This document shows, one piece after another, positions 1-64,000 of a DNA stretch of 64,000 bases (positions are counted from its first letter, which is position 1; each line of letters opens with the position of its first letter). The DNA is taken from assembly GCA_016184225.1 (NCBI GenBank), contig JACPDA010000004.1, positions 409,671 to 473,670 of the forward strand. The letters run 5' to 3'. The position numbers were made by a program, and so were the translations under genes. The notes under the pieces are model-generated. The model was not told where the DNA came from. It ran no database searches and was given only the letters and a program-made list of their open reading frames with translations. Source of the stretch: Candidatus Daviesbacteria bacterium. Lineage in GTDB: Bacteria; Patescibacteriota; Microgenomatia; Daviesbacterales; UBA10151.

Positions 1-935
1 GTATTACTGATGATCCGGGACTTATTCCCCGGATTAATGAAAACAGAGGTAACTCAAGACTGCCTGAACCTTTCCCAAGATTAATACATAATAAGGTGAC
101 TTATGTAACATTTTATTTCAGCAGGAATTACTTTTCTCATTTTACTCCTCAATTTTTATTCTTCTCGGGTGTTCCTCATAAACAACACCATGTCCAGAAT
201 ATGGGTGAGCTTTATCTTTTTCAGGCTCCTTTTCTTTTCTTAGGTCTTTATGCCCTTTTTCGTTTAAGAAGTAGGTTTAAGGGTTTGTTATTTGCCTGGG
301 TTTTGTTAGCCTTTATTCCGGTATCGGTCACAAATGATAGTATTCCTCACGGTTTGAGGACACTGATTGCAGCACCGTTTTATCAGTTAGTTTCCGCGTT
401 AGGCCTTGTATTTAGCTTAAAATGGTTTGGGAAATTGCCGATAGCTTCTAAAGTTTTCTTGGGTGGGATACTGACTTTAGCTGTTACTATGAGCATAGGT
501 TATTATTTATATAATTATTATCAAAAATATCCGATTGCTTACTCCAGAGATTGGCAATATGGTTATAAGCAAGTGGTAGATTATATTGGTAAACACCAGG
601 ATGAATACGATGAAATTATTTTTACCAGGCATTACGGCGAACCGCACATGTTTACGCTGTTTTATTTAAATTATGACCCGACAAAGTATCAAAATTCGCC
701 AAACCTAAATAGATTTGAAACACATGATTGGGTTTGGGTTTTAAGATTTGATAAATACTATTTCCCTGATTTAGGTGATGAGGGAACTCAGTTTGCCGAT
801 ATTGTTAAGGAAAATCCCGGTAAGAAATTATTATTTATCGGCAGAAAAGGGGATTTTCCCAAGGACATCCCTAGGCTCTTTTCAACTAATTTCCTAAATG
901 GTGAGAATGCTTTTGATATTGCGGAGGTTAAATAA
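1..935 (+). CDS. GT-C membrane glycosyltransferase of the PMT_2/GT39-like type (ArnT/PMT-like). The 5' end is truncated by the window edge.
   Basis: The frame stays open from nt 3 up to the listed ORF (96..935) with no stop codon. The C-terminal half (NYFSHF...GVPHKQ...IPHGLR...DWQYGYKQVVDYI...YGEPHMFTLFYLNYDP) aligns colinearly with the C-terminal halves of the two downstream paralogs. Confidence 0.65.
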   Translation, partial: ITDDPGLIPRINENRGNSRLPEPFPRLIHNKVTYVTFYFSRNYFSHFTPQFLFFSGVPHKQHHVQNMGELYLFQAPFLFLGLYALFRLRSRFKGLLFAWVLLAFIPVSVTNDSIPHGLRTLIAAPFYQLVSALGLVFSLKWFGKLPIASKVFLGGILTLAVTMSIGYYLYNYYQKYPIAYSRDWQYGYKQVVDYIGKHQDEYDEIIFTRHYGEPHMFTLFYLNYDPTKYQNSPNLNRFETHDWVWVLRFDKYYFPDLGDEGTQFADIVKENPGKKLLFIGRKGDFPKDIPRLFSTNFLNGENAFDIAEVK

Positions 936-941
936 TATCCG

Positions 942-2369
942 ATGATGTCAATGTCAAAATTGTTGCGGCCAAAAATTTTATTGGCTTTAATTTGTGCGCT
1001 ATTACTTTTCACGCGTTTTTACAAAATTACAGAAATCCCGCCTTCCGTTTATTGGGATGAAGCTTCTATTGGATATAATGCCTATTCTATAGCCCAAAAT
1101 GGTAAAGATGAATGGGGAGAAACTTTCCCGATTCATTTCCGGGCTTTTGGAGAATTTAAGCTGCCGGTTTACATCTATGCTACTGTTTTAAGTGTAAAGA
1201 TTTTCGGTCTCAATGAATTATCTGTCAGGCTGCCGGCTGTTCTATTTTCCTTAGGGGCGGTAGTTATAATTTATTTTCTGACAAAGAGATTGTCAGGAAG
1301 TGAAAGAACGGGAATATTGGCTAGCTTCATTTTTTCTGTTTCTCCATGGTATTTTATCTTTTCAAGAACAGGTTATGAGGCAACGGCAGGTTTGATGTTC
1401 TATCTATTGGCAATATATCTATTTCTCTTCAACAATAGAAATTCCCTGTATATCTTCTTTTCCGTATTAAGTTTTATTTTAAGTGCTTATAGTTACAATA
1501 GTTTCAGGATAGTTGCCCCTTTGACAATTATAATTTTGATTTTCTATGAATTGAAAAATCTTAAATATCTTCTAAGTAAAGCTATTCCACCAATTATATT
1601 ATCTCTGGTTATTCTGATTTTTAGTTTGGTTCCGATCTATAGATTGTATGTTTATGATGTAGGGGCTTCCCGTCTGCAAGTTGTAGGGACGACAAGTTCA
1701 AGCTTCATTAAAAATTATTTTTCTCATTTTAGCCTGGATTTTCTTCTATTGAATGGGGATAAAAACCCAAGAAGCCAGCAACCAGGCTTTGGACAGCTCT
1801 TTTTACCCGAAGCAGCACTCCTATTATTTGGACTTTTGTATTTAATAAGCGGTAAATCAAAATACAAGTGGTTACTTTTTGCATTGTTATTACTCGGACC
1901 GATCCCTGCCGCAATCACTAAAGAATCTCCTCATGCGCTACGTTCTATCGCTATGGTTCCATTCATATCGATTATCTCTGCAGTAGGAGTAGTCGCTTTT
2001 TCTAAAAGGATTAAAAAAGAAAATTATATCTTCTTGATGGTTTGTTTAGTTTTTCTTGCCTTCTTTATTAACTACTTTTGGAGTTTCTTAAATGTATACC
2101 CGACCAAATCTGCAGAAGAGTGGCAATCCGAATACAAAAAGATCTACACGGATAATGGCAATAGGTTTAACGGATACCAACGAATTCTAATTTCGGATCA
2201 GTATGCACAGCCCTATATCTTTACTCTTTTTTATCTGAAATATAATCCTGAAAGCTTTAGGCGGGAAGTTGTTAGAAATAGCATTGATCAGTGGGGGTTC
2301 TCTACAGTTAAAAAATTTGGTAAATTTGAGTTTGGTAAGTACCCGGAACTAATTACCTTTGAAAGATGA
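942..2369 (+). CDS. GT-C glycosyltransferase, PMT_2/GT39-like (ArnT/protein O-mannosyltransferase-like).
   Basis: Polytopic membrane protein. The first-loop motif YWDEASIGYNAYSIAQNG-DEWG-FP---AFGEFKLPVYIY is the DE-loop signature of the ArnT/PMT family. The C-terminal domain is shared with the neighbouring paralogs. Confidence 0.75.
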   Translation: MMSMSKLLRPKILLALICALLLFTRFYKITEIPPSVYWDEASIGYNAYSIAQNGKDEWGETFPIHFRAFGEFKLPVYIYATVLSVKIFGLNELSVRLPAVLFSLGAVVIIYFLTKRLSGSERTGILASFIFSVSPWYFIFSRTGYEATAGLMFYLLAIYLFLFNNRNSLYIFFSVLSFILSAYSYNSFRIVAPLTIIILIFYELKNLKYLLSKAIPPIILSLVILIFSLVPIYRLYVYDVGASRLQVVGTTSSSFIKNYFSHFSLDFLLLNGDKNPRSQQPGFGQLFLPEAALLLFGLLYLISGKSKYKWLLFALLLLGPIPAAITKESPHALRSIAMVPFISIISAVGVVAFSKRIKKENYIFLMVCLVFLAFFINYFWSFLNVYPTKSAEEWQSEYKKIYTDNGNRFNGYQRILISDQYAQPYIFTLFYLKYNPESFRREVVRNSIDQWGFSTVKKFGKFEFGKYPELITFER

Positions 2370-3958
2370 ACAAAGTAAAAATACTGTTGATCGCGATTAT
2401 GGTTTTATCCGGAATATTAAGACTATACAAGATTGATAGTGTTCCGCCTTCGCTGTCCTGGGATGAAGTGGCAGTAGGTTACAATGCCTGGACTATTGCC
2501 AGTTTTGGTAAAGACGAGTACGGAAAAACTTTCCCTGCTTTTTTTAAGTCATTCGGTGACGATAAGCACCCTGTTCATATTTATGCAACCGCCCTATCGG
2601 TAAAATTCTTAGATCTTTCAGAATTTAGTACCAGGTTGCCTTCAGCTGTTTTTGGGGTACTGAATGTGATATTAATATTTTTTCTGGTTAGGTTGATGTT
2701 TGCATCTTCAAATTTAGGTCTTATTGCCTCTTTTTTCTTAAGCGTTTCTCCGTATAATATCCATTTTTCCCGGTTTAACCACGAAGCTAATTTTGCACTA
2801 TTTTTTTTCCTGCTGGGACTTACTTTGTTCTACGGAGCAATTAACAGGAACCTGAAATTATTACCTTTGTCTGCTTTAAGTTTGGGAATTGCTTTTATTT
2901 CCTATCATCCCTCTAAAATAGTCGTTCCTTCGGTGGTAATTCTGCTTGTTTTTTTATATGGCAAGCAGTTACTGAAAGATAGGATCGGTTTTTTTGGGGT
3001 TTTGATAGTTGCCATAATTTTTTCTTTTTTAACTGTGTTCAATCTTCAACTATTAGGGATAGCTCGTGTTAACCAAACTTCATTAAATATGGATGAAGTT
3101 AGGAAAACAAGACTTTTTCAATTGACTAATAATGAGATTCTTGGCCGTTTAAACCTTACACTAACCCAATATAGTTGGCATTTCATGCCTGATTATTTAT
3201 TCATTTCCGGAGATAAAAATCCGCGTTTGTCCGATCAAGTCACAGGGCAGTTTTATATACTTGATGCACTTTTTTTGCTGGCGGGTGTTATCTTTTTATT
3301 ATATAAAAGATCTAAATCAGGGATTGTACTCCTAGTTTGGGCGCTTGTTGCACCGCTTCCTTCGGCTTTAGTATCAGAAGCCCCGCATGCGGCAAGAGCA
3401 ATGTTTACAATGGGAAGCTGGCATATGATTTCTGCTTTAGGCTTTTTCTCGCTTTTAAACATAGCATCAAAGCCGTTTCTTAAAAAGGGGATTTTAATAA
3501 CTACAATAATAATTATGCTGTTTTTACTATCCCGTTATTTAACTCACTATTATGGAGAATATGCCAAAAGAAATGCCATTGATTGGCAATACGGGATGAA
3601 GCAGATAGTTGAGTATGTTAAAGATAATACCCAATATTCCCAGGTTTTTATCACTGATGTCAGGTCCCAGCCCTACATATTTTTCCTGTATTATTTAAAA
3701 ATACCTTTGCCTGAATACTTAAGCTCCGTTGTCTATAACCGTTCGGAAGCTACTAAAAGCTTTAATTCCGTGTCTTATTTTGACAGGTATTATTTTGGCG
3801 GTTGGGATCCGATTGGAAGCTCGCCTGAAAAAGGATTTTTATATGTTTTAACTCCCAGCCAATATGATGGTCTGAGGTATAAGTTGGTTTTTCAAGTCAA
3901 AAAAGTTATATACTATCCCAACGGCACACTAGCTTACTATTTAGTGAGTGCAGATTAA
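2366..3958 (+). CDS. GT-C glycosyltransferase, PMT_2/GT39-like. This is the third tandem paralog.
   Basis: SWDEVAVGYNAW...FGDDKHPVHIYAT loop motif. ATGA overlap with the upstream gene. About 12 predicted TM helices. C-terminal DWQYGMKQIVEYV...SQPYIFFLYYLK domain. Confidence 0.75.
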   Translation: MNKVKILLIAIMVLSGILRLYKIDSVPPSLSWDEVAVGYNAWTIASFGKDEYGKTFPAFFKSFGDDKHPVHIYATALSVKFLDLSEFSTRLPSAVFGVLNVILIFFLVRLMFASSNLGLIASFFLSVSPYNIHFSRFNHEANFALFFFLLGLTLFYGAINRNLKLLPLSALSLGIAFISYHPSKIVVPSVVILLVFLYGKQLLKDRIGFFGVLIVAIIFSFLTVFNLQLLGIARVNQTSLNMDEVRKTRLFQLTNNEILGRLNLTLTQYSWHFMPDYLFISGDKNPRLSDQVTGQFYILDALFLLAGVIFLLYKRSKSGIVLLVWALVAPLPSALVSEAPHAARAMFTMGSWHMISALGFFSLLNIASKPFLKKGILITTIIIMLFLLSRYLTHYYGEYAKRNAIDWQYGMKQIVEYVKDNTQYSQVFITDVRSQPYIFFLYYLKIPLPEYLSSVVYNRSEATKSFNSVSYFDRYYFGGWDPIGSSPEKGFLYVLTPSQYDGLRYKLVFQVKKVIYYPNGTLAYYLVSAD

Positions 3959-4721
3959 AAACGTGAATAAAATTTCCGTAGTATTAGCCACATATAACGA
4001 AGAGGACACTTTAGAAAATTGTCTGGAATCAGTAGAGAAGCTGGCAGGTGAGATTGTAATAGTTGACGGTGGATCAACGGACAAAACTTTAGACATTGCC
4101 AGAAAGTTTAAAGCTAAAATTATTCAGACAGATAATCCGCCGATTTTTCATATAAATAAAAACAAGGCAATAGATGCCGCCACGAAGGAATGGATTTTAC
4201 AACTGGATGCTGATGAGGTGGTAACGAAAGATCTTGTAAAGGAAATAAAAAATGTAATTTCATTAGCATCGGATATTAATGGATATTGGATTCCCAGGAA
4301 GAATTTTTTCTTAGGTAAATTCTTAACAAAAGGCGGTCAGTATCCTGATTATACTTTAAGGTTATACCGACGAGGCAAAGGGAGACTGCCTGCAGAAGAT
4401 GTCCATGAGCAGGCAGTAGTGGAAGGTAAGATTAGTTTCTTAAAGTGCGACCTCTTACACTTACGAGATAAGAATTTCTCTAAGTATCTGGAAAGATTTA
4501 ACAGGTATACTGACTTACTGGCTTTACAAATAAAGGTCAGTAGCAACAGGAAGAATATTTTTTCTTCTCTGAATTTCATTTTCATTAAACCAACTATTTG
4601 GTTTTTAAAAGCTTACTTTCGACATAGAGGATATGTTGACGGTTTTCCGGGTTTCATCTTTGCGCTGTTTTCCTCGCTCAGATTTCCCATCTCGTACATA
4701 AAATTTATGATTAACGAATAA
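3948..4721 (+). CDS. GT2 glycosyltransferase (DPM1/GtrB-like polyprenol-phosphate sugar synthase type).
   Basis: ISVVLATYNEE...IVIVDGGSTDKT...LQLDADEV motifs (GT2 DxD). C-terminal hydrophobic tail. The listed start is a GTG at 3948. An alternative GTG at 3963 would avoid overlapping the upstream stop. Confidence 0.75.
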   Translation: MQIKNVNKISVVLATYNEEDTLENCLESVEKLAGEIVIVDGGSTDKTLDIARKFKAKIIQTDNPPIFHINKNKAIDAATKEWILQLDADEVVTKDLVKEIKNVISLASDINGYWIPRKNFFLGKFLTKGGQYPDYTLRLYRRGKGRLPAEDVHEQAVVEGKISFLKCDLLHLRDKNFSKYLERFNRYTDLLALQIKVSSNRKNIFSSLNFIFIKPTIWFLKAYFRHRGYVDGFPGFIFALFSSLRFPISYIKFMINE

Positions 4722-4724
4722 AAT

Positions 4725-5801
4725 ATGAAAGTTGCAATTAATACCCTGCCATTGAAAAGTGCACATAAGTATAGAGGGATAGGATATTACACTGTTAACC
4801 TGCTTGAATCTTTAAAACAGGAGACTTCTATGGACGTCTCTGAGTTTACCAAGCTGACTGATGTAAAAGATGTCGATATAATTCATTATCCTTGGTTTGA
4901 TCTATTTTTTCATACCTTACCAATAAGAAGGTATTTTCCAACAATTGTTACCATCCATGATCTAATCCCTCTCGTTTTTCCTAATCATTACCCGGTAGGA
5001 TTGAAAGGTAAGTTGAACTTCATACTTCAAAAAATAGCATTAAGTAGTTGTAAATATATTATCACCGATTCCAACACATCCAAACAAGATATAGTCAAAT
5101 TTCTAAAAATCAAAAACGAAAGGATTTCAGTAATATCTTTAGCGGCAGATCCGAAATTTAGGGTTTTAAACAATGATACAAAATTACTTCATATTAAAAG
5201 GCAATATCATCTGCCTGAACGTTTTTTGCTTTATGTTGGGGATGCCAACCGGGTTAAGAATCTCCCTTTCCTGATAGAAGGATACAGAGAGCTTTTGAAG
5301 ATTCCGGGTTATTTGGATCTTAAGTTGGTTTTAGTAGGCGGAGTATTTTTAAAACATGTAGAAAATATAGATCATCCGGAGCTTGAAAGCTTAAAGTTAG
5401 TTAATAAATTAATTAAACAATATGGTCTGGATGAAAACATAATTAGACCAGGACAGATTGAAGATGGTGAATTAGTAGCTTTTTATAATTTGGCAACCCT
5501 GTATGTTCAGCCCTCCATCTATGAGGGTTTTGGACTGCCAATTCTGCAGGCATTTGCCTCCGGAACACCGGTTATAGCATCTAATAAAGGGAGCTTGCCG
5601 GAAATTGGGGGACAAGCGGCTGTGTATTTTGATCCAGTTGACATTAGGCAATTTACAATTATAGCCAAAGAATTATTAGAGGATCCTTCATTGTTAAACA
5701 AGTTATCAAAGCTCGGTTTAAAGCGCTCTACTCAATTTTCCTGGAAGAGGGTGGCACGGGAAACAGAGTCAATTTACCTTAAAGCACTTAAGAATGAATA
5801 G
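4725..5801 (+). CDS. GT4 (GT-B fold) glycosyltransferase.
   Basis: C-terminal EGFGLPILQAFASGTPVIASNKGSLPEIGG, the EX7E-type motif of GT1/GT4 enzymes. Confidence 0.75.
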   Translation: MKVAINTLPLKSAHKYRGIGYYTVNLLESLKQETSMDVSEFTKLTDVKDVDIIHYPWFDLFFHTLPIRRYFPTIVTIHDLIPLVFPNHYPVGLKGKLNFILQKIALSSCKYIITDSNTSKQDIVKFLKIKNERISVISLAADPKFRVLNNDTKLLHIKRQYHLPERFLLYVGDANRVKNLPFLIEGYRELLKIPGYLDLKLVLVGGVFLKHVENIDHPELESLKLVNKLIKQYGLDENIIRPGQIEDGELVAFYNLATLYVQPSIYEGFGLPILQAFASGTPVIASNKGSLPEIGGQAAVYFDPVDIRQFTIIAKELLEDPSLLNKLSKLGLKRSTQFSWKRVARETESIYLKALKNE

Positions 5802-6957
5802 TCACATAAATCTTAATTCACCCGTTTTTAAAATCTTGTTGATTTTTCTTACATGGAGATTTTTACTGATACTAATTTTGCTTTTTGCGATCAATTTTGT
5901 TCCTTTGGGGAGTACAGATCGTTTTTTGGGTGGAGGTCCAGTTAACTATTCCATTTCACCGGAGCTTTTTGCTTGGGCAAACTTTGATGGGGAACATTAT
6001 TTATCGATTGCTATATTCGGATATAAAAATCTAGAGCAGGCTTTTTTCCCGGTTTATCCTGCTTTGATAGCATTTTTCGCTAGACCTGATTCTTATAATT
6101 TACTAACTTCTTTGGTTAATTCTACAATTTTAGGTCTTCTTATTTCGAATGTATCTTTCGTACTAGCCTTGATCTTTCTTTGGGAATTGATAAAAATTGA
6201 TTTTTCAAACAAAATTGCATATTGGGTAATAATACTGCTACTTATCTTTCCGACGTCTTTTTATTTTGGATCGGTCTATAACGAATCAGTGTTTCTGCTT
6301 TTGTCCGTGTTGTCATTCTATAATGCCAGAAAAGGCAAGTGGTTTGCAGCAGGATTGCTGGGAGCGGTTGCATCTGCAACCAGGGTTTTCGGCATTTTTC
6401 TTTTACCGGCACTGCTGATAGAAGCCTGGCAACAGAAGGCACCTTATTCCAGATTAATGTGGATTTTCCTAATTCCTTTTGGGCTGGGAGCTTATATGTG
6501 GTATCTGAATACGACCGTAGGCGATGCTCTTGCTTTCTATCACTTTCAGGGATTAGTCGGCGAGCAGCACCAGCCAGGTATAACATTATTGCCACAAGTA
6601 TACTTTCGTTATATAAAAATGTTTGCAACAACCAGTATGCAGAATCCGATCTTTCAAACATTAATACTGGAGTTTACCATAGGTTTACTTTTTTTCTTCC
6701 TTCCGATTTACGGATACTTTAAGAAAATTAGATTATCATATGTCCTATACGCCATGGTGGGATTCCTGGTGCCGGCGATACAGGGTAGCTTTTCATCGTC
6801 CCCGCGTTATGTGATAATTTTATTTCCTGCGTTTTTAGCCGCCGCTTTATTAGTTAATAGTTTGCCAAAAATAGTTAAAACTCTGATAATACTTTTGTCT
6901 TTTTCTGTTTTTCTGATAGAAGCAGCTCTATTTTTAAGGGGGTACTGGGTAGCATGA
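5794..6957 (+). CDS. Polytopic membrane protein, possibly a DUF2029/PIG-V-like GT-C mannosyltransferase.
   Basis: About 10 hydrophobic helices. ANFDGEHYLSIAIFGYKN...FFPVYPALIAF resembles the first-loop region of GT87/PIG-V-like membrane glycosyltransferases. The assignment is tentative. Confidence 0.4.
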   Translation: MNSHINLNSPVFKILLIFLTWRFLLILILLFAINFVPLGSTDRFLGGGPVNYSISPELFAWANFDGEHYLSIAIFGYKNLEQAFFPVYPALIAFFARPDSYNLLTSLVNSTILGLLISNVSFVLALIFLWELIKIDFSNKIAYWVIILLLIFPTSFYFGSVYNESVFLLLSVLSFYNARKGKWFAAGLLGAVASATRVFGIFLLPALLIEAWQQKAPYSRLMWIFLIPFGLGAYMWYLNTTVGDALAFYHFQGLVGEQHQPGITLLPQVYFRYIKMFATTSMQNPIFQTLILEFTIGLLFFFLPIYGYFKKIRLSYVLYAMVGFLVPAIQGSFSSSPRYVIILFPAFLAAALLVNSLPKIVKTLIILLSFSVFLIEAALFLRGYWVA

Positions 6958-8267
6958 AAAAAAGAGTATACGAATTAATCAAACACCCATTGTTTTCAGG
7001 CAGCATGGTTATGATAATCGGTTCCAATGTCATTAGTTTTTTAAATTATTTATACCATCTCATAATGGTTAGATTATTAGCTCCACCCAGCTATGGAGAA
7101 TTGGTAGCACTGTTTTCTCTAATTGGGTTTTTGGGGATATTGTCCTCTTCTTTAAATTTGGTAGTAACTAAATTTGTTTCAGCGGCAAAAAATAACTTGG
7201 AAATAAGTAGTATTGTAAGCTGGCTTAATTCTAAAATCTTCATCTTTTCTTTAGCAGTTTTTCTATTAATTACTTTTTTATCCCCCATTATTTCTTCTTT
7301 TTTAAAAATAGAAAATAATTTATTAATTATTTTAATTGCCTTGCCTTCTCTTTTAGGATTGGCATCTCTGCTTTACAAATCGGTTCTTCAGGGGCTCTTA
7401 AGGTTTCAGCAGATGATTTTAAGTGTCTTTGTCGAAAACGGATTAAAGCTGATATTAGGGGTTATCCTGGTATATGCAGGATTTTCAGTAGGCGGGGCTG
7501 TAGCGGGTTTAGTGATTGCCTCATTTATAGGCTTTTTTCTGTCAAGATTTTTTATCCGCAATTTCCTGAAAGCATCAGAGGAAAAACCTAACATTAAATC
7601 AATGTTTTTGTACTCTTTTCCTGTAACAGTTCAATACCTATCGATAACGTCTCTTTTCTCTTCCGATATACTTCTAATTAAACATTTTTTCTCTCCTCAT
7701 GATGCCGGCATCTACGCAATAATTTCAACACTGGGAAAGATTATTCTTTTCGGAACAGGGCCTATTGGAGCGGTAATGTTCCCGCTTGTATCCCAGAGAC
7801 AGGCAAGGGGTGATAATTATAAGCGCATTTTTTTCTTGAGCTTCATTTTGACTTTTACCTTGGCCGTTTTGATTCTTCTAATTTATTGGTTCATTCCGGA
7901 GCAGGTGATTAATCTTCTTAATCCTTCATATCTGGAAGCGGCACCTCTTTTAGTTTGGTACGGAATCTTTATAACATTTTTTACCCTTAGTTCGCTCTTT
8001 ATAAGTTATTATCTTTCTTTAAATAGAGTATCTGTTGTTATTTTACCGTTTATTGCGGCGGTAGCGCAAATTATCGGGATATGGTTTTTTCATCGTAGTT
8101 TATTCGAAGTAATTCTGGTTTCTTCTATAGTGGCTGGCATGCTGCTTGTACTTTTGTTAATATATTCAGCATATGGAAGCAAACTTGGTGTCGGTGATAG
8201 TGCCGGCATACAAACAAGAAAAAACAATAGCCAGAGATTTAAGGAGGATGAAGGAAGTTTTAGATAA
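6954..8267 (+). CDS. Wzx-like oligosaccharide flippase (MOP/polysaccharide biosynthesis protein family).
   Basis: 12-14 TM helices. The N-terminal region (SGSMVMIIGSNVISFLNYLYHLIMVRLLAPPSYGELVALFSLIGFL) is typical of Wzx/RfbX flippases. Confidence 0.65.
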   Translation: MKKRVYELIKHPLFSGSMVMIIGSNVISFLNYLYHLIMVRLLAPPSYGELVALFSLIGFLGILSSSLNLVVTKFVSAAKNNLEISSIVSWLNSKIFIFSLAVFLLITFLSPIISSFLKIENNLLIILIALPSLLGLASLLYKSVLQGLLRFQQMILSVFVENGLKLILGVILVYAGFSVGGAVAGLVIASFIGFFLSRFFIRNFLKASEEKPNIKSMFLYSFPVTVQYLSITSLFSSDILLIKHFFSPHDAGIYAIISTLGKIILFGTGPIGAVMFPLVSQRQARGDNYKRIFFLSFILTFTLAVLILLIYWFIPEQVINLLNPSYLEAAPLLVWYGIFITFFTLSSLFISYYLSLNRVSVVILPFIAAVAQIIGIWFFHRSLFEVILVSSIVAGMLLVLLLIYSAYGSKLGVGDSAGIQTRKNNSQRFKEDEGSFR

Positions 8268-8979
8268 ACTTCGTTATCCTACAGAGTTAATTTGTGTAGT
8301 TGACGGTAATGTTGATGCTACCTTCAGAAAAGCTTCCGTGTTTGCTAATAAGAACCCAAATGTAAGAGTAATTGGATATGATCATAATAAAGGTAAAGGA
8401 TATGCCATCAGATTCGGTATGGCAGCAAGTAAGGGAGATATTGTCGGGTTTATTGACGCGGGTATGGATTTGAATCCAAACGGACTATTTATGCTGCTGG
8501 AGCACTTTGAATGGTATAACGCAGATATAATAGTAGGATCTAAAAGGCATCCCGTATCTAAGGTGCATTATCCTTGGCAAAGGAAAGTGCTTTCCATGGG
8601 TTACCAGCTTTTGGTTTTGACCCTCTTTGGTTTAAAAGTACGTGATACCCAAGTCGGTATGAAATTTTTCAAAAGGGAGGTTTTAGAAAAGGTATTACCC
8701 AGACTTTTGGTAAAGGCTTTTGCTTTTGATGTAGAAATATTAGCTGTAGCAAATTACCTGAAATATAATAGAATTTATGAAGCGCCTGTAGAGATTAAGT
8801 TAAGATTTGGCGGGACATCAACAGTGACAAGCCAGAAATTTATCAGGACAGTTTTAGCAATGCTTACAGATACATTAGCAATATTCTATAGATTAAAAAT
8901 ATTAAATTATTATTCCGATAAAAATCACAGAAGATGGAAATTTGATCCGGAACTAAATTTTAGGGTAAACGTCGGATGA
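8173..8979 (+). CDS. GT2 glycosyltransferase, DPM1/GtrB-like.
   Basis: VSVIVPAYKQE...ICVVDGNVD...FIDAGMD plus C-terminal FAFDVEILAVA (GtrB/DPM1-like). The ORF overlaps the 3' end of the flippase gene by 95 nt. Confidence 0.7.
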   Translation: MEANLVSVIVPAYKQEKTIARDLRRMKEVLDKLRYPTELICVVDGNVDATFRKASVFANKNPNVRVIGYDHNKGKGYAIRFGMAASKGDIVGFIDAGMDLNPNGLFMLLEHFEWYNADIIVGSKRHPVSKVHYPWQRKVLSMGYQLLVLTLFGLKVRDTQVGMKFFKREVLEKVLPRLLVKAFAFDVEILAVANYLKYNRIYEAPVEIKLRFGGTSTVTSQKFIRTVLAMLTDTLAIFYRLKILNYYSDKNHRRWKFDPELNFRVNVG

Positions 8980-10103
8980 ATATATTAATTTTTTCCTGGA
9001 GAGGGCCCGGTCATCCAAATGCCGGGGGGGCAGAAATTTCTACCCATGAACATGCAAAAGGATGGGTTAAAGCAGGCCATCAGGTTACCTTATTTACCTC
9101 TTATTACCATGGGGCAAAAAGGGAAGAAAAAATAGACGGAGTAACCATCATAAGGGAAGGACGTCAATTTATAGAAGTTCAACTAAAAGCTTTTAAGTGG
9201 TTTTTATTTGCAAAGCACCCTGAATTTGATCTGGTTGTTGATGAATTCCATGGAATTCCCTTTTTTACGCCGCTCTATGTAAGAGATAAGAAACTTGCCT
9301 TTATTCACGAGGTAACCGGGGAGGTATGGGGATTAAATCCCTGGAGCCGCCCTTTTAACCTGATACCTAAAGTATTAGGTCCTATCTTTGAACCGCTAAT
9401 TTTTAAACTGTTTTATAAAAAGATTCCGTTTATGACGGTTTCAGAATCTACCAAAAAAGACCTGATTAATTTCGGGATACCTGGAAAATGCATCACCGTT
9501 ATCAATAACGGATTCGATAAGTATAATACAGAAAATAATTTGTCTAAAGAAAAGAAAAAAACAGTTATTTTTCTGGGAGCCTTAGCAAAAGATAAGGGTA
9601 TAGAAGAAGCCTTAAAAACTTTTTCTATTTTAAGCCGATCAGGAGGTAACTTTCAGTTTTGGATAGTTGGTAAATCTGATCCGAAATATTTACAATTTTT
9701 GAAAAGACAAAGTCATAGATTAAACATAAATACAAAAGTAAGGTTTTGGGGGTTTGTCTCGCAAAAGGAAAAGTTCAGACTCCTCAAAAGATCCCATGTT
9801 CTAATTCATCCTGCTATTCGGGAGGGGTGGGGGCTGGTAGTGATAGAAGCGGCAAGTGTAGGAACCCCGACTGTGGCATTTAATGTACCCGGTCTTCGCG
9901 ATTCCGTCATTCATGATAAAACCGGAATCATTTGTAAAGATCAATCCCCGGAGTCATTAGCGAAAGCGATAATTAACCTTTTGCAAGGCAGTGTAAAATA
10001 TAAGGAGATGAGTCGAAGTGCGATTTCCTGGAGCAAAAACTTCTCTTGGGAAAAAGCTACGAAATCAAGTTTGAAATTAATTGAAGAAGTGGTAAACTAC
10101 TGA
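8976..10103 (+). CDS. GT4 (GT-B) glycosyltransferase.
   Basis: N-terminal GGAEIST..WVKAGHQVTLFT and C-terminal REGWGLVVIEAASVGTPTVAFNVPGLRD (EX7E). ATGA overlap with the upstream gene. Confidence 0.75.
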   Translation: MNILIFSWRGPGHPNAGGAEISTHEHAKGWVKAGHQVTLFTSYYHGAKREEKIDGVTIIREGRQFIEVQLKAFKWFLFAKHPEFDLVVDEFHGIPFFTPLYVRDKKLAFIHEVTGEVWGLNPWSRPFNLIPKVLGPIFEPLIFKLFYKKIPFMTVSESTKKDLINFGIPGKCITVINNGFDKYNTENNLSKEKKKTVIFLGALAKDKGIEEALKTFSILSRSGGNFQFWIVGKSDPKYLQFLKRQSHRLNINTKVRFWGFVSQKEKFRLLKRSHVLIHPAIREGWGLVVIEAASVGTPTVAFNVPGLRDSVIHDKTGIICKDQSPESLAKAIINLLQGSVKYKEMSRSAISWSKNFSWEKATKSSLKLIEEVVNY

Positions 10104-10105
10104 TA

Positions 10106-11083
10106 ATGAAAAAAACGAAAAAGGTTGTCATTACCGGAGCGGGCGGGTTTGTTGGTCACCATTTGGTTTCTTTTTTGAAAAAGAAGGGTTACTGGGTGCG
10201 CGGAGTTGACATAAAACATCCTGAATATAAATCTACCGATGCAGATGAATTTTTGAAATTGGATTTAAGGGAGAAAAAAAATGCTTTAAAAGCAACAGAG
10301 GGAATGGATCATGTTTACGCCTTGGCAGCTGATATGGGCGGAATGGGTTTTATTTCCAAAAATCATGCAACTATTCTTTATAATAATGCAACTATTAACC
10401 TCAACACCATTGAGGCGGCAAGAATCAATAAAGTCGGTAGGTATTTTTATTCATCTTCAGCATGTATTTATCCGGAATACCGCCAGATCAAATCAAAACT
10501 GAAACCTTTGAAGGAAGAAGATGCTTTTCCGGCACAACCACAAGATGCTTACGGTTGGGAAAAATTAGTAACTGAAATTCTGGCCAAATACTATCATGAG
10601 GAGCATGGTTTAGAGACACGTATTGCCCGTTTCCATAATATCTTTGGCCCATATGGAACATGGGATGGAGGTAGGGAAAAAGCGCCTGCAGCGATCTGCA
10701 GAAAAGTTGCCATAGCAAAGCTAACAGGCAAAAAGGAGATAGAAATTTGGGGAGACGGAAAGCAAACAAGATCTTTTTGTTATATTGATGATTGTTTAAA
10801 CGGCATCTATAAATTGATGATGTCTGACTTTAGAGAGCCACTTAATATCGGTCAGGATAGAATGGTAACAATAGATCAATTAGTAGATATAGTCTCAAAG
10901 ACTGCAGGTGTAAACTTTAAGAAAAAGCATATTCCCGGACCTCAAGGGGTCAGGGGGAGAAATTCAGATAACACAAAGCTTCGCGAGACCCTGAAATGGG
11001 AACCTGAAATTTCTTTGGAAGAGGGGCTTGCAAGAACCTATCAGTGGATAGAAGAGCAGGTAAAAACTAAAAACAAAAATTAA
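10106..11083 (+). CDS. GDP-mannose 3,5-epimerase (GME)-like NAD-dependent epimerase.
   Basis: Extended SDR with the GAGGFVGHH Rossmann motif. Long colinear similarity to plant GME: SSSACIYPE, AQPQDAYGWEKLVTE, RIARFHNIFGPYGTWDGGREKAPAA, GDGKQTRSFCYIDDC, SDFREPLNIG and HIPGPQGVRGRNSDN all match GME signature blocks as I recall them. Confidence 0.75.
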   Translation: MKKTKKVVITGAGGFVGHHLVSFLKKKGYWVRGVDIKHPEYKSTDADEFLKLDLREKKNALKATEGMDHVYALAADMGGMGFISKNHATILYNNATINLNTIEAARINKVGRYFYSSSACIYPEYRQIKSKLKPLKEEDAFPAQPQDAYGWEKLVTEILAKYYHEEHGLETRIARFHNIFGPYGTWDGGREKAPAAICRKVAIAKLTGKKEIEIWGDGKQTRSFCYIDDCLNGIYKLMMSDFREPLNIGQDRMVTIDQLVDIVSKTAGVNFKKKHIPGPQGVRGRNSDNTKLRETLKWEPEISLEEGLARTYQWIEEQVKTKNKN

Positions 11084-13404
11084 TGCTTCTGTTTTTATTT
11101 TATCTTATTCCTATTTTACTCTCAGGAATAATTCTCCTTCGAAAGATCAGTACGATAAATAGATTTGAATTATTAATTCCGGCAGGAAGTATTTTGGGTT
11201 TTGCAATATTTACCTTTTCTTTAAACCTTGTCTCGTTTTTACTAAAAGGACCGATTGGGATCATAACTGCTTACCTTTTAGTAATTAGCCTAGGATTTAC
11301 GGCATTTAAGTCTGTCAGATCAGAAACTTGGCATGTTGATTTCCCCAGAGGCAAACAGTTAACCTTTTGGCTCCTCAGTATTTTAGTTTGGGGGCTTTTT
11401 ATATATTGGAAGTCAGCCTATGCGCTTATAGGAAGCGATACCAATCTTTATTACGGCATTGCCCATTCTTTTATAAAAGGGAATTTTCCCTTTCTAACAC
11501 CCTGGCAGCCGGATATTCCGTTAGCATACCATGCTGGAGCGCCGGAACTGCTGGGCGCATTTTATTATTTTTCTAATTTAGATTTTCAGTTTTTGCATTT
11601 ATTCTTTTCGGGTCTTTTTATTTTCTTTGCTGCGCAGATAATTATTTGGATCATTCAAAGGCATGAGACGGTAGCTAGTTTCTTATTGGCCAACCTTGCG
11701 GCTACAGTAACTTTCGTTAGCTTTGGTTTTATTTATATAACTTGGCCTGTTTTTCCAATACAATTATCTGAGTTAGGAAGCGTTAATCAGTTAGTTTTAT
11801 GGCTGAGGAATCTTCCGACTGTAGCTTCCGCAATTGAAGTATATGGTGCGCCTATTAATCTGGATGCTTTAATTTATTTTATCTTCCATGCTTATGGGCT
11901 GGTAATCTTTTTGTCTTTGTTGGTATTACTGTTGTACAACAGAAAAGATAAACCCTTAATGGGATGGGTTTTGATTTGTACTGGTTTAGCTTCCTTAGCA
12001 TTGGTTAATGAATCTATGTTTATGGCAGCTTTTCCTGCTTTAGTTGGGGGAATATTTTTAACCGAACTGAGAGAAAAAAGGGTGTTAAAAAGTTTAAGAG
12101 TTTTAACCCTGCTTTTAGTATTGACTATTCTTGTGGTCTTTTTCCAGGGAGGCATTATCTCTGCTTCGCTAAGCAATCCCCGAGGCATACAAAGATCTAC
12201 CGTAATATTCCCCAAAAAGGAAGATGTTAAAGAAGATTTTAGAAGCTATCATTTAGGTCAGATATCATCCAAGTTATTGCCTGATAAACTAGAGTGGTTG
12301 CCCTTAAGATGGTTTCATCCGGGAGCTTATTTTTTACTGGTATTTTCTGTGGTGGCAATTATTATAGCCAGAAGTAAGCCTTATTCAGTCTTGCTAAAAG
12401 CTTTATTTATAGCAGGTATTTTTTCCTTAATAGCATATAATGCTATAGTCCCCAAATTTTTAGTTGCCAACGGAAACAGGTTTTTATCTACCTCGTTTTT
12501 ATTTTTTTCTTTGATTTTGTGTATATCATTAATTCCGCTTTTTGAAAAAATTAAAAGTTTAGTTAAGAAGATACTATTTTTCTTGCTTTTAGGGTGGGTT
12601 TTTATCCCCACGATTTTGCCGCCTCTGGCACTTCTTACAAAACAAAGGTTTGGCGAGAATAAATTAATTCCTAAATACCAACAAAGTAGTGACGGGATAT
12701 CATGGCTTAAAAGGAATGTAAATTTAAGTGAAAGGGTACTAGTGTTGGATAAAAACTCTCCCCATCCCAGCGGCCAAGAGAGGGCTTTAGTAGAAGCAGG
12801 AGCATTTGCGCCCCTATTTTCCGGAAATTTCAGAGCTTTTACAATTGAAGCTTCTCCCGAATATGTTGATATTGCTTATAGCTTAAGTCCAAATAGTCTG
12901 AAAAAACTGAAAGTAAATATCCTGCTGGTGGATAATATCTTTTTTGAATCCTTGCCCGAAAGGAGAAAGCAGCAACTGCAAGATGAAACATATTTCGAAA
13001 AGGTTTTCGATAATTCAAAACCTAGCAATTGGGAAAAAATTTACAGAATTAAAGATAAATATCTAGAAAGTGGCGGTGAGTTGGATGGCACCCTTGAGCA
13101 ATTATTACGAGTTTTACCCACTCGAGGAAAAATATATATTGATAATGAGAAAAATTTCAACCCTTCCTTTTTAAGGAGGCCGCTTATTTTCAGTTTAAGA
13201 GATAGAGATATCTATTACTTACCTCAGTCAGGCGTTTATCTGAATGTCGAGGCGAATATAAATTCTCACCCTCCAAGAAAGGAAAGAGATTATGATTATT
13301 TAATTTTAGGGAAAAATACAAATCCGGAAGAAGAATGCAACTGCCAAACTAAACTTTTATGGCAGGGAATTAGGAATGAGATTTATGTTTGGAGAAAGAT
13401 TTAA
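11083..13404 (+). CDS. Large polytopic membrane protein (773 aa) with a C-terminal soluble domain. Function unknown, possibly a glycan-processing membrane enzyme.
   Basis: About 14 hydrophobic segments in the first 520 aa followed by a hydrophilic C-terminal domain of about 250 aa. No recognisable catalytic motif. Confidence 0.45.
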   Translation: MLLFLFYLIPILLSGIILLRKISTINRFELLIPAGSILGFAIFTFSLNLVSFLLKGPIGIITAYLLVISLGFTAFKSVRSETWHVDFPRGKQLTFWLLSILVWGLFIYWKSAYALIGSDTNLYYGIAHSFIKGNFPFLTPWQPDIPLAYHAGAPELLGAFYYFSNLDFQFLHLFFSGLFIFFAAQIIIWIIQRHETVASFLLANLAATVTFVSFGFIYITWPVFPIQLSELGSVNQLVLWLRNLPTVASAIEVYGAPINLDALIYFIFHAYGLVIFLSLLVLLLYNRKDKPLMGWVLICTGLASLALVNESMFMAAFPALVGGIFLTELREKRVLKSLRVLTLLLVLTILVVFFQGGIISASLSNPRGIQRSTVIFPKKEDVKEDFRSYHLGQISSKLLPDKLEWLPLRWFHPGAYFLLVFSVVAIIIARSKPYSVLLKALFIAGIFSLIAYNAIVPKFLVANGNRFLSTSFLFFSLILCISLIPLFEKIKSLVKKILFFLLLGWVFIPTILPPLALLTKQRFGENKLIPKYQQSSDGISWLKRNVNLSERVLVLDKNSPHPSGQERALVEAGAFAPLFSGNFRAFTIEASPEYVDIAYSLSPNSLKKLKVNILLVDNIFFESLPERRKQQLQDETYFEKVFDNSKPSNWEKIYRIKDKYLESGGELDGTLEQLLRVLPTRGKIYIDNEKNFNPSFLRRPLIFSLRDRDIYYLPQSGVYLNVEANINSHPPRKERDYDYLILGKNTNPEEECNCQTKLLWQGIRNEIYVWRKI

Positions 13405-14131
13405 GGCTTAAGGTATGGAATTTCGGTAAGTCACTAAAGTATACTTTTGTTACCGCCTTTAGAACATTAAACCCGTCCTGGAGGGCTCTTATACCCGATG
13501 CTCCACCCACTCTTTTTGTATAAGTAATAGGGATTTGTACAAGATTCATATCCATCTTGACAGCCTTTACAACAGTCTCGGCTTCATATTCAAAATGCCT
13601 TTCCCTTAAGTCCAAAGTCAAAAATGCCTCTTTCCTGAATCCCTTAAAGCCGGCCATTACATCAGTGATTTTTCTGCCGCAAGCAAGCGATGTGGCGAAA
13701 GACATTGCCCAGTTACCAAACAGGTTGCGAAAACTAACAGAACCTTTCTCTATTTTTCCTTCTCCTTGGAATCTGGTCCCGATTACCACATCCGCCCCTT
13801 TATCTAAGGCGTCAACAAAAAGAGGTATCTCATGCGGTTGAAATTGATGGTCAGTATCAATTTGAATGATATAATCACCTGTGGCTAGGAGTCCTCCCGC
13901 CCAAAAATCCGCTCCTTTACCCCGCTTGAAGGGAAACCGGATTATCTTGTCCACGCGCATTTTCTTGGCTATTTCTATAGTTTTATCTTTTGATGCGGCA
14001 TCAACAACGATAATCTCTATGGGAAAAAATTTCCTTAACTTCTGGCAATCCTTAATTGTTCTGCCAATATTTTTTTCCTCATTGTAAGAGGTAAGAATAA
14101 TACTGACTAACTTTTTGCTTTTCTTGTTCAT
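13370..14131 (-). CDS. GT2 glycosyltransferase, DPM1-like polyprenol-phosphate mannosyl/glucosyltransferase.
   Basis: LVSIILTSYNEEKNI...IIVVDAASKDKT...IQIDTDHQ...ITDVMAGFKGF motifs typical of Dpm1/PpmC-like GT2. Confidence 0.75.
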   Translation of the reverse strand: MNKKSKKLVSIILTSYNEEKNIGRTIKDCQKLRKFFPIEIIVVDAASKDKTIEIAKKMRVDKIIRFPFKRGKGADFWAGGLLATGDYIIQIDTDHQFQPHEIPLFVDALDKGADVVIGTRFQGEGKIEKGSVSFRNLFGNWAMSFATSLACGRKITDVMAGFKGFRKEAFLTLDLRERHFEYEAETVVKAVKMDMNLVQIPITYTKRVGGASGIRALQDGFNVLKAVTKVYFSDLPKFHTLSLKSFSKHKSHS

Positions 14132-14216
14132 CCGGAGGCCAGAATATCCTAATAAAAAATAAATGTCAACCTTGAATTAATAATCCAAGTGTAGTAGGAT
14201 CCAATAATAGAAAAAT
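14132..14216. promoter_or_regulatory. Divergent intergenic region with a sigma70-like element TTGAAT-17nt-TAGGAT upstream of the dehydrogenase gene.
   Basis: ttgaattaataatccaagtgtagtaggat precedes the ATG at 14217 by about 20 nt. AT-rich. This is the only non-coding gap between two divergent operons. Confidence 0.3.
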
Positions 14217-15554
14217 ATGGATAGCAGTAAGATTGCGATTTTTGGGGTAGGGAGAGTAGGACTACCTTTAGCGTTGGTGTTAGCGGATAAAGGTTTTCGG
14301 GTAACCGGAATAGACGTAGATCCTTATAGAGTTAATCTCCTGAAACATAAGATCATGCCATTTTTAGAAGAAGATGCAGAGCCTCTTTTGGATAAACACA
14401 GCGGTAAGAATTTCCAGGTTTTTTCTCAAGAACATATTGACAGAATAGTTTCAGAGAATGCTATTATTATTTTTACTTTGGGTACTCCGATAGACGATAC
14501 TTATAGTCCCAATTTTTCGGATATAGAAAAATTAATTAGGAGGATCTCGCCGGTTATTAAGTCCGGACATACGATAATATTACGGAGTACGGTTTCTCCC
14601 GGGGCCACAGAACAATTGGCCAGGCAACTGGAGGAACAAACAAAGCTGGTACTGGGTGAAAGCTTATTTTTAGCCTACTGTCCTGAGAGAATAGCAGAAG
14701 GTAAATCCGTTGCAGAATTGGTTCAAATCCCGCAAATAATAGGTACTTTAGAGGCAGGTAGCGCGAAAAAAGCAGCGGAGGTATTTGAGAAAATTGCCCC
14801 ATCGGTTTTATTTACTAATCCCAGATCGGCAGAACTGGCAAAACTATTTTGCAATATGTACAGGTATATTGATTTTGCAATCGGGAATGAATTTATGATG
14901 ATCGCTGAAAGCTACGGTGCGGATATTTATGAAGTTTTGAATCTGGTTAATAAAGACTATAAAAGGGGTAACTTAAAATCACCGGGATTTACTGCCGGGC
15001 CTTGTTTAGTGAAAGACGGATTTTTTCTGATTGATAAAAGCCCGTATATGGAATTGGTAACTGCGGCATGGAGACTGAATGAAAATATCCCGGGTTATCT
15101 TTTGTCACGAGTAAAAGCAGAAATTAAAAATTTGCATAAGAAAAATGTCGCCATTTTAGGATTGGCTTTCAAAAAAAACATAGATGATACACGTTATTCC
15201 CTTTCCCCAAAACTGCAAAGATATTTTTTGGCAGAAGGAGCTAAAGTTTCTGTCCATGACCCTTTAATCGACTCGGAGCCGCTTGAAGATGCCATAAAGG
15301 GAGCCGAAATTTTAATTGTAGGTATAAACCATGATGCATTCAGCAAAATCAGTCTGGAATATCTTGGTAATTCGGTATCGCCTGATTGCCTGATTGTAGA
15401 TATCTGGAATATGTTTGGAACCGGTAAAATTGTTTTTTATCTTAAAGATGTTTTGGCAGTTAAGGAGAAACTTAAAGCAAGAGGCAACGGAGAATTAAAA
15501 GTACTCGGCAAAAAGAGCCCGCCTCAGCGAAAGTTATCTTTCCCCCAAGCATGA
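14217..15554 (+). CDS. Nucleotide-sugar dehydrogenase (UDP-glucose/GDP-mannose dehydrogenase family).
   Basis: IAIFGVGRVGLPLALVLADKGFRVTGIDVD Rossmann N-terminus, a central catalytic region containing GPCL, and a C-terminal UDP-binding domain. Confidence 0.75.
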   Translation: MDSSKIAIFGVGRVGLPLALVLADKGFRVTGIDVDPYRVNLLKHKIMPFLEEDAEPLLDKHSGKNFQVFSQEHIDRIVSENAIIIFTLGTPIDDTYSPNFSDIEKLIRRISPVIKSGHTIILRSTVSPGATEQLARQLEEQTKLVLGESLFLAYCPERIAEGKSVAELVQIPQIIGTLEAGSAKKAAEVFEKIAPSVLFTNPRSAELAKLFCNMYRYIDFAIGNEFMMIAESYGADIYEVLNLVNKDYKRGNLKSPGFTAGPCLVKDGFFLIDKSPYMELVTAAWRLNENIPGYLLSRVKAEIKNLHKKNVAILGLAFKKNIDDTRYSLSPKLQRYFLAEGAKVSVHDPLIDSEPLEDAIKGAEILIVGINHDAFSKISLEYLGNSVSPDCLIVDIWNMFGTGKIVFYLKDVLAVKEKLKARGNGELKVLGKKSPPQRKLSFPQA

Positions 15555-16507
15555 AAAAAATTAAAGTATTAGTTACCGGCGGTGCCGGTTTCATTGGTAG
15601 TGAGGTTGTTAAACAGCTCCTGGAGAAAGGTTACAGCGTCAGGGTGGCGGATGACTTGTCTAAATTAGAAGCAAAGGTTCCCAGATCCTGCGAATTTCTA
15701 AAGGTGGATTTGACCGACAGAAAAGCAGCTCTTAGTGCCATGGAAGATATTGATTTTTGTATTCATTTGGCAGCTAAAATCGGGGGGATCGGGTACTTTC
15801 ATAAATATCCTGCTACCATACTTTCGGAAAATAATAAGATGTATTCTGCTGTTTTTGAGGCAGCAGTTTCGAAGAAAATAAAAAGGATCATCTATCTTTC
15901 TTCCTCTATGGTTTTTGAATCGACAAACTACTTTCCAAGCAAAGAAAAGGATCTTGTAATTATTCCACCTCCTGTAAGTGCTTATGGTTTCTCTAAACTG
16001 GTAGGCGAGTGGTACTGTCATGCTTTTAAGGATGAGTATGGTTTGAACTATACAATTATCAGGCCCTTTAATGCTTATGGAATAAATGAAGCACCCGGTG
16101 AAGAAGTGGGGTATGCGCATGTGATACCTGATTTAATCAAGAAGATTATTTCCGGACAATACCCGCTGGAACTTTTGGGTAATGGCAGGCAAACAAGATG
16201 TTTTACCCACGTTTCAGATATCGCTAACGGTATTATTCTAGCTATGGAGTCCGCAAAGGCGAAAAATGAAGATTTTAATATCGGATCTGAAAAGGAAATA
16301 AGAATGAGAGATTTGGCAAAGCTGCTTTGGAAAAAATGCTCAATAGATCATCCTTTTAAGGTAAAATATGTAACCGGGTTTAAATATGACATCAAAAGGC
16401 GGGTACCCTCTTCTAAGAAGGCTGCAAAAATTTTAGGTTGGAAACCCAAGAAGGATTTAAGCAAAGAATTGCCCGTGATTGTTGAATGGGTGAGGAATAT
16501 ATTGTAA
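15551..16507 (+). CDS. NAD-dependent nucleotide-sugar epimerase/dehydratase (extended SDR).
   Basis: KVLVTGGAGFIGSEVV glycine motif, SAYGFSK (YxxxK) catalytic motif, ATGA overlap with the dehydrogenase gene. Confidence 0.7.
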   Translation: MKKIKVLVTGGAGFIGSEVVKQLLEKGYSVRVADDLSKLEAKVPRSCEFLKVDLTDRKAALSAMEDIDFCIHLAAKIGGIGYFHKYPATILSENNKMYSAVFEAAVSKKIKRIIYLSSSMVFESTNYFPSKEKDLVIIPPPVSAYGFSKLVGEWYCHAFKDEYGLNYTIIRPFNAYGINEAPGEEVGYAHVIPDLIKKIISGQYPLELLGNGRQTRCFTHVSDIANGIILAMESAKAKNEDFNIGSEKEIRMRDLAKLLWKKCSIDHPFKVKYVTGFKYDIKRRVPSSKKAAKILGWKPKKDLSKELPVIVEWVRNIL

Positions 16508-16522
16508 GATAGATAATTAATC

Positions 16523-17023
16523 ATGAAACTTCTTTCTAAAATAGCAACACTACTTTTATTGCTGGCAACGTTTTTTTTGGCAGGAACAGAATTAATTTAC
16601 GCTCAAAATACTCAAGATTTAAAACTGCCAAATACTATTATCAATCCCGGCTCGTTTTATTATCCTTTTAAACGGCTGATAGAGAAGGGAAGAGAAAGAG
16701 TAATTTTTTCAGCAGAAGGAAAGATTTCTTTTGCTGCCTCTTTGCTGAAAACACGGCTTTCAGAATTGGATTATGTAACTGAGAAAAAAGTATTGTCAGA
16801 GATACAAGGCAGCAGTGAAAGGTTTGCTTATCAGGCGGGAATCTTAACGGAAGAACTTATACAAAGCAAGTCGGAAAAGAAGAAGGCTATTGTTAAGGAA
16901 TTTGAAAAGTATAGTAAGTTTTTGGAACCCTTAAGAGATAGATATCCGGCAAATTCCAGTTTTTGGATGCTGGTCCAACATGATATTAATACTTTAAGTA
17001 TATTAGGTGAGCGTCTTAGGTAG
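16523..17023 (+). CDS. Hypothetical secreted protein.
   Basis: N-terminal signal-peptide-like hydrophobic segment (LLLLATFFLAGTELIYAQN) followed by a hydrophilic charged region. No recognisable domain. Confidence 0.4.
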   Translation: MKLLSKIATLLLLLATFFLAGTELIYAQNTQDLKLPNTIINPGSFYYPFKRLIEKGRERVIFSAEGKISFAASLLKTRLSELDYVTEKKVLSEIQGSSERFAYQAGILTEELIQSKSEKKKAIVKEFEKYSKFLEPLRDRYPANSSFWMLVQHDINTLSILGERLR

Positions 17024-17026
17024 AAT

Positions 17027-18274
17027 ATGTCAGCCAGTCAAAAGGAAGTTTTTCAGCTAGAGGTTTGCAGGGCGTGTGACAGCGATAATCTTTTATTATT
17101 TCTTCAGTTAGGACCAACACCTGTACCTAATGGTTTTTTAAAGGCTCACCACCGCCATCGTGCAGAAAAATTTTATCCTTTGGATGTTTGTTTTTGTAAA
17201 GACTGCGGATTAGTCCAGCTGGCTCATGTTGTATCTCCAAAAGTTATGTTTAAAAATTATGTGTATATTCCTTCAACATCTGAAACTATGAGAACACACT
17301 TTGCTGATTTAGCAAAACAAGCTGTTAAGAAAACAGGTGCAAAAGAAGGGGATTTAGTTTTAGATATCGGCAGTAACGACGGAACCCTTCTTAAGTCGTT
17401 TAGCTCGTTTAAGATGAAAATACTGGGTGTTGATCCTGCAGAAAATCTTGCCAAGAAGGCAAATCAGGAGGGAGTAAAAACAGTATGCGGTTTATTTACT
17501 CTTGATCTGGCTAAGAAAATCAGAAAAGATGAGGGAGAAGCCAGGATTATTACCGGTACTAATGTGGTAGCCCACGTACATGACTTGAATGATTTCCTTG
17601 AGGGTATCAAAGTATTACTTTCAGATGAAGGGTTATTTATCTGCGAATTCCCATACTTAATCGATCTGATTGAGAAGATTGAATTTGATACTATTTATCA
17701 GGAACATCTGTCATATTTTTCAATTACTCCCCTTGAGAAACTCCTGAAAAAACACAAGTTATTCTTGCTGGATGTTCAAAGAATTCCGGTTCATGGGGGT
17801 TCTGTCCGGGTATTTGTTGGCAGAAAGCCCTTAAAGTCAAGCAAACAGGTTAAAAAATTATTGCAACTCGAGAGAAAGAAAGGGATATTAAAGCCCGAGA
17901 CATATCTCAAGTTCAGAAGAAAGGTTGATAAAGTAAGACATGAATTGGTTCAACTTCTCTGGAGTTTGCGGCTGAAAAAGAAACAGATAGTCGGGTATGG
18001 CGCATCTGCAAAAGGAAATATTATTTTAAATTATTGCAGGATTGGGCCAGAAACACTGGATTGTATTGTCGACTCCATTCCTTATAAACAAGGTAAATTT
18101 ACTCCGGGAATGCATATTCCGATTTTTCCCGAAGAGAAGTTATTAAAAGATCAACCTGATTATACTTTGCTTTTGGCTTGGAATTTTGCGGATGAGATAA
18201 TAAAGAAACAATCAGAATACCGTAAACGGGGAGGTAAATTTATACTTGCCCTGCCTAAGCTGACAATTGTGTAG
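17027..18274 (+). CDS. NDP-hexose C-methyltransferase (TylCIII-like): N-terminal zinc-ribbon, class I SAM methyltransferase core, C-terminal C-methyltransferase domain.
   Basis: CxxC...CxxC (CRACDSD...CFCKDCG), LVLDIGSNDGTLL SAM-binding motif, FDTIYQEHLSYFS. Paralogous to the gene at 47753..49033. Confidence 0.65.
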   Translation: MSASQKEVFQLEVCRACDSDNLLLFLQLGPTPVPNGFLKAHHRHRAEKFYPLDVCFCKDCGLVQLAHVVSPKVMFKNYVYIPSTSETMRTHFADLAKQAVKKTGAKEGDLVLDIGSNDGTLLKSFSSFKMKILGVDPAENLAKKANQEGVKTVCGLFTLDLAKKIRKDEGEARIITGTNVVAHVHDLNDFLEGIKVLLSDEGLFICEFPYLIDLIEKIEFDTIYQEHLSYFSITPLEKLLKKHKLFLLDVQRIPVHGGSVRVFVGRKPLKSSKQVKKLLQLERKKGILKPETYLKFRRKVDKVRHELVQLLWSLRLKKKQIVGYGASAKGNIILNYCRIGPETLDCIVDSIPYKQGKFTPGMHIPIFPEEKLLKDQPDYTLLLAWNFADEIIKKQSEYRKRGGKFILALPKLTIV

Positions 18275-19148
18275 CCAAATCTTCTATTATTTCCTCCCAG
18301 CTTCTGAATTTCATCCCTAACTTTTTTTCAGTTTGTTCAACTTTTAATCCGCCGAATTGAGGATATCTTGACTGGTTATCTTTCAGAAACGGTTCGATAC
18401 TGACAGGTTTGACGACATCCTTTTTGCCCCTGGCTCTTTCTATCAGTAGATTTGCTAATTTATGTGGTGTAAAGAGATTAGAACTGGAAGCATGAAAAAT
18501 TCCGATTGGTCTTTTATGCAACATAACTTCTAAAGTTTCTGTTACTTCATTAATATAAGTCAATGTTAAATATTGGTCGTTAAACATTGGATAGAGTTTG
18601 CCACTGTCATATAAGGTTAGGATCTTTCTCACATAATCAGATTTTAATTCATAATTGCTTCTTACCGGATTAGAAATTCGTAAGATGGCAAAGTTTTTGA
18701 TATTATTTATAATCTGTCTTTCAGCTTCCCTTTTTGTCCATCCATACCACGATAACAGATCAGGATTTTCTTCCGGAGTTTCATCTTCTGAGTAAGGTCC
18801 CGGATTTTCTTTACTGCCGGAGAAAATGACATCCGTAGAGATTGCAATGAAAAAAGTATCAGGATTTAGGGATCGGATCAAATTAGTTGTTCCTTCTACA
18901 TTTACTATCCAGCACGGTGCATTTTTATTATTTCGCTGTTCCTCAGCTTTAGATACGTCAGTAAAAGCTGCAAAATGAATAACAGTATCCGGATCATGCA
19001 TTTTAAAGAAATCCTTTACGGATTTTAGGTTTGTAATATCCAGTTCGTCTTGGGAAGGAGATAAAATAACAATGTTCTTGCTTGATTGATAATTTTCAAC
19101 AAAGTGTGATCCTACTAATCCATTGCTACCGGTAACAAGTATCTTCAT
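18255..19148 (-). CDS. RmlD-like NAD(P)-dependent sugar reductase/epimerase (dTDP-4-dehydrorhamnose reductase family).
   Basis: MKILVTGSNGLVGSH, DPDTVIHFAAFTDV, ISTDVIFSG and YGWTK (YxxxK) follow the RmlD substrate-binding-domain pattern. Confidence 0.6.
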   Translation of the reverse strand: MKILVTGSNGLVGSHFVENYQSSKNIVILSPSQDELDITNLKSVKDFFKMHDPDTVIHFAAFTDVSKAEEQRNNKNAPCWIVNVEGTTNLIRSLNPDTFFIAISTDVIFSGSKENPGPYSEDETPEENPDLLSWYGWTKREAERQIINNIKNFAILRISNPVRSNYELKSDYVRKILTLYDSGKLYPMFNDQYLTLTYINEVTETLEVMLHKRPIGIFHASSSNLFTPHKLANLLIERARGKKDVVKPVSIEPFLKDNQSRYPQFGGLKVEQTEKKLGMKFRSWEEIIEDLATQLSA

Positions 19149-19894
19149 ATATTTTGTAATGGCTTTTTAAAGAGTTCTGTTACAAATCCCATTCTAGCCA
19201 GAATGTAAAACAGCAATATCTTGAATGTGCCCAATGAGTATTTTATACTATTTTTTAAACTGGCCCCCCTTTTGTTACCGGTGTAACTAGTTTCTACAGG
19301 AACTTGGGATACCTTAATTCCGTGATAAACGGCTTGTGCAATTAATTCAAAACTAAATAAATAGTTATTGGAATTTACTTCATAATTGATTTTTTTCAGC
19401 ATTTTCTTAGTATATACTCGGAAGCCCTGATGGAAATCATCTAAATCAACTCTTAGTATTATTTTATCAATAAAGTTTAAGGTTCTGATAGGAATCCATT
19501 TCCAAAAATACATCCCGCTTCGGAGGGGATTATCTAAGGAGGTGAAACGGTTACCCAGAACAAACTCTGATCCAGCTTTAATTTCTTTTAGCGCCTGTGG
19601 GATAGCCGATGTTTTATATTCTCCATCAGGATGAATGTCAATGATTATTTCTGCCCCACTTTCAATAGCCAAATTCAAGGCTCTTTTCATATTTCCTCCA
19701 TAACCTAAGTTAAGAGGGTTTTTATACGAAGTAATCTTTATTTTTTTTGCAAGCTCAAATGTATTATCTTTTGATGCATCATCAACCAAAATGATCTCAT
19801 CTACAAGTTTTTTGGGAAAATTTTTGTAAAATTTTTCCAGAGTTTTAGCTGCATTATAAGCTATAAATACGGCGACTATCTTTCTCTTTTTCAT
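19145..19894 (-). CDS. GT2 glycosyltransferase (DPM1-like).
   Basis: IVAVFIAYNAAKTLE...IILVDDASKDNT...IIDIHPDGE. The listed ORF runs to 20008, but the internal ATG (MKKRKIVAVF) at 19894 removes the head-to-head overlap with the divergent gene at 19917. Confidence 0.7.
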   Translation of the reverse strand: MKKRKIVAVFIAYNAAKTLEKFYKNFPKKLVDEIILVDDASKDNTFELAKKIKITSYKNPLNLGYGGNMKRALNLAIESGAEIIIDIHPDGEYKTSAIPQALKEIKAGSEFVLGNRFTSLDNPLRSGMYFWKWIPIRTLNFIDKIILRVDLDDFHQGFRVYTKKMLKKINYEVNSNNYLFSFELIAQAVYHGIKVSQVPVETSYTGNKRGASLKNSIKYSLGTFKILLFYILARMGFVTELFKKPLQNI

Positions 19895-19916
19895 CTGATA
19901 TATTATATTAGCTTCT

Positions 19917-21737
19917 ATGACTAACTTAAAGACTCTTTTGATCTTTTTATTGACCGCTGTCCTGATTATATTTTTGGGATTCGATTTTCTGAAACCGGCA
20001 TTTGACATAGGTCTTACACCGGAAGATCGGGAATTTATTTTGCGTTACAAATTAATTGGTCAAAACCCTCTTACTAAGATATTGCAGTTTTGGTCAGAAC
20101 GCGGCGCTTATACCACTATTCCGATCTATTATATTGGAATAGTGCAAAGCATAGCAGGTTTTAACTATCAACTTATTCAGTTTATTGGTATGGTGCTTAG
20201 AGTTCTTGCTGCTTTATCAATTTTTCCTTTAACAAACCTTCTTTTTAAAAATATGCCACTCGCCTTTCTTGCAACAATCATATTCGCCTTTAGCTACACA
20301 ACTACAGGGGCGCTGGAAACAGGCGTTGAACCCAGTGAATATTTGGGTCTCTTTGTAATGAATATATTTTTAATTGCTTATTATTTTCTCAATACCAAAT
20401 ATTTTTTAAATATTTGGTGGTTACTTTTAACATCTCTTCTACTATTTGTTGCCGTAATGGCATCAATAATGAGGGTATATCCCATTTTATTTTTTATACC
20501 TATGGTTGAGATTTTTTTACTATTTTCAAACCGCAAGAAATACAAATTTAAGTACCTATTTTACAAACTTTTTATTTTCTATTTGCCTTTTTTTCTTCTT
20601 GTTCGTTTTTCACCTTCTGCAACCTCAGGTCATTTTTCGCTTCCCACAATTTTATTAAAAATCGCTCAGGGTAATTGGCATTTGTTACTAATCCCTTTTC
20701 AGGGATTAGGTTTTATGATACCGGTATATATGGCGTTTTTATTGGGAGGTCCATTGATTATATTTGGTTTAATGAGTTTAATGTTGTCTCTTGTTTGTAC
20801 TACACAGAAACTGCCCTTTTTTCTTAGGGTATTACTTTTGAATTTTGGCCTTGAAACATTAGCATACTGGATAATACAACGAAGATTATTGTCGCCTGTG
20901 GAGCTAAGGATGAATTTTGATGCCGCACATCTCTACCCGATTTTATTCGGCTTATTCATTTTTTCTCTTATGATAAATTCTTTGATTGATTGGTATAGAA
21001 GTGGTAAAAAGAATAATCTACTTTTTATACTGTGGATGGGACCTTTCATAGGATTATTTTTTATAACTATGACCTACATCTTCGCTGGTATAAATCTTTC
21101 TTTCGGAGGTGCACAAGATCATTATCTTCTGATACCAACAATAGGGATAAGTCTTTTTATAAGCGGGATATTGCTGGCAATGTATGAAAGATTGTCGGTT
21201 ACGCGATTTAAATCTATCGGGGGTTTTGCAGTTGTGGTAATTATACTTGCGTTCCTTTATGGGCTCAATAGAGAAAAGACTCACAGCTACTTCACGGGTG
21301 CAAATTATAACGGAAGAGCAGCAGCGGGTCAGGAATTTCTTCAGGGTAAGATAAGAGAAATATTTAGGAATTTGGATTATTCTAAACCAGTATTAGTTTA
21401 TTTTGATACTTCTGATATACCTGATGGAAAGGGCCCTTTTTATTCCGAAGGACTACTAACACCATTTCCAGTTTTGATGTATTTTAGAGGAGAGAATATA
21501 GTTAATGGTTGCATTGGAGTTATTTATGAGAATAGAAAAATGAAGAAGTTGAAAAAAGCTATTAAAATAATTGGTAATCAGCAGGCCATAGTTTATCAGA
21601 CTACATGTGTTGAAAATGGGAAAATAAATATTCAGGATGTTATTTATAAGGCCGATAATTTCTATGCATTGAAAATTAAAGATGAAAATCTTATTAATAT
21701 TAAGGATCAGGTAATTAAGGAATTAAAATTTAGATGA
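19917..21737 (+). CDS. Member 1 of a six-gene paralogous family of polytopic membrane proteins. Putative novel GT-C-like glycosyltransferase.
   Basis: TM1, then DIGLTPEDREF...ERGAYTT loop, about 12 TM helices, then a soluble C-terminal domain with VYFDTSD...GC(I/V)GVIYE...FYALKIKD..LINIKD. See the family finding. Confidence 0.55.
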   Translation: MTNLKTLLIFLLTAVLIIFLGFDFLKPAFDIGLTPEDREFILRYKLIGQNPLTKILQFWSERGAYTTIPIYYIGIVQSIAGFNYQLIQFIGMVLRVLAALSIFPLTNLLFKNMPLAFLATIIFAFSYTTTGALETGVEPSEYLGLFVMNIFLIAYYFLNTKYFLNIWWLLLTSLLLFVAVMASIMRVYPILFFIPMVEIFLLFSNRKKYKFKYLFYKLFIFYLPFFLLVRFSPSATSGHFSLPTILLKIAQGNWHLLLIPFQGLGFMIPVYMAFLLGGPLIIFGLMSLMLSLVCTTQKLPFFLRVLLLNFGLETLAYWIIQRRLLSPVELRMNFDAAHLYPILFGLFIFSLMINSLIDWYRSGKKNNLLFILWMGPFIGLFFITMTYIFAGINLSFGGAQDHYLLIPTIGISLFISGILLAMYERLSVTRFKSIGGFAVVVIILAFLYGLNREKTHSYFTGANYNGRAAAGQEFLQGKIREIFRNLDYSKPVLVYFDTSDIPDGKGPFYSEGLLTPFPVLMYFRGENIVNGCIGVIYENRKMKKLKKAIKIIGNQQAIVYQTTCVENGKINIQDVIYKADNFYALKIKDENLINIKDQVIKELKFR

Positions 21738-23623
21738 ACATGTTAATTAAGATTATTTCTGGACCATTCTCGATTATGATAATGATATTATTAGTTGCGT
21801 CACTCCAATATTTCCTGCTTTATGATTCGCTAACTTTGGGTTTTAAACCCGATGATTGGATATTATATTTCAATTATAAATTACTGGGAAGTGACCCATT
21901 GTCTAAAATTTCGTATGTCTGGTCCCAAAGGGGTTTGTATACTACATACCAGGTTTATTATATGGGATTACTAGATAGTTTATTTGGCCTGAATTATTAT
22001 ATCTTTCATTTAAGCAGTTTGATCTTAAAGATTATTGCAATTCTAGGGTTATATCCTTTAATCAGAATATTTTTTAAGAGTAGATTATTGGCTTATTTGG
22101 TAGTTTTCTTGTTTTCTATTAGTCATTCTGCAGTGGGTCCGTTAGAGTTTGTAGTCAAAGGCAGCGATTATCTTGCAATAATTTGGATGGAGGCATTTTT
22201 ATTAGCATATTATTGGATACAAAACAATAAATTCTTGAGTTGGAGGTATTACTTCATATTGCCGATATTTTTTATTCTTGCATTTTCTTTTTCACCGATT
22301 AGAATGTTTCCTCTCCTTGCGATACCGTTTCTAACAGAAGTTTTTTTGATTCTGAGAAATTTTCATCCGATTACCATTAGAAAATCACTGGTTAAACTCT
22401 CAATCATCTATTCGCCATTTATTATCGCCTTTATACTAATGAAACCTGCTTCTTTGTTAGCTGATGCGTATGGACCAAATGGAATATTGAAAAAGGTTTT
22501 AGATGGTAATTGGTATTTATTGCTAGCACCGTTCTCAGGAATGGGTTACTCATTTATTACAAATGATTATTGGAGAGAAATATTCGGTTTGATCATGGCG
22601 GACAATCTCAAAAATTACCTGAATTTTCTTTTAGGTGGACCGACGGTTATCTGTGGTATGCTAACCACTTTTGTTGTATGGTCGCAAATTCAAAGGCACA
22701 AAATCCTTTTTATTGTTTCCACAATGTTATTGAATTTCTTATTTCAAATCCTGATTTATTTCGTAGCATTTCATCACCGCAAACTGCCTTTTCTACAAGT
22801 AAATTATGATCCAGTCAATTTATACTCTATCATCTTTGGCGGATATATAATCATAATTGGATTCATGATTTTTTTAAACTGGTTAAAGAGTAAGGAAAAA
22901 GATAGGCTTTCAATGGCGTTCTGGATGGGTTCAGCTTTTCTTTTTGTCTTTACTTATTTAACATGGGCTTTTGCGCCTTTAGGCACAGGCTTTAGAGATA
23001 CGAGTTATTACTTAGTCGTGGGATCAATGGGATCATCGCTTATGATAGGAGCCTTTTTGGTTTCGTTCTACAATAAATTAAAGTCCATGACTGGCAGACT
23101 GGGATTTTTAGCATTTGTTGTTTTTTTGATTCTCATTCCGATTTTCAAGATGAGTGGTCAGGAAATCCTTCAAAGTTATTCTTCGTTAAATAGAGACGGA
23201 CGTGGTGCAAATGGGCAAATTGTGATGCAAAAAGAAGCCAGAAGAATGTTGGCTGATTTTAAAGCAGGAGATTATATTCTAGTTTATTTTGATACGTCTG
23301 ACATTACTGGTTTAGGACCATTTTATTCTGAAGGTTTTCTGACGAGTTTTCCTTTTTTTATGCTCCTCCAGAATGGAAAGGTGATTGATGGTTGCATTGG
23401 AGTTATCTACGAAGATAATAGAATGGTGCAACTTATTAAATCGATTCAAATTCAAAATGGAATAACAGGATTCAGTTTTCCTGCTTCATGTGTAGATAAT
23501 GGGAGAATTCGTTCAAAGGATTTATTCTTTACTTTTGATCATTTCTATGCCTTTAGAATTAAGGATAAGAAATTAATTAATATTAAAGAGGAAGTACTTA
23601 AAGACCTGAGGTTTTATAATTAA
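21734..23623 (+). CDS. Member 2 of the family, tandem paralog of the preceding gene. Putative novel GT-C-like glycosyltransferase.
   Basis: GFKPDDW loop motif after TM1. C-terminal VYFDTSDITGLGPFYSEGFLTSFP...GCIGVIYED...FYAFRIKDKKLINIKEE nearly identical in pattern to member 1. ATGA overlap with the upstream gene. Confidence 0.55.
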   Translation: MNMLIKIISGPFSIMIMILLVASLQYFLLYDSLTLGFKPDDWILYFNYKLLGSDPLSKISYVWSQRGLYTTYQVYYMGLLDSLFGLNYYIFHLSSLILKIIAILGLYPLIRIFFKSRLLAYLVVFLFSISHSAVGPLEFVVKGSDYLAIIWMEAFLLAYYWIQNNKFLSWRYYFILPIFFILAFSFSPIRMFPLLAIPFLTEVFLILRNFHPITIRKSLVKLSIIYSPFIIAFILMKPASLLADAYGPNGILKKVLDGNWYLLLAPFSGMGYSFITNDYWREIFGLIMADNLKNYLNFLLGGPTVICGMLTTFVVWSQIQRHKILFIVSTMLLNFLFQILIYFVAFHHRKLPFLQVNYDPVNLYSIIFGGYIIIIGFMIFLNWLKSKEKDRLSMAFWMGSAFLFVFTYLTWAFAPLGTGFRDTSYYLVVGSMGSSLMIGAFLVSFYNKLKSMTGRLGFLAFVVFLILIPIFKMSGQEILQSYSSLNRDGRGANGQIVMQKEARRMLADFKAGDYILVYFDTSDITGLGPFYSEGFLTSFPFFMLLQNGKVIDGCIGVIYEDNRMVQLIKSIQIQNGITGFSFPASCVDNGRIRSKDLFFTFDHFYAFRIKDKKLINIKEEVLKDLRFYN

Positions 23624-25337
23624 TCCTTATTTGTTCAAGCTGCTTTCTTGCCTCATTGGTGACGTTTACCATATTATCTTTCCCCTGCAAATAAAAGGCA
23701 TAAACTCTATCAGTGGGTACTGGTTTTACCGGGTAGCCATAGGCTGGTAAAGCTTTTCCATCTGTGACTGCAGAAATAACCTGATTAAAATTATCCATTG
23801 GAACAGGAATACCCCCATCTTCCTCCCTTATATTATAAAGTATTGCCATACGGGGTGGAAATCCAAAGGTAATAACATCGTGTAAAATCCCTCCGTTGGT
23901 GCCGTCCCCTTCAAAGTAGAAAATAATCGGCTCTTTACTTTTGCCAATCTCCGGGATATGCGGAATTTTATCCCAAACTTTACTGAAAGTTTCCTGGCTG
24001 TGAGAATTTAGCAAAGTATTTATATAAAGACGGCTAGAGGCGATATGAATAATTAGAAAAAGACAAAAGAAGACGAAGAGGGTTACCTGGTGTTTTTTTT
24101 CTTTGCCTAAGCTAATTAAGGCTGCAAAAAGTATGGTAACCCCTATGGCTGAGACTATTAAATAACGGTAAGTGGTGGGGAAGATTGATGTTGGTGCCCA
24201 CCACCAGGCAAAAAAGAAGGAGAGGATAGCCCAGAAGGCTCCTAAAAATAGAGCTTGAGAGCGCAGGAAGCTTATCAGAATAAGGGTGTATCCTCCAATC
24301 AAAAGTGAAAAAATCTGATTTGTGTTATTGAAAGAGTTTTGGTTACCTCTATAGATTAAAATAACCGAAACTCCCCACAACCCTAAAGCAATTAATAGGT
24401 TAATAAAAAATTTAGAGTTGAACTTACCTGCATTTTTGATGATAAAAAAGGCAATAACGGAAAAGATGAGCGTTGTCAATATAAGCATAGGAAGCAGTTG
24501 TCTGATTGCATTAATTTGTCCCTGCGGCCCTATTAAATCAGGAATCAACATACTTCCAAACATCACAACAGGGTAAAAGATAAAATCAAATCTGCCCTGT
24601 GCAAGCATTTGCATATCTTGTGTTAATCCGATCAGGAATCTCTCCATAGGTTCTTGGGGCGGGCCTTGGGATTGTCCGGTAAACCTGATAACTAAAAAGA
24701 TAAATACAATGATTGAAAATCTTAACGCAGCCACTTTTACAACTTTTAGACTTCTTTTTTGAAAAACCCAAAAAAGTTCCAGAAGGAAAATGAAAGGCAA
24801 AGAACCATGCATTCTGATGGGAGTTGTAATATAAGCAAGATAATAAAGCACACCGGCCACTATCAAAATAGGAAGCCTTTTATCCTCTCTTGCTTTAAGA
24901 AAGAAGAAAAGAAACAGATTAAACAGGGCAATGGTAATATAGGTAGGCATATTAAAGACCCAGTTTGTTGCATCAAATCCTATTACTGTAATTGAGAAAA
25001 AAATTACTGCGAAAAAAGAGGCAATCTTGCTTTTGGTGAGATAAAAAACCAAAGGATAAAATGAGAAAGCAGCAACGATTCTGAATGTATAAGAAGTTAA
25101 ATAATACCACGTTGATTCAAAACCAACAGTTTTTTGCATAACTCCCATTAAAATATCCTGGGCGCCATATGGTGTTAAATAGTAAGTTAGATGATTCCAT
25201 GCACCCGGAGATTTTGGTCCCAAATGTTGAAAGTATCTAAAAAAAGCCAGCCAATCGTCTCCAAACAGATTTAAAGAAAAAGTTTGGTAAATGGTAAATA
25301 AGCTAATCGAGATGACAGCAATAAAGAAAATCAGCAT
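23598..25337 (-). CDS. Family member 3 (subfamily Y). Putative novel GT-C-like glycosyltransferase.
   Basis: NLFGDDWLAFFRYFQHLGP after TM1, about 13 TM helices, C-terminal IIFYFEGDGTN...VTFGFPP.MAILY...VYAFYLQGKDNMVNVT. Confidence 0.55.
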   Translation of the reverse strand: MLIFFIAVISISLFTIYQTFSLNLFGDDWLAFFRYFQHLGPKSPGAWNHLTYYLTPYGAQDILMGVMQKTVGFESTWYYLTSYTFRIVAAFSFYPLVFYLTKSKIASFFAVIFFSITVIGFDATNWVFNMPTYITIALFNLFLFFFLKAREDKRLPILIVAGVLYYLAYITTPIRMHGSLPFIFLLELFWVFQKRSLKVVKVAALRFSIIVFIFLVIRFTGQSQGPPQEPMERFLIGLTQDMQMLAQGRFDFIFYPVVMFGSMLIPDLIGPQGQINAIRQLLPMLILTTLIFSVIAFFIIKNAGKFNSKFFINLLIALGLWGVSVILIYRGNQNSFNNTNQIFSLLIGGYTLILISFLRSQALFLGAFWAILSFFFAWWWAPTSIFPTTYRYLIVSAIGVTILFAALISLGKEKKHQVTLFVFFCLFLIIHIASSRLYINTLLNSHSQETFSKVWDKIPHIPEIGKSKEPIIFYFEGDGTNGGILHDVITFGFPPRMAILYNIREEDGGIPVPMDNFNQVISAVTDGKALPAYGYPVKPVPTDRVYAFYLQGKDNMVNVTNEARKQLEQIRINYKTSGL

Positions 25338-25357
25338 GTTTAGATAATACTTGAGAT

Positions 25358-27145
25358 TTAAGGGTTAGACAATAGCTCTTGCAATTTTTGCCGGGTCTGC
25401 CCAGTAATATTAACTAAGTTATCTTTTCCTAAAAGCTGGAAAGCGTACACGCTTTCAATGCTAATTGGTTTGTCTTTGCCAATGGATTTTCCGTCTGAAA
25501 CTGCGGAGACAACTTCTTTCCAGTCGCTCATTGGTTGAGGAATCCTTTCCTCCTCAGAAATTTTATAAAGTATGGCCATATGGGGTGGAAAGCCGAAAGT
25601 TACAGAGTTGCGTAAGATGGGTTCATTAGTGTCATCCTCCTGGAAATAAAAAATAAGAGGTTCAGAGGTTTTACCTACTTGGGGAATATACGGCATTTGG
25701 GACCAGATTTTCTTTGTGGTCTCTTTGTTACGGGTAGTATATTCGACCGCCAAAAAAAGTTTTATATAGGAAGCATGACTTATTTGCAAAATTACCGCAA
25801 TGAACAATAAGATCAGCATACTTTGACGGTTTTTACCAAGACTGATAATTTTTGCCAGCAGCAGCGAGATGCCGACTCCGGAAATTATCAGATAACGGTG
25901 AGAAGTTGGGAATATTGCTGATGTGTTAGCTTGCCACCAGGGGTAAAGATTTGAAATTATTGTCCAGCCTAAAGCGATTAACAAACCGCCTTTTAGAGGG
26001 GTTTCTGCTTTAAGGTAAAGAAACAGATTTAAAACTAATATTAAAAGATAACCACCGATTAAAAGCGCCGATGCATTATTAGCATTAGCAAGAACAAGAG
26101 GGTTAATTTTTAACAGGATTAAGGATAAAATAGCCCAAATAGTCCCAAGTAAGATACCGGTGTAAAAGGACTTAGTTTTTAAATTGCTGATGGTGTGTTT
26201 TGCAACAAACAATATAACTATATAGAAAAAAAAGATCGGCAAAAATATTCTAAAAAGATATTGGCCGGCATTTTCTATCCGCCACCCCTGCGGTTGAAAA
26301 GCATCGGGAACAACAATATTTCCTAAAGTTGCAATGGGATAAAACAAGAAGTCAAAATTACCCGAGGATATAAGTTGGAAACTATGTTTAAGGCCTATTA
26401 AAAGACCGCTAGCAGGGCTTCCGCTAATAGTTTCTTTGAAACCAAGCAAATAGATCAAAAAATAGACAACAAAAAAACCTGAAATCTTTAGTCCAGAATC
26501 AATGAAGTTCCATCTTTTTGTAAAAAGGGCCATTAGTATTTCAAAAAAGATTAGGAAGGGGATAAGACCATGGGCCCTGATAGGAGTTGCCAAAAAAGTT
26601 AATGCAAAGAAAAGATAAATTAACAAAAGAGTCTTTATTTTCTTTCCAAAATTCAGAAATTGTTCGCTGTTTTGGAAATATTTTAAAGAAAAAAACAGCA
26701 TGAAACTAAAGAAGATAATGGAGATATAAGAGGGCATGTTAAATACCCAGCTTGAGGCGCTTATCCCGACTGAGGAAAATAAGAAAAAGAAAACGGCAAA
26801 CCATGCTGCCCGCTTACTTTTTGTTAGAAGGGAAGCCGGAAAGTATAAGGAGAGGGCAGCGATTACTCTTAGCGTATAAGATAATAGAAAATAAATATTG
26901 GAATCACTGCCAAAGGCTTTATAAAGAAAGGCCATAATAGTATCTTGGGATCCATAAGCATTAAGGAGGTATTTAAAGATATTAAAATATTCCGTTGAGT
27001 AAGGCCCCAAATGTTTGGGCGCATCTAAATAATATGAATATCTGAATATGGCAAGCCAATCATCTCCAAAAAGTCCCAAGTTAAAAAAAGGCATAAAGAC
27101 CCAGAGGTTAAGCAGTAATAGTAGAATAGAAATTAGCAGAAACAT
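25358..27145 (-). CDS. Family member 4 (subfamily Y). Putative novel GT-C-like glycosyltransferase.
   Basis: LGLFGDDWLAIFRY after TM1. C-terminal LIFYFQEDDTNE...VTFGFPPHMAILY...VYAFQLLGKDNLVNIT. Closest paralog of 23598..25337. Confidence 0.55.
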   Translation of the reverse strand: MFLLISILLLLLNLWVFMPFFNLGLFGDDWLAIFRYSYYLDAPKHLGPYSTEYFNIFKYLLNAYGSQDTIMAFLYKAFGSDSNIYFLLSYTLRVIAALSLYFPASLLTKSKRAAWFAVFFFLFSSVGISASSWVFNMPSYISIIFFSFMLFFSLKYFQNSEQFLNFGKKIKTLLLIYLFFALTFLATPIRAHGLIPFLIFFEILMALFTKRWNFIDSGLKISGFFVVYFLIYLLGFKETISGSPASGLLIGLKHSFQLISSGNFDFLFYPIATLGNIVVPDAFQPQGWRIENAGQYLFRIFLPIFFFYIVILFVAKHTISNLKTKSFYTGILLGTIWAILSLILLKINPLVLANANNASALLIGGYLLILVLNLFLYLKAETPLKGGLLIALGWTIISNLYPWWQANTSAIFPTSHRYLIISGVGISLLLAKIISLGKNRQSMLILLFIAVILQISHASYIKLFLAVEYTTRNKETTKKIWSQMPYIPQVGKTSEPLIFYFQEDDTNEPILRNSVTFGFPPHMAILYKISEEERIPQPMSDWKEVVSAVSDGKSIGKDKPISIESVYAFQLLGKDNLVNITGQTRQKLQELLSNP

Positions 27146-27154
27146 TTTTAATTT

Positions 27155-28303
27155 TTATACACCGCTAAGTGTCTTAACAGTTTTTACCCATATTCGCATC
27201 GAGTATGCAAGGTGGTGAAAATACCCGCGCGTTGCGGCATTCCAAATAAAACTGTCAAATTTTTGAACAGCATCCTCCATCTGTGATGCCAGACTTAAGT
27301 AGCTTTCCGCGTATGATGATCCCTCCAGTTTAACTTCTGTGAGCCAGTTTAGAATATCTTCCAGGACAATTACACACATAAATTCGTAATTTAAATCCTT
27401 TATCGCGTTATGAGTATTTCTTATGTGGTTTATAATAGGGGATCCGACACGAATATTAAACCCTAAGTGCTTTACGCATGCCTGAGCAAAAAAACCGCTG
27501 AAAATATCGCCGTACCTATCAATAGATAAACCTGATATCGGATACCCCATTTTTACAAACCAGTATGAAGGAATTACTGCTCGGTTTAAGCTGGTATTTT
27601 GGGTATTTATCGGCGTCCAAGTTTTGTTTGCAAGTACTAACGATTTCTTTTTGAAAGAAATAGCATTAGGTTTAACACCAAGCCAGGTAATAGCATCTAC
27701 ATCAGGAGCTTTTAACCACAGACCGGCATTCATATGGATTTCAACATCAGAGTTTTTTTGAGTGTACTTCTCTTGTTTAAATCTGGCAAAGTATGGAAAA
27801 CCTCTCGCGTAAACAACTCCGGGATTTGAAAAATTCAGCAAGCTGCATATATTAAACCAACCATTGCTATCTTGAATAGTGACACTTTTATGCTTCCCTC
27901 TTCCAACCACCTCATGTTCTTTAAAAAAGTCTTTGCCTTTAATGGGAAAGTTATCATCATCTATTGAAATGATTACCTCATCTCCAAGCTCGTATGCCAT
28001 TAGATAACCAACGTTTCTTCTGCTGTCTGAATTATAAGGGACAGTGTTGAATATAGGACCCAGTTTTCTTAGGTATTCATCCTGATCATCTAAAGTGGGA
28101 CAAAGTATATTAAATCCCCTTCTTTTAATGTCTTTGCATTTTTGATAAAGCTCTTTAGGAGTTTTTCTGTCAGGAATAATAATAAGCCTTGTTTGGTCCT
28201 CCACTTTTTCCTCGGTCATTTTTTGGACGTAAGTTTCTAGAAAATTACCTTCGTAGATAGAAGTTGCAACGACTGAGAATTTAGTTTTTCTATCTTTTTT
28301 CAT
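27155..28303 (-). CDS. RGP/GT75-family protein (reversibly glycosylated polypeptide / UDP-L-arabinopyranose mutase homolog).
   Basis: Colinear blocks match plant RGP/UAM as I recall it: LGP.........[22 protein letters not shown] against [47 protein letters not shown] against [29 protein letters not shown] against [35 protein letters not shown] against RYDDMWAGWCVKVICDHLG. Confidence 0.6.
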   Translation of the reverse strand: [382 protein letters not shown]

Positions 28304-28983
28304 GCTATTAATTCCTGGTAAAACAACTTTAACTGGTCCAGGCCTGTTTTAAGTGAGGGAAATGTGCTTTTCCCATAGACCCTTTTTCCTTCTTTAGTCG
28401 GGAATTCCGTTATTTTAACACCGGTCTTTAATGCCCTGATTATCTGTTGATAGTCTGATGCATTCGGGGGCGGGATTTTTATCCTTAATTTTTCATAAGC
28501 CTTCCGTGCGAAAGCGCGGTAACCCTGCGTAGGATCTGTGCATTTGTTGCCTCCTCTTCCCCATACAATAGTTGCGATAAGTCCCATTCCCTGACAAAAC
28601 CACTTACGCGGCTTCAAGAGCTGGTCATCCTCTTCATTATATCCATCTTTTCCCATTCTTCCGGCAATGATGAATTCAAACCCCTCTTTAAGCAGCTTAA
28701 CAAATTTTTTAAGATCATAAGGTTCCATATTTCCGTCCGGGTGAAAAAATATTAAGGTATCTTCTTTTGTGTTTCTCCAGGCAGATTCGTATGCTCCGCC
28801 CACCCCTTTATATTTTTGCGGGAAGACCTCTATACCTTTACTTTTCCAAAATTCCTGAGTTCCGTCTGAAGAATTTGCATCAATGACATATATCTTATCC
28901 ACTAAATTTTTAGGGATCCTGCCGAATATTTTTTCCGAATTTCTCCGCTCGTTCTTGGTAAAGATTATCAGTGCAATTTTCAT
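28300..28983 (-). CDS. GT2 glycosyltransferase (DPM1-like, short form).
   Basis: MKIALIIFTKNE...VIDANSSDGT...FFHPDGN GT2 motifs. ATGA overlap with the RGP-like gene. Confidence 0.75.
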   Translation of the reverse strand: MKIALIIFTKNERRNSEKIFGRIPKNLVDKIYVIDANSSDGTQEFWKSKGIEVFPQKYKGVGGAYESAWRNTKEDTLIFFHPDGNMEPYDLKKFVKLLKEGFEFIIAGRMGKDGYNEEDDQLLKPRKWFCQGMGLIATIVWGRGGNKCTDPTQGYRAFARKAYEKLRIKIPPPNASDYQQIIRALKTGVKITEFPTKEGKRVYGKSTFPSLKTGLDQLKLFYQELIA

Positions 28984-28991
28984 TCCATGAT

Positions 28992-29675
28992 TTATTGTTT
29001 TTTACTAAGAACCGCAAGACCATTATAGACAAGAAAAATTGAAAGAGAGTACTCCGGATGTGCATGTACAAAATCATTGCAAGCTTTCTGGATATGAGGA
29101 ATCCATTTAAGATCATCAACAATTATATGACTGGCATCCAATTTTGCCATTCCAATAAGGTCATTCATACATGCTTCGTATGAGTGATCTCCGTCAACAA
29201 CTCCTAATATGGTTTTACCATAGTATTTTTTCTTAATTGCATTACTGCGGTCTTCAAAAAACTTATCGCTTTTTTCCACTACAAACTCGAATCTGTTTTT
29301 GCCGTACAGTTTTTCTAAATATGCTATGCCTTGTTTCCAGTTGCCATAAGGAAAGGCGTCCACGGAAATTAATTTTCCGCTTTTCACTTTTGGCCACTCT
29401 GATTTAACGTAGGATAGAAACTTCGTGTCTCCACTCAAAATCCCTTCTTCAACTCTTTCTCCATCCATCAAAAAACCGTCTGTGAGAGCTTCGAGCAAAA
29501 ACAGCGCTGATTTTCCCCAAAGATGTCCTATCTGGATTATTAAACCTGGTTTATAGAACTTGACTAAAGAGTAAATCAGAAAAGCCACTTCATCAATTAC
29601 CCATCCGGTCCTGTCAGAAGCTTTTGTAATACTTTTAAGTTTTGCTAGATGCTTTTTGAATTGTAATATATTCAT
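28992..29675 (-). CDS. Putative class I SAM-dependent methyltransferase (TylF/CmcI-like, Methyltransf_24 type).
   Basis: GLIIQIGHLWGKSALFLLEAL (Rossmann-like) and ILGVVDGDHSYEA, reminiscent of the VDGDHSYE motif of macrocin/cephalosporin O-methyltransferase-like proteins. Confidence 0.45.
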   Translation of the reverse strand: MNILQFKKHLAKLKSITKASDRTGWVIDEVAFLIYSLVKFYKPGLIIQIGHLWGKSALFLLEALTDGFLMDGERVEEGILSGDTKFLSYVKSEWPKVKSGKLISVDAFPYGNWKQGIAYLEKLYGKNRFEFVVEKSDKFFEDRSNAIKKKYYGKTILGVVDGDHSYEACMNDLIGMAKLDASHIIVDDLKWIPHIQKACNDFVHAHPEYSLSIFLVYNGLAVLSKKQ

Positions 29676-29693
29676 TCGTGGTATTTTCCAATT

Positions 29694-29711
29694 CTCCGGC
29701 TAAAGCCGGAG
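29694..29711. promoter_or_regulatory. Perfect 7-bp inverted repeat CTCCGGC-TAAA-GCCGGAG in the divergent promoter region between 28992..29675 (-) and 29806..31695 (+).
   Basis: Read directly. It is GC-rich against an AT-rich background and lies 19 nt upstream of the minus-strand start codon. Confidence 0.35.
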
Positions 29712-29805
29712 TCACTATAAAGATTATCATACAAACCCTTAGAGTCAAGCTTTAATATTGATATCATTCTCGCATCCATGTTATTCTTTTTAAGAGAGAG
29801 CCGAC

Positions 29806-31695
29806 ATGAATAAAGTAGTTAACAAAAGATCTTTGTGGATATTTTTATTGTGTGCCGTAGTTGTGGTTTTGACCCAATTTTCAATTTTACGGCCGATTAT
29901 AGATTTTTCGCTATTTACAGAAGATGATTGGAATTGGCTTTTTTATTTTAGATCTTTGCCGGATCTCAATTTTTTGCAAAAATTATTTTTAACATGGACA
30001 AAAATTGGCATACATGAAGGCGGATATGCAATTTATATAGGCATATTGGGGATACTTTTCGGAAATCATTATTCCCTATATCAATATGTAAATATAGCTT
30101 TCAAAATAATCGCGACCCTCACCCTTTTCCCTTTAATTTTAATCCTTTTTAGAAACAGACTGCTGGCGTTGCTGACTACTGTAATCTACGGGATAAATTC
30201 AGCATCAACAGGTTCCTTTTATTGGTTTATGAAAGGTGGTATTTTCCCAGCGATAGCACTTATGAATTTATTTTTCATTACCTATTACTATACCATGATA
30301 AAAAAAACAAAAATTTTGTTAATGGTATCTTCAGTTTTGATAATTCTGTCTTATTTAAATTCCCCCACCAGAATATTTCCACTCTTTTTTATAATTTTCG
30401 GCGTTGAAACTTATTGGATAATTAAATATAAATCACCAACTACGGTTAAAAATTCTATCATCAGGCTTGTGTGTTTTTTACTGCCTTCAATATTAATTGC
30501 TATGATAGCGCCTGTATCCCCCAATGGAAGGGTTGTTGAAACGCCGGGCGTTTTGCTAAGTCAAATTCTGGCAGGAAATTGGTTTAATCTTCTTTCTCCG
30601 TTTGCAGGTATTGGATATTCTCTTTTGACTGTTGAGAATATGAGAATTTTTGGATTTATGGATTTTTCTACTTTTGCCAGTCTAAATAATTATTTATCCT
30701 ATCTTGCGAAAGGAAGCGTTTGGATTTTTCTATTATCTTTATTTTTTCTTTCACTCTTAATACCGAGAAAGCCTTTACGGTTTATTATCACAGCTTTTTG
30801 TATAAACTTTGTTTTGGATATCCTGATGTATTTTATAGCAAGCCACCACTTGACTATTGCCCCGGGGTTAGTTCAACAAATGGACCCATCCTTATTTTTT
30901 CTAACTAAGTATCCAACCCTGGTGGCGATTTTTATTCTGGTGGTGGCTTTGATGGCATTTTGGGAATGGTTAAAAGGAAAAAAAGATTACTTGTTGGTGG
31001 CGATAACCATTGGGCCGGTATTTTCATTAATATTTCTTTCTTTAATGTGGGTAACCATAGCTTATTTGCTGGACGGATATAACAGTATCCATTATTATTT
31101 TCAGATACCGGCAATTGGTATTTCACTTTTCTTTGCTGCTGTTTTGGTTTTATTTTATAAAAAGTTTAAGAAAAAGTATGCACGGATGTTAGTAGCAGTA
31201 ATGATTACCGGGATTATTATTGGTTTTTATCGATCGAGCAGTTTTGCAATTAACCGCGAGTTTTTAGGAATTTATCCCGAGAACGTAAGGATAAAAGACC
31301 AACAAATTTTACATGGTAAATTAATAAAGAAAATGGGGGAATTTAATAGAGCAGGTAATATTTTGGTATATTTTGAGCTTCCAAAAGATAATTTAAGCTT
31401 TAAATATTATAAGCGTGCGCTACTTTTGGATTCTATATCATTTGCCACGATGATAAAATGGCAGGTTAAAGGGGATGGATCGGGGTGTATAGGGAGCGTT
31501 AACGATATCAATATTTTAATTTCATCCTATCAACTTAAGGATGGTAAAGAGGGTTTTATAACCAGCGGTAGATGCAGGCAAGTAACAGAAAAGAATGTTT
31601 TTTACAACTTAGACGATCTTTATGCATATAAAGTGGAAAAAGGTGAATTTATAGATATTAAAGATAATTTATTAAAGGAATTAAAACTTCCGTGA
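29806..31695 (+). CDS. Family member 5 (subfamily X). Putative novel GT-C-like glycosyltransferase.
   Basis: IDFSLFTEDDWNWLFYF after TM1, about 13 TM helices, C-terminal ILVYFELPKDN...GSGCIGSVNDI...LYAYKVEKGEFIDIKDNLLKELK. Confidence 0.55.
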   Translation: MNKVVNKRSLWIFLLCAVVVVLTQFSILRPIIDFSLFTEDDWNWLFYFRSLPDLNFLQKLFLTWTKIGIHEGGYAIYIGILGILFGNHYSLYQYVNIAFKIIATLTLFPLILILFRNRLLALLTTVIYGINSASTGSFYWFMKGGIFPAIALMNLFFITYYYTMIKKTKILLMVSSVLIILSYLNSPTRIFPLFFIIFGVETYWIIKYKSPTTVKNSIIRLVCFLLPSILIAMIAPVSPNGRVVETPGVLLSQILAGNWFNLLSPFAGIGYSLLTVENMRIFGFMDFSTFASLNNYLSYLAKGSVWIFLLSLFFLSLLIPRKPLRFIITAFCINFVLDILMYFIASHHLTIAPGLVQQMDPSLFFLTKYPTLVAIFILVVALMAFWEWLKGKKDYLLVAITIGPVFSLIFLSLMWVTIAYLLDGYNSIHYYFQIPAIGISLFFAAVLVLFYKKFKKKYARMLVAVMITGIIIGFYRSSSFAINREFLGIYPENVRIKDQQILHGKLIKKMGEFNRAGNILVYFELPKDNLSFKYYKRALLLDSISFATMIKWQVKGDGSGCIGSVNDINILISSYQLKDGKEGFITSGRCRQVTEKNVFYNLDDLYAYKVEKGEFIDIKDNLLKELKLP

Positions 31696-32525
31696 ATGAA
31701 TCCAAGCTTGTATCTGTAATTATAACCACAAAGAATGAAGAGGCAGCCATTGGGCGGCTTATTGAATCAATAAAGAAACAAACCTACAAGAATTTGGAAG
31801 TTATTATGGTGGATAATTTTTCCGAAGATAAAACTGCAGAGATCGGAAAAAAATCAGGGATAAAGGTTTATTCCTTCGGTCCGGAAAGAAGCAGCCAGCG
31901 GAATTTTGGAGCAAAACATGCAACAGGTGATTACCTGCTTTTTGTAGATGCCGATATGGAACTTTGCCCGGCGGTATTACAGGAGTGTGTTGAAGTTTGT
32001 AAAAAGGGGAGGCAAGTTGGAGCAGTAATTATTCCAGAAAGGTCAATAGGTAACACATTTTGGGAAAAAGTTAAGGCATTTGAGCGGTCTTTTTATAATC
32101 TGGAAGGGGATAGCTTTACGGATGCAGCCAGATTTTTTACAAAAGAGGCATTTAATGCGACCGGGGGATATGATGAAAGGATTACGGGTCCTGAGGACTG
32201 GGATTTGCCTGAAAGCGTTAAAAACTTGGGGTTTAAAATCGGCAGGATAGTTTCAGTCATTTATCATTATGAAAGAATTAGTTCACCTTTAGCTTTGGCA
32301 CGTAAAAAATTTTATTACGCGCTTAAATCACACCGGTATTTAAATAAACAAAAAATTTCCGTATTCAGTCCGAAAACGATATATTTTTTAAGACCGGTGT
32401 TCTATAAACATTACGATAAAATCCTTTCCCATCCGGTTTTATCTTTAGGGATGATTATTATGTTGTTTCTGGAACTGGCCGGTGGCGGACTAGGTTATAT
32501 AACAGGAAGGATTAAGAAGTTTTGA
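31692..32525 (+). CDS. GT2 glycosyltransferase.
   Basis: LVSVIITTKNEE...VIMVDNFSEDKT...LLFVDADME. ATGA overlap with the upstream family member. Confidence 0.75.
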   Translation: MNESKLVSVIITTKNEEAAIGRLIESIKKQTYKNLEVIMVDNFSEDKTAEIGKKSGIKVYSFGPERSSQRNFGAKHATGDYLLFVDADMELCPAVLQECVEVCKKGRQVGAVIIPERSIGNTFWEKVKAFERSFYNLEGDSFTDAARFFTKEAFNATGGYDERITGPEDWDLPESVKNLGFKIGRIVSVIYHYERISSPLALARKKFYYALKSHRYLNKQKISVFSPKTIYFLRPVFYKHYDKILSHPVLSLGMIIMLFLELAGGGLGYITGRIKKF

Positions 32526-33652
32526 AAATTTTACAACTGACTGCACATTTTAGACCCAATATCGGAGGAGTGGAAACTCATCTTGATGATTTATGTAAAG
32601 CTTTAGCCGAAAAAGGTTTTAAAGTAACGGTACTGACATATCGGCCTTTGCAAACAAAAACTGGTTGGAAAATAATAGAGAGGGAGAAAAATATTGAGAT
32701 AATCAGGCTCCCTTGGATATCAAATTTGTTTTATAAACTGGTCAAATCCCCCTTTTTAGAGTTTCTTTACCTTCTCCCAGGCCTTTTTTTCTGGTCCCCA
32801 TTTGTCATACTGTTGAAAAAAATTGATGTGATTCATTCGCATGGTTTAGTAGCTGGGTTTGTTGGAGTATTTTGGGGAAAGATCTTTAATAAAAGAACTG
32901 TTGTATCTATACACAGTATTTATCATTTTCCTAAAAAAGGGCTGTACAGGGATTTTGTCGGTTGGATATTTAAAAATGCTGATTATTGTTTGGGATTATC
33001 GAAACAATCAGCAGAGGAAATTAGATCCCTAGGAATACCGGCAAAAAAGGTTGACAATTTTACTTACTGGATAGACTTACATAAGTTTAAAGTTCAAAAT
33101 TCAAAGTTAAAAATTAAAAAACAGTTAGGATGGGAATATAAATTTACAGTTTTGTTTGTTGGGAGATTGGTTGAAGGAAAGGGTGTAGAAGAACTTTTAG
33201 AGTCTGTTCGAAAATGGCATAGAGCAATAGATTTAAAAATTATTGGTGCAGGTCCTTTGGAAGACATGGTTAAAAAAGCTGCAGAAAAAAATAAAAATTT
33301 AGAATTTATCGGCACTATTGATCAGAATAGATTACCCCTGTATTACAGCGTAGCTGATTTATTGATTGTGCCTTCAACCTCTGAGGAGGGATTTGGCAGG
33401 GTTATCCTTGAAAGCCTTGCCTGTGGAACTCCCATACTGGGAGCAAAAAAAGGAGCTATACCTGAAGCAATGAATGAAACAGTCGGTAGGTTTCTAGAAG
33501 TCAGTCCTCTTAATATCAAAAATAAGGTAGAATATTTTTTTAACAATAAAAATATATTAAAAAAATTGTCACAAAATGCCAGAAAATTTGCTGAGAGGAG
33601 ATATTCGGAAAACAATGCAGAAAAAATTATTAATACATACAAAGCTGGATAA
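32522..33652 (+). CDS. GT4 (GT-B) glycosyltransferase.
   Basis: MKILQLTAHFRPNIGGVETH N-terminus and EEGFGRVILESLACGTPILGAKKGAIPE (EX7E). Confidence 0.75.
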   Translation: MKILQLTAHFRPNIGGVETHLDDLCKALAEKGFKVTVLTYRPLQTKTGWKIIEREKNIEIIRLPWISNLFYKLVKSPFLEFLYLLPGLFFWSPFVILLKKIDVIHSHGLVAGFVGVFWGKIFNKRTVVSIHSIYHFPKKGLYRDFVGWIFKNADYCLGLSKQSAEEIRSLGIPAKKVDNFTYWIDLHKFKVQNSKLKIKKQLGWEYKFTVLFVGRLVEGKGVEELLESVRKWHRAIDLKIIGAGPLEDMVKKAAEKNKNLEFIGTIDQNRLPLYYSVADLLIVPSTSEEGFGRVILESLACGTPILGAKKGAIPEAMNETVGRFLEVSPLNIKNKVEYFFNNKNILKKLSQNARKFAERRYSENNAEKIINTYKAG

Positions 33653-34457
33653 ATTACTCGCAAATGTCGGAGATATGGCTCTTAAGGCAAGAGCACTTAA
33701 TATTGTACATGGTTTTGATCTTTCGGAAGGAGACAGGATACTGGATGTCGGCTGCGGCAATGGATATTACTTGTATCTTCTTAATAATCTTGGAGTCAAA
33801 TTAACCTTGACAGGTATAGATCAGGATAAAAATGCATTGCAATCTGCAGAAGGTTTGATAGATAGGAAAAAAATCAAAATATTTAAAGGTGGTGCTACAA
33901 GACTCCCTTTTAAGAATTCTTCTTTTGATAAAGTTTTAATTTCTGAAGTGATTGAACACATTGAAGATGAAGAAAAAGCTTTATCAGAAATAAGAAGAGT
34001 TTTGAAACCAAACGGCCTTTTGATTTTGACTACGTGCAACATAGATTATCCTTTTTTTTGGGATCCTGTTAACTGGCTGTTACAGCGATTATTTAAAACC
34101 CATATTAAATCAGGCTTTTGGGCAGGAATCTGGAATCAGCATATCAGGTTATATAAACAGGACCGGCTGAAAAATCTTCTTATTAAGTGCAATTTTAAAG
34201 TTGAAGAAATAGAGCCGTTAACATTTTGGTGTATTCCTTTTAATCATTATTTTGTTAATTTTATGGCAAGGCTTTTTTATTCAAAGAAACTTCCTAAAAA
34301 TATATCTGCAGGGATAAATAAGTTTGGAACAGGACGGCAAACAACATTAACGAAAATTATTTTTTGTGTAGTTAATAAAATAGATTCACTTAATAATTTA
34401 TTCCCTCAAAAAACAGGTGTATCAATTTTTGTCAAGGCGATAAAAGTTTCAGCATAG
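33576..34457 (+). CDS. Class I SAM-dependent methyltransferase (Methyltransf_11 type).
   Basis: ILDVGCGNGYY (motif I), KVLISEVIEHIED, LKPNGLLILT. The true start is possibly an internal ATG at 33615 or 33675, since the listed ORF overlaps the upstream GT4 by 77 nt. Confidence 0.65.
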   Translation: MPENLLRGDIRKTMQKKLLIHTKLDKLLANVGDMALKARALNIVHGFDLSEGDRILDVGCGNGYYLYLLNNLGVKLTLTGIDQDKNALQSAEGLIDRKKIKIFKGGATRLPFKNSSFDKVLISEVIEHIEDEEKALSEIRRVLKPNGLLILTTCNIDYPFFWDPVNWLLQRLFKTHIKSGFWAGIWNQHIRLYKQDRLKNLLIKCNFKVEEIEPLTFWCIPFNHYFVNFMARLFYSKKLPKNISAGINKFGTGRQTTLTKIIFCVVNKIDSLNNLFPQKTGVSIFVKAIKVSA

Positions 34458-34466
34458 AGTGATTTT

Positions 34467-35948
34467 TTATATCAGTTTGGCTCTTTTTAACTCTTCGTCT
34501 AATCTGGCTGGATCATTTTCCCTAAAATGTATGGATCGGAGGCCATATCTGGCGCGGGCAGTAGTTGTATAGACAGGGTTATCATCTATAAACAAAACTG
34601 ATTGAGGATTAGGGTTACTGAGCCGTTTAAGCAGGATCTGAAAAGCAGGACTATTAGTTTCTATTTTTGCAGTATTTATTCTACTAGAGATAAGGATGTG
34701 ATCCGGGGGAATTTGGGGATATTCCTTTGCAATCCAGTTAAAGACTGTGGTAGCTACCGGGTGTATGCAATCTGACAGGACATAAAGTTGGATATTGGGG
34801 TTTTGGGCGAGTGATCGAACCAAATCCTGCATTCCATTTATCGGATTATAAATTTCAGGTTGTCTAAAAGGTGCCCTGGCCTGGTCAAGATTTTCCGGAT
34901 AAGGCTGCCCCATTTTGTCCCAAAACCTCCTTAAATATTCCTCCTCACTTATTTTGTTACCAAAAGCTTCTGGGTTTAAATCATTCATAGCCAAAATAAC
35001 ATCTTCATAAGCTTGGCTAAAAAAACTTGCCAAACCCTTGAATAAAGCAGAATCGGCGTCTTGGAAAAGAACACCTCCTGCATCAAATACAACAGTTTCA
35101 ACAGGAGGTCTTTTGAGAGTCTCATCGACTTTTGGATCCAAAGTTTCTTGAGCCTCATTAAGATTCCTTAAATACCTTTGATTGTTCTGGAGAGAAAATT
35201 CTTCAAATGCGTCTTTACATATCTCTTCTATTGTAATCCCGTATCTCATCCTTAAAAATTCTATTTCATCAAAAACTAAATCGATTGCCAGTTTTTGTTT
35301 GCCTTTTTCGGCTAATGCCCGAAGTCCAAATCTTTCCGAAGCAAAAATCCCCCCTGCGTATCTACGGAGTTGTGTTTCATTGTATCTTTTCTTTTGAGCA
35401 ATGGAAAAAGGAGCTCCATCGGGATTTAACTTACCTAGATTATCAGCAAGATCTAAAATGATTTGCGGCAAAGTTAGATCGTTAATACTTATTACTACTT
35501 TTCCTCTGCCTAAAATTTGGGGTATTGGAGGATGTTTAGCTTCCAGATTTTGTCTTACTCCGATATTTCTGTCAAAAAGTCGATTGACAACGTTTTTTCT
35601 AAAATACCGGTGCGGTATTACAAGAGAGCCAACATCGTCAAAAAACTGCAGGACTTCCGCTTCATAAGGATACAACTGATCCGATCCGACATTTTGGGCT
35701 ATGTGTCTTGCTATTATTGAACTGTAAACAATGTGTTCCCAATAACTTGGGAAGACTCTAAGGTGGGCATAAGGTGCTACTAATAATATTGCAAGTCTTG
35801 TCTTTACAACATCCTCGTCTGTAAAAGGTTTATCCTGAACCAATGCTGTAGCAGCCAAACTATCCTTTAAGATTTCTGTTATAACCGGCCCTCTGATTTT
35901 AACATCAGCTCTTTCGGTTTGCAGTATCGCGTTAGCAGTTCTTTCCAT
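34467..35948 (-). CDS. Two-domain hydrolase: N-terminal HD-like domain plus C-terminal HAD-superfamily hydrolase.
   Basis: C-terminal VVFDAGGVLF (HAD motif I) ... VLFIDDNP (motif IV-like). N-terminal H..H and FFDDVG are suggestive of an HD phosphohydrolase fold. The N-terminal assignment is weak. Confidence 0.45.
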   Translation of the reverse strand: MERTANAILQTERADVKIRGPVITEILKDSLAATALVQDKPFTDEDVVKTRLAILLVAPYAHLRVFPSYWEHIVYSSIIARHIAQNVGSDQLYPYEAEVLQFFDDVGSLVIPHRYFRKNVVNRLFDRNIGVRQNLEAKHPPIPQILGRGKVVISINDLTLPQIILDLADNLGKLNPDGAPFSIAQKKRYNETQLRRYAGGIFASERFGLRALAEKGKQKLAIDLVFDEIEFLRMRYGITIEEICKDAFEEFSLQNNQRYLRNLNEAQETLDPKVDETLKRPPVETVVFDAGGVLFQDADSALFKGLASFFSQAYEDVILAMNDLNPEAFGNKISEEEYLRRFWDKMGQPYPENLDQARAPFRQPEIYNPINGMQDLVRSLAQNPNIQLYVLSDCIHPVATTVFNWIAKEYPQIPPDHILISSRINTAKIETNSPAFQILLKRLSNPNPQSVLFIDDNPVYTTTARARYGLRSIHFRENDPARLDEELKRAKLI

Positions 35949-36010
35949 GTTATGGGATTTTAGCAGATTTATTTGACGAAAGCCAAACTTTAAGCTAAAC
36001 TCTTTGGCAA

Positions 36011-37021
36011 ATGATAAATTGTGGATTAATCGGTTATGGATACTGGGGACCGAATATTGCTAAATCTTTAAACAGGATTAAGGGTATTAATTTGGCGGTT
36101 ATTTGCGATAAGGATTTAGGTAGACGTAAAGAAGCTAAACTATTATATCCTCGCGCTGAAATTACCAACGGTGTTGATTTTTTATTTAATCACGCGAATT
36201 TGGATGTAATTATAATTGCAAGTCCTGCCAGCACTCATTATGAACTGGCTGTTAAAGGTTTAAAAGCAGGCAAACATCTTTTAGTAGAAAAACCACTAAC
36301 TTTAACTGTTAAGGAGGCTGAAGATTTAATTCGGATTAATGATAAAGCAAAAAGGGTAGTGATGGTGGGTCATACTTTTGAATATAACCCTGTAGTTTTG
36401 AAGATAAAAAAAATAACTAAGGAGGAAAATTTTGGCAAAATTTATTATATTTATTCAACCAGAGTGAATTTAGGACAGATCAGAGGGGATGTAAATGCGC
36501 TGTGGAATCTGGCACCTCATGATATTTCTATATTAAATTTTCTTTTGGACAAAAACCCCGAGCAAGTGATGGCAGCAGGCGCATCTTTTTTACAGAAAGA
36601 TATTGAAGATGTGGTTTTTATAATACTCCGCTATCCTAATAATGTTTTAGCAGAAATACATCTTAGTTGGTTGGATCCTGCTAAGGAAAGAAAGGTTACT
36701 GTGGTGGGTTCAAAAAAAATGCTGGTTTTTGATGACTTAGATAATGAGATGCCTCTTAAGATTTATGATAAAAGAGCGGATACAAACGAGATTGCAAAAG
36801 GTCTAGCTACAGAGTATAAGATTAAATTGCATTCTGGTGATATTTATGCTCCTCAGATTGAAAATAAGGAGCCTCTTTTAGAAGAACTAGATCACTTTTT
36901 TGATTGTATAAAATACAATAAAAAACCATTAACGGATTTAGAAAATGGTTTAAGAGTAGTTAAGGTTTTAGAAGCGTGTCAAAATTCTCTACAAAATAAT
37001 GGAAAATGGGTAAAAATCTAA
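36011..37021 (+). CDS. Gfo/Idh/MocA-family NAD-dependent sugar oxidoreductase (WbpB-like nucleotide-sugar 3-dehydrogenase).
   Basis: GLIGYGYWGPNIAKS Rossmann N-terminus, EKPLTLTVKEAEDL, characteristic C-terminal alpha/beta domain. Followed immediately by acetyltransferase and aminotransferase genes. Confidence 0.7.
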   Translation: MINCGLIGYGYWGPNIAKSLNRIKGINLAVICDKDLGRRKEAKLLYPRAEITNGVDFLFNHANLDVIIIASPASTHYELAVKGLKAGKHLLVEKPLTLTVKEAEDLIRINDKAKRVVMVGHTFEYNPVVLKIKKITKEENFGKIYYIYSTRVNLGQIRGDVNALWNLAPHDISILNFLLDKNPEQVMAAGASFLQKDIEDVVFIILRYPNNVLAEIHLSWLDPAKERKVTVVGSKKMLVFDDLDNEMPLKIYDKRADTNEIAKGLATEYKIKLHSGDIYAPQIENKEPLLEELDHFFDCIKYNKKPLTDLENGLRVVKVLEACQNSLQNNGKWVKI

Positions 37022-37572
37022 AAAATATAAAAACTGAAGAGTTTGTGGTTATAGAATCAGGTTCAACTTTTGGAGACGGTTGTTTAATCCGATCGCATAC
37101 AATTATTTACGGCGGAAATAAGATAGGCAATAATTTCCAAACCGGCCATGGAGTTCTGATAAGAGAGAATAATAAAATCGGGAATAATGTAAGCATAGGA
37201 AGTCATAGTGTTGTTGAGCATGATGTCGTAATAGAAGATCATTGCCGGATACATTCCAATGTCTTTATTCCTGAATCTTCAGTTTTAAAAAAAAATTGTT
37301 GGATTGGCCCTTGTGTAGTTTTGACAAATGCCAAATACCCAAGATCTAAAAACGTCAAGCAAAATTTAAAAGGGGTTATAGTATCTGAGAATGCTAAAAT
37401 AGGAGCAGGAGCTGTAATTTTACCCGGAGTTAAAATCGGCCAAAATGCTTTAGTCGGAGCAGGCAGTGTAGTTACAGAAGATGTTTTAGAAAATGTAGTT
37501 GTTGCGGGAAACCCGGCAAAAGTGATAAAAAATATTTCGGAAATAAAAGCTTATGAAGAAACAAATCTTTAA
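37006..37572 (+). CDS. Left-handed beta-helix (hexapeptide-repeat) N-acetyltransferase, WbpD/PglD-like.
   Basis: Repeated [LIV]G..xx[LIV] hexapeptide pattern (IGNNFQTGHGVLI, IGNNVSIGSHSVV, IGAGAVILPGVKIGQNALVGAGSVV). Confidence 0.7.
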   Translation: MGKNLKNIKTEEFVVIESGSTFGDGCLIRSHTIIYGGNKIGNNFQTGHGVLIRENNKIGNNVSIGSHSVVEHDVVIEDHCRIHSNVFIPESSVLKKNCWIGPCVVLTNAKYPRSKNVKQNLKGVIVSENAKIGAGAVILPGVKIGQNALVGAGSVVTEDVLENVVVAGNPAKVIKNISEIKAYEETNL

Positions 37573-38671
37573 AAAAATATCATTAATGGATTTGCCGGGG
37601 CAATATAAAGAAGTGGAGAAAGAAGTATTGCCGGTTGTAAAGCGGGTCCTAAAATCCGGTCGTTATGTAATGGGTCCGGAAGTGGCAGAATTTGAGAAAA
37701 ATTTCGCCAAATTCTGTCATGCCAAATATTGTATTGGTACAAGCTCTGGTACAGAATCGTTGCTACTGACTCTAATGGCTTTAAATATTGGGTTGGGTGA
37801 TGAAGTGATTACAGTTCCTAATACCTTTACTGCAACTGCAGAGGTGATAGTACTTGTTGGCGCAACTCCGGTTTTTTGCGACATCGATCCGAAAACAAAA
37901 AATATGGATCCTAAATCCTTAAAAACAAAGATTACCAAAAGAACTAAGGCTGTAATTCCTGTTCACTTGCATGGTAATCCGGTGGATCTGGACGGAATAT
38001 ATAAATTAACAAAATCTAAAAAGATTGCCGTAATAGAAGATGCCGCTCAGGCTCACGGTGCACGATATAAAGGTAAGGTAATTGGTTCCCACAGTAGTGA
38101 ATTTGTCTGCTTTAGTTTTCACCCTGTTAAAAATTTAGGAGCTTTTGGAGATGCCGGAGCAGTTGTAACAAAGAATCCTAAACTGGCGGAAGTGGTGAGA
38201 AAACTTTCTAATCATGGCAGGGAAGACCACTACTTCCATAGCCTAGTGGGTACAACCGGCAGGTTGGATGCAATACAGGGAGCAATTCTGGATGTTAAAC
38301 TTAAAAGACTTAATAAATGGATAAAAGCAAAAAGCCGATGGGCAGGTTATTACAAAAAGAAATTGTCCGGTATCTGTAGATTTATTGAAACAACAAAAAG
38401 TGGGGAAAGCGCTCATCATGTAGTGGCAGTTTTGACCAGCCGTAGAGACGAGCTGTCAGTATATCTTAAAAGTTTTGGTATTGAAACAGGGGTGCATTAT
38501 CCGACTCCCCTGCATATTCAGCCGGCGTACAAATTTTTAGGTTATAAAGAAGGTGATTTTCCAATTGCTGAAAAATATGCTAAAGAAACTCTTTCCCTGC
38601 CCCTATATGCGCATATGAAACAAAAAGATATTGATTTGATAATAGAAAAAATCCGCGACTTTTATTTATGA
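37553..38671 (+). CDS. DegT/DnrJ/EryC1/StrS-family PLP-dependent sugar aminotransferase (WbpE-like).
   Basis: YVMGPEVAEFEKNFAKFCHAKYCIGTSSGTESLLL, VIPVHLHGNPVD, and FSFHPVKNLGAFGDAGAV, which carries the PLP-lysine region. Confidence 0.8.
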   Translation: MKKQIFKKISLMDLPGQYKEVEKEVLPVVKRVLKSGRYVMGPEVAEFEKNFAKFCHAKYCIGTSSGTESLLLTLMALNIGLGDEVITVPNTFTATAEVIVLVGATPVFCDIDPKTKNMDPKSLKTKITKRTKAVIPVHLHGNPVDLDGIYKLTKSKKIAVIEDAAQAHGARYKGKVIGSHSSEFVCFSFHPVKNLGAFGDAGAVVTKNPKLAEVVRKLSNHGREDHYFHSLVGTTGRLDAIQGAILDVKLKRLNKWIKAKSRWAGYYKKKLSGICRFIETTKSGESAHHVVAVLTSRRDELSVYLKSFGIETGVHYPTPLHIQPAYKFLGYKEGDFPIAEKYAKETLSLPLYAHMKQKDIDLIIEKIRDFYL

Positions 38672-39636
38672 AAAAATCAGTAAAAATCTCCGGTAAGAAG
38701 ATACTTATCACTGGCGGCGGGGGTTTTATCGGCAGTTTTCTGACAGAGCGTTTTTATAAAGATAATAAGGTAACTCTTTTTGATAACGGACGTAGGAATT
38801 CTTTCCGTTTTCTCGATCAATCAATACAAAGAAAAGTAAGTTTGATAAACGGGGATATCCGGGACGAAGAAATCGTTAAGAAGATTGTTAAGGGTCAGAA
38901 TATCGTTATTCATCTGGCAGCAATTGCCGGGGCATCTTTTTATGAAACAGATCCTTTGCTGACTTTGGAGGTAAATCTTTTTGGGACTACAAATTTGCTA
39001 AAAGTTTTGGCAGGCAAAAAGATTGAAAGAGTAATTACTTTTTCCACCTCCGAAGTTTACGGATCTTTGGCGAGTGATGTTTCAGAAGATGACTCAACCT
39101 GTATTGGTCCCGTATCCGAAGGTCGGTGGTCGTATGCGGTCTCGAAAGTAGCTTCCGATCATTTGGCCAAAGCATATTTTAAAAAATATGGTCTGCCAGT
39201 TAATATGATAAGGCCTTTTAATATCTATGGACCAAGACAAGTAGGGGAGGGGGCTGTCAGTAATATGTTAACATCGGTCATAAAAACCGGAAAGATTTAT
39301 GTTACGGGTGATGGATCGCAAAAAAGAGCCTGGTGCTACATATCGGATATGGTTAGGGCGGTAGAGCTGATGCTGCAAAAAAATACTTTTGGAGAGTGTT
39401 TCAATATTGGTAATCCTAATGCGTATGTAACTATATTGGAGCTGGCCAAAAAAATTCAGTCTTTATATAAAGGTTCAAAGATAGTTCTTACCAAAGGACG
39501 GGTGGTAGAGGTGTTGGATAGAAAACCCAGTATAGACAAGGCAAAAAATTTATTGGGTTACTATCCTCAAGTTGGACTGGATGATGGTTTGAGAGAAACC
39601 TTTGACTGGTGGAGAAAAAATATCTCTAAATTTTGA
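38668..39636 (+). CDS. NAD-dependent nucleotide-sugar epimerase/dehydratase (extended SDR).
   Basis: KKILITGGGGFIGSFL and YAVSK (YxxxK). ATGA overlap with the aminotransferase gene. Confidence 0.7.
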   Translation: MKKSVKISGKKILITGGGGFIGSFLTERFYKDNKVTLFDNGRRNSFRFLDQSIQRKVSLINGDIRDEEIVKKIVKGQNIVIHLAAIAGASFYETDPLLTLEVNLFGTTNLLKVLAGKKIERVITFSTSEVYGSLASDVSEDDSTCIGPVSEGRWSYAVSKVASDHLAKAYFKKYGLPVNMIRPFNIYGPRQVGEGAVSNMLTSVIKTGKIYVTGDGSQKRAWCYISDMVRAVELMLQKNTFGECFNIGNPNAYVTILELAKKIQSLYKGSKIVLTKGRVVEVLDRKPSIDKAKNLLGYYPQVGLDDGLRETFDWWRKNISKF

Positions 39637-39640
39637 ATAT

Positions 39641-39823
39641 TTAGATTGTTTCTGTCTCAAAAAGTAGAGACTTCATATTCAAATTTAACTCTGCCGCTTT
39701 GACATAATCTGCTTCAATCGTTCTGGACCAAACATCAACTCCAAAATATTTGTTGAAAATTCTAGGATAGATTTGAAAAATATAACTTAATGCTGATATG
39801 ATTAGTCCGATTATAAAAGCCAT
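39641..39823 (-). pseudogene. Truncated remnant, about 60 codons, of a paralog of the membrane-protein gene at 41711..43246.
   Basis: IFQIYPRIFNKYFGVDVWSRTIEADYVK aligns with LLQIYPRLLNKYYGLDVWVKMIEADIFRK at the N-terminus of 41711..43246, about 60% identity over 29 aa. The ORF ends after 60 codons with no continuation. Confidence 0.4.
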
Positions 39824-39910
39824 AAGTTTTAAAAGATTTTTAAATTATATATGAAAACAAGAAAGTAATCAGCTATTTTTTTTGTCTAATAAAAAAGCTA
39901 TAATTTATAA

Positions 39911-41620
39911 ATGTTAATTTTAGGTGTCTGCAATGCTATTGATAGCGGTGCTTGTTTACTAAAGGATGGAAAAATTTTGGCAGCTGTTAGCGAAGAACGG
40001 TTTGTTCGTAAAAAAAATATTGCGACATTTCCTAAGCAGTCAATTAAATATATTCTTCAGAGTCAGAAATTAAAGCCAACTGATATTGATTGGATAGGTT
40101 GTGGTGCCTGGAATGGGGTAGATCAATTAGAAACACTACCACGCTTGATTGAAGATGTGATTGATCAATTAGAGAATAGTCCTAAAGATACTAAAGATAT
40201 TATACTTCAGCGAATTAAAATAACCGGTGAGCGAGATACTGCTTTTAAAAAGGAATTATTTGAGGGTTTAGAGGATTTAGGTTTTCCAAGAGAAAAAGTG
40301 ATTCTTTGTGATCATCATTACTCCCATGCTTTAACTGCTTTTTATTGTTCACCATATAAGGAAGCTTATATTTTTACAGCTGATGGCCGCGGTGATTTTC
40401 GTTCTGTGTCGCTTTGGTCGGCCACACGTATAGAGGGTCTTAAGTTTATTGATATGGCAACAGAGTTAACCAGCTTAGGTGCAATGTATGGGTTTATAAC
40501 AAAGCTATTAGGTTTTACCCCGGATAAACATGAAGGGAAGGTAACAGGCTTAGCAGCTAGAGGTAAGCAGACAAAAGCCTTTGAGATTTTAAAATCCGGA
40601 TTGTGGTTTGATGAGGAAAAGGGAAAGATCCGAAGCAGAATTGGAGATACATACAGACCTTTTATATCTGCCGATTGGCCAGAGATTCATAAAAAATTGG
40701 CAGGTTTCTCAAGGGACGATATAGCCTACGCTGCACAGAAACTTTTGGAGGAAACTTTAATGGGTTTTTTAATAAAGCATATAGGATCTAAGTCAAAGGG
40801 CAGTATAAATCTTTGTTTAGCTGGTGGTTGTATGAGTAATGTGAAGTTAAACTATGAATTATCTAATCTTCCACAGGTAAAGAGTATTTATATTTTTCCT
40901 CAAATGGGAGATGGAGGAAATTCATTAGGTGGAGCTATCAATATAGCATTAACTAAAGGTAATAATATACGCCATTTTGGTCTACCTACTGTTTATCTTG
41001 GACCAGCATATTCAAATGAGGAAATTAAACGGGTTTTGGAAAGTCAAAAGGTTTCATATATTCAAGTTCAATCTCAAGATAAAATAAAAAAGGCAGTTCA
41101 GTTTCTTATTGAAGGAAAGTTAGTGGGTTGGTATCAAGGTCGTATGGAGTATGGGCCTAGAGCATTAGGTGCCAGATCTATATTAGCAGAAGCCACAGAT
41201 AAAGAGATTACCCAAATTCTAAACCAAAGGTTAGAACGGAGTGACTTTATGCCTTTTGCACCAGTCACTATTCCTGAGTATGCAGATAAATGCTTTGTTG
41301 GGTGGCGGCAAGATCATATCTCTTCACGATTCATGACCATTTGTTACCAATGTACGCCCTATCTTAAAAGTAAGTGTCCAGCTATAGTTCATGTTGATGG
41401 AAGCGCTAGACCTCAAGTCGTATTTCGTGAGCAAAATCCAGAATATTATGAAGTAGTTAAATCTTATATAGAACAAACCGGAAATCCAGTTTTAATTAAT
41501 ACCAGCTTTAATAATCACGAGGAACCAATAGTAAATACACCAACAGATGCTATAAACAGTCTGATCAAAAGAAATGTTGATGTACTTATAGCAGGTGACC
41601 TGATTGTCTCATTAAAATAA
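39911..41620 (+). CDS. Carbamoyltransferase (NodU/CmcH/TobZ family O-carbamoyltransferase).
   Basis: N-terminal ILGVCNAIDSGACLLKDGKILAAVSEERF (ASKHA-like carbamoyltransferase N-domain), HHYSHA motif, C-terminal YrdC-like domain, and a length of about 570 aa typical for the family. Confidence 0.75.
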   Translation: MLILGVCNAIDSGACLLKDGKILAAVSEERFVRKKNIATFPKQSIKYILQSQKLKPTDIDWIGCGAWNGVDQLETLPRLIEDVIDQLENSPKDTKDIILQRIKITGERDTAFKKELFEGLEDLGFPREKVILCDHHYSHALTAFYCSPYKEAYIFTADGRGDFRSVSLWSATRIEGLKFIDMATELTSLGAMYGFITKLLGFTPDKHEGKVTGLAARGKQTKAFEILKSGLWFDEEKGKIRSRIGDTYRPFISADWPEIHKKLAGFSRDDIAYAAQKLLEETLMGFLIKHIGSKSKGSINLCLAGGCMSNVKLNYELSNLPQVKSIYIFPQMGDGGNSLGGAINIALTKGNNIRHFGLPTVYLGPAYSNEEIKRVLESQKVSYIQVQSQDKIKKAVQFLIEGKLVGWYQGRMEYGPRALGARSILAEATDKEITQILNQRLERSDFMPFAPVTIPEYADKCFVGWRQDHISSRFMTICYQCTPYLKSKCPAIVHVDGSARPQVVFREQNPEYYEVVKSYIEQTGNPVLINTSFNNHEEPIVNTPTDAINSLIKRNVDVLIAGDLIVSLK

Positions 41621-41710
41621 TCTATGTAGGGATTCTTTCAAACGCTTCAATTAAGATACTATCGATATCGTATTTTTTAGAAAGTTTGATAGCAGATCCT
41701 TATATAATTT

Positions 41711-43246
41711 CTATATTTTGATAACTTCCATATCTTCAGTTTCATATAAAACTGAATTCTTTTTTAATCCTAAATCTTTTAATGAACTGTAATCCTTTTT
41801 TAAGACTAAAAGATTAAGATTATATTTTCTGGCAATTTCTTTTATGGATTTTGTTAGGACAGGATAGACATCTGCAATCTTTGCAGCTGTTCTGGGCTGA
41901 AAATCAACTAGCACTTCGCTTTTGGTGTTATATAAAACCATATAAGCAATTTTCTGTGGAAGACAAATTATTCTGGGTCTAAATTTTAAAGTATTAATAT
42001 ATTTAAATCCCTCTTGCATCCCTTTAGTCATTGTTCTGTCCTTATCTTTAATGACAACCTTCCACTGCAGGAAAATTGATATGGCTAGATTAATAAATGT
42101 AATTGCGGCCAAAATTATAATAGCTAATAATTTAAAATCTGTTCTTATTAAATGAGAAAAAATAACCGCTGTAACAATAACTGTGGGAGCCAATGCCATT
42201 TCCATATACCTTTGTCCTTCTCCGATGGGAGTTAAGTATTTTATAGAAAGCACCAGAATCGAAAGAATATAGAAAAAGAACGCCCAAAGGCTTAATTTGA
42301 AAAGCAAAAAGTTACTAATGGGTAAAAAGTCTATATTTATTATTTTAAATACTAGGAATGCCAAAGGTCCCAGTGTCCAGAGGTTTACTCCAAGCAGAGA
42401 AAACGGAGTGAATTTACTGAGTACGAGATAAATATAACTTACTAAATCTGTTTTTATCTTACTGTTGTTTTGTCTAACTTGATGAGAAAATCGGTGTCTA
42501 AAATTAATTGACCAAAGATAAATGTTTGCAATATGCTCTTCTAGAATTTTATAGTAATATCCTTTACTAATAACTAATGCGGTTCCCATAGCCGTAAAGA
42601 ACATTAAAATATACAAAGGGTTTCTTTCAATAATTAAGAAAAATATTGATATGAATAAAAACGACTGGATAGGAAATTTATGAGAGAAGAAACAAACCAC
42701 TAAGCCAATAAAACTTACAGTCAAAAAAAGAATATTTGGATTAATAGAATATGCTATGAGCGGATAGAATGCCAAAGTAAAAAGCATATAGCCTAATGAT
42801 CGGGGAGTTAGATAGCTATTCTCTAAAATTATTAAAGGGATAGTTGCGTAAATAAATTGTGCCACCAAAGCAATTTCGAATTTGCCTGTAATTTGGTAGG
42901 TTATGAAAAATATCAAAATATTATGAACTGCATCAAAGATAGGAGAAATAAATCCTTGCACCCGAAGTAAAGTTTTTTTACTAAGGAACGACAGTAACCA
43001 AGGGAGGGCAGGAGGGTATACGAAATAGCCCTCGAGCATAAATCCCTCCTTAACTTTTTCCATGGGTATATGGTGACCATTTTTTCTGAAAATATCTGCT
43101 TCAATCATCTTCACCCAAACGTCTAATCCGTAGTATTTATTCAACAGCCTTGGGTATATTTGCAGTAGAAAACCCAAAATAGGAATAAAGAGTGCGGAAA
43201 GATAGATCATAAATAGCATCATACACAATGGATATACATTTTTCAA
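41711..43246 (-). CDS. Polytopic membrane protein (511 aa), possibly a Wzy-like polymerase or ligase. Function unknown.
   Basis: About 12 hydrophobic helices with a periplasmic-like loop near the N-terminus. First gene of a minus-strand operon with a UDP-GlcNAc 2-epimerase and a GT4 gene. Confidence 0.4.
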   Translation of the reverse strand: MKNVYPLCMMLFMIYLSALFIPILGFLLQIYPRLLNKYYGLDVWVKMIEADIFRKNGHHIPMEKVKEGFMLEGYFVYPPALPWLLSFLSKKTLLRVQGFISPIFDAVHNILIFFITYQITGKFEIALVAQFIYATIPLIILENSYLTPRSLGYMLFTLAFYPLIAYSINPNILFLTVSFIGLVVCFFSHKFPIQSFLFISIFFLIIERNPLYILMFFTAMGTALVISKGYYYKILEEHIANIYLWSINFRHRFSHQVRQNNSKIKTDLVSYIYLVLSKFTPFSLLGVNLWTLGPLAFLVFKIINIDFLPISNFLLFKLSLWAFFFYILSILVLSIKYLTPIGEGQRYMEMALAPTVIVTAVIFSHLIRTDFKLLAIIILAAITFINLAISIFLQWKVVIKDKDRTMTKGMQEGFKYINTLKFRPRIICLPQKIAYMVLYNTKSEVLVDFQPRTAAKIADVYPVLTKSIKEIARKYNLNLLVLKKDYSSLKDLGLKKNSVLYETEDMEVIKI

Positions 43247-43259
43247 AACAGCAGTGTTT

Positions 43260-44408
43260 TTAGTTAAGTTTTAGTAAATAATCAACGATAATTTTTGAGG
43301 GGGGGATCGTATAAGATATAGATCTTCTTTGATATTTTTTGTAATTTTTTACAAAATCCCTGATTATCTGTTCATTAGCATGACTTAAAAGCGCATTTTC
43401 TCCTAATCCTTCTATTCTTTCAGTTACATTTCTTAAAATTAGGCAGGGTTTACCTAAATAGTAAGCTTCCTCCTGATTACTGCCTCCATCTGTAGCTATA
43501 AACTCCGCTTTTGCCATTAGTGTGATGAATTGGGAATAAGGCAACCTTGGTACAAAAACAAAGTTTCTATTCTTTCTGATTTCTTTCCACAGACCTTCTT
43601 TTTTCATAAAATCAGATGTCAATTTATGAAGCACTAAAACGCAGACTAGATTTGAACTGGTATATTCAGAGAATATTTTAATAATTCTTTTTGTAAAATT
43701 CTTTCTGAATAAAATATGTTCCTGTCTATGCAAAACTAATATAAAATACTTAGTCTTAGGAATAATTCTAATTATTGAATCCTTGGTATTTCTTAAAGTG
43801 GTCTGTAAGGTTTCGATCAGAGTATTATTTAGAGTGTTTATTTTTACTCTGCCAATTTTTTTTAGATTTTTAACCGACCAGGAATTTGGGCAAAAATGGA
43901 TGCTTGCGAGACGCGAGATGATAAATCTACATAGTTCCTCGGGAAAAGGTTCTAAAAAATTAAAAGATCTAAGACCTGATTCTATATGTACCAGCCTAAG
44001 GCCCTGTATTTTTGCAGCGATCGCCCCTATCAGAGAGGAAACCGTATCTCCGTGTACAATAAAGAATGAATTTCTTTTATCAATATTTCTAAATTCATTA
44101 TTAAAGTAAAGATGAAAGTTACCAAGAGTTTTTATGGCCCAAACTACAAAACGGAGATATAAATTGTTAGGCATTCTGGTATGTTTTAATACATTTTTGT
44201 AGTAGATCTCTTGTTTGCCCAGTATATATCGCAGTTCTTCAAAGTGAAGAATATTTTGATTAGATGAGATTATTTTAAACGTCTTCTTTCTTTTTTTAAG
44301 CTCCTGGAGGACAGGCGCAAGTTTTATAAGTTCCGCCGTTGTCCCGATAAAAAAGTAGATATTTTCGTCTCGCATAAAAGGTATTGGAAACTCAGCATAT
44401 TTTAACAC
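43260..44408 (-). CDS. UDP-N-acetylglucosamine 2-epimerase (WecB/NeuC family).
   Basis: HGDTVSSLIGAIAAKIQGLRLVHIESGLRS against WecB HGDTTTTLAASLAA....VGHVEAGLRT. TDGGSNQEEAYYLGKPCLILRNVTER against [26 protein letters not shown]. Confidence 0.75.
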   Translation of the reverse strand: MLKYAEFPIPFMRDENIYFFIGTTAELIKLAPVLQELKKRKKTFKIISSNQNILHFEELRYILGKQEIYYKNVLKHTRMPNNLYLRFVVWAIKTLGNFHLYFNNEFRNIDKRNSFFIVHGDTVSSLIGAIAAKIQGLRLVHIESGLRSFNFLEPFPEELCRFIISRLASIHFCPNSWSVKNLKKIGRVKINTLNNTLIETLQTTLRNTKDSIIRIIPKTKYFILVLHRQEHILFRKNFTKRIIKIFSEYTSSNLVCVLVLHKLTSDFMKKEGLWKEIRKNRNFVFVPRLPYSQFITLMAKAEFIATDGGSNQEEAYYLGKPCLILRNVTERIEGLGENALLSHANEQIIRDFVKNYKKYQRRSISYTIPPSKIIVDYLLKLN

Positions 44409-44430
44409 TATTTAATTAAATTTACTTTAA

Positions 44431-45642
44431 CTAATTGGAGATTTTTGCGATAGCGGATCTTAAGATATTATTAATATCAAATTTTTTGGAAAGCTTGATG
44501 GCAGCATCTTTGTATGATTTATATTTGTCTTCGCTGCTTAACAATTTGGCGACAGCATCTGCTAAAGATTTTTCGGAATAATTAATTACTACTCCGCTTT
44601 TTGTCTTTGAGATCAGATTTGACATTGTGGCAACATCAGTTGTTATCACTGGAAGGCCGCAGCACATATAAAGTTTTATTTTACTGGGGTCTGAATAGTA
44701 GCTAAGGCTGTTTGGCTTGGGTATGTAAGGAGCCAGCCCGATACTTTTTTGAACCATTAAATCGGTCATATCGGCAAACTTTTCAATGTAACCGGTGAAA
44801 TCAACATAGCGGTTAAGCTTTAATTTGAAAACTAAATCTTTTAAATAATCAAGATATTTTCCCGAACCGATTATAGTGAGGCGGATTTTGGGAAACTTTT
44901 TAATTAAATAAGGCATAGCTTGTATGGTTAGTTGTGGACCCGTTGATTCTCTGATTGCCCCCATGTATAGGATATTGTAGAAATTGATTTTATCAAAAGG
45001 CAGAACATTAATTCTTTTATTGTTATAACAAATAGGCACTATATTAAACGGGGCGCTATTTAAACGTGTAATGCCATATTGTTTTCTTTCTTTGATTTGC
45101 TCCTTCACCATTACCCAATTAGTGTCTGAAAATCTGCAGGCAGTTTTATCCATAAAACGGTAAAGGGAGTTCAAGAAGGAATTGTTAAAACGCTGAGGGA
45201 CAAAATCGAGGGAATAATAAACCAGCCGCTTCATTAGGCTAAGAAAACGAAGCGGCAGGATAGTGATAAACGATAAATTTTCCATTGCGATGCAAAGATG
45301 GAAGGAGAAGTCTGTTTTAGATAGGAAATAATAGGTGATTATAATATGGTGCAGGTATTTTAAAAATTCCGGGCCATTATAGACAGACGCTTTTAACTCT
45401 CTAACCTTTTGGCCGTTAATATAGATTAAGCAGTAAGAGGTATGGTGGCCAAATTCAGGCAAAGGATGAGTGATTAGGATAATTTTCTGGACTTTATCTT
45501 TTAAGTACCGAAGTATCCGCATGTCCGTATCCTCGCCGTATTCCGACCTGTTTGTATAATGAGTCAGCATTAATATTTTGGTTTTATCTTTTTTCAGAAT
45601 CATAAGTTTAGATTTTTGTTGTATTTTCGGATTATACATCAT
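44431..45642 (-). CDS. GT4 (GT-B) glycosyltransferase.
   Basis: C-terminal GLAPYIPKPN...CCGLPVITTDVATMSNLISKTKSGVV (GT4 C-domain pattern). N-domain weakly conserved. Confidence 0.65.
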   Translation of the reverse strand: MMYNPKIQQKSKLMILKKDKTKILMLTHYTNRSEYGEDTDMRILRYLKDKVQKIILITHPLPEFGHHTSYCLIYINGQKVRELKASVYNGPEFLKYLHHIIITYYFLSKTDFSFHLCIAMENLSFITILPLRFLSLMKRLVYYSLDFVPQRFNNSFLNSLYRFMDKTACRFSDTNWVMVKEQIKERKQYGITRLNSAPFNIVPICYNNKRINVLPFDKINFYNILYMGAIRESTGPQLTIQAMPYLIKKFPKIRLTIIGSGKYLDYLKDLVFKLKLNRYVDFTGYIEKFADMTDLMVQKSIGLAPYIPKPNSLSYYSDPSKIKLYMCCGLPVITTDVATMSNLISKTKSGVVINYSEKSLADAVAKLLSSEDKYKSYKDAAIKLSKKFDINNILRSAIAKISN

Positions 45643-45730
45643 AATATTCTTAATTGGATGAAATATATATTAAAAAGTAATTAAGTAAATTTTCTACCCT
45701 TGACCCTTATGCTATACTTTCAAAAATTAT

Positions 45731-46759
45731 ATGTCTCTAGATCCTAAAGATTTTTCTGTTATCATACCAACATATAATAGAAGCCAGTTTTTAAAAAAAG
45801 CAATCCATTCAGTTTTGAGACAGGATTGTATTTCTTTTGAGGTTATAGTTGGGGACAACTGTTCAACTGATGACACAAGTAAGGTGGTGAAAAGCTTTAA
45901 GGACAGGAGAATTAAATATTTCAAAAACAGGGAAAATCTGGGGTTTGCCGGGAACATCAGGAGATGCTTCAAAAGGGCGCAGGGAGATTTTATTTTTACT
46001 TTAGGTGATGATGATTTAATTTTGGAAGAGCGTACTCTATTTGAAATCCTAAACGCTATGAAGAAGTATAAAACCGGTATGGGCTCAATCGGTACAATTT
46101 ACTATTCTCATTCTCCCAAACACCCAAGTAAAATTTTTCGCTTAAGTGATAAAGTTATTTTTGTCAAACCGGGAAAAGTAAAAAAGTTGCCACTTAAAGC
46201 GTTGGATTTCAATATCTCTTTTTTTACCGGGCTTGTTTTTGACAGATCCTTAATAAATATTGCTAAAATTACAGACAGTTTTACTTATGCATATTTCCCT
46301 TTTTGTTATGATGTTATTTCCAAACAGGGGATAGTTTATCTACCAAGTCTTTTTACTGTCGCTTATATTAGCCAGAGGTTTGTCCCCTATTACTTTAATT
46401 TAGAAAAGCTAGGTAGTTTTTATATGGAAGATTATTTAAAGATGATAAAGGAATTTGTTGATGGAAAAGATTATTTGCAGCATAAAAAAGAATTCTTAAG
46501 AGGAGGGGCAATTTTGCTTCCGAGTATTAAACTTTTTACGGATAATAAAAATTACCTAAAAGTTTTAAAGAAGTTAATTAATTTGGACAACAGCCTTTTA
46601 ACAGACCCGAAGTTTCTTTTACTGGCATTGACCGGCTTTTTGCCAAAAATTATTTTAAAAACGCTGCGCGGATTGATAATTTTTATCTGGGAGAGAAAAA
46701 CCGTTATGCAAGTTAAAAAGTATGGTTACTTTGAAAAGCTTGCAAAGTTAGAGGTTTGA
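45731..46759 (+). CDS. GT2 glycosyltransferase.
   Basis: FSVIIPTYNRSQFLKKAIHSVLRQ...VIVGDNCSTDDT...FTLGDDDL (DxD). Confidence 0.7.
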   Translation: MSLDPKDFSVIIPTYNRSQFLKKAIHSVLRQDCISFEVIVGDNCSTDDTSKVVKSFKDRRIKYFKNRENLGFAGNIRRCFKRAQGDFIFTLGDDDLILEERTLFEILNAMKKYKTGMGSIGTIYYSHSPKHPSKIFRLSDKVIFVKPGKVKKLPLKALDFNISFFTGLVFDRSLINIAKITDSFTYAYFPFCYDVISKQGIVYLPSLFTVAYISQRFVPYYFNLEKLGSFYMEDYLKMIKEFVDGKDYLQHKKEFLRGGAILLPSIKLFTDNKNYLKVLKKLINLDNSLLTDPKFLLLALTGFLPKIILKTLRGLIIFIWERKTVMQVKKYGYFEKLAKLEV

Positions 46760-47749
46760 CCTTATTTTACCAATCAACTCCTGTACCCGTACCCCTTCTT
46801 TGAATGATGGGATCATCTGCTCTTTGTGGGCGCAACAATATATAAAACGGGCAGCTATCTTTTTTACAATCCTGACCCGTTCATCCTCGTCAATTTTTTT
46901 TGGTTTTTCTTTGAGTTTAATTTTTGTCTCTTTTTTTTCTGAATAAATCTTTATTACAAAATCAGTTACAGACCCGCTTTCATTTTTCAGTATAATTGCC
47001 CCTTTTTCGCACTGAAATATTAATTGATGCTTGTTATAGACTTTGGTACTTATGGAGATATGGGCATAACCTTTGATTCCCGTTTTAAAGCTTAATAGCA
47101 AATCAAGGCCGACTTCCCCGCTGTTTATACTTTCTTTGGAATAGAAAAATTGGCTTTTGATTCCGGTAATTTCCCCGGCTAAATATTCGAGGTAATAAAG
47201 AGAATGGGAAAAGTAATATGATAAGGCGCCTCCGCCTTCACGGGTATTTGTTTTCCAGGATGAGATTTTATTTTTAATATCATAGCTTAAGAAGTCCCAG
47301 TTTAAGGAAATATGCCTTAATTTGCCGTATACTTTTTTATCTATCATCTCCTTAACTTTTTGCCACGCTTCAATTTCCGGAAAAATAAAATCAACCGCGT
47401 TAGTTATTTTTTTTTTGGTAGCAATTCTGAGTAGCTCTTTAGCCTGTTGGTAATTTAGCGCTAAGGGCTTTTCCGCAAAAATATGTAGATTTTTCCTAAG
47501 AGCCGCTCTAATTATATTATGTTGAGCATTAGGGGGTACTGCTATGGCAACGGCATTTATTTTCTCTGTAGCCAACATTTCTTGCCAGCTGGTGTATATT
47601 TTCCCGAGTCCTATGCTCTGACAATATTTAACAAGACGTTCTGTTTTTTTGCCGCAAATAGCGATAACTTTACAGCCAACAGTAGAATTAAAAGCAGGGA
47701 GTAAACCATAAAGGCCAAATCCAGACCCGATTATGCCAACTTTTATCAT
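46748..47749 (-). CDS. Gfo/Idh/MocA-family NAD(P)-dependent oxidoreductase.
   Basis: MIKVGIIGSGFGLYGLLPAF Rossmann N-terminus, EKPLALNYQQAKEL. The coding strand contains an A11 homopolymer (KKK). Confidence 0.65.
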   Translation of the reverse strand: MIKVGIIGSGFGLYGLLPAFNSTVGCKVIAICGKKTERLVKYCQSIGLGKIYTSWQEMLATEKINAVAIAVPPNAQHNIIRAALRKNLHIFAEKPLALNYQQAKELLRIATKKKITNAVDFIFPEIEAWQKVKEMIDKKVYGKLRHISLNWDFLSYDIKNKISSWKTNTREGGGALSYYFSHSLYYLEYLAGEITGIKSQFFYSKESINSGEVGLDLLLSFKTGIKGYAHISISTKVYNKHQLIFQCEKGAIILKNESGSVTDFVIKIYSEKKETKIKLKEKPKKIDEDERVRIVKKIAARFIYCCAHKEQMIPSFKEGVRVQELIGKIRSNL

Positions 47750-47752
47750 TTT

Positions 47753-49033
47753 TTAGATGCTTGAGTTTTTAACAACTTTAAAATCAGGCAAAGGGATTAC
47801 GAAATCAGATTTAAGTCCCCTGGCTTTAAGTTGCTGCATTATTGGTTTGGCATAATGCCAGGCTAACAGAACTACAAAATTAGGTTGCTCTTTTATTAAC
47901 CGTTTATTGTCTACTACCGGGATATGTTTACCGGGTAAATACATGTTTAATTTTAACGAGGTTGGTTGTTCAGCCAAATAGGGCAACAGCTCTTTATCAA
48001 CACCATAATAGTTTAAAAGTGTGGAGCATCGGCCGGGACAGGAATTTCCCACAATAGATTTACCTTTCTTCTTAAGTTTAATGATAAAATCCATAAATTT
48101 CAGCCGGGCTTTTTGTACCCGCTCTGCGAAGCGCCGGTACGTTTCAATTTTACCCAGACCGAAGTCTTCTTCTGTTTTCAATAACTTTATCACTTGGGGG
48201 CTGACTTTTTTTCCTTTGCCTTTTGCCGCATGTATACGCAGATTGCCTCCATACCTGCTGCCCCTTTCAACATCTATGAGTGTAAAATCATAATAGTTAA
48301 ATAGTTTAACCAGGGATTTTAGTGAATAAGTCCTGAGATGTTCATGGTAGATGGTATCGAACTGGCCTTTGGCAATAACGTCCAGAAGATAATGTGTTTC
48401 TGAAATGAATACGCCATCTTCAGTTAGTAAATTATAAATTCCCATAATGACTTCACCTAAAGTTTGCATATGCGCGAACATATTGGTCGCCGTAATTACG
48501 GAAGCCGGCCCGTATTTTGCCCTGATTTTTTTTGAAAGCTCAATATCAAAAAAAGCCTGGATTGTCCTGATGCCGTTTTTCCGCGCGATTTTGGCAATAT
48601 TGGTGGGTTCTACGCCCAGCACCTTGATCCTGTTTTTTATAAAGCCGCTGAGTAATGTTCCGTCATTGGAGCCAATATCGATTACCAGGTTATTTGGTTT
48701 TATATTATATTTATTGATTAAAGAATGACAGATATTTTCCTGATATTCTGCCAACTCTTTTGTAATACCGCTTCTGTAAGGGTAACCAGGATAGTAAACC
48801 TTGCTGCTGTCCACACAATAATCAATTTGGGCACAAGTGCAAATCTCGCACCACATCATTCGTAAAGGATAAGTTGTCTCGGGATCACTTAGCATCTTAT
48901 CTGTCAGCATGAAAGCACAAAGTGGTTGATGCCCAAGGTCTAGGATTTTATGTAACTTTTTATTGTTACAAATTTGGCAAGCCGAGATGTGTCCTTCTTT
49001 GATATAATGATGTTTTGGGTAATTTGACTGCAT
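47753..49033 (-). CDS. NDP-hexose C-methyltransferase (TylCIII-like), second paralog.
   Basis: CQICNNKK...CEICTC zinc ribbon, LVIDIGSNDGTLL, FDTIYHEHLRTYS. Clearly paralogous to 17027..18274. Confidence 0.65.
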   Translation of the reverse strand: MQSNYPKHHYIKEGHISACQICNNKKLHKILDLGHQPLCAFMLTDKMLSDPETTYPLRMMWCEICTCAQIDYCVDSSKVYYPGYPYRSGITKELAEYQENICHSLINKYNIKPNNLVIDIGSNDGTLLSGFIKNRIKVLGVEPTNIAKIARKNGIRTIQAFFDIELSKKIRAKYGPASVITATNMFAHMQTLGEVIMGIYNLLTEDGVFISETHYLLDVIAKGQFDTIYHEHLRTYSLKSLVKLFNYYDFTLIDVERGSRYGGNLRIHAAKGKGKKVSPQVIKLLKTEEDFGLGKIETYRRFAERVQKARLKFMDFIIKLKKKGKSIVGNSCPGRCSTLLNYYGVDKELLPYLAEQPTSLKLNMYLPGKHIPVVDNKRLIKEQPNFVVLLAWHYAKPIMQQLKARGLKSDFVIPLPDFKVVKNSSI

Positions 49034-49054
49034 GATTTTTGCCAGTATAACATA

Positions 49055-50113
49055 TCAATTTTGCCACTGTAAATTCTTATTAAGCCTTTTTCGGGATATT
49101 AGCGATTGAAGCCTGCTTAAGCGTATAAATTTGCCCTGTTCAAAATCCTTGCTGCTGAACTTATGCTTTTTCAGCATTTTTATAAGATGCAGGACGGATT
49201 TTCTTATTGGCCACTTTGGTGTGGTATCAGCAAATAAATTACTTATTTTACTAAAATCTACTTTATAACTTCTTGTATCTTTCCCGTGTTCTCCTGTAAA
49301 AACAATTTCACATTTTGGCAGAGACTCTTTTATAACACCCAGAATATCTTTTATCTGATAATTACTGTTGTTAAATCCCACATTGTAAATCTCTCCATTT
49401 ATCTTTTTTGCATCAACTTCAATAAATTTGCATATGATATTGCATAAATCTCTTACGTCAATAAGCGGTCTCCATGGTGTCCCGTCGCTCAATACTTTTA
49501 TCTGACCGAGCGCCAGGCCGCAAGTTACCAAATTATTAACAACCAAATCATTTCTAAATCTGGGAGAAAAACCATATACAGTAGCATTTCTCAGCAGACA
49601 AACGCAAAAGCTGTCGTTTTTTAATTTATATAACTCTTTTTCTGCTAAAGCTTTGGATTTGGCATAAGCAGTCAAGGGGTTAATAATCGATTCTTCGTTT
49701 ACAATACCTTTTTTGGCAATTCCATATATGGAACAAGAAGAGAAGAAGATGAATCTTTTTACACCCCTCTCCCTGGCAATTCTTGCCAATCTGATTGTAG
49801 CTTTATAGTTTATATCAAAGGTGAGTTTTTCATCCAAAGCCCCCATCGGATCATTCGATAGGGCAGCCAAGTGAACTATACAATCAATTTGATTAAGATC
49901 AAGTTTGTTTTGACGCACGTCATTTTTTTTTGAATGGTAGGAATTTTTGTAAGTACCCAAAGTGATGTTTTTAAAATAATTTAAATCCCATCCCATTACC
50001 TGATAGCCCTTTTTTTGTAATTTTTCCGCTAAAACAGTTCCGATATAACCATTTACACCGGTAATTAAAATTCTTTTTACCATATTTTCCAAGGGATTTT
50101 CCCAGAATTCCAA
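49055..50113 (-). CDS. NAD-dependent sugar epimerase/dehydratase (extended SDR), probably acting on a CDP-hexose.
   Basis: RILITGVNGYIGTVL glycine motif and YAKSK (YxxxK). Sits between the rfbF-like gene and the C-methyltransferase on the same strand. Confidence 0.65.
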   Translation of the reverse strand: MEFWENPLENMVKRILITGVNGYIGTVLAEKLQKKGYQVMGWDLNYFKNITLGTYKNSYHSKKNDVRQNKLDLNQIDCIVHLAALSNDPMGALDEKLTFDINYKATIRLARIARERGVKRFIFFSSCSIYGIAKKGIVNEESIINPLTAYAKSKALAEKELYKLKNDSFCVCLLRNATVYGFSPRFRNDLVVNNLVTCGLALGQIKVLSDGTPWRPLIDVRDLCNIICKFIEVDAKKINGEIYNVGFNNSNYQIKDILGVIKESLPKCEIVFTGEHGKDTRSYKVDFSKISNLFADTTPKWPIRKSVLHLIKMLKKHKFSSKDFEQGKFIRLSRLQSLISRKRLNKNLQWQN

Positions 50114-50853
50114 ATCTTGTTAAGATCGTCAAGTTCTTTATAAGTATCTATGGCAAACCAAAACCCTTCATGTTTATATACGGAAAGCTGTCTTTCTTTG
50201 ACAAGCCGTTTCATCCCGTCGTGTTCATATTCTCCCGGCCGCAGGTATTTAAAAAAAATTCTGTCAAAAACCATATACCCGCCATTAACCCAGTCTGATA
50301 AAACCGGTTTTTCCGTAAAACCTTTGACAAAAGTTCCATTGGTAATCTTTACTAAACCGTATTTAGACCTGGGATGAACTGCGCTGATGGTCCCGATTGT
50401 TTGTTGTTTTTTATGAAACTTAATCAGCTTCCTGATATTAATATTCGATACTCCGTCTCCGTACGTTACCATAAAATATTGGTCTGTTTGGGGAATATAT
50501 TTCCTGCATAAAAGAATCCTCTCGCCGGGCAAGGTTTCCAAACCGGTATCGACAAAAGTGATTTTAAATTGATCGACTTCTGCTGTGTCTTTCAAGTAAA
50601 ATTTAGTGTTATCGCTTCCAGTATCTAAAGTAAAATCAGTAGTAAAAGCCTTCTGGTTTAGGAAGTAGTCTTTAATATAATCAGCTTTGTATCCAAGTGC
50701 TAATATAAATTCATTGAAACCATAATGGGCGTAGATTTTCATTATGTGCCAAAGAAGCGGTTTGTTGCCTACTAAAACCATCGGTTTTGGCTTAAATTCT
50801 GTCTCTTCTTTTAATCTGGTTCCTATCCCGCCGCAGAGAATAATAACTTTCAT
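50077..50853 (-). CDS. rfbF: Glucose-1-phosphate cytidylyltransferase (CDP-glucose pyrophosphorylase, RfbF/DdhA-like).
   Basis: MKVIILCGGIGTRLKEETEFKPKPMVLVGNKPLLWHIMKIYAHYGFNEFILALGYK is the canonical RfbF N-terminus. The start is taken at the internal ATG at 50853, although the ORF extends to 50880. Confidence 0.75.
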   Translation of the reverse strand: MKVIILCGGIGTRLKEETEFKPKPMVLVGNKPLLWHIMKIYAHYGFNEFILALGYKADYIKDYFLNQKAFTTDFTLDTGSDNTKFYLKDTAEVDQFKITFVDTGLETLPGERILLCRKYIPQTDQYFMVTYGDGVSNINIRKLIKFHKKQQTIGTISAVHPRSKYGLVKITNGTFVKGFTEKPVLSDWVNGGYMVFDRIFFKYLRPGEYEHDGMKRLVKERQLSVYKHEGFWFAIDTYKELDDLNKIWNSGKIPWKIW

Positions 50854-50931
50854 ATTTAAACACTTCAATTCTAGTTGCAATCCTTAGTAGAAGTCAATGT
50901 CTGTGAAGTGATACAATTTGTTAACGAATTG

Positions 50932-53631
50932 ATGAAATTTATTTTTTCCTTATTTGCTTTATGCTTAATAATAGTTTCCGTATGGTTTTACCGCGGTAAT
51001 ATTTTAGGCGGTGGCGATGAAGGCTTACAGTTTTATAAACCAAGCATCAGTTTTAACAATTCCAAAACTGCCTGGGTTGAATATGGTACAGGAATGGGAA
51101 CAATAACCTGGTTGCCCAGAGCAAACTTACTCTATTTTTATTCTATTCCGGAAAAATTAGGCATAGCAACTTTTATGCTGCAAGCAAGCTTGATCTTTAT
51201 TATTATGTTTGTCGCGGCAATCTCAATTTACAAATTATGCCTAATCGTTTTAGGTGATATTAAAGAAAGCAAGTTGATATCAGCCGTAACAGCCGTTTTT
51301 TACTTACTCAATCCCTATGCCGTAAGTCAAGTATGGGCAAGGGGGCAATCGGCCCAATACCTTGCTTTCGGCCTGCTTCCTCTATCTGTTTTATTATTCT
51401 TATTGGGTGTCAAAAAGAAAAACTTCCTTTATGCTATTTTAACTGTTTTCGTGTCATTTATATTTGCAGCAGCATATAGTTTTTTTTCTTTTATAATAGT
51501 TTACTGGTTAATTTTAGGATTCGTTCTTTTATTTAATTTTTTAACTACAGGCAGCAAGTTAAAAGAAGCCCTGTTTAGTATCTTCTTTTTTCTAATAGCA
51601 TTTTTGCTATGGATTTTTATCCATTCCTGGTGGCTAGTGCCGCTGCTTTTGTCTTCCGGCAGTATATACTCAGCAGGCATTTCCGGGGCAAATGAAAATC
51701 TGGGGACGCTGATGGGGGTCAGCAAAAATTTCCCTCCTGATATCCTGATCCGTCTTTTACAGCGGACCTACTTTTTTGACCCGTCAGCCTTCAGCCCGGT
51801 CTATTCCTTATTTATATTCCAGTTAATCAGTTGGATACCGGTATTGTTTCTATTAATCGGTTTATATAAGACTATTAAAAATAAATTACCAGGTTTTAAA
51901 TTTTTTATAATAGTTTTTACCCTGGGATTAATTGTATCTTTAGGCGCGAACCCTCCGTTTGGCTGGCTTTTTGTAGAAGTTTTTAGACGGGTAACAATAT
52001 TGCAGGCTTTTAGAAATCCTTTTGAGAAATTTGGTTTAGTTTTTATATTAGGCTATTCCCCGCTTTTTGCTTATGGCCTGGTTTCATTGTTTAATAATAT
52101 TAAATACAGGAGTTTCACAATCTTTCTGATTCTTATTTTAACCTGCGGAGTGTTTGCCTGGCCGATATGGACCGGCAGAGCGGTAGCTGGTCCGGATAAA
52201 AAAGTTGGTTTATCTGTGCCGCCTTATTACAAAGATTTGCAGACGTGGGCAGGAGAAAACAATGAAGATTATAGATTATTTATGACCCCAATTTGGAAAG
52301 GGGATGGCGCATCTTACTTGTGGGGTGATGCCGGTAGGTTTCAGGGTACAGATCCGATGATTTATTTATTGGATCAGCCGACTATTTCCAACAGTTTCTA
52401 CGCCCCGATTTCTTACGAGTTTATCCCCAATATTAGAAAGTACATAGGCAGAGTAAACATTGCTCCCGCTTTGACTTTATTGAGAGCAAAATATTTGGTT
52501 GACCGGCAAGATGCAATATTTACCACTAAGTTAGAGAAGGACCATAAAAGATATTTGACAGAAGCGGTATACATCCCCCAAAAGGAGGCAGTAAATATAA
52601 CCAAGTTATGTAAAAACCTAAGCTCGGTTGCGAATGAGATAAACCCGGCCTGGATAGCCTGCCCGGTAGCGGATACAGAAAGTAATTGGGATAAAATAAG
52701 GTATTTGCATGTTAAGATCAGAACCGATGTCGCTTCCCTTCTAGATATCACTATAATGGATAAGAATGGGATTAGGGTAAGATGGGACGGCAGGTTTGAC
52801 AGCGAGTATTCAACAGAAGGGAGTTTTACTACAGTTACAATTCCTCTTGGTAATCCGACCGAATATAACGCCGCGATAGATTATTCTAAAGTTATGATGC
52901 TGGAAATACAGGCTCGCCCTAAAGACAGACCCGAATTTAGCGTTAATGAAATAAATTTAGAAGAGATAAGTTTAGATCCGGGTAAGGAAGAAAAGGTTGA
53001 TAATTTCCGCTTAATAAAGACATTCGGTAATTTAGAAGTATATGAGCCAATTTCTTTTAAATCGCCTCCGCAATTTGGAAGTTTAGCAAAAATTTCTTTT
53101 GTGCCAAATTTTATAGAGTTGTTTGAGCAAGTTAACAGACAAAAGGATTTAGTGAAGGATTTAGGCTTTTTAGTAACTGCGCAGAATCAGGGTAAAGATT
53201 TGCGGCAGTTGGAGACAGATGGGATGTTGCAAGTAGTAGATAAAGAAGAGATTTCCGGTACACGGTTTTGGCTGATGACTAACGGAAGTCAGGGATTCAT
53301 CTTACTTAGTAAAACCTTTGATCCGCAGTGGATACTGATACCCCGTATCAGCCGTGACAAACTTTCAGGTAACTTATTTGAAGATTTAGACCTTTTGAGC
53401 CAGGCAACTGTCGGGGAAGAAAATCATTTTGCTATTAATGGATACGCAAATTTATGGAAGGTTGATGGACAAGACCAGGAATATGTAATAATCTATAAGC
53501 CGCAAATAATAGCTGATATAGGAGCTGAGATTTCAAGATATTCCTTATTTGTTTTGTCAGCGATAATGATTTTTTGGTGGTTGAAGAAAAGATATGTAGG
53601 GAGCATTAAAAATGCAAAAAAAGACAATTAA
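50932..53631 (+). CDS. Very large polytopic membrane protein (about 900 aa) with an extracytoplasmic C-terminal domain. Possible GT-C-like or YfhO/AftD-like glycan-processing enzyme.
   Basis: TM1 then GGGDEGLQFYKPS acidic loop motif, more than 12 TM helices in the first 430 aa, then about 470 aa of hydrophilic domain and a final C-terminal TM helix. The listed ORF begins at a TTG at 50875. The first ATG, MKFIFSLF at 50932, starts TM1. Confidence 0.45.
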   Translation: MKFIFSLFALCLIIVSVWFYRGNILGGGDEGLQFYKPSISFNNSKTAWVEYGTGMGTITWLPRANLLYFYSIPEKLGIATFMLQASLIFIIMFVAAISIYKLCLIVLGDIKESKLISAVTAVFYLLNPYAVSQVWARGQSAQYLAFGLLPLSVLLFLLGVKKKNFLYAILTVFVSFIFAAAYSFFSFIIVYWLILGFVLLFNFLTTGSKLKEALFSIFFFLIAFLLWIFIHSWWLVPLLLSSGSIYSAGISGANENLGTLMGVSKNFPPDILIRLLQRTYFFDPSAFSPVYSLFIFQLISWIPVLFLLIGLYKTIKNKLPGFKFFIIVFTLGLIVSLGANPPFGWLFVEVFRRVTILQAFRNPFEKFGLVFILGYSPLFAYGLVSLFNNIKYRSFTIFLILILTCGVFAWPIWTGRAVAGPDKKVGLSVPPYYKDLQTWAGENNEDYRLFMTPIWKGDGASYLWGDAGRFQGTDPMIYLLDQPTISNSFYAPISYEFIPNIRKYIGRVNIAPALTLLRAKYLVDRQDAIFTTKLEKDHKRYLTEAVYIPQKEAVNITKLCKNLSSVANEINPAWIACPVADTESNWDKIRYLHVKIRTDVASLLDITIMDKNGIRVRWDGRFDSEYSTEGSFTTVTIPLGNPTEYNAAIDYSKVMMLEIQARPKDRPEFSVNEINLEEISLDPGKEEKVDNFRLIKTFGNLEVYEPISFKSPPQFGSLAKISFVPNFIELFEQVNRQKDLVKDLGFLVTAQNQGKDLRQLETDGMLQVVDKEEISGTRFWLMTNGSQGFILLSKTFDPQWILIPRISRDKLSGNLFEDLDLLSQATVGEENHFAINGYANLWKVDGQDQEYVIIYKPQIIADIGAEISRYSLFVLSAIMIFWWLKKRYVGSIKNAKKDN

Positions 53632-53740
53632 ATTGACTATAGCCCAAATATCAACTGATCCGGGGCAAATAGCAGCTAATACAGATCCAGGTTGGATGTT
53701 TTAAATTAAAGAATAGATTATGAAAGGAGGTGTTAGAAAT

Positions 53741-54496
53741 ATGATTAAACAAAATAAACAAAAAGAAATAGTTAAATTTTTAGGAGAAACTTTTGATAAA
53801 ACAGGGAAAACAAGGGCAGTGATTGGTTTATCAGGCGGAATTGATTCTGCAACTTCATTTTTTCTGCTTAGAAAAGTATTACCAATTGAGAATATTATTA
53901 CAGTATATATGCCCTACTCAGATGGGGAGCCTACTGAAGTGGAACAAAGAGTCTCCAGAATGTGCCGTAAATCAGGCCTTCCAGCTCAGAATTTCTTGTC
54001 CATTCCTATAAAAGGGATGGTAGATCAGTTGGCAAGGGGACTGAAGGCAGATGATAAAGCTAGAAAAGGAAATATTATGGCCAGAATCAGAATGATAATC
54101 CTGTTTGATCTAGCTAAAAAGTTTGATGCTCTGGTTTGTGGTACGGAAAATAAATCTGAGCATCACTTAGGGTACTTTACCAGGTTTGGAGACGAGGCTT
54201 CTGATATTGAACCTGTTAGGCATCTCTATAAATCTCAGGTTAGAGAGCTGGCAAAGGAATTAGGAGTGCCTCAAGAAGTGTTAGATGCTGTTCCAACTGC
54301 TGGTTTGTGGGATGGACAAACCGATGAAGGTCAATTTGGCTTTACATATAAAGAGGCAGATCAGATTCTGAAGGCATTTTTTGATGGAGAGACTCTGGAA
54401 AGCTTGCAAGCTAGATTTCCTAATGCTGAAAAGGTATTGGATTTAATGAAAGCTAATGAATTCAAACATTTAGTGCCTTATGCACTGGAAGGATAA
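53741..54496 (+). CDS. nadE: NH3-dependent NAD+ synthetase.
   Basis: AVIGLSGGIDSATS (PP-loop SGGxDS), GTENKSEHHLGYFTRFGDEASD, and a strong AGGAGG RBS 9 nt upstream of the ATG at 53741. Confidence 0.8.
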   Translation: MIKQNKQKEIVKFLGETFDKTGKTRAVIGLSGGIDSATSFFLLRKVLPIENIITVYMPYSDGEPTEVEQRVSRMCRKSGLPAQNFLSIPIKGMVDQLARGLKADDKARKGNIMARIRMIILFDLAKKFDALVCGTENKSEHHLGYFTRFGDEASDIEPVRHLYKSQVRELAKELGVPQEVLDAVPTAGLWDGQTDEGQFGFTYKEADQILKAFFDGETLESLQARFPNAEKVLDLMKANEFKHLVPYALEG

Positions 54497-54632
54497 AAGA
54501 AGACAAGCAGCACCTGAAATTAAGGTGACAAAAAAAGCCTTTGGTTTGGGCAGGAGAATCCCGATTGCCCACCAATTTAAAACTGACACTATTGAATTTG
54601 GATAAATAACAGATTAAACTTAAAAAAATCTT

Positions 54633-55943
54633 ATGAAAATTTCAGTCATCGGGTTAGGCAAATTAGGATTACCGTTGGCTGCCACGATTGCCTCAAGAAA
54701 CTTTTTGGTTTACGGGGTAGATATAAATAAGGAAGTTGTTAATAATTTAAAAAAAGGTAAAACTTTTTTAAACGAACCGGGACTTAAAAATTTAATAAAA
54801 AAATTCAAAAATAATTTAGCGCCTACTGATAAAACAGAAGAAGCAGTGATTAATTCGGAGATGACTTTTGTGATTACCCCCACCCCTTCAAAGAAAAACG
54901 GTTATTTTTCAACGCAATATGTGCAAGCAGCGGTAAGGGATATTGCGAAAGCTTTGAAAAGTAAGAAAAACTATCATTTGGTGGTGATAGTCAGCACTGT
55001 AATGCCCGGTTCAACAGATAAAATAAAAAAACTTCTGGAGAAAGAAAGCGGCAAAGTTTGCGGTCGGGATTTTGGTTTATGTTACAACCCGGAATTTATT
55101 GCCTTGGGCAGCGTAATTTATAACTTATTAAACCCCGACTTTATTTTAATCGGCGAGTCTGACCAAACAGCCGGAGATATGTTGCAAAAGTTTTACCAAA
55201 AATATTGCGATAATAAACCCAAATTTGCCAGGATGAATTTTGTGAACGCGGAACTGACAAAAATTTCCGTTAATACCTATATTACTACCAAAATTTCTTA
55301 TGCAAACATGCTTTGTGAAATATGTGAGCAACTGCCAGGGGGAGACGTGGATGCGGTGACTGCTGCCTTAGGTTTGGATTCAAGAATAGGACAAAAATAT
55401 TTAAAAGGCGGGCCGGCATTCGGAGGTCCCTGTTTCCCCCGTGATAATATAGCCTTTATTTCCTTGGCGAAAAAAACAAAAACCAATTTTCATATCCCTT
55501 TGGCAACACATAAGACAAATGTCAGGCAGACAGAGCGTTTAGTCAAGAAAGTATTGGAATTTACTAAAAATGGCTTATCAGTTGGCATATTGGGATTGTC
55601 GTACAAGCCTTTTACTGATGTGGTTGAGGAATCTTTTGGCATGGTTTTGGCAAAGGAATTAATAAGCAAAAAAGTGAACATATATTTGCATGACCCGCTT
55701 GCTCTGGAGAACGTTAAGAAAGTTTTCAATAACAGTATGAATTACGAGAGTAATATTAAGTCTTGTATAAAAAAATCACAGATTTTGGTTATTGCCACAG
55801 ACTGGCCGGAGTATAAGGGTATCAAGAAAGGTTGGTTTGGAGTTGAACCTAAGATATTGATTGATCCCTGGAGAATAATAGACGTCAGGCTACTCCCTAA
55901 GAATGTTTCTTATCAGCCTTTCGGGATAAGTGTTTTGGAGTGA
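54633..55943 (+). CDS. Nucleotide-sugar dehydrogenase (UDP-glucose/UDP-ManNAc/GDP-mannose dehydrogenase family).
   Basis: MKISVIGLGKLGLPLAATIA Rossmann N-terminus, FGGPCFPRD catalytic Cys region, C-terminal domain. Confidence 0.75.
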   Translation: MKISVIGLGKLGLPLAATIASRNFLVYGVDINKEVVNNLKKGKTFLNEPGLKNLIKKFKNNLAPTDKTEEAVINSEMTFVITPTPSKKNGYFSTQYVQAAVRDIAKALKSKKNYHLVVIVSTVMPGSTDKIKKLLEKESGKVCGRDFGLCYNPEFIALGSVIYNLLNPDFILIGESDQTAGDMLQKFYQKYCDNKPKFARMNFVNAELTKISVNTYITTKISYANMLCEICEQLPGGDVDAVTAALGLDSRIGQKYLKGGPAFGGPCFPRDNIAFISLAKKTKTNFHIPLATHKTNVRQTERLVKKVLEFTKNGLSVGILGLSYKPFTDVVEESFGMVLAKELISKKVNIYLHDPLALENVKKVFNNSMNYESNIKSCIKKSQILVIATDWPEYKGIKKGWFGVEPKILIDPWRIIDVRLLPKNVSYQPFGISVLE

Positions 55944-56574
55944 TTCTGATAATATTATCCTTTACCTTAAAAAAAAGGTTAGGATAGTTTTTAGATATAA
56001 GGCTTCTTAAAAATTTTAATGGCGGGTAATCGTTTTTTCCATTAAATACATCCGCATCATCGATTAAGATAACATGATTTGTTATTTTGTGGTTAAGGAT
56101 AAAAGTAAGCTCCGCTGCTATCGGAGTATTCTTAGACCCCTTGGCTGTTATCCCTTTTGAATAGTGGGCATCCAGCCAAAACAAAGCAGGTTGGTTAATT
56201 TTTTTTAAAAGCCTGGGCAAAATTTTTGAACTATCCCCATTAATAACTTTAACCTGCTTTAAATGGGCAAATTTTCGCTTGGCGTTTTTAAATAATTTTT
56301 TATCTAATTCGATAGTATAAATTTTTGAAAAATTGTTTTTAACAGCTTTTACCATCATTCCTAAATAGGTGCCGGTTTCTATACAGATGGGCGTTTTGTA
56401 CGTTTTTTGATAACTTTTAATGGTATGTTGTTTAATTAGGTGGGGGGTATTCGGACGTTCCTTCTTTAAATGCCAATCTATTGTCCGGATAATTTGAAAT
56501 ACCGGAAAGGCCAAGTCGTATATAAAAGTAAATTTTAAATATCCGATTATATTACCAGTTGTTATTTGATGCAT
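55897..56574 (-). CDS. Putative SAM-dependent methyltransferase (FkbM/TylF-like).
   Basis: ICIETGTYLGMM...IYTIELD...INGDSS...LFWLDAHYS...ILIDDAD is loosely consistent with a small class I methyltransferase fold. The assignment is weak. Confidence 0.35.
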   Translation of the reverse strand: MHQITTGNIIGYLKFTFIYDLAFPVFQIIRTIDWHLKKERPNTPHLIKQHTIKSYQKTYKTPICIETGTYLGMMVKAVKNNFSKIYTIELDKKLFKNAKRKFAHLKQVKVINGDSSKILPRLLKKINQPALFWLDAHYSKGITAKGSKNTPIAAELTFILNHKITNHVILIDDADVFNGKNDYPPLKFLRSLISKNYPNLFFKVKDNIIRITPKHLSRKADKKHS

Positions 56575-56611
56575 TACAGAAACTATATTATACTGTTATC
56601 TCAAAATAAAT

Positions 56612-58175
56612 ATGGAGAGATTTAAGTATATACCTATTCATCCAATTCTATTTGCCTTTTTTCCCACATTGTTCCTTCTTTCAAAAAATATCGGTGAGAT
56701 AACTCTTAATCAAATTGGACAGCCTCTGATGCTTTCTCTTATATTGACCATTTTGGTTTGGGTTTTGGTTAACTTTATAATTCAAAGTAGGAAAATTTCT
56801 GCCATTAGCACTTCTGTATTAATGTTAATGTTTTTTTCTTATTCTTATGTTGACAGATTCTTTTTCTGGTTCCATTATCCCGTCTCTGTATTATCTTTTA
56901 GTAATGGTGGTTTTAGCTTCTTTCATCACCATAAAGTTTGCAAAAACACAAAGGAAGATTATAAAAGCCACCTTAATTTTAAATATCATATCTTTTGCTA
57001 TATTAATTTATCCTTCAGTCAATATAACTTACCATGAACTGGCAAGAAAAAAAGAAATAAAAAGTTCGGAGTTATCATTTTCACAACCTCTCCAAACCTT
57101 AAATCCTATAAGACCGGATATTTACTACATTGTTCCTGACAGCTATGCCAGTAACAGCACCCTGAAAAATTATTTCGATTTTGATAACTCCGAGTTTACC
57201 GATTATCTGAAAAGCAAAGGATTCTATGTAGCTGAAAATAGCAAGGCCAACTATCCTTTTACAACTCCGTCCCTGACATCATCTTTAAATATGGGTTATT
57301 TGGATGTTGTAGCCGAGCAGATGGGCGTAAATTCACAAGATCAAACTCCTCTATTTAGACTTACAGAAGACAACCAGGTAGTTTTATATCTTAAATCACT
57401 GGGATATAAATATTATCATTTTGGCCCCCGGCAGTTGCCGACCTCATTAAATAAGAATGCCGATTTTAATTATACTTACGCAAATAATCAGCTGGCTTTT
57501 TCCCCTCTGGCCGGATTACTGCTTGAGCAGACATTATTTTCCTATATGGTTTCATCTGTTGACTGTGCATATGTTAATTCTGTTTTATGTATAGGAAGTT
57601 TAAATAACAGAAGGAGTCACTATAATTATATTCTTGACCAAATAGTTAAGGTAGAAGATACAGCCGGGATGGATGGACCAAAGTTTATTTTTTATCATAA
57701 CCTTTTAACCCATGTGCCGTATGTATTTACAGTCAATGGTAAATATGTTTCCAGAGCAGTAGAAGCATCGAGAGATTGGAAGGAAAATTATATCAATCAA
57801 CTGAAGTTTACCAATAAAATACTGAAACAGCTCATTGAAACAATCCTCAGAGATTCAAAAAATCCGCCAATTATTGTCCTGCAATCCGATGAAGGGCCGT
57901 ATCCTGAAAGATTTAGATCCGGGAGGGATAATTTTGAGTGGAAGGAGGCTACAAAAGATGAATTAAAAGAGAAGTTCGGAATATTAAATGCTTATTACCT
58001 GCCGGGAGTTGAAACAAAAGATCTTAATGCCGGAATTTCACCGGTAAACACTTTTAGGATAATTCTCGATAAATACTTTGGGGGGCAATTACCATTGCTT
58101 GAAGATATGAGTTTTGCTCAAACAAGATATGCTAACTCTTATGATATTTTTAATGTGACAAATTCACTAAGGTAA
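56612..58175 (+). CDS. Membrane-anchored alkaline-phosphatase-superfamily protein (LtaS/sulfatase-like) split by an apparent +1/-1 frameshift near 56850-56880.
   Basis: ORF 56612..57037 encodes 3 TM helices and then degenerates. ORF 56847..58175, in another frame, begins with 2 more TM helices followed by IYYIVPDSYASNS...FIFYHNLLTHVPY sulfatase-like motifs. Joined, they give the 5-TM plus extracellular sulfatase domain architecture of the LtaS/EptA class. Confidence 0.45.
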
Positions 58176-58204
58176 TTGATCTGCAGTTTTATTATAATAT
58201 TTAG

Positions 58205-58402
58205 ATGAACAGAATAATTAGGTTTTTCTTTCTGATATTTATTGTCTTAGTTTTTCCGCCAAAAGCTTATGCCTATTTGGACCCGGGGACCGGCAGTTAT
58301 TTTTTTCAGATATTGATCGGGATAGTTATCGGAGGGCTCGTCAGTATCAAAATATTTTGGAAAAAAATTAAAGACTTCTTCAATGGTAAAAAAGAAAATT
58401 AA
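58205..58402 (+). CDS. Small hydrophobic protein (65 aa). Hypothetical.
   Basis: Two hydrophobic segments. No similarity recognised. Confidence 0.25.
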   Translation: MNRIIRFFFLIFIVLVFPPKAYAYLDPGTGSYFFQILIGIVIGGLVSIKIFWKKIKDFFNGKKEN

Positions 58403-59600
58403 CAATCAGCACAACAGGATTAACATCTTCGCATTAGCTGCCACAGGTTTAGGTATCTCTGGTGGGGATAGAATCTTTATTGAATTTGCTAGAAGGTGGA
58501 ACAAAGAAATGCCTGTGGAAATCTATGTTTCGGAGGAAGGATACCAAATGTGCCTCAGGCAGAATTTGAAAGAAAGCAAAGATTTACGATTTACGATTTA
58601 CGATTTACGAACATGGAATAAATTAGGATTTATAGCGAATTATGTCGTTAGAATTTTAACAGGGATAAAAATTGGTCTGACTCTCAAATTAGAAAATTCA
58701 CAAAATTCAATTATTTATTCTGCTTCCGAATTTTGGATGGATTCGCTACCGGCTTTTTTGCTGAAATTACGCTTTCCAAAAATCAAATGGGCAGCTGCCT
58801 GGTACCAGACTGCGCCCAATCCGTTTAAGGGTTTCTCAGAAGGTGAAGCAGGGACAAGGGATAGACTGAGAGCGCTTATTTACTGGCTTATCCAGCTTCC
58901 CATTAAACCCCTGATTTCCGGATTTGCTGATTATGTTCTGGTTAATAACGACGGGGAGAAAAAACAATTCCCCAATCTTGATAAAAGGGGTAGGGCTCTA
59001 GTGGTTTTAGGGGCGGTAGATTTGGAGGGAATAAAAAGTTGGAAATTGAAGTTTAGAAACTTACCAAAAATTTATGAGGCAGTTTTTCAGGGCAGGTTTC
59101 ATCCGCAAAAAGGAGTAATGGAACTGATTGATATCTGGAAACATGTGGCAGCTAAGAAACCGGATGCCAAACTGGTGATGATTGGAGACGGACCATTAAT
59201 GGAAAATGTAAAATTACAAATTACAAATTACAAATTAAATAAAAATATAATCCTTAAAGGCTATATGTTTGATGGGGAAGAGAAATTTAAAATTTTTGCC
59301 CAAAGCAGAATTGTAGTGCATCCGGCATTTTTTGATTCCGGAGGCATGGCTTCTGCTGAAGCAATGGCTTTCGGACTTCCTTGTGTAGGTTTTAATCTAG
59401 GGGCCTATAAATACTATTACCCGAAAGGGATGGAGAAAGTTAGAGAAGGGGATATTAAAGCCTTTGCAGATAAAGTCGCAGAGTTCTTACAGGATAATAA
59501 TTTATACAGAAAGGTAGCTAACAAGGCATTACACCTTATAGGTGATAAATGGTCTTGGGAATACCGGGCTCGTCAAATCCTCAACGCAGTGTTAGAATAA
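58383..59600 (+). CDS. GT4 (GT-B) glycosyltransferase containing two internal heptanucleotide repeat tracts.
   Basis: C-terminal FDSGGMASAEAMAFGLPCVGFNLG (EX7E region). See the repeat features at 58581..58608 and 59211..59238. Confidence 0.75.
   Translation: MVKKKINNQHNRINIFALAATGLGISGGDRIFIEFARRWNKEMPVEIYVSEEGYQMCLRQNLKESKDLRFTIYDLRTWNKLGFIANYVVRILTGIKIGLTLKLENSQNSIIYSASEFWMDSLPAFLLKLRFPKIKWAAAWYQTAPNPFKGFSEGEAGTRDRLRALIYWLIQLPIKPLISGFADYVLVNNDGEKKQFPNLDKRGRALVVLGAVDLEGIKSWKLKFRNLPKIYEAVFQGRFHPQKGVMELIDIWKHVAAKKPDAKLVMIGDGPLMENVKLQITNYKLNKNIILKGYMFDGEEKFKIFAQSRIVVHPAFFDSGGMASAEAMAFGLPCVGFNLGAYKYYYPKGMEKVREGDIKAFADKVAEFLQDNNLYRKVANKALHLIGDKWSWEYRARQILNAVLE
58581..58608. repeat. Perfect heptanucleotide tandem repeat (GATTTAC)x4, plus a partial GA, inside the GT4 coding sequence.
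   Basis: Read directly: gatttacgatttacgatttacgatttacga. Encodes DLRFTIYDLRT. Confidence 0.9.
59211..59238. repeat. Heptanucleotide tandem repeat (AAATTAC)x3 plus one imperfect unit, inside the same GT4 coding sequence.
   Basis: Read directly: aaattacaaattacaaattacaaattaa. Encodes KLQITNYKLN. Confidence 0.85.
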
Positions 59601-59609
59601 CTTCCTAAT

Positions 59610-60548
59610 ATGAAAAGATCCTTACCAGGTGTTTCAGCGGTTATCCCGAGTTTTAATGACAAGAAAAAGGTGTTCAGGCTATTGGATTCTTTGAAAAAAT
59701 CAACTTATCCTAACATGGAAGTTATTGTGGTAGTAAACGGACCGGATGAGACTTTAACGGACGGAAAAAAGAAATATAAGACAAGCTTGTTGCTTCGCAA
59801 TAAGCGGGTGAAGTGGGTTGATGCCGGGAGGGAAAATATCGGACAGACAGGTTGTTATAACTTAGGCCTTGCCCATGCCAATAAAAAAAACCACATTCTC
59901 TATATTGATTCTGATGTGGTAGTTGATAAGGAGATGATTGGTAAACTGGTTAAAAGGGTGGAATCAGATAAAAAAATTGGCATTGTGACACCGATGATTT
60001 TATATCTCTCGGATAAAAATTGGGTCAATCAGGCAGGCTCTGATGTGAATCTGACCACCGGCAGGGTGAGGGTTGGCTGGGGCCCCAAGCGGGATTTTCT
60101 GTTTCCAAAAGAGGTTCAAAATTCCGGTACAGCCATGCTAATTAGAAGAAAAGTTATTGATAAAATCGGCGGGTTTGATAATTGGTTTTTATGTTATTTT
60201 GACCCGGATTATTGTCTGCGGGCAAAAAAGGCAGGTTTTTCTACCTGGTATGAACCAAAAGCAATTTGCTATCATGATCAATCTACAGATCCTAACGTAT
60301 GGCGGCCAAGAGTATTGGGCAGGGCATATCTCTTGGGTAGGAATCGGATTTTATTTATGAGAAGGCATGGCAATATGCTGACTTTTTCTTTATCTCTGCC
60401 TTTACTTTTGGGGTACTATCTTTTTGAGACGATGCGATTTGGGCAGATAAATAAATTTTTTGAATTGGCTTGGGGAAGTATAGTCGGTTATTTTTATCCC
60501 CTAAGTTCGGATAATTTTATTCCACTACCAAAGATAAAAAATGGGTAA
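59610..60548 (+). CDS. GT2 glycosyltransferase.
   Basis: VSAVIPSFNDKKKVFRLLDSL...VIVVVNGPDE...YIDSDVV (DxD). Confidence 0.75.
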   Translation: MKRSLPGVSAVIPSFNDKKKVFRLLDSLKKSTYPNMEVIVVVNGPDETLTDGKKKYKTSLLLRNKRVKWVDAGRENIGQTGCYNLGLAHANKKNHILYIDSDVVVDKEMIGKLVKRVESDKKIGIVTPMILYLSDKNWVNQAGSDVNLTTGRVRVGWGPKRDFLFPKEVQNSGTAMLIRRKVIDKIGGFDNWFLCYFDPDYCLRAKKAGFSTWYEPKAICYHDQSTDPNVWRPRVLGRAYLLGRNRILFMRRHGNMLTFSLSLPLLLGYYLFETMRFGQINKFFELAWGSIVGYFYPLSSDNFIPLPKIKNG

Positions 60549-60586
60549 AAAGGCATGATAGAATGAATTGATTCTAATTCTAAAAT

Positions 60587-62485
60587 ATGTATAAAATATT
60601 ACAAAACCGGTTTTTCTATCTTTCCTGTTTCCTGATAATACTTGTAGTGATAAGTCAATACACTCAATTGCAGTTGGCTATCGAAAGAGGTTATCCGGGA
60701 GATGATTGGGGGAATTGGTTGACGTTCAAATTTATCAGCGGTTCTTTCATTGATAAGATTATCCAAAATTGGCTAATTGCCGGGCCTCAGTTTCAAAGCT
60801 TCGGACTTTATCCGGGAATAATGGAGGCAATATTTAGGGAGAAGCATTACCTGATTAATATTGCGAGCATTGTCCTTAAAACTCTGGCCACTATTTCCAT
60901 ATTTCCGACCATTTATATAATTTCTAAAAATAAATTACTGGCTTTTTTAACAACTATTCTCTATGCCATCAGTCATTCTTCGGCCGGCGGGTTAGCCATT
61001 ATGGTAAATGGAGGTGAATACCTGGGGATTTTTTTGATGAATTTATCTTTAATTTTTTACTACCTTTCCGTTAAAAAATTTCATTTTTTTAATTTTCTTC
61101 CTGCCGTCCTGGCTTTATTTCTGGCTTTTGTGATAGCCCCAAACAGAGTTTATCCGATTTCATTTATTCTGGTTCTGGTGGAGATATTCTTAATTTTCAG
61201 AAGAAAAACCAGGTTAATGTTTTCATTGCTCAGAATATTTACAGTGATTAGTCCGGTAGTATTAATAGTTTTATTTTCCCCAAAACATATTAATTATGGT
61301 CTTCAAGTAAAAGGCGACACTTTGCAACTTATCCTGAACGGAAACTGGCATCTTCTTTTAACCAACACTTTATCAGGAATAGGTTATATGATGGTTAATT
61401 CGGAATTTATTAAACAGGCAAATATAAGTTTATCGGTTTTTGAAAGCCTCGGTTCGTATATGAGTTTTCTTGTAAGTAAGATATTTTGGTTTCTTATGTT
61501 AACATCCGCTGTCTTGTCCGTTTTTCTGTCCAAGAAACCTGTCAGATTCTTTATCACGGTTTTAGGTATAAACTTAATATTTGATGTTTTAAATTATTTC
61601 ATTTCCTCACATTTTTTATTTCTTCCCTCAAATTTAAGGTTGGAGCCGGATCAATACTTTTTCACAGCTCAAGTTGTCTTACCAATTGCTTTTTTTGCAA
61701 TTTCGCTGGCAATAGGTCTGTTGTTGGAATATATTCTGGAAAAAGAAAAGAAAACTATTTTATTATTACCCTTTTTTTCTTTGGCATTTTCAATAATATT
61801 TCTTTATTCGCCTTGGGTAATAGCCGGAAGATACTATACTCTTTGGCCGGTGCACCGTTATTTGACTGTGCCTCAACTTGGGGTTAGTTTATTCTTAGCC
61901 TCGCTGCTTGTAATTGCTTTTGGCAGAATATCCAGGCAACTTAGATTGTACTTTATTTTATTTATTATTCCCGCTCTTCTATTTTTTAATTATTTCCAGA
62001 GTAAACAGGAGATAGATAGTTTCTTTTATCAATACATAATTTCAGGTGGGAATATCACGGCTGAGGCAGTGGTGCAAAGGAAATTGCTAGACAAAATTCC
62101 CAAGTCAAAACTGAGAGAGAATGTAGCAATTTATATCTCCCCAGAGGCTAATTCCCCCCAGTCGCAATATTGGCTGACAGCCTTGAGTCTAGTTAATGTA
62201 GAACACTGGCTATCATTAAGAAAATCCTATCTTTATGACACAAAACAGCTGGATGGCTGTATAGTGGCCGTTTATGATATAAAGTTTCTGGAAGAAAAAG
62301 CCTTACTTAAAGATAAAACAGGTTTTGTAATGAGGGGGAAGTGTTTTGATCAGAAAGAAAAGCCGATCTTAATTGATAAAGAGGAGGTTTTCTTTCCGGT
62401 AGATAATTTTTATGCATTTAAAATGAAGGAAACAGAGCTTACTGATATTAGAGATGATATTTTACGGCAACTGCGGATGAACTGA
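60587..62485 (+). CDS. Family member 6 (subfamily X). Putative novel GT-C-like glycosyltransferase.
   Basis: ERGYPGDDWGNWLTFKF after TM1, about 13 TM helices, C-terminal IYISPEANS...DGCIVAVYD...FYAFKMKETELTDIRDDILRQLRM. Confidence 0.55.
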   Translation: MYKILQNRFFYLSCFLIILVVISQYTQLQLAIERGYPGDDWGNWLTFKFISGSFIDKIIQNWLIAGPQFQSFGLYPGIMEAIFREKHYLINIASIVLKTLATISIFPTIYIISKNKLLAFLTTILYAISHSSAGGLAIMVNGGEYLGIFLMNLSLIFYYLSVKKFHFFNFLPAVLALFLAFVIAPNRVYPISFILVLVEIFLIFRRKTRLMFSLLRIFTVISPVVLIVLFSPKHINYGLQVKGDTLQLILNGNWHLLLTNTLSGIGYMMVNSEFIKQANISLSVFESLGSYMSFLVSKIFWFLMLTSAVLSVFLSKKPVRFFITVLGINLIFDVLNYFISSHFLFLPSNLRLEPDQYFFTAQVVLPIAFFAISLAIGLLLEYILEKEKKTILLLPFFSLAFSIIFLYSPWVIAGRYYTLWPVHRYLTVPQLGVSLFLASLLVIAFGRISRQLRLYFILFIIPALLFFNYFQSKQEIDSFFYQYIISGGNITAEAVVQRKLLDKIPKSKLRENVAIYISPEANSPQSQYWLTALSLVNVEHWLSLRKSYLYDTKQLDGCIVAVYDIKFLEEKALLKDKTGFVMRGKCFDQKEKPILIDKEEVFFPVDNFYAFKMKETELTDIRDDILRQLRMN

Positions 62486-62495
62486 AACTACAAAA

Positions 62496-63773
62496 TTAAG
62501 GTTGCTCCATAACATCAACTATTTTTTCCCCTAGTTCTACTGCGTAATTTGTACCTCTATCCCAAGGATATACCATATCAAGATTAGAGATGTAAATCCC
62601 CTTTAAGGGTGTCTGAAAAATAGGAATTTTTTTAGGGTAATCAGTTGTAAAAACAGGTTGCGCATAAGGGTCAATAAAAAGTTTGTAGCTGAGAATATTT
62701 TGTCTGTAGTCTGGATTTATCTTTTTAAGATATGGATCAAATTTTTTAAGGAGACTGCCGGCATTTAAGCTTAAGTTCGGATGATCCGGATGCAAGTAAT
62801 TACCCACATATAATATATGTTTGTCAGAGTAAAATTTCTTGTTTATAAAATTAGTATGCTCAACAAGAACTAAAAATGGAAATTTTTTGTCTGTAATATT
62901 TAACCAATAGGTTTTTTTCATAAACTGTTTCTTAAGAATCAACACTAATACTTGAGCATGTAAATGTTTTACAGAATTTATCCGCTTAATATAATTCTTC
63001 GGTAATCCCTGTGCTATTTTACTAAAGACAGGGGAAGGGAGGGTTACAATTGCCTCATCAAATTTAAAACTTTTGCCGCTAGTTATTATGAGGATACCGC
63101 TTTTTAGGCTTTTCAAGCCGGTTACCTGAGAATTTAGTTTAACTTCCCCGCCTAACTTTTTGATCCTTTGGTTTAAATGGTCTGCAAATGCTTTGAAACC
63201 CCCTTCAGGGTAGGCCAAGGAAAAGGTTCTCTTTTTTATCCGTGCCCAAAACCATACCAGAGAAATTCTGTTTTTATAACTCCCGAATTTAGCTGAGAAA
63301 AGAGGATCCCAAATTAGCTTAGTCGCTTTATGTCCCATGAACTGTTTTATCCAAGTCAGAGCTGTTTTCCTTTCAAAAATTGACGGATTTGATATTAACT
63401 TTAAGTAAAGGGAAAAAAAGCCTACCCTTAAGCGTTCAATAAATGATAACGAGCGGAAAAATAAAAGCGAGAAAACAGAATCAAAAGGATATAATTTTCC
63501 ATTAATATAAACATCTGTACGTGGTCTTATAATATGTACTTTATGATCTATTTCTTTTGCTAGATGTAATATCGTACTGTCATTGGTAAACCAGTGATGA
63601 TAAGATTTTTCCAGTGCCCACTCCCAATCAAATAACTTAAAACCTTTCGCCAATCCGCCAATATCATTTTCTTTTTCAAAAATTGTAACTTGGTAACCCT
63701 TCTTTAAAAGTTTAAAAGCTGCTGTTAGTCCTGTAAAACCTCCACCAAGTATAGCTACTTTTCGGTTAATCAT
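62496..63773 (-). CDS. FAD/NAD(P)-binding oxidoreductase (amine-oxidase/protoporphyrinogen-oxidase-like fold, possibly UDP-galactopyranose-mutase-related).
   Basis: KVAILGGGFTGLTAAFKLLKKGYQVTIFEKENDIGG dinucleotide-binding motif and VELGEKI C-terminal FAD motif region. Confidence 0.6.
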   Translation of the reverse strand: MINRKVAILGGGFTGLTAAFKLLKKGYQVTIFEKENDIGGLAKGFKLFDWEWALEKSYHHWFTNDSTILHLAKEIDHKVHIIRPRTDVYINGKLYPFDSVFSLLFFRSLSFIERLRVGFFSLYLKLISNPSIFERKTALTWIKQFMGHKATKLIWDPLFSAKFGSYKNRISLVWFWARIKKRTFSLAYPEGGFKAFADHLNQRIKKLGGEVKLNSQVTGLKSLKSGILIITSGKSFKFDEAIVTLPSPVFSKIAQGLPKNYIKRINSVKHLHAQVLVLILKKQFMKKTYWLNITDKKFPFLVLVEHTNFINKKFYSDKHILYVGNYLHPDHPNLSLNAGSLLKKFDPYLKKINPDYRQNILSYKLFIDPYAQPVFTTDYPKKIPIFQTPLKGIYISNLDMVYPWDRGTNYAVELGEKIVDVMEQP

Positions 63774-63813
63774 TTGGCTATTATATGTTATACTCTTTGG
63801 GATTAAAACCCTT

Positions 63814-64000
63814 ATGAATGCTTTGGTTTCTGTAGTTATCGTGACACATAATAGAACTAAAGATTTAACAGAGTGTATTAGATCTTACATTAACTCAAGT
63901 TATAAAAATTTAGAAATCATAGTAGTTGATAACGGTTCTAAACCGCCGCTTGCCACCTGGCTGACAAAAAAATATCCCCGGGTGAAACTGGTTACTTCAG
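63814..64000 (+). CDS. GT2 glycosyltransferase, 3' end truncated by the window edge.
   Basis: ATG at 63814, translation MNALVSVVIVTHNRTKDLTECIRSYINSSYKNLEIIVVDNGSKPP is the standard GT2 N-terminus. Frame open to the window end. Confidence 0.55.
   Translation, partial: MNALVSVVIVTHNRTKDLTECIRSYINSSYKNLEIIVVDNGSKPPLATWLTKKYPRVKLVTS

Follow-up and report, generated by a model that had tools for sequence, protein, structure and literature searches.

Two large 'hypothetical proteins' from a surface-glycan gene cluster of Daviesbacteria (Patescibacteria/CPR), here called A and B, are now read as outward-facing membrane glycosyltransferases. They very probably belong to the GT-C superfamily, look unrelated to each other and would work by a lipid-donor mechanism. 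Most likely, both decorate the cell surface with sugars taken from lipid-linked donors, which would most likely be polyprenyl-phosphate sugars. B was placed in the AftD branch. For A, a family was defined that appears nearest to the oligosaccharyltransferases (OSTs), with a testable candidate catalytic core (D119, H150, E310 and R466). The window (the whole stretch of DNA that was analysed, ~64 kb) consists almost entirely of glycan-synthesis genes. The genes needed for the argument are the following:

6954..8267, + strand: flippase of the MOP/Wzx family, in the same operon as A (Pfam Polysacc_synt, E 5e-17)
11083..13404, + strand: gene A, predicted GT-C-fold membrane glycosyltransferase, 773 aa, with no existing family model
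13370..14131, - strand: GT2 glycosyltransferase, 253 aa, convergent with A, whose 3' end it overlaps (Pfam Glycos_transf_2, E 1.4e-27)
50932..53631, + strand: gene B, predicted compact AftD-like GT-C glycosyltransferase, 899 aa

Both ORFs were present at the positions and lengths given in the initial annotation. A and B are real conserved genes and not chance ORFs: database searches returned 92 homologues of A and 100 of B, with identities down to ~22-36%, and a profile search of 1.84 billion cluster representatives with A picked up 320 proteins. The AlphaFold models of both proteins were confident. Gene A is the last of 10 genes in a + strand operon (942..13404). Its ATG shares bases with the stop codon of the epimerase gene before it (TAATG), and A is translationally coupled to the operon containing the Wzx flippase. 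The frame of B is open from a TTG at 50875; the ATG at 50932 was taken as the start because it fits the length of a 100%-identical NCBI homologue (899 aa).

Neither protein passed curated family thresholds, and scans of A and B against Pfam and NCBIfam (E up to 1) returned zero matches. The initial annotation had called both 'of unknown family'. This is true of A, whose family is small, lacks an existing model and is present in Daviesbacteria and other Patescibacteria. For B it is only nominally so. The genome scan for A used exact peptide patterns, and hence only 10 close loci were found. Ten distant A relatives proved to have no cluster names on look-up.

Since CPR bacteria live attached to other cells and their genomes are tiny, surface glycans probably play a central part in the way they live. 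To our knowledge, almost nothing is known about how these glycans are made, and our literature search brought up no study of GT-C enzymes or OSTs in CPR/Patescibacteria. The present assignment gives ~320 related cluster representatives a basis for annotation and biochemistry a starting point. It adds no new principle, as it is already well established that a GT2, a flippase and a GT-C enzyme together carry out glycosylation outside the cytoplasm.

Topology and candidate active sites

AlphaFold helices and hydropathy gave 14 membrane helices for A, with the N-terminus outside, and 12 for B, comprising 11 helices and one C-terminal anchor. The initial annotation had expected more than 12 in each, which holds for A and was slightly overstated for B. 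In both proteins, lysine and arginine were about four to five times denser in the loops predicted to be inside: 21 of 58 residues inside against 14 of 184 outside in A, and 14 of 45 against 12 of 155 in B. By the positive-inside rule, residues 521-773 of A and 411-865 of B are predicted to be extracytoplasmic, as had been proposed for the large domains. The main parts of the two proteins are:

11419..11583, + strand: A residues 113-167, conserved loop after TM4, predicted outside, matching GT-C EL1
12010..12012, + strand: A E310, almost invariant acid in the outside turn TM8-TM9 (E in 59 of 60 sequences)
12478..12480, + strand: A R466, in the outside loop TM12-TM13, motif NGNRF (from conservation and hhalign)
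12643..13401, + strand: A residues 521-773, alpha/beta C-terminal domain resembling the soluble domains of OSTs and AftD
51007..51036, + strand: B residues 26-35, GGGDEGLQFY in the translation, first outside loop directly after TM1
52012..52029, + strand: B residues 361-366, invariant RNPFEK in an outside loop
52162..53526, + strand: B residues 411-865, predicted extracytoplasmic domain with an alpha/beta soluble part and CBM-like beta-sandwiches
53527..53589, + strand: B residues 866-886, lone C-terminal membrane anchor helix; a basic cytoplasmic tail comes after it

Conservation in A was scored over a wide family of 60 sequences. The loop 113-167 carries the motif GSD119TNLYY..A127..G133N.P136..W141QPD144..Y149H150.G152. 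D119 is a candidate catalytic acid, judged by its conservation in 56 of the 60 members, with E in 2 more. P136 was kept in 60/60 and H150 in 59/60. R466 was R in 59 members and K in the remaining one, and is a candidate ligand of the lipid phosphate. Together with E310, these are the widely conserved polar residues of the membrane region (D119, H150, E310, R466), and all lie on predicted outside loops.

In B, the GGGDEGLQFY motif follows TM1 directly, as the initial annotation had noted. All 34 family members have E or D at position 29, which makes D29 a candidate catalytic acid; the same motif occurs as G.GE.GLPFYNP in longer B relatives carrying PF11847. Within RNPFEK, the residues R, N, P, E and K were each invariant in all 34 members and also in 13 longer relatives. 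The cytoplasmic tail, RYVGSIKNAKKDN, contains 4 K/R.

B had been described as GT-C-like, and this was borne out for both proteins. The multi-helix membrane domain of A has the GT-C arrangement, with an acidic residue (D119) in an extracytoplasmic loop, and both proteins combine a GT-C fold, an acid in the first outside loop and a large outside domain. The acidic loop of A comes after TM4, whereas canonical GT-C enzymes have it after TM1.

B as a compact relative of AftD

The closest known relative of B is mycobacterial AftD, arabinofuranosyltransferase D (PF11847, GT-C_AftD/DUF3367; PDB 6W98 and 6WBX). The Pfam model was matched by 17 of 34 B-family members (best E 4.9e-9) and is present in the precomputed annotation of longer B homologues; B itself gave no match at E up to 1. 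B has the AftD-like three-dimensional structure of a GT-C membrane module and a soluble GT-C domain, with carbohydrate-binding beta-sandwich modules in its outside domain. It is a pared-down AftD, in which 11 membrane helices and one anchor helix are combined with the soluble GT-C domain and CBM-like beta-sandwiches. The beta-sandwiches probably hold a polysaccharide acceptor.

The differences from AftD are considerable. B has 899 aa, against 1413-1438 aa for the AftD chains in the PDB; the identity is 15%, and B falls below Pfam detection. The acyl carrier protein (ACP)-binding C-terminal helix bundle of AftD is absent from B, which ends in a single anchor helix, and the CBM modules are apparently fewer. 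We know of no arabinogalactan in CPR bacteria.

The essential residues of AftD are K39, D41, E251, K361 and D474. Plausible counterparts in B are the acid at position 29, RNPFEK (361-366) and D474; RNPFEK may match the essential K361. PDB profile searches with the B family and with the longer B relatives gave nothing significant (AftD appeared at E 0.3 over 64 residues), and the archaeal DUF3367 protein P0097 had no PDB match, so the comparison does not extend to a residue-level alignment of B and AftD.

The initial annotation had placed both proteins in a 'YfhO/AftD-like class'. The AftD part applies to B, while A lies nearest to STT3/PglB/AglB and then ArnT. Membership of YfhO was rejected: PF09586 was unmatched by A, B and both families. 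One B homologue is named 'YfhO family protein' in NCBI.

A and the oligosaccharyltransferases

Fold and profile comparisons point to the STT3/PglB/AglB oligosaccharyltransferases (Pfam PF02516, which we take to be CAZy GT66) as the nearest known relatives of A, followed by ArnT. In the Foldseek search with A, the top four matches were catalytic subunits of OSTs (E 5e-5 to 2e-4), and ArnT came next. A has the fold of the OST C-terminal globular domain, and in the fold comparison this domain matched that of AglB. A membrane core and a C-terminal alpha/beta domain make up the overall build of both A and the OSTs. A-family and wide A-family profiles gave nothing significant against PDB sequences.

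The alignment of the A-family profile with PglB (hhalign) reached a probability of 92.2% (E 6e-7, 315 columns) and covered PglB from its first external loop as far as the region around R375. As controls, the A profile was compared with eight other window proteins (two PMT_2, a PIG-V-like protein, two paralogues of the six-member family, a 511-aa unknown, B and the Wzx flippase), and the probability was <5% every time. The B profile against PglB gave 0.3%. In the alignment, R466 of A (NGNRF) pairs with the arginine of PglB GGLRF, presumably R372 in C. jejuni and R375 in C. lari in our own residue numbering, and the QP[DN]..Y stretch of A aligns with PglB HQPNDLSY. From manual register alone, we infer that D119 would correspond to D54/D56 of PglB; the spacing from D to G is 14 residues in both.

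The motifs of canonical OSTs were missing. The WWDYG pattern W[WYF]D[YFW]G was found in none of the 60 A-family sequences, and the position that we judge equivalent reads VLVLD556 in A. In the hhalign alignment, the second DxD (PglB YYDTD) lies opposite a gap in A, and the EL5 glutamate of TIXE/SVSE (PglB TIQE) has no conserved acid as its counterpart. PF02516 was unmatched by A, by 38 close relatives (E up to 1) and by 60 wide-family relatives (E up to 0.01). OSTs have 13 helices and the N-terminus inside, whereas A has 14 and the N-terminus outside, with three extra helices before the catalytic loop. A canonical OST identity was rejected on the absence of WWDYG, the second DxD, TIXE and PF02516.

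As A lost or never had the Asn-glycosylation motifs, its acceptor most likely differs from Asn. Most likely, A transfers to a surface glycan or a protein hydroxyl group, with an acceptor unlike that of OSTs. A may be a Patescibacteria-restricted offshoot of STT3/PglB/AglB that kept the core, the lipid-phosphate arginine and the C-terminal domain and in which H150, E310 and D596 replaced WWDYG, the second DxD and TIXE; we put this forward as a tentative reading. If true, this would make A a novel type of enzyme that derives from OSTs, acts on a new acceptor and may take part in CPR protein glycosylation.

It is unlikely that A is still a true OST, moving a preassembled glycan as one block from polyprenyl diphosphate onto a protein (e.g. 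of an S-layer or pilus) with a recognition unlike WWDYG. The missing WWDYG-like motif, second DxD, TIXE glutamate and PF02516 match count against it, as does the gene context (see the following section).

Membership of PMT_2 was also rejected; A has no PMT_2 Pfam match. An ArnT Pfam match is likewise absent, and the C-terminal domain of A is much larger than in ArnT/GtrC systems. DUF2298 (PF10060), a group of uncharacterised membrane proteins, was weakly matched by two distant A relatives, P0313 and P0330 (E 4e-4 and 1e-5, below the gathering score). At E 0.01 or better, 1 of the 60 wide-family members matched it; A itself did not.

Gene neighbourhood and the proposed lipid donor

The best NCBIfam matches of the GT2 at 13370..14131 were AglJ (1.7e-34), dolichyl-phosphate hexose transferase (7e-22), PpgS and ArnC, all under the equivalog cut-offs (119.6 bits, where 325 would be required). 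With a score so far below, the role of the GT2 as a candidate polyprenyl-phosphate sugar synthase making the donor of A is no more than a best guess. Of 10 distinct related loci examined, 8 have an AglJ-like GT2 directly downstream of A. A further Daviesbacteria genome has homologues of B and A side by side with a GT2. Across related loci, the GT2 keeps 80-92% identity, whereas A falls to 49-58%. A conserved donor synthase with a variable GT-C enzyme is the pattern of Gtr systems, and the identity contrast would fit such a pairing. A GT2 that resembles a monosaccharide-lipid synthase and is conserved next to A separates A from the OSTs and argues against transfer of a glycan from polyprenyl diphosphate. 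Moreover, the screen of window genes, which covered all but three ORFs at the 3' end (56847..58175, 58383..59600 and 62496..63773), turned up no initiating phosphoglycosyltransferase. Two candidates for this role were rejected: 55897..56574 looks like a methyltransferase and 59610..60548 like a GT2.

In the preferred mechanism with polyprenyl-phosphate sugars, a cytoplasmic GT2 of the AglJ/DPM1/ArnC type would transfer a sugar from a nucleotide sugar to polyprenyl phosphate, the lipid-linked sugar would be flipped to the outer membrane face, and the GT-C enzyme would pass it to an extracellular acceptor. D119 of A and D29 of B, the acids of the first outside loop, would serve to activate the acceptor, and the lipid phosphate would be held by the basic residues R466 of A and R361/K366 of B.

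ArnT/GtrC-type systems likewise join a GT-C enzyme to a flippase and to a GT2 that makes the polyprenyl-phosphate sugar. They differ from the window in their small flippase of the GtrA or ArnE/F type, in place of which the window has a MOP/Wzx protein only. No GtrA-type flippase was found in the window, and there is no room for such a gene since ORFs of 150 aa or more fill 97.7% of it. The MOP/Wzx protein at 6954..8267 is the only flippase candidate within the 64 kb. The three-component logic is documented, as is a MOP-superfamily flippase that serves a polyprenyl-phosphate sugar (PMC11127046).

The initial annotation had suggested that A and B may be polymerases or transferases. The cluster has a Wzx flippase and no recognised Wzy, which leaves some room for glycan polymerases or ligases (Wzy, WaaL, SEDS-like) acting on diphosphate-linked repeat units. 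We consider this highly improbable for A and/or B, and a SEDS/Wzy-type polymerase reading was rejected. Both proteins remain unmatched by curated enzyme families, as transporters or non-enzymatic structural membrane proteins might be, but such a role is scarcely credible: Foldseek matches to transporters had a probability of 0.08 or less and TM-scores of ~0.1, the invariant acidic and basic residues group on outside loops in the manner of GT-C active sites, and the gene context is solely glycan biosynthesis. A transporter assignment, which the initial annotation had named as speaking against its own view, was thus rejected for both proteins.

The window holds 13 candidates for large polytopic glycan-type membrane proteins and one Wzx flippase, in line with the earlier count of at least 11. 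The NCBIfam matches of the flanking dehydrogenase and SDR genes were generic, and no donor sugar could be derived from them. As a lead only towards arabinofuranosyl transfer by B from decaprenyl-phosphoryl-arabinose, an RGP-family (UDP-arabinopyranose mutase-like) gene occurs in the window together with the AglJ-like GT2.

Genes and family assignment

Both open reading frames were present as given in the initial annotation.

11083..13404, + strand: gene of protein A, 773 aa, ATG start
50932..53631, + strand: gene of protein B, 899 aa from ATG 50932, within an open frame running from TTG 50875 to 53631

For B, the ATG at 50932 agrees with the length of its database counterpart (899 aa, 100% identity). 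A and B are 100% identical to HYU45_02480 and HYU45_02650, respectively (Candidatus Daviesbacteria, Patescibacteria/CPR). A word-indexed search returned 92 homologues of A and 100 of B. The A profile matched 320 proteins at E ≤ 1e-3 among 1.84 billion cluster representatives, meaning that the A family is small.

Pfam and NCBIfam scans of A and B gave no match at E up to 1, and profiles of the two families found no solved structure by sequence. When relatives were scanned singly against Pfam, 17 of 34 B relatives matched PF11847 GT-C_AftD (best E 4.9e-9) and 3 of 34 matched PTPS_related. None of 38 close A relatives had a credible Pfam match, and in the wide A family only one of 60 matched, namely DUF2298 below threshold. 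These member-by-member scans set A and B apart from each other. The part common to their profiles was the start of the soluble domains only (hhalign probability 88%). Within the known AftD family, B is a new and distant member. A represents a family without an existing model, from Daviesbacteria and other Patescibacteria; its nearest relatives are the oligosaccharyltransferases (OSTs), whose defining motifs are missing.

Protein A and the oligosaccharyltransferases

Both proteins had been put forward as possible polymerases or transferases of the YfhO/AftD-like class, with a GT-C-like character. The GT-C fold held for both, and both AlphaFold models were confident (A: pLDDT 89.8, pTM 0.91; B: pLDDT 87.6, pTM 0.83). 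B proved AftD-like, but A does not fall in the AftD/YfhO class. The top four Foldseek matches of A were OST catalytic subunits (yeast Stt3 twice, PglB and canine STT3A), all full-length with E 5e-5 to 2e-4. ArnT followed at E 0.02, and transporter matches had a probability ≤0.08. The TM-scores were low (0.29–0.40), so the A–OST relationship is distant.

Profile comparison gave the same neighbour. The PglB query was a Campylobacter jejuni sequence with 99% identity to database PglB. It matched C. lari PglB structures at E 2e-265, and for the C-terminal domain of C. jejuni PglB the match had E 3e-186. The wide A profile of 60 sequences reached an hhalign probability of 79% against the single PglB sequence and 92.2% against a 16-sequence PglB profile (E 6e-7, 315 columns; A 129–490 vs PglB 57–392). 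As controls, the A profile was compared with two PMT_2 proteins of the window, its PIG-V-like protein, two members of a six-paralogue membrane protein family, a 511-aa protein, B and the Wzx flippase; each scored <5%, and the B profile scored 0.3% against PglB. The low scores in both control sets argue that the A–PglB match is specific.

The alignment places the nearly invariant A R466 (NGNRF) on PglB R372, equivalent to C. lari R375 (GGLRF), an arginine in contact with the lipid diphosphate. It also places WQPD..YH of A on HQPNDLSY of PglB. The OST-specific marks are nevertheless absent: a WWDYG-like motif was found in 0 of 60 wide family members, PglB YYDTD falls in an alignment gap, and no conserved residue of A is aligned with the TIXE glutamate.

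Conserved residues of A among 60 relatives (identity down to 17%)
D119: D in 56, E in 2
G133: 58
P136: 60
Q142: 52
P143: 55
Y149: 56
H150: 59
G152: 57
E310: 59
R466: R in 59, K in 1
G573: 59
D596: 52
P603: 55
F638: 57

The claim of more than 12 TM helices in each protein holds for A, which has 14 by its AlphaFold helices with the N-terminus outside, but not for B, which has 12 (11 plus an anchor) with the N-terminus inside. The large domains had also been placed outside the cytoplasm, and the distribution of K/R in the predicted loops agrees: 21 in 58 inside residues and 14 in 184 outside residues (loops ≤60 residues) for A, and 14 in 45 inside and 12 in 155 outside for B. On this predicted topology, D119, H150, E310, R466 and the 254-residue C-terminal domain of A would all lie on the outer side, where the active site of a GT-C enzyme is expected. 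In canonical GT-C enzymes, the acidic loop follows TM1, whereas in A it follows TM4, meaning three extra N-terminal helices. In the outside domain of A, C752 and C754 (13336..13344) form a C-x-C motif, a candidate disulfide or metal site, whose invariance is limited to close relatives.

Protein B and AftD

In its predicted structure, B is a compact AftD that combines a GT-C membrane module with a soluble GT-C domain and CBM-like beta-sandwiches and has one anchor helix at the C-terminus. AftD carries an acyl carrier protein-binding helix bundle (bioRxiv 10.1101/2019.12.22.885152), which B lacks. The topology prediction places a 455-residue domain outside and the basic C-terminal tail inside. 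The GGGDEGLQFY motif is encoded at 51007..51036, and residue 29 of B is acidic in all 34 members. RNPFEK (361–366) is conserved and D474 is present in 33 of 34. C560 (52609..52611) and C577 (52660..52662) in the outside domain are kept in 34 of 34 and are a candidate disulfide or metal site. G.GE.GLPFYNP and RNPFEK are also present in PF11847-bearing relatives of 1,100–1,200 aa.

Gene context, related loci and proposed mechanism

ORFs of at least 150 aa cover 97.7% of the window, and among the ORFs screened almost every one is a glycan gene. They comprise PMT_2 paralogues, a PIG-V-like protein, a Wzx flippase, GT2 and GT4 glycosyltransferases, sugar epimerases and dehydrogenases, C-methyltransferases, a carbamoyltransferase and an RGP-family protein. 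At least 11 large polytopic glycan-type membrane proteins had been claimed; we counted 13 candidate large GT-C-type genes. A is the last gene of a 10-gene operon with overlapping genes (942..13404), and its start overlaps the stop codon of an epimerase gene.

13370..14131, − strand: 253-aa GT2, convergent with the 3′ end of A
19145..20008, − strand: AglJ/PpgS-like GT2, adjoining a GT-C-like six-paralogue member
28300..28983, − strand: AglJ-like GT2, adjoining and overlapping the RGP-like gene
27155..28303, − strand: Pfam RGP (reversibly glycosylated polypeptide, UDP-arabinopyranose mutase family), E 2e-20
19917..31695 and 60587..62485: six paralogues, 579–632 aa, about 9–12 TM, no Pfam match

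The best NCBIfam matches of the 253-aa GT2 were AglJ, dolichyl-phosphate hexose transferase, PpgS and ArnC, all under the equivalog cut-offs. All three GT2s are akin to AglJ, PpgS or dolichyl-phosphate hexose synthase. Two of them adjoin GT-C-like membrane genes (A and a six-paralogue member) and the third adjoins the RGP-like gene, an arrangement that suggests several parallel donor-synthase/transferase pairs. Together, the RGP-like gene and the GT2 overlapping it could allow a CPR bacterium to make lipid-linked arabinofuranose, a donor that would fit AftD-like enzymes. At an hhalign probability of 79%, the six-paralogue profile shows a weak link to TM2–TM5 of the B/AftD-like family.

The pairing of A with the adjacent GT2 was kept in 8 of the 10 distinct related loci examined, with identities of 80–92% for the GT2 and 49–85% for A. 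In L003–L013, compared with 11083..14131, A was 49–58% identical where the GT2 was 80–87% and the second epimerase 76–85% identical. Hence, A changes much faster than its neighbour genes. Gtr systems likewise pair a conserved GT2 with a fast-evolving GT-C. In GCA_028715175.1 (Daviesbacteria; L015, 6001..12072), homologues of B (44% identity) and A (29%; 783 aa) form an uninterrupted row with a GT2, all on one strand, which suggests that the two families work together. The genome records of several loci with A homologues (L005, L006, L012, L013 and L014) are titled 'uncultured Gammaproteobacteria ... binchicken'; their genes and gene order are Daviesbacteria-like and the taxon label is probably wrong.

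The gene arrangement is that of the multi-component extracytoplasmic glycosylation systems already described (PMC11127046, PMC8035078), and a MOP-superfamily flippase is documented in the flipping role (PMC11127046). Given this precedent, and since no GtrA-type gene was found in the window, the Wzx of the operon is a reasonable flippase candidate. In the proposed mechanism, a GT2 would put the sugar on polyprenyl phosphate, the flippase would carry the lipid-linked sugar across the membrane and the GT-C enzyme would transfer it on the outside. The CBM-like modules predicted in B point to a polysaccharide acceptor, and the OST-like build of A makes a protein acceptor possible.

Two further products had no Pfam or NCBIfam match at E up to 0.001: 41711..43246 (− strand; 511 aa, ~8 TM), which could be the polymerase or ligase that the cluster is missing, and 34467..35948 (− strand; 493 aa, soluble). 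The ORF at 96..935 (+ strand) shares 32–33% identity with the C-terminal half of each of the two PMT_2 proteins encoded at 942..2369 and 2366..3958 and is probably a third PMT_2 paralogue, truncated by the window start.

Follow-up and report, generated by a model that had tools for sequence, protein, structure and literature searches.

What are the six polytopic membrane proteins that are encoded, with one common architecture, in this Candidatus Daviesbacteria locus? GT-C enzymes are not easily recognised from their sequences, and new CAZy families are still being founded on one characterised member each, as GT136 was. The whole stretch of DNA analysed, a 64-kb region that we refer to as the window, is a glycan-biosynthesis island with nucleotide-sugar enzymes, GT2 and GT4 glycosyltransferases, a Wzx-like flippase and PMT_2 proteins. 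Here we find it very probable that the six are highly divergent integral-membrane GT-C glycosyltransferases, predicted to use polyprenyl-phosphate sugars on the extracytoplasmic side. Their GT-C fold, together with the adjoining donor-synthase genes, makes it most likely that the family decorates a glycan of the cell surface, acting on the outer side of the membrane.

All six open reading frames were found exactly where the original prediction had placed them, on the same strands. Four are X-type: paralog A (19917..21737, plus strand, 606 aa, motif TPEDREF), which is followed in tandem by paralog B (21734..23623, plus strand, 629 aa, KPDDW), the protein chosen for structure modelling; paralog C (29806..31695, plus strand, 629 aa, EDDWNW), divergent from an operon encoding a methyltransferase, a GT2 and a mutase; and paralog D (60587..62485, plus strand, 632 aa, GDDWGNW), preceded by a GT4 and a generic GT2 gene. 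The two Y-type members are Y1 (23598..25337, minus strand, 579 aa, GDDWLAF), which closes the minus-strand operon, and Y2 (25358..27145, minus strand, 595 aa, GDDWLAI), identified as an open reading frame, in the alignment and by the family profile. The six align end to end with overall pairwise identities of 17-39% (25-34% among the X-type proteins, 39% between the Y-type proteins and 17-22% between types), and hmmsearch with the family profile returned them with E-values of 1e-158 to 1e-186, far beyond chance (1.3e-169 for paralog A). They are thus true paralogs, and the predicted division into four X-type and two Y-type members, with two tandem pairs, was borne out. Orthologs of paralog A occur in three other loci (L005, L006, L009) and those of Y1, with bit scores of 455-937, in six (L001, L004, L005, L007, L008, L009).

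Standard searches did not place the family. Pfam and NCBIfam scans of the six proteins gave noise only (DUF2953, DUF6728 and a sigma factor, E above 0.1), and the six-protein profile had only spurious ferritin and Gp15 matches among PDB sequences, also with E above 0.1. Neither PF13231 (PMT_2) nor PF02366 (PMT) matched any paralog at E-values up to 1, and hhalign comparisons of the family profile with the window's own PMT_2 proteins and 773-aa orphan (probability below 4%), as well as with its 511-aa orphan, were not significant. No profile search assigned the family to a characterised membrane family of other function, and we found no description of it in literature on GT-C enzymes in Patescibacteria, Daviesbacteria glycosyltransferases or CPR S-layer glycosylation. 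The family was previously unannotated: nothing in Pfam, NCBIfam or PDB, or in the literature that could be searched, describes it. It comprises ∼265 clusters at 50% identity (E ≤ 1e-30) in which every named member is annotated as a hypothetical protein. Its members come so far from Candidatus Daviesbacteria and other, related Patescibacteria, a range that is undersampled because the related loci from the narrow alignment numbered only 8; such loci hold 3-6 family copies each.

The family does not stand apart from known GT-C families. In a second profile search of a 5.8-billion-protein set, which because of its word index returned mostly the same proteins again, the family profile matched PMT_2+TPR proteins at E 1.7e-8, and hhalign aligned it with one such protein across TM2-TM5 at 96% probability and E 4.5e-9. 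By these matches it has a remote, profile-detectable kinship to PMT_2/TMTC-like proteins (PF13231; the CAZy GT39/GT83/GT105 neighbourhood), the sole family reachable in this way. All have an acidic pair directly after TM1: the PMT_2+TPR relatives show [WF]DD there, the PMT_2 proteins of the window WDE and the present family DDW. However, the similarity covers ∼105 of ∼620 residues, and the number of TM helices and the C-terminal domain are unlike those of PMT_2/TMTC proteins. The six might nevertheless be protein O-glycosyltransferases of the PMT/TMTC type, acting on Ser/Thr residues of proteins that are secreted or displayed at the surface, for example in the S-layer or pili, an alternative that departs from our preferred reading in the acceptor only. 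We consider it unlikely, since the MIR and TPR domains used for acceptor binding are absent and an orphan domain occupies the C terminus, the genes lie inside a polysaccharide-type island (Wzx flippase, GT4s, sugar-modifying enzymes), and the window already has separate genes for canonical PMT_2 proteins, at 942-3958.

Evidence that the six are GT-C glycosyltransferases comes from predicted structure. The AlphaFold model of paralog B has a GT-C fold of 13 TM helices with a C-terminal alpha/beta domain, and its polytopic membrane domain superposes, at the level of the fold, on solved GT-C enzymes. By this model the family has the fold of the GT-C glycosyltransferases that depend on lipid-linked sugars, and is GT-C_A-like. 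The architecture that had been proposed from the sequence also stands: model and hydropathy agree that TM1 is followed by a loop of ∼60 aa, a further 12 TM helices and, at the C terminus, a soluble domain of ∼125-150 aa. When topology is read from the AlphaFold helices, K/R-rich loops fall on the predicted cytoplasmic side, and in related proteins that carry an N-terminal GT2 fusion a single TM helix separates the cytoplasmic GT2 domain from the DDW loop, which puts this loop on the outside. The positive-inside pattern and the fusion layout together establish an N-in/loop-1-out topology. The C-terminal motif blocks described earlier are present in the alignment, with GC[IV]G and a second Cys confined to the X-type, FGFPP to the Y-type, and YAF in all six. 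The X-type Cys pair, C554 and C586, is conserved (92% each in a set of 51 homologs), which fits an extracytoplasmic location of the domain. No PDB neighbour was found for this alpha/beta domain.

The loop after TM1, with its juxtamembrane helices, carries the conserved acidic residue characteristic of the fold. Each of the loop motifs originally quoted, of the form (E/G/P)DDW or EDRE, was found in the alignment of the six directly after the first hydrophobic helix; paralog A is the exception to DDW and carries EDR. In the numbering of paralog B, the [DE][DE]W motif occupies residues 40-42 and opens a helix (39-50) after TM1. D41, R190, E202 and Y426 are invariant in 6/6 paralogs, and across 51 diverse homologs conservation is 90% for D41, 96% for W42, 100% for R190, 98% for E202, 100% for Y426 and 94% for K99. 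In solved GT-C enzymes the proposed catalytic Asp lies at the same place, in the first external-loop helix after TM1 (PMC11127046, section 9), and D40/D41 are equivalent by position only to the catalytic residues of PglB, ArnT and PMT. The acidic pair would act as catalytic base or metal ligand, and the invariant R190, E202 and Y426, with the conserved K99 and K115, may bind the phosphate and the sugar.

Several DPM1-like GT2 synthases had been said to accompany the family. This was sustained in part: of the GT2s nearby, only two or three appear to be of this type. The first (19145..19894, minus strand) is DPMS/PpgS-like and divergent from paralog A across a gap of 22 bp; its reading frame is listed to 20008, and translation probably starts at Met39 (19894), a placement inferred in part from ortholog lengths. 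Its sole PDB match is the Dol-P-Man synthase 5mlz and its best NCBIfam matches, all below cutoffs, are PpgS, AglJ and Dol-P hexose transferase. The second (28300..28983, minus strand, 227 aa) is DPMS/AglJ-like; its sole PDB match, over the full domain, is again 5mlz, the Dol-P-Man synthase of P. furiosus, and AglJ and dolichyl-phosphate hexose transferase are its best NCBIfam matches, below cutoffs. Farther off, the GT2 at 13370-14131 (minus strand) is also of the polyprenyl-phosphate-sugar synthase type. Polyprenyl phosphate is assigned as the acceptor of the DPMS-like GT2s by family resemblance only, since their scores fall well short of the NCBIfam equivalog cutoffs. The remaining two of the four flanking GT2s, at 31692-32525 and 59610-60548, were rejected as DPM1-like and look like ordinary Leloir enzymes.

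Linkage to such synthases proved stronger than had been claimed, with conserved adjacency in other genomes and natural gene fusions. Orthologs of the first GT2 (at least 396 bits) directly adjoin family arrays in seven loci (L001, L003-L007, L009), and those of the second adjoin the mutase in three others (L011-L013). Two independent clusters, P0077 and P0156, contain a family member with a natural N-terminal GT2 fusion, and their GT2 domain has PDB matches only to ArnC, Dol-P-Man synthase and GtrB; in a further locus (L008) a free-standing ortholog of the fusion GT2 adjoins the family array. The two fusions, the seven adjacent loci and the conserved module of a paralog C-type gene, GT2 and mutase point indirectly to a polyprenyl-phosphate sugar as the donor. 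It is improbable that the proteins instead use polyprenyl-diphosphate-linked oligosaccharides, with a preassembled glycan moved as one block onto protein or cell-wall acceptors in the manner of PglB/AglB/STT3 or of a ligase or polymerase. Searches with the STT3 (GT66) HMM or PDB sequences and for the characteristic C-terminal acceptor-binding domain did not place the six among the oligosaccharyltransferases. It is highly improbable that the six have the GT-C fold without catalytic activity and work, as PIG-U/GAB1 do, as scaffolds, chaperones or transporters.

As polyprenyl-phosphate-sugar-dependent GT-C enzymes, the six would act last in a short pathway. A GT2 of the DPMS/ArnC/GtrB type would move a sugar in the cytoplasm from a nucleotide sugar to polyprenyl phosphate, and the product would be flipped across the membrane to its outer face. 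There a GT-C paralog would add the sugar to its extracytoplasmic acceptor, which may be a polysaccharide of the cell surface or a surface protein and whose recognition may be aided by the orphan C-terminal domain. Types A, B, C, D, Y1 and Y2 would differ in donor, acceptor or linkage, each belonging to a cassette with its own donor synthase; one candidate cassette pairs the 19145..19894 GT2 with the divergent A and B. The window holds neither a GtrA-like, ArnE-F-type or other dedicated flippase nor a spare small multi-TM open reading frame, and its sole flippase-like gene encodes a Wzx/MOP Polysacc_synt protein (6954-8267).

This predicted logic is that of known three-component systems. O-antigen glucosylation by Gtr proteins uses the flippase GtrA, the und-P-Glc synthase GtrB and a serotype-specific GT-C, Gtr*, and ArnC/ArnT and DPM1/PMT are analogous (PMC11127046). 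In all of these a GT2 makes a polyprenyl-phosphate sugar that a polytopic GT-C uses outside; here as there, synthase and GT-C are genetically linked and several GT-C specificities can share the scheme, and the GT2 domain of P0077 directly matches ArnC, DPMS and GtrB. In contrast, sequence models of Gtr*, ArnT and PMT do not detect the six proteins, a GtrA-like partner is missing here, and the present loci have 3-6 paralogs each, an orphan C-terminal domain and some members fused to a synthase. GT136, founded on ORF12 of Citrobacter youngae (Kelly et al. 2024), adds a pentofuranose after polymerisation from a polyprenyl-phosphate donor, which the UbiA-like PPPRS makes from PRPP and a MATE protein flips (PMC11127046). 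It resembles the present family in having a GT-C_A-type membrane domain with an Asp shortly after TM1 and, in addition, an extracytoplasmic domain at the C terminus, and its furanose addition resembles the mutase-linked cassette predicted here. ORF12, which we compared by description only, differs in having 11 TM helices and an Ig-like CBM rather than 13 and a non-Ig alpha/beta domain, and PPPRS/MATE partners rather than a GT2 synthase and a furanose from a GT75 NDP-sugar mutase. As to the mycobacterial PpgS (Rv3631)/Rv3779 system, the PpgS match here is far below cutoff (70 vs 370 bits); the Aft/Emb arabinofuranosyltransferases show no sequence similarity to the family and belong to a mycobacterial organism with a different envelope.

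The organisms studied here are thought to be host-attached and have never been cultured, and with such a lifestyle their cell surface is probably important to them. Recognition of the family would give a role to a paralog expansion that is among the largest in these small CPR genomes, and points to elaborate, diversifying surface decoration from outside the membrane. The synthase/GT-C cassettes and fusions offer testable donor-enzyme pairs for glycoengineering, and the mutase-linked cassette suggests an unexplored means of furanose delivery.

In this second cassette, paralog C is divergent from genes for a Methyltransf_24-type methyltransferase (Pfam; 28992..29675, minus strand), which opens the minus-strand operon, the 28300..28983 GT2 as predicted polyprenyl-phosphate-sugar synthase, a GT75 mutase, Y2 and Y1. 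The mutase (27155..28303, minus strand), of the MtdL-like NDP-hexopyranose-to-furanose type, overlaps with its start the stop of the upstream GT2. It matches Pfam RGP at 2e-20 and PDB 7xpr (MtdL) over its full length (residues 7-381, E 1.5e-97), and keeps the DDD Mn-binding motif, the Arg nucleophile, D195, R257, D260 and H287, residues whose roles are described for MtdL/UAM (PMC9937993). The donor of this cassette would be a polyprenyl-P-L-hexofuranose, L-Fucf- or L-Galf-like. Tentatively, the module, here with the methyltransferase and two Y-type GT-Cs, might constitute an undescribed extracytoplasmic L-hexofuranose route, and the C-terminal domain a new acceptor-binding fold; the mutase would make a GDP-L-fucofuranose- or L-galactofuranose-like sugar, the GT2 would load it onto polyprenyl phosphate and the GT-C would transfer it outside. 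Such a route, if real, would add a fourth type to the three-component systems, and its donor would be the first lipid-phosphate-linked hexofuranose to come from a GT75 mutase. The core of the module, a paralog C-type gene with the DPMS-like GT2 and the MtdL-like mutase, is conserved: orthologs of paralog C (362-827 bits) flank the GT2-mutase pair in three other loci (L011, L012, L013), in two of which (L011, L012) a methyltransferase likewise lies upstream.

The six ORFs named in the original prediction appear in the ORF listing at exactly the expected coordinates. Four X-type genes, paralogs A (19917-21737), B (21734-23623), C (29806-31695) and D (60587-62485), lie on the forward strand, and two Y-type genes, Y1 (23598-25337) and Y2 (25358-27145), on the reverse strand. 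Their proteins (579-632 aa) can be aligned end to end with MAFFT and score E values of 1e-158 to 1e-186 with a family HMM, so that their paralogy is beyond doubt. The proposed split into subgroups of four and two was reproduced, with pairwise identities of 25-34% among X-type proteins and 39% between Y1 and Y2, versus 17-22% between types. All the acidic motifs expected after the first hydrophobic helix were recovered (TPEDREF, KPDDW, GDDWLAF, GDDWLAI, EDDWNW and GDDWGNW), as were the C-terminal blocks, which align as GC[IV]G in X-type proteins, FGFPP in Y-type proteins and YAF in all six; the X-type C-terminus has a second Cys besides its GC[IV]G block. Residues D41, R190, E202 and Y426 (paralog B numbering, used throughout) are invariant in the six.

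That the family matches no named family held against Pfam, NCBIfam and PDB sequences. Scans of the six paralogs against Pfam and NCBIfam gave no match even at E values up to 1, and the six-paralog profile found no chain of the GT-C (polytopic membrane glycosyltransferase) fold and nothing credible among PDB sequences. A search of 5.8 billion proteins returned 79 homologs of paralog B; a single one carries a Pfam domain, a GT2, and the few with names are annotated as 'hypothetical protein', their source being given as Candidatus Daviesbacteria or 'Patescibacteria group bacterium'. Exhaustive searching of 1.84 billion cluster representatives with the family HMM gave 265 clusters at E ≤ 1e-30, 497 at E ≤ 1e-10 and a weak tail reaching 2,737 at E ≤ 1e-3. 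We found no description of this paralog family in the literature.

Across 51 diverse homologs the predicted acidic loop-1 motif is conserved as [DE][DE]W (D41 90%, W42 96%), together with R190 and Y426 (100% each), E202 (98%) and K99 (94%). Since C554 and C586 of the X-type C-terminal domain are each 92% conserved, an extracytoplasmic disulfide is suggested. A broader profile (A3) reached PMT_2+TPR proteins, among them one annotated as 'protein O-mannosyl-transferase', at an E value of 1.7e-8, and hhalign matched the family to such a relative over TM2-TM5 with 96% probability (E 4.5e-9). These relatives have [WF]DD directly after TM1, where the two canonical PMT_2 proteins of the window have WDE. 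From the profile match and the acidic motif after TM1 we infer that the family belongs to the GT-C_A-type clan as a very divergent branch whose nearest neighbour is PMT_2, but from which it lies too far away for curated models to pick it up.

The AlphaFold2 model of paralog B, built from an alignment of 51 sequences, was very confident (pLDDT 92.1, pTM 0.92), and Foldseek comparison with the PDB confirmed the GT-C fold: ranks 1-17 were exclusively GT-C enzymes (PglB, ArnT, STT3, AglB, AftA, DPY19 and Pmt4; probability 0.99-1.00), followed by MFS transporters at probabilities below 0.3. Model helices and hydropathy give 13 TM helices, an external loop of ∼60 residues with juxtamembrane helices after TM1, a long external loop at 236-291, short K/R-rich loops on the alternate, cytoplasmic side and a C-terminal soluble domain placed outside. 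The first loop helix opens with the DDW motif, placed where solved GT-C enzymes have their proposed catalytic Asp (PMC11127046).

Two homologs from separate clusters at 50% identity, P0077 (870 aa, one unbroken ORF on its contig) and P0156 (864 aa), are fused to GT2 domains. In both, an N-terminal GT2 domain leads through a single TM helix into a loop of NGDDWDS type, after which comes the remainder of the family body. As the GT2 domain is cytoplasmic, the DDW loop must be outside and the topology is fixed. In the PDB this domain matches only polyprenyl-phosphate glycosyltransferases, namely ArnC (2e-12), P. furiosus Dol-P-Man synthase and GtrB.

Several DPM1-like GT2s had been proposed to be interleaved with the family. 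This was upheld for the reverse-strand genes 19145-20008 and 28300-28983, whose sole PDB match is Dol-P-Man synthase and whose best NCBIfam matches (PpgS, AglJ, dolichyl-phosphate hexose transferase) are all below cutoffs, and 13370-14131 (reverse strand) is of the same type; it failed for the GT2s at 31692 and 59610, which resemble ordinary Leloir enzymes. As listed, 19145-20008 shares 92 nt with the beginning of paralog A. Because its Pfam domain begins at residue 47 and its orthologs have 244-249 aa, translation probably starts at Met39 (19894), which would leave a divergent gap of only 22 bp. In other Daviesbacteria/Patescibacteria MAGs, loci L001 and L003-L009 contain family arrays of 2-6 members; in L001, L003-L007 and L009 the array is directly adjoined by an ortholog of this GT2 (at least 396 bits), L003, L004 and L006 have a second Dol-P-Man synthase-like copy between or after family members, and in L008 the P0077 GT2 has a free-standing ortholog beside the array. 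No flippase for a monophosphate donor was identifiable in the window.

The gene at 27155-28303 (reverse strand; Pfam RGP) encodes a full-length homolog (E 1.5e-97) of MtdL (PDB 7xpr), a characterised GT75 Mn-dependent GDP-L-galactose/GDP-L-fucose pyranose-to-furanose mutase (PMC9937993). Aligned with MtdL, it retains all catalytic residues (the DDD motif, the nucleophilic Arg, Asp195, Arg257, Asp260 and His287, with roles as in PMC9937993) but has Lys at one base-selectivity position, Asn42 of MtdL. PMC9937993 counts only two characterised bacterial GT75 members, which makes a CPR copy inside a surface-glycan locus unusual. The reverse-strand operon runs methyltransferase, GT2 28300-28983, mutase, Y2, Y1, with paralog C divergent from it. 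In three metagenomic loci (L011-L013) with mutase orthologs 67-88% identical, the GT2-mutase pair is kept, preceded by the methyltransferase in two, and a paralog C ortholog (362-827 bits) flanks it in all three. This conserved linkage is evidence for a pathway, though no proof of it: an NDP-L-hexofuranose would be loaded onto polyprenyl phosphate, and the paralog C-type GT-C, perhaps also the Y-type pair, would use it extracellularly.

We consider it probable that the six proteins are GT-C glycosyltransferases of a new sequence family whose donors are polyprenyl-phosphate sugars, used on the extracytoplasmic side of the membrane. Fold, position of the putative catalytic motif, predicted donor logic and gene organisation all match extracytoplasmic glycosylation of the Gtr, Arn, PMT or GT136 type. 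The genes would be organised as synthase/GT-C cassettes, locally expanded into subtypes predicted to differ in specificity. Within this reading a protein acceptor is unlikely compared with a polysaccharide. En bloc transfer of an oligosaccharide by an OST- or ligase-like enzyme is distinctly improbable; a GT-C-fold protein without catalysis is very improbable indeed. What is new is the sequence family itself, which searches of Pfam, NCBIfam and PDB sequences do not reveal, the orphan domain at its C-terminus and its association with a GT75 mutase. It is a candidate new GT family in CAZy terms, GT136 having been compared by description only.

The tandem PMT_2 (ArnT/PMT-like) genes at 942-2369 and 2366-3958 and a PIG-V-like mannosyltransferase homolog at 5794-6957, all on the forward strand, bring the GT-C-type proteins of the window to at least nine. 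Two sugar C-methyltransferases of Methyltransf_13/14 architecture (17027-18274, forward; 47753-49033, reverse) and a carbamoyltransferase (39911-41620, forward), accompanied by aminotransferase, acetyltransferase and dehydratase genes, suggest a surface glycan with heavily modified (C-methylated, carbamoylated, amino) deoxysugars. Four syntenic loci from binchicken MAGs (L004, L005, L009 and L010; CAZVEX01, CAZWTE01, CAYNFQ01 and CAYMUB01) have orthologs 61-63% identical to those of Daviesbacteria, and their label 'uncultured Gammaproteobacteria bacterium' is probably a placeholder or wrong. A 918-aa polytopic orphan (50875-53631, forward), without a Pfam match, has nine or more TM segments and a GGGDEG motif after TM1. 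Profile comparison by hhalign relates it weakly to the family across TM2-TM7 (62%, E 7e-5), and it may be another unrecognised GT-C. Two further polytopic membrane proteins, one of 773 aa with ∼12 TM segments (11083-13404, forward) and one of 511 aa with at least 7 (41711-43246, reverse), for which neither a Pfam match nor any similarity to the family was detected, are candidates for a polymerase, a ligase or further orphan GT-C proteins of the island. The sequence of a 60-aa ORF (39641-39823, reverse), IYPRIFNKYFGVDVWSRTIEAD, is closely similar to the N-terminal sequence IYPRLLNKYYGLDVWVKMIEAD of the 511-aa protein, and the ORF is probably a truncated paralog remnant.

Follow-up and report, generated by a model that had tools for sequence, protein, structure and literature searches.

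MtdL from Marinactinospora thermotolerans (A201A pathway) and Hyg20 (hygromycin A pathway) are GT75 mutases for GDP-L-galactose as well as GDP-L-fucose. To our knowledge, they are the only two characterized GT75 mutases of Bacteria, and both come from actinomycete antibiotic pathways. MtdL is a Mn2+-dependent GDP-L-galactopyranose/GDP-L-fucopyranose mutase. The roles of its active-site residues are defined by crystal structures and mutants, and the guanine-selecting residues T13, D40, N42 and S86, together with the sugar residue D87, by ITC and mutants (PMC9937993). GDP binding is weakened or lost in the T13P and S86D mutants, and D87S is inactive. At MtdL positions 13, 86 and 87, active plant enzymes carry Pro, Asp and Ser, and the plant UDP-type pocket consists of Pro, Asp and Asp at positions 13, 42 and 86, with Ser at 87. 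Counterparts of MtdL H287 and R257 (His and Arg) are missing from the inactive RGP5 type of plants (PMC9937993).

Here, we analyze a GT75 gene of an uncultivated Candidatus Daviesbacteria bacterium within a 64,000-nucleotide stretch of genomic DNA, referred to below as the window. By analogy with MtdL, the encoded protein is predicted to be a Mn2+-dependent GDP-L-galactopyranose (or GDP-L-fucopyranose) mutase, which probably provides the surface glycan of this CPR bacterium with a rare furanose sugar.

A GT75 gene in a minus-strand glycan operon

The gene lies in the following minus-strand operon, listed in the order of transcription:

28992–29675, minus strand: putative class I SAM-dependent methyltransferase, first gene of the operon (227 aa; weak Methyltransf_24 match)
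28300–28983, minus strand: small soluble GT2 resembling DPMS/ArnC/GtrB (227 aa; Pfam GT2 and fold search)
27155–28303, minus strand: GT75 NDP-pyranose/furanose mutase of the MtdL type (382 aa, ATG start; PF03214 and MtdL matches)
25358–27145, minus strand: memA, GT-C-fold membrane glycosyltransferase directly downstream of the mutase gene (595 aa from the upstream ATG)
23598–25337, minus strand: memB, GT-C paralog and last gene of the operon (579 aa; 38% identity to memA)

This arrangement of a methyltransferase, a GT2, the GT75 gene and two membrane paralogs of ~580–595 aa bears out the gene order given in the first-pass annotation of this DNA. The intergenic gaps are 8, −4, 9 and 20 bp, the negative one being an ATGA overlap between the mutase gene and the GT2 gene upstream of it. 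The methyltransferase is where that annotation had placed it, but its match is weak: it scores 24.9 bits (E 3.9e-5) against Pfam Methyltransf_24, below the cut-off of 26.3 bits, and has no NCBIfam match. A counterpart with 82% identity occupies the same position in a related locus (surveyed loci are given L numbers; L001).

The 382-aa reading frame with its ATG start was recovered by our translation check, and all the motifs reported for it are found in the protein. Its assignment to the GT75/RGP family also stands, as the protein matches Pfam PF03214 over its full length (E 2.1e-20, 73.7 bits, curated cut-off 23.8 bits), residues 36–379 aligning with profile positions 29–340 of 342. This match is far above the level expected by chance, and all 120 homologs listed for the protein carry PF03214. 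By sequence, the product genuinely belongs to the GT75 sugar-ring mutases. The NCBI entry 'hypothetical protein HYU45_02540' from Candidatus Daviesbacteria matches it with 100% identity.

Relationship to MtdL and active-site residues

The closest solved structure is MtdL (PDB 7xpr), which aligns almost end to end with the window protein (residues 7–381 against 7–376; E 1.5e-97, 330 bits) at about 41% identity (40.6% in the full-length alignment, 40% in the best segment). By contrast, the solved UDP-arabinopyranose mutase 8cid reaches 29.4 bits (E 3.4e-6) over residues 86–331. A profile built from 28 homologs gave the same order, with E-values of 3.5e-132 for MtdL and 5.3e-11 for 8cid, and MtdL itself was recovered among the relatives of the protein (locus L078). 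The affinity with plant UDP-arabinopyranose mutases that had been claimed for this gene is therefore not upheld. A 'plant RGP/UAM' Pfam match in bacteria is an annotation trap and should not be taken as a sign of UDP-arabinose metabolism.

In the alignment, 18 of the 20 functional residues of MtdL (metal, nucleotide, sugar and catalysis) are identical in the window mutase. D115, D116, D117, N118, R167 and D201 correspond to MtdL D109–111, N112, R159 and D195, and Q235, R263, D266, H293, R295 and H298 to Q229, R257, D260, H287, R289 and H292; all 12 positions are at least 99% conserved across 183 aligned homologs (MAFFT, fast settings). The DDD motif, to which attention had been drawn earlier, is kept in 181–183 of these 183 sequences, as is the nucleophile/autoglycosylation Arg of the RGFP motif (R167). 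The predicted Mn2+ ligands D117 and H293 are conserved in the window mutase, and the equivalents of both H287 and R257 are present (H293 and R263).

The base and sugar determinants T14, D45, S92 and D93 are identical to MtdL T13, D40, S86 and D87. The plant UDP-type base pocket is absent from the aligned window mutase, which has T14, K47, S92 and D93 instead; here, the position of the plant Pro is that given in PMC9937993, the N-terminal part of 8cid being unaligned. Since T14, S92 and D93 match MtdL, GDP is favored over UDP, contrary to the plant-like nucleotide use initially assumed. The pocket is not an exact copy of that of MtdL. N42 of MtdL is replaced by K47, with Lys in 175 of the 183 homologs, and S228 by Thr, in both cases the residue most common across the wider family. 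Because N42 is replaced, base recognition is not identical to that of MtdL, and this counts against the explanation that we favor below.

Candidate genes for precursor supply

The window contains several genes that bear on the origin of a nucleotide sugar:

10106–11083, plus strand: GDP-mannose 3,5-epimerase, GME (325 aa; match to Arabidopsis GME)
15551–16507: generic GalE-like SDR (sequence match)
38668–39636: UXS/ArnA-like SDR (human UXS1, E 6e-43)
54633–55943: UDP-Glc dehydrogenase-like gene (284 bits to AglM)

GDP-mannose 3,5-epimerase makes GDP-L-galactose. The product of 10106–11083 matches Arabidopsis GME (PDB 2c59) over residues 5–321 with an E-value of 6.9e-117 and keeps the motifs SSACIYPE, DAYGxEK, GGREKAPAA and RGRNSDN. 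The first-pass annotation had instead proposed the genes at 14217, 15551 and 38668 as precursor genes; they are still generic candidates, the one at 14217 being closer to UDP-ManNAc dehydrogenase, but GME, the most relevant gene, was missed. GME orthologs (47–69% identity) are found within 10 kb of a GT75 gene in 16 out of 80 related loci, and within 80 bp in nine. Such neighbors include the validated MtdM–MtdL pair and two CPR loci (L002 and L005). The presence of a complete-motif GME in the window, together with the recurrence of GME near GT75 genes, points to a supply of GDP-L-galactose.

Several observations weigh in the opposite direction. The window GME lies 16 kb from the mutase gene, in a separate plus-strand operon beside a GT4, although within the same glycan supercluster, and it could serve pyranosyl L-Gal incorporation only. 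GME is nearby in only 16 of the 80 related loci, and two others (L014 and L031) carry an Fcl-like gene instead. Furthermore, neither GDP-mannose pyrophosphorylase nor phosphomannomutase (ManC/ManB) was found among the window's ORFs of 100 aa or more.

For a supply of GDP-L-fucose, no Gmd or Fcl was found in this set, where the best Fcl score (131 bits against a cut-off of 500 bits) belongs to the GME itself. The ORFs at 37553–38671 and 38668–39636, candidates for Gmd and Fcl by length, were rejected, as NCBIfam and Pfam show them to be a DegT-type aminotransferase and the UXS/ArnA-like SDR, which sit in a WbpB/D/E-like block. For 8VR2, the structure closest to this SDR, a literature search returned nothing relevant. 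The UXS-, UGDH- and GalE-like genes of the window are generic and unlinked to the mutase gene.

The GT2 and the membrane paralogs

Homologs of the operon's GT2 and membrane genes are also present elsewhere in the window:

13370–14131, minus strand: further DPMS-like GT2 paralog (A3 HMM, 75.5 bits)
19145–20008, minus strand: DPMS-like GT2 paralog beside memE (287 aa; A3 HMM, 74.0 bits)
19917–21737, plus strand: memE, GT-C paralog (TPEDRE after TM1)
21734–23623, plus strand: memD, GT-C paralog (KPDDWI after TM1)
29806–31695, plus strand: memC, GT-C paralog divergent from the operon (629 aa)

The GT2 at 28300–28983 had been described as DPM1-like, and its fold agrees with this. Its sole sequence match in the PDB is the DPMS of P. 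furiosus (5mlz; E 4.5e-8, across the catalytic domain), and the top 13 Foldseek hits of its AF2 model (pLDDT 92) are all DPMS, ArnC or GtrB (best E 9.6e-15, TM 0.74, 25% identity). We infer that the enzyme makes a polyprenyl-phosphate sugar. DPMS, ArnC and GtrB have a TM domain, whereas no TM segment is present in this 227-aa protein, and the DAD motif of DPMS is replaced by HPD, H81-P82-D83 being invariant in 35 homologs. Both features count against the favored explanation. A lack of TM helices is also known from some DPM1-type enzymes. The A3 HMM gives the other window GT2s tested (3948, 8173, 31692, 45731 and 59610) no more than 33.5 bits, or they miss the E-value cut-off of 1e-3.

The two reported 'novel membrane paralogs', which lie downstream of the mutase gene, are present (25358–27145 and 23598–25337) and have a predicted GT-C fold. 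The membrane paralogs match nothing in Pfam or NCBIfam, and a profile of 39 sequences had no hit in the PDB; the fold was recognized solely through structure prediction and fold search. The paralogs at 19917–27145 and 29806–31695 combine this predicted fold with an acidic motif located after TM1, in the first extracytoplasmic loop. In memB, which has 12 TM-like segments, TM1 is followed by LFGDDWL, and in memC by FTEDDWN. In alignment A2, memB is 38% identical to memA, and memE/memD 20%. The memC ortholog keeps its position in related CPR loci and adjoins the GT2/GT75 genes in L001 (74% identity) and L002 (41%).

The association of these genes with the mutase has limits. GT2 homologs occur without any PF03214 gene in L083 and L085–L087, as does a close homolog of memA in another genome of Daviesbacteria (L082); the GT2/GT-C pair is thus not mutase-specific, which also counts against the favored explanation. 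GT75-adjacent GT2s of other phyla were considered as members of the DPMS-like family and rejected, as they score 15–45 bits with the family HMM, compared with 391 bits for the window gene. Since they fall outside the family, we propose a lipid-linked step for the CPR clade only.

Proposed pathway and alternatives

In the explanation that we consider best, with a probability of roughly 0.6, the window gene encodes an MtdL/Hyg20-type mutase that converts GDP-L-galactopyranose to GDP-L-galactofuranose, and the product enters a surface glycan through the GT2 and GT-C enzymes. The window GME would convert GDP-mannose to GDP-β-L-galactopyranose, which the flavin-independent GT75 mutase would turn into the furanose form. 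By analogy with MtdL, Mn2+ would be bound by the third Asp of DDD and the conserved His, and the RGFP Arg would attack C1 of the sugar, after which the ring would open and reclose via O4 and GDP would be re-attached. The overlapping DPMS/ArnC/GtrB-like GT2 would probably transfer the furanose to polyprenyl phosphate, possibly yielding polyprenyl-P-L-Galf, and the GT-C membrane paralogs would use the lipid-linked sugar outside the membrane, so that the product joins a cell-surface glycan. Homology and genomic context suggest GDP-L-galactose as the sugar, GDP-β-L-galactopyranose being the most likely substrate and GDP-L-fucopyranose the second choice. Within this scheme, the family assignment, the conserved residues, the folds, the order of the genes and the recurring synteny are observed, and the nucleotide, the sugar, the lipid intermediate and the acceptor are predicted.

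The mutase could instead resemble Hyg20 in acting on GDP-L-fucopyranose, with GDP-L-fucofuranose as the product and Gmd and Fcl encoded elsewhere in the genome. Indeed, MtdL and Hyg20 interconvert the forms of both GDP-L-Fuc and GDP-L-Gal in vitro, and the sugar-contacting residues of the window mutase are those of MtdL. Moreover, an Fcl-like SDR lies near GT75 in L014 (295 bits to NF047922) and L031, and the GT75-adjacent GT2 of other phyla resembles the GDP-fucose-dependent WrtF. Nevertheless, we regard this as unlikely, given that the 64-kb glycan region yielded no Gmd or Fcl and does contain GME, by far the commonest SDR partner (16 loci versus 2). Still less probable is that the protein is a UDP-L-arabinopyranose mutase like plant UAM/RGP, supplied by a UGDH, a UXS and a 4-epimerase and leading L-Araf into the glycan. 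The Pfam family is common to plant UAMs, some substrate promiscuity exists among GT75 enzymes and UGDH-, UXS/ArnA- and GalE-like genes are present in the window; however, MtdL is ahead of the solved UDP-Arap mutase by about 300 bits, T14 and S92 are GDP-type residues, and D93, which contacts the sugar, is shared with MtdL, where the plant-ward change (D87S) is inactivating. The UXS-like gene belongs to the WbpB/D/E-like amino-sugar block, 10 kb off and unlinked to the mutase gene, and neither UXS nor UGDH recurred as a partner in the survey of family loci, unlike GME.

Finally, the GT75 protein might glycosylate itself on Arg and prime or regulate glycan synthesis without being primarily a mutase, comparable to the non-mutase activity of RGP. 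GT75 members do autoglycosylate a conserved Arg, and this Arg is present as R167. Yet all residues whose mutation abolishes the mutase activity of MtdL are conserved, the His and Arg missing from the inactive RGP5 type are both in place, and the repeated association with an enzyme producing a known mutase substrate is in keeping with a metabolic role, making this the most improbable of the readings considered.

Returning to the GDP-L-hexose mutase, the retained GT75 catalytic apparatus and the position within a glycan operon agree with the mutase originally proposed, but its plant-type conversion of UDP-Arap to UDP-Araf is not supported, 8cid scoring so low. For the same two reasons, the suggestion that a furanose enters the glycan is reasonable, although probably not by way of UDP-Araf.

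Distribution and implications

The enzyme had been regarded as mainly plant and algal. On the contrary, in sequence space the family comprises 1958 clusters at 50% identity spread over many bacterial phyla. Prokaryotic homologs number more than 1200 at 90% clustering, and a relative is present in 241 species genomes drawn from many phyla. GME–GT75–GT2 cassettes occur in Acidobacteriota, Verrucomicrobiota and Planctomycetota. None of the hits listed by a literature search linked GT75/RGP to Patescibacteria/CPR.

Taken together, this locus and the approximately 2000 sequence clusters point to a wide occurrence of flavin-independent GDP-L-hexose mutases in the surface-glycan clusters of uncultivated bacteria, among them ultrasmall CPR organisms with almost unstudied envelopes. 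Should the predicted products be confirmed, environmental bacterial glycans would be expected to contain L-galactofuranose or L-fucofuranose as building blocks, and GT75 enzymes would be ready catalysts for rare GDP-furanoses. The link to a DPMS-like GT2 and to GT-C enzymes leads to the hypothesis of a lipid-linked furanose donor besides the mycobacterial one. More tentatively, and as a possibility that we would not call probable, Microgenomates (CPR) may have an undescribed lipid-linked L-hexofuranose route running from GME through GT75 and a translationally coupled, TM-less DPMS-like GT2 to an expanded, divergent set of GT-C enzymes, with L-hexofuranose use also in many uncultivated soil bacteria. 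If so, L-galactofuranose (or L-fucofuranose) would be a component of CPR envelope glycans and, through the Acidobacteriota, Verrucomicrobiota and Planctomycetota cassettes, L-hexofuranose would occur in many soil bacteria too. STELLO-like proteins are encoded beside homologous GT2s in L083, L084 and L087, and a related module with such proteins may do likewise for other sugars.

Comparison with known systems

The window mutase shares with the MtdL/Hyg20 type full-length colinearity, DDD, the Mn2+ His and the nucleophilic Arg, and with MtdL every ligand of the sugar and the diphosphate as well as the GDP-type Thr and Ser-Asp. MtdL and the window mutase each have a GME partner, adjacent in the former case and 16 kb away in the latter. 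However, MtdL and Hyg20 belong to actinomycete antibiotic clusters and are coupled to soluble tailoring transferases, whereas the window gene is part of a CPR cell-envelope glycan supercluster and is accompanied by a DPMS-like GT2 and GT-C enzymes. Plant UAM/RGP enzymes (8cid, OsUAM1, AtRGP1–3) have in common with it the Pfam/CAZy family, a GT-A-like fold, DxD and the RGFP/RGYP Arg, as well as, by homology, a flavin-free, metal-dependent ring contraction. They differ in using UDP-sugars, in having Pro, Asp and Ser where the window mutase has Thr, Ser and Asp, and in their location in the cytosol and Golgi, where they serve cell-wall arabinans. The FAD-dependent UDP-galactopyranose mutase (Glf/UGM) carries out the same type of reaction, from NDP-pyranose to NDP-furanose for glycan assembly, but its fold and cofactor are unrelated to GT75: it depends on reduced FAD, while the window mutase, which has no flavin-binding domain, is expected by analogy to rely on Mn2+ and Arg.

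For the later steps, the GtrA/GtrB/GtrC, ArnC/ArnT and CsbB/GtcA/YfhO systems likewise place a polyprenyl-phosphate-type GT2 beside GT-C transferases. In contrast to the GtrA/B/C-type systems, a TM domain is missing from the window GT2, and a search of window ORFs of 100 aa or more revealed no GtrA-like flippase; both points count against the favored explanation. The mycobacterial decaprenyl-phospho-arabinofuranose and Emb/Aft GT-C system resembles the proposed pathway in using a furanose as a lipid-linked sugar. The origin of the furanose differs, since mycobacteria derive it from PRPP, whereas here it would come from a nucleotide sugar through the GT75 mutase and reach the GT-C enzymes by way of a putative lipid intermediate.

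Family assignment of the mutase gene

The first-pass annotation had proposed that a plant-like UDP-arabinopyranose mutase is encoded within a glycan operon, and the ORF concerned was recovered exactly as described, with both quoted blocks present in its translation:

27155-28303, minus strand: GT75 mutase, 382 codons with an ATG start

The suggested Pfam profile, PF03214 (RGP, CAZy GT75), matches the 382-aa protein at E 2.1e-20 and 73.7 bits (curated cut-off, 23.8 bits), with residues 36-379 aligned to profile positions 29-340 of 342, and NCBIfam has no model matching it. At NCBI, a 100% identical protein is filed as 'hypothetical protein HYU45_02540', from a Candidatus Daviesbacteria (CPR/Patescibacteria) MAG; the contig that encodes it is 769,731 bp long.

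In a PDB sequence search, the closest solved structures are five MtdL entries, deposited as 'Transglycosylse' (E 1.5e-97, 330 bits, residues 7-381 versus 7-376), whereas 8cid, the sole solved UDP-arabinopyranose mutase, gave a match of partial coverage at E 3.4e-6 and 29 bits. The gap is wider with a 28-homolog profile (3.5e-132 to MtdL versus 5.3e-11 to 8cid) than with the single sequence. MtdL, a GT75 enzyme, acts in biosynthesis of the antibiotic A201A and uses Mn2+ in place of flavin to interconvert GDP-L-galactopyranose and GDP-L-galactofuranose and likewise both GDP-L-fucose forms; as of 2023, no bacterial GT75 members other than it and Hyg20 had been characterised (PMC9937993). We aligned the window protein, MtdL (its own gene recovered by genome scan from Marinactinospora thermotolerans) and 181 homologs, 183 sequences in all, and found 40.6% identity between the first two. 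Twenty MtdL residues that crystal structures and mutants show to bind Mn2+, nucleotide or sugar, or to be catalytic, were taken as reference. Eighteen of them are identical in the window protein, namely, T14, I16 and D45 of the base pocket, the nucleophilic (autoglycosylated) R167, and S92, D93, R96, D115-D116-D117, N118, D201, Q235, R263, D266, H293, R295 and H298. The other two, MtdL N42 and S228, are replaced by K47 and T234, both of which represent the family majority (Lys in 175 and Thr in 167 of the 183 sequences).

The guanine versus uracil preference of MtdL is set by T13 and S86, which correspond to Pro and Asp in active plant enzymes: GDP binding is weakened by T13P and abolished by S86D. 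The counterpart of D87 in those plant enzymes is Ser, and MtdL carrying D87S is inactive on GDP-L-Fuc (PMC9937993). The window protein has GDP-type residues at all three positions. Judged by sequence, its assignment is to GT75 and the MtdL/Hyg20 branch, and not to plant-type UDP-Arap mutases. The furanose-forming GT75 enzyme in a glycan operon is retained from the earlier interpretation, but not the plant affinity, UDP-arabinose or the precursor genes proposed there.

Distribution and recurrent neighbours

Cluster and genome searches revealed a large, mostly prokaryotic family. Homologs form more than 1,218 mostly metagenomic clusters at 90% identity; PF03214 is present in every one of the 120 clusters listed, and almost all that have a name are called 'hypothetical'. 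At 50% identity there are 1,958 clusters at E <= 1e-3 and 233 at E <= 1e-30. Relatives are found in 241 species genomes. CPR, Acidobacteriota, Verrucomicrobiota, Planctomycetota, Nitrospirota, Chloroflexota, Gemmatimonadota, Actinobacteria and some archaea are among the phyla represented in the family.

Clustering of all neighbours identified GDP-mannose 3,5-epimerase (GME) and three kinds of GT2 as the top recurrent partners, usually co-directional and immediately adjacent. Of the 80 loci fetched, 16 have a full-length GME ortholog (47-69% identity) no more than 10 kb from GT75, among them MtdM-MtdL and two loci from CPR, L002 of Woesebacteria and L005 of Saccharibacteria; in 9 of these 16 the gap is below 80 bp. 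When only the 44 loci with 5 kb or more on both flanks of GT75 are counted, GME is present in 9.

A cluster-2 GT2 (L004:11157-12128 and 13 other loci) is located directly downstream of GT75 in Planctomycetota and other phyla. It is similar to chondroitin synthase and to WrtF, a fucosyltransferase that depends on GDP-fucose (9omh, E 4e-11), and, unlike the GT2 of CPR related to dolichyl-phosphate-mannose synthase (DPMS), is a candidate direct L-furanosyltransferase. Two other families adjoin GT75, neither with a Pfam match: a protein of ~450 aa with 2-3 TM-like segments (7 loci, mostly Planctomycetota; L055:8077-9576 and 6 others) and a soluble protein of ~320-400 aa (6 loci, Saccharibacteria included; L005:11119-12072 and 5 others).

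Probable substrate supply

The window has a GME gene of its own:

10106-11083, plus strand: GDP-mannose 3,5-epimerase, PDB match Arabidopsis GME (2c59)

In a PDB sequence search of the window SDRs, its product matched 2c59 over residues 5-321 (E 6.9e-117). It keeps the SSACIYPE, DAYGxEK, GGREKAPAA and RGRNSDN motifs, which in GME carry Cys145, Tyr174/Lys178, Lys217 and Arg306. GME yields GDP-L-galactose and, under the name MtdM, is paired with MtdL in A201A biosynthesis. GDP-L-fucose is a plausible alternative substrate for the mutase, being one that MtdL accepts; Gmd, Fcl and ManC were not seen within the 64-kb window, nor was a route to GDP-mannose, and an Fcl-like SDR lies near GT75 in only two loci. 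GME may instead serve pyranosyl L-Gal, its gene being 16 kb from the mutase and in a separate operon. Strong homology and recurrent synteny argue in favour of the GME and mutase steps of the pathway proposed below.

The coupled GT2 and the GT-C proteins

The mutase gene overlaps its neighbour:

28300-28983, minus strand: DPMS-like GT2, the last bases of which overlap the start of the mutase gene (ATGA)

The sole PDB sequence match of this GT2 is the catalytic domain of Pyrococcus furiosus DPMS (E 4.5e-8). The best 13 Foldseek matches of its AlphaFold model (pLDDT 92) are all polyprenyl-phosphate glycosyltransferases, led by DPMS (E 9.6e-15, TM 0.74), then ArnC and GtrB. The protein is atypical: no TM segment was found in it, and an invariant HPD occupies the place of DAD. 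The order memC ortholog, (methyltransferase), GT2, GT75, where memC (29806-31695) is a GT-C-fold membrane paralog, is kept in the related loci L001 (85% identity) and L002 (67%), and, judging by contigs of equal length, the closest GT75 and GT2 homologs appear to share at least 8 contigs. The nearest in-window paralogs of the GT2, by family HMM, are 13370-14131 (minus, 75 bits) and 19145-20008 (minus, 74 bits). The window may encode three polyprenyl-phosphate sugar synthases for at least 8 GT-C enzymes (five paralogs, two PMT_2 proteins and one PIG-V-like protein).

The GT2/GT-C pair is also found without GT75. In every locus inspected that has a more distant GT2 homolog (48-63% identity), GT-C-like membrane proteins of 500-630 aa flank it; these loci are without PF03214, and three have a STELLO-family protein (PF03385) instead, near the GT2 homolog in CPR genomes:

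L083:141-920, minus strand: STELLO protein
L084:8690-9667, minus strand: STELLO protein, followed by an SDR
L087:2204-3190, minus strand: STELLO protein

In tblastn, the L083 and L084 genes match the window GT75 at 28-29% identity over 256-295 aa (E 1e-14 to 1e-16), a similarity that marks them as distant GT75 relatives. There may be a wider module of RGP/STELLO-like protein, DPMS-like GT2 and GT-C.

The surrounding glycan region

The window (G+C ~36%) is almost wholly a glycan-biosynthesis supercluster of many GT2 and GT4, PMT_2- and PIG-V-like GT-C, a Wzx-like flippase, sugar-nucleotide dehydrogenases, SDRs, aminotransferases, C-methyltransferases and a carbamoyltransferase:

17027-18274, plus strand, and 47753-49033, minus strand: sugar C-methyltransferases (Methyltransf_13/14)
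36011-39636, plus strand: WbpB/WbpD/WbpE-like trio (GFO oxidoreductase, hexapeptide acetyltransferase, DegT aminotransferase) and UXS/ArnA-like SDR (E 5e-80 to PDB 8vr2)
39911-41620, plus strand: NodU-like carbamoyltransferase, after that SDR
46748-50880, minus strand: one C-methyltransferase, Glc-1-P cytidylyltransferase-like gene (263 bits, below the 300-bit cut-off), SDR and GFO oxidoreductase
62496-63773, minus strand: flavin amine-oxidase-like oxidoreductase (NCBIfam PRK07233, 394 bits)
11083-13404, 34467-35948, 41711-43246, 50875-53631 and 60587-62485: five large ORFs (493-918 aa)

The 36011-41620 block, which recurs in a second Daviesbacteria genome (L082), is suggestive of a uronic-type sugar in 2,3-diamino or carbamoylated form. 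Its ORFs 37553-38671 and 38668-39636 were considered as Gmd/Fcl and ruled out, being the DegT aminotransferase and the UXS/ArnA-like SDR. The 46748-50880 block points to a branched-chain CDP-deoxysugar pathway. None of the five large ORFs has a Pfam match, and NCBIfam gave none for the three compared with it as well (34467, 41711, 60587). All five may encode additional divergent membrane glycosyltransferases or polymerases. The 62496-63773 gene is located at the edge of the glycan region, adjoining a 632-aa protein without a family match. The 578-aa NCBI model of memA, the gene at 25358-27145 (minus), probably starts too late: with the ATG further upstream, at 27145, the protein gains MFLLISILLLLLNLWVF, and this provides TM1 ahead of the conserved GDDW loop, as in the four paralogs.

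Proposed pathway and comparison with known systems

In the pathway we propose, GME (10106) would epimerise GDP-mannose to GDP-L-galactopyranose, the GT75 mutase (27155) would convert this to GDP-L-galactofuranose, the DPMS-like GT2 (28300) would move the sugar to give polyprenyl-P-L-Galf, and the GT-C paralogs (25358, 23598, 29806 and others) would attach it to an envelope glycan or glycoprotein, which, or whose sugar, the 28992 gene product may methylate. Since equilibria of NDP-sugar mutases of this type favour the pyranose, a tightly coupled consumer of the mutase product makes sense. Folds and gene order are consistent with the lipid-linked step, and we give a probability of roughly 0.3 to a nucleotide-sugar-derived, polyprenyl-phosphate-linked L-furanose donor feeding the expanded GT-C family. 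The 27155-28303 product is a known type of enzyme in a new setting, a CPR cell-envelope glycan rather than an antibiotic pathway.
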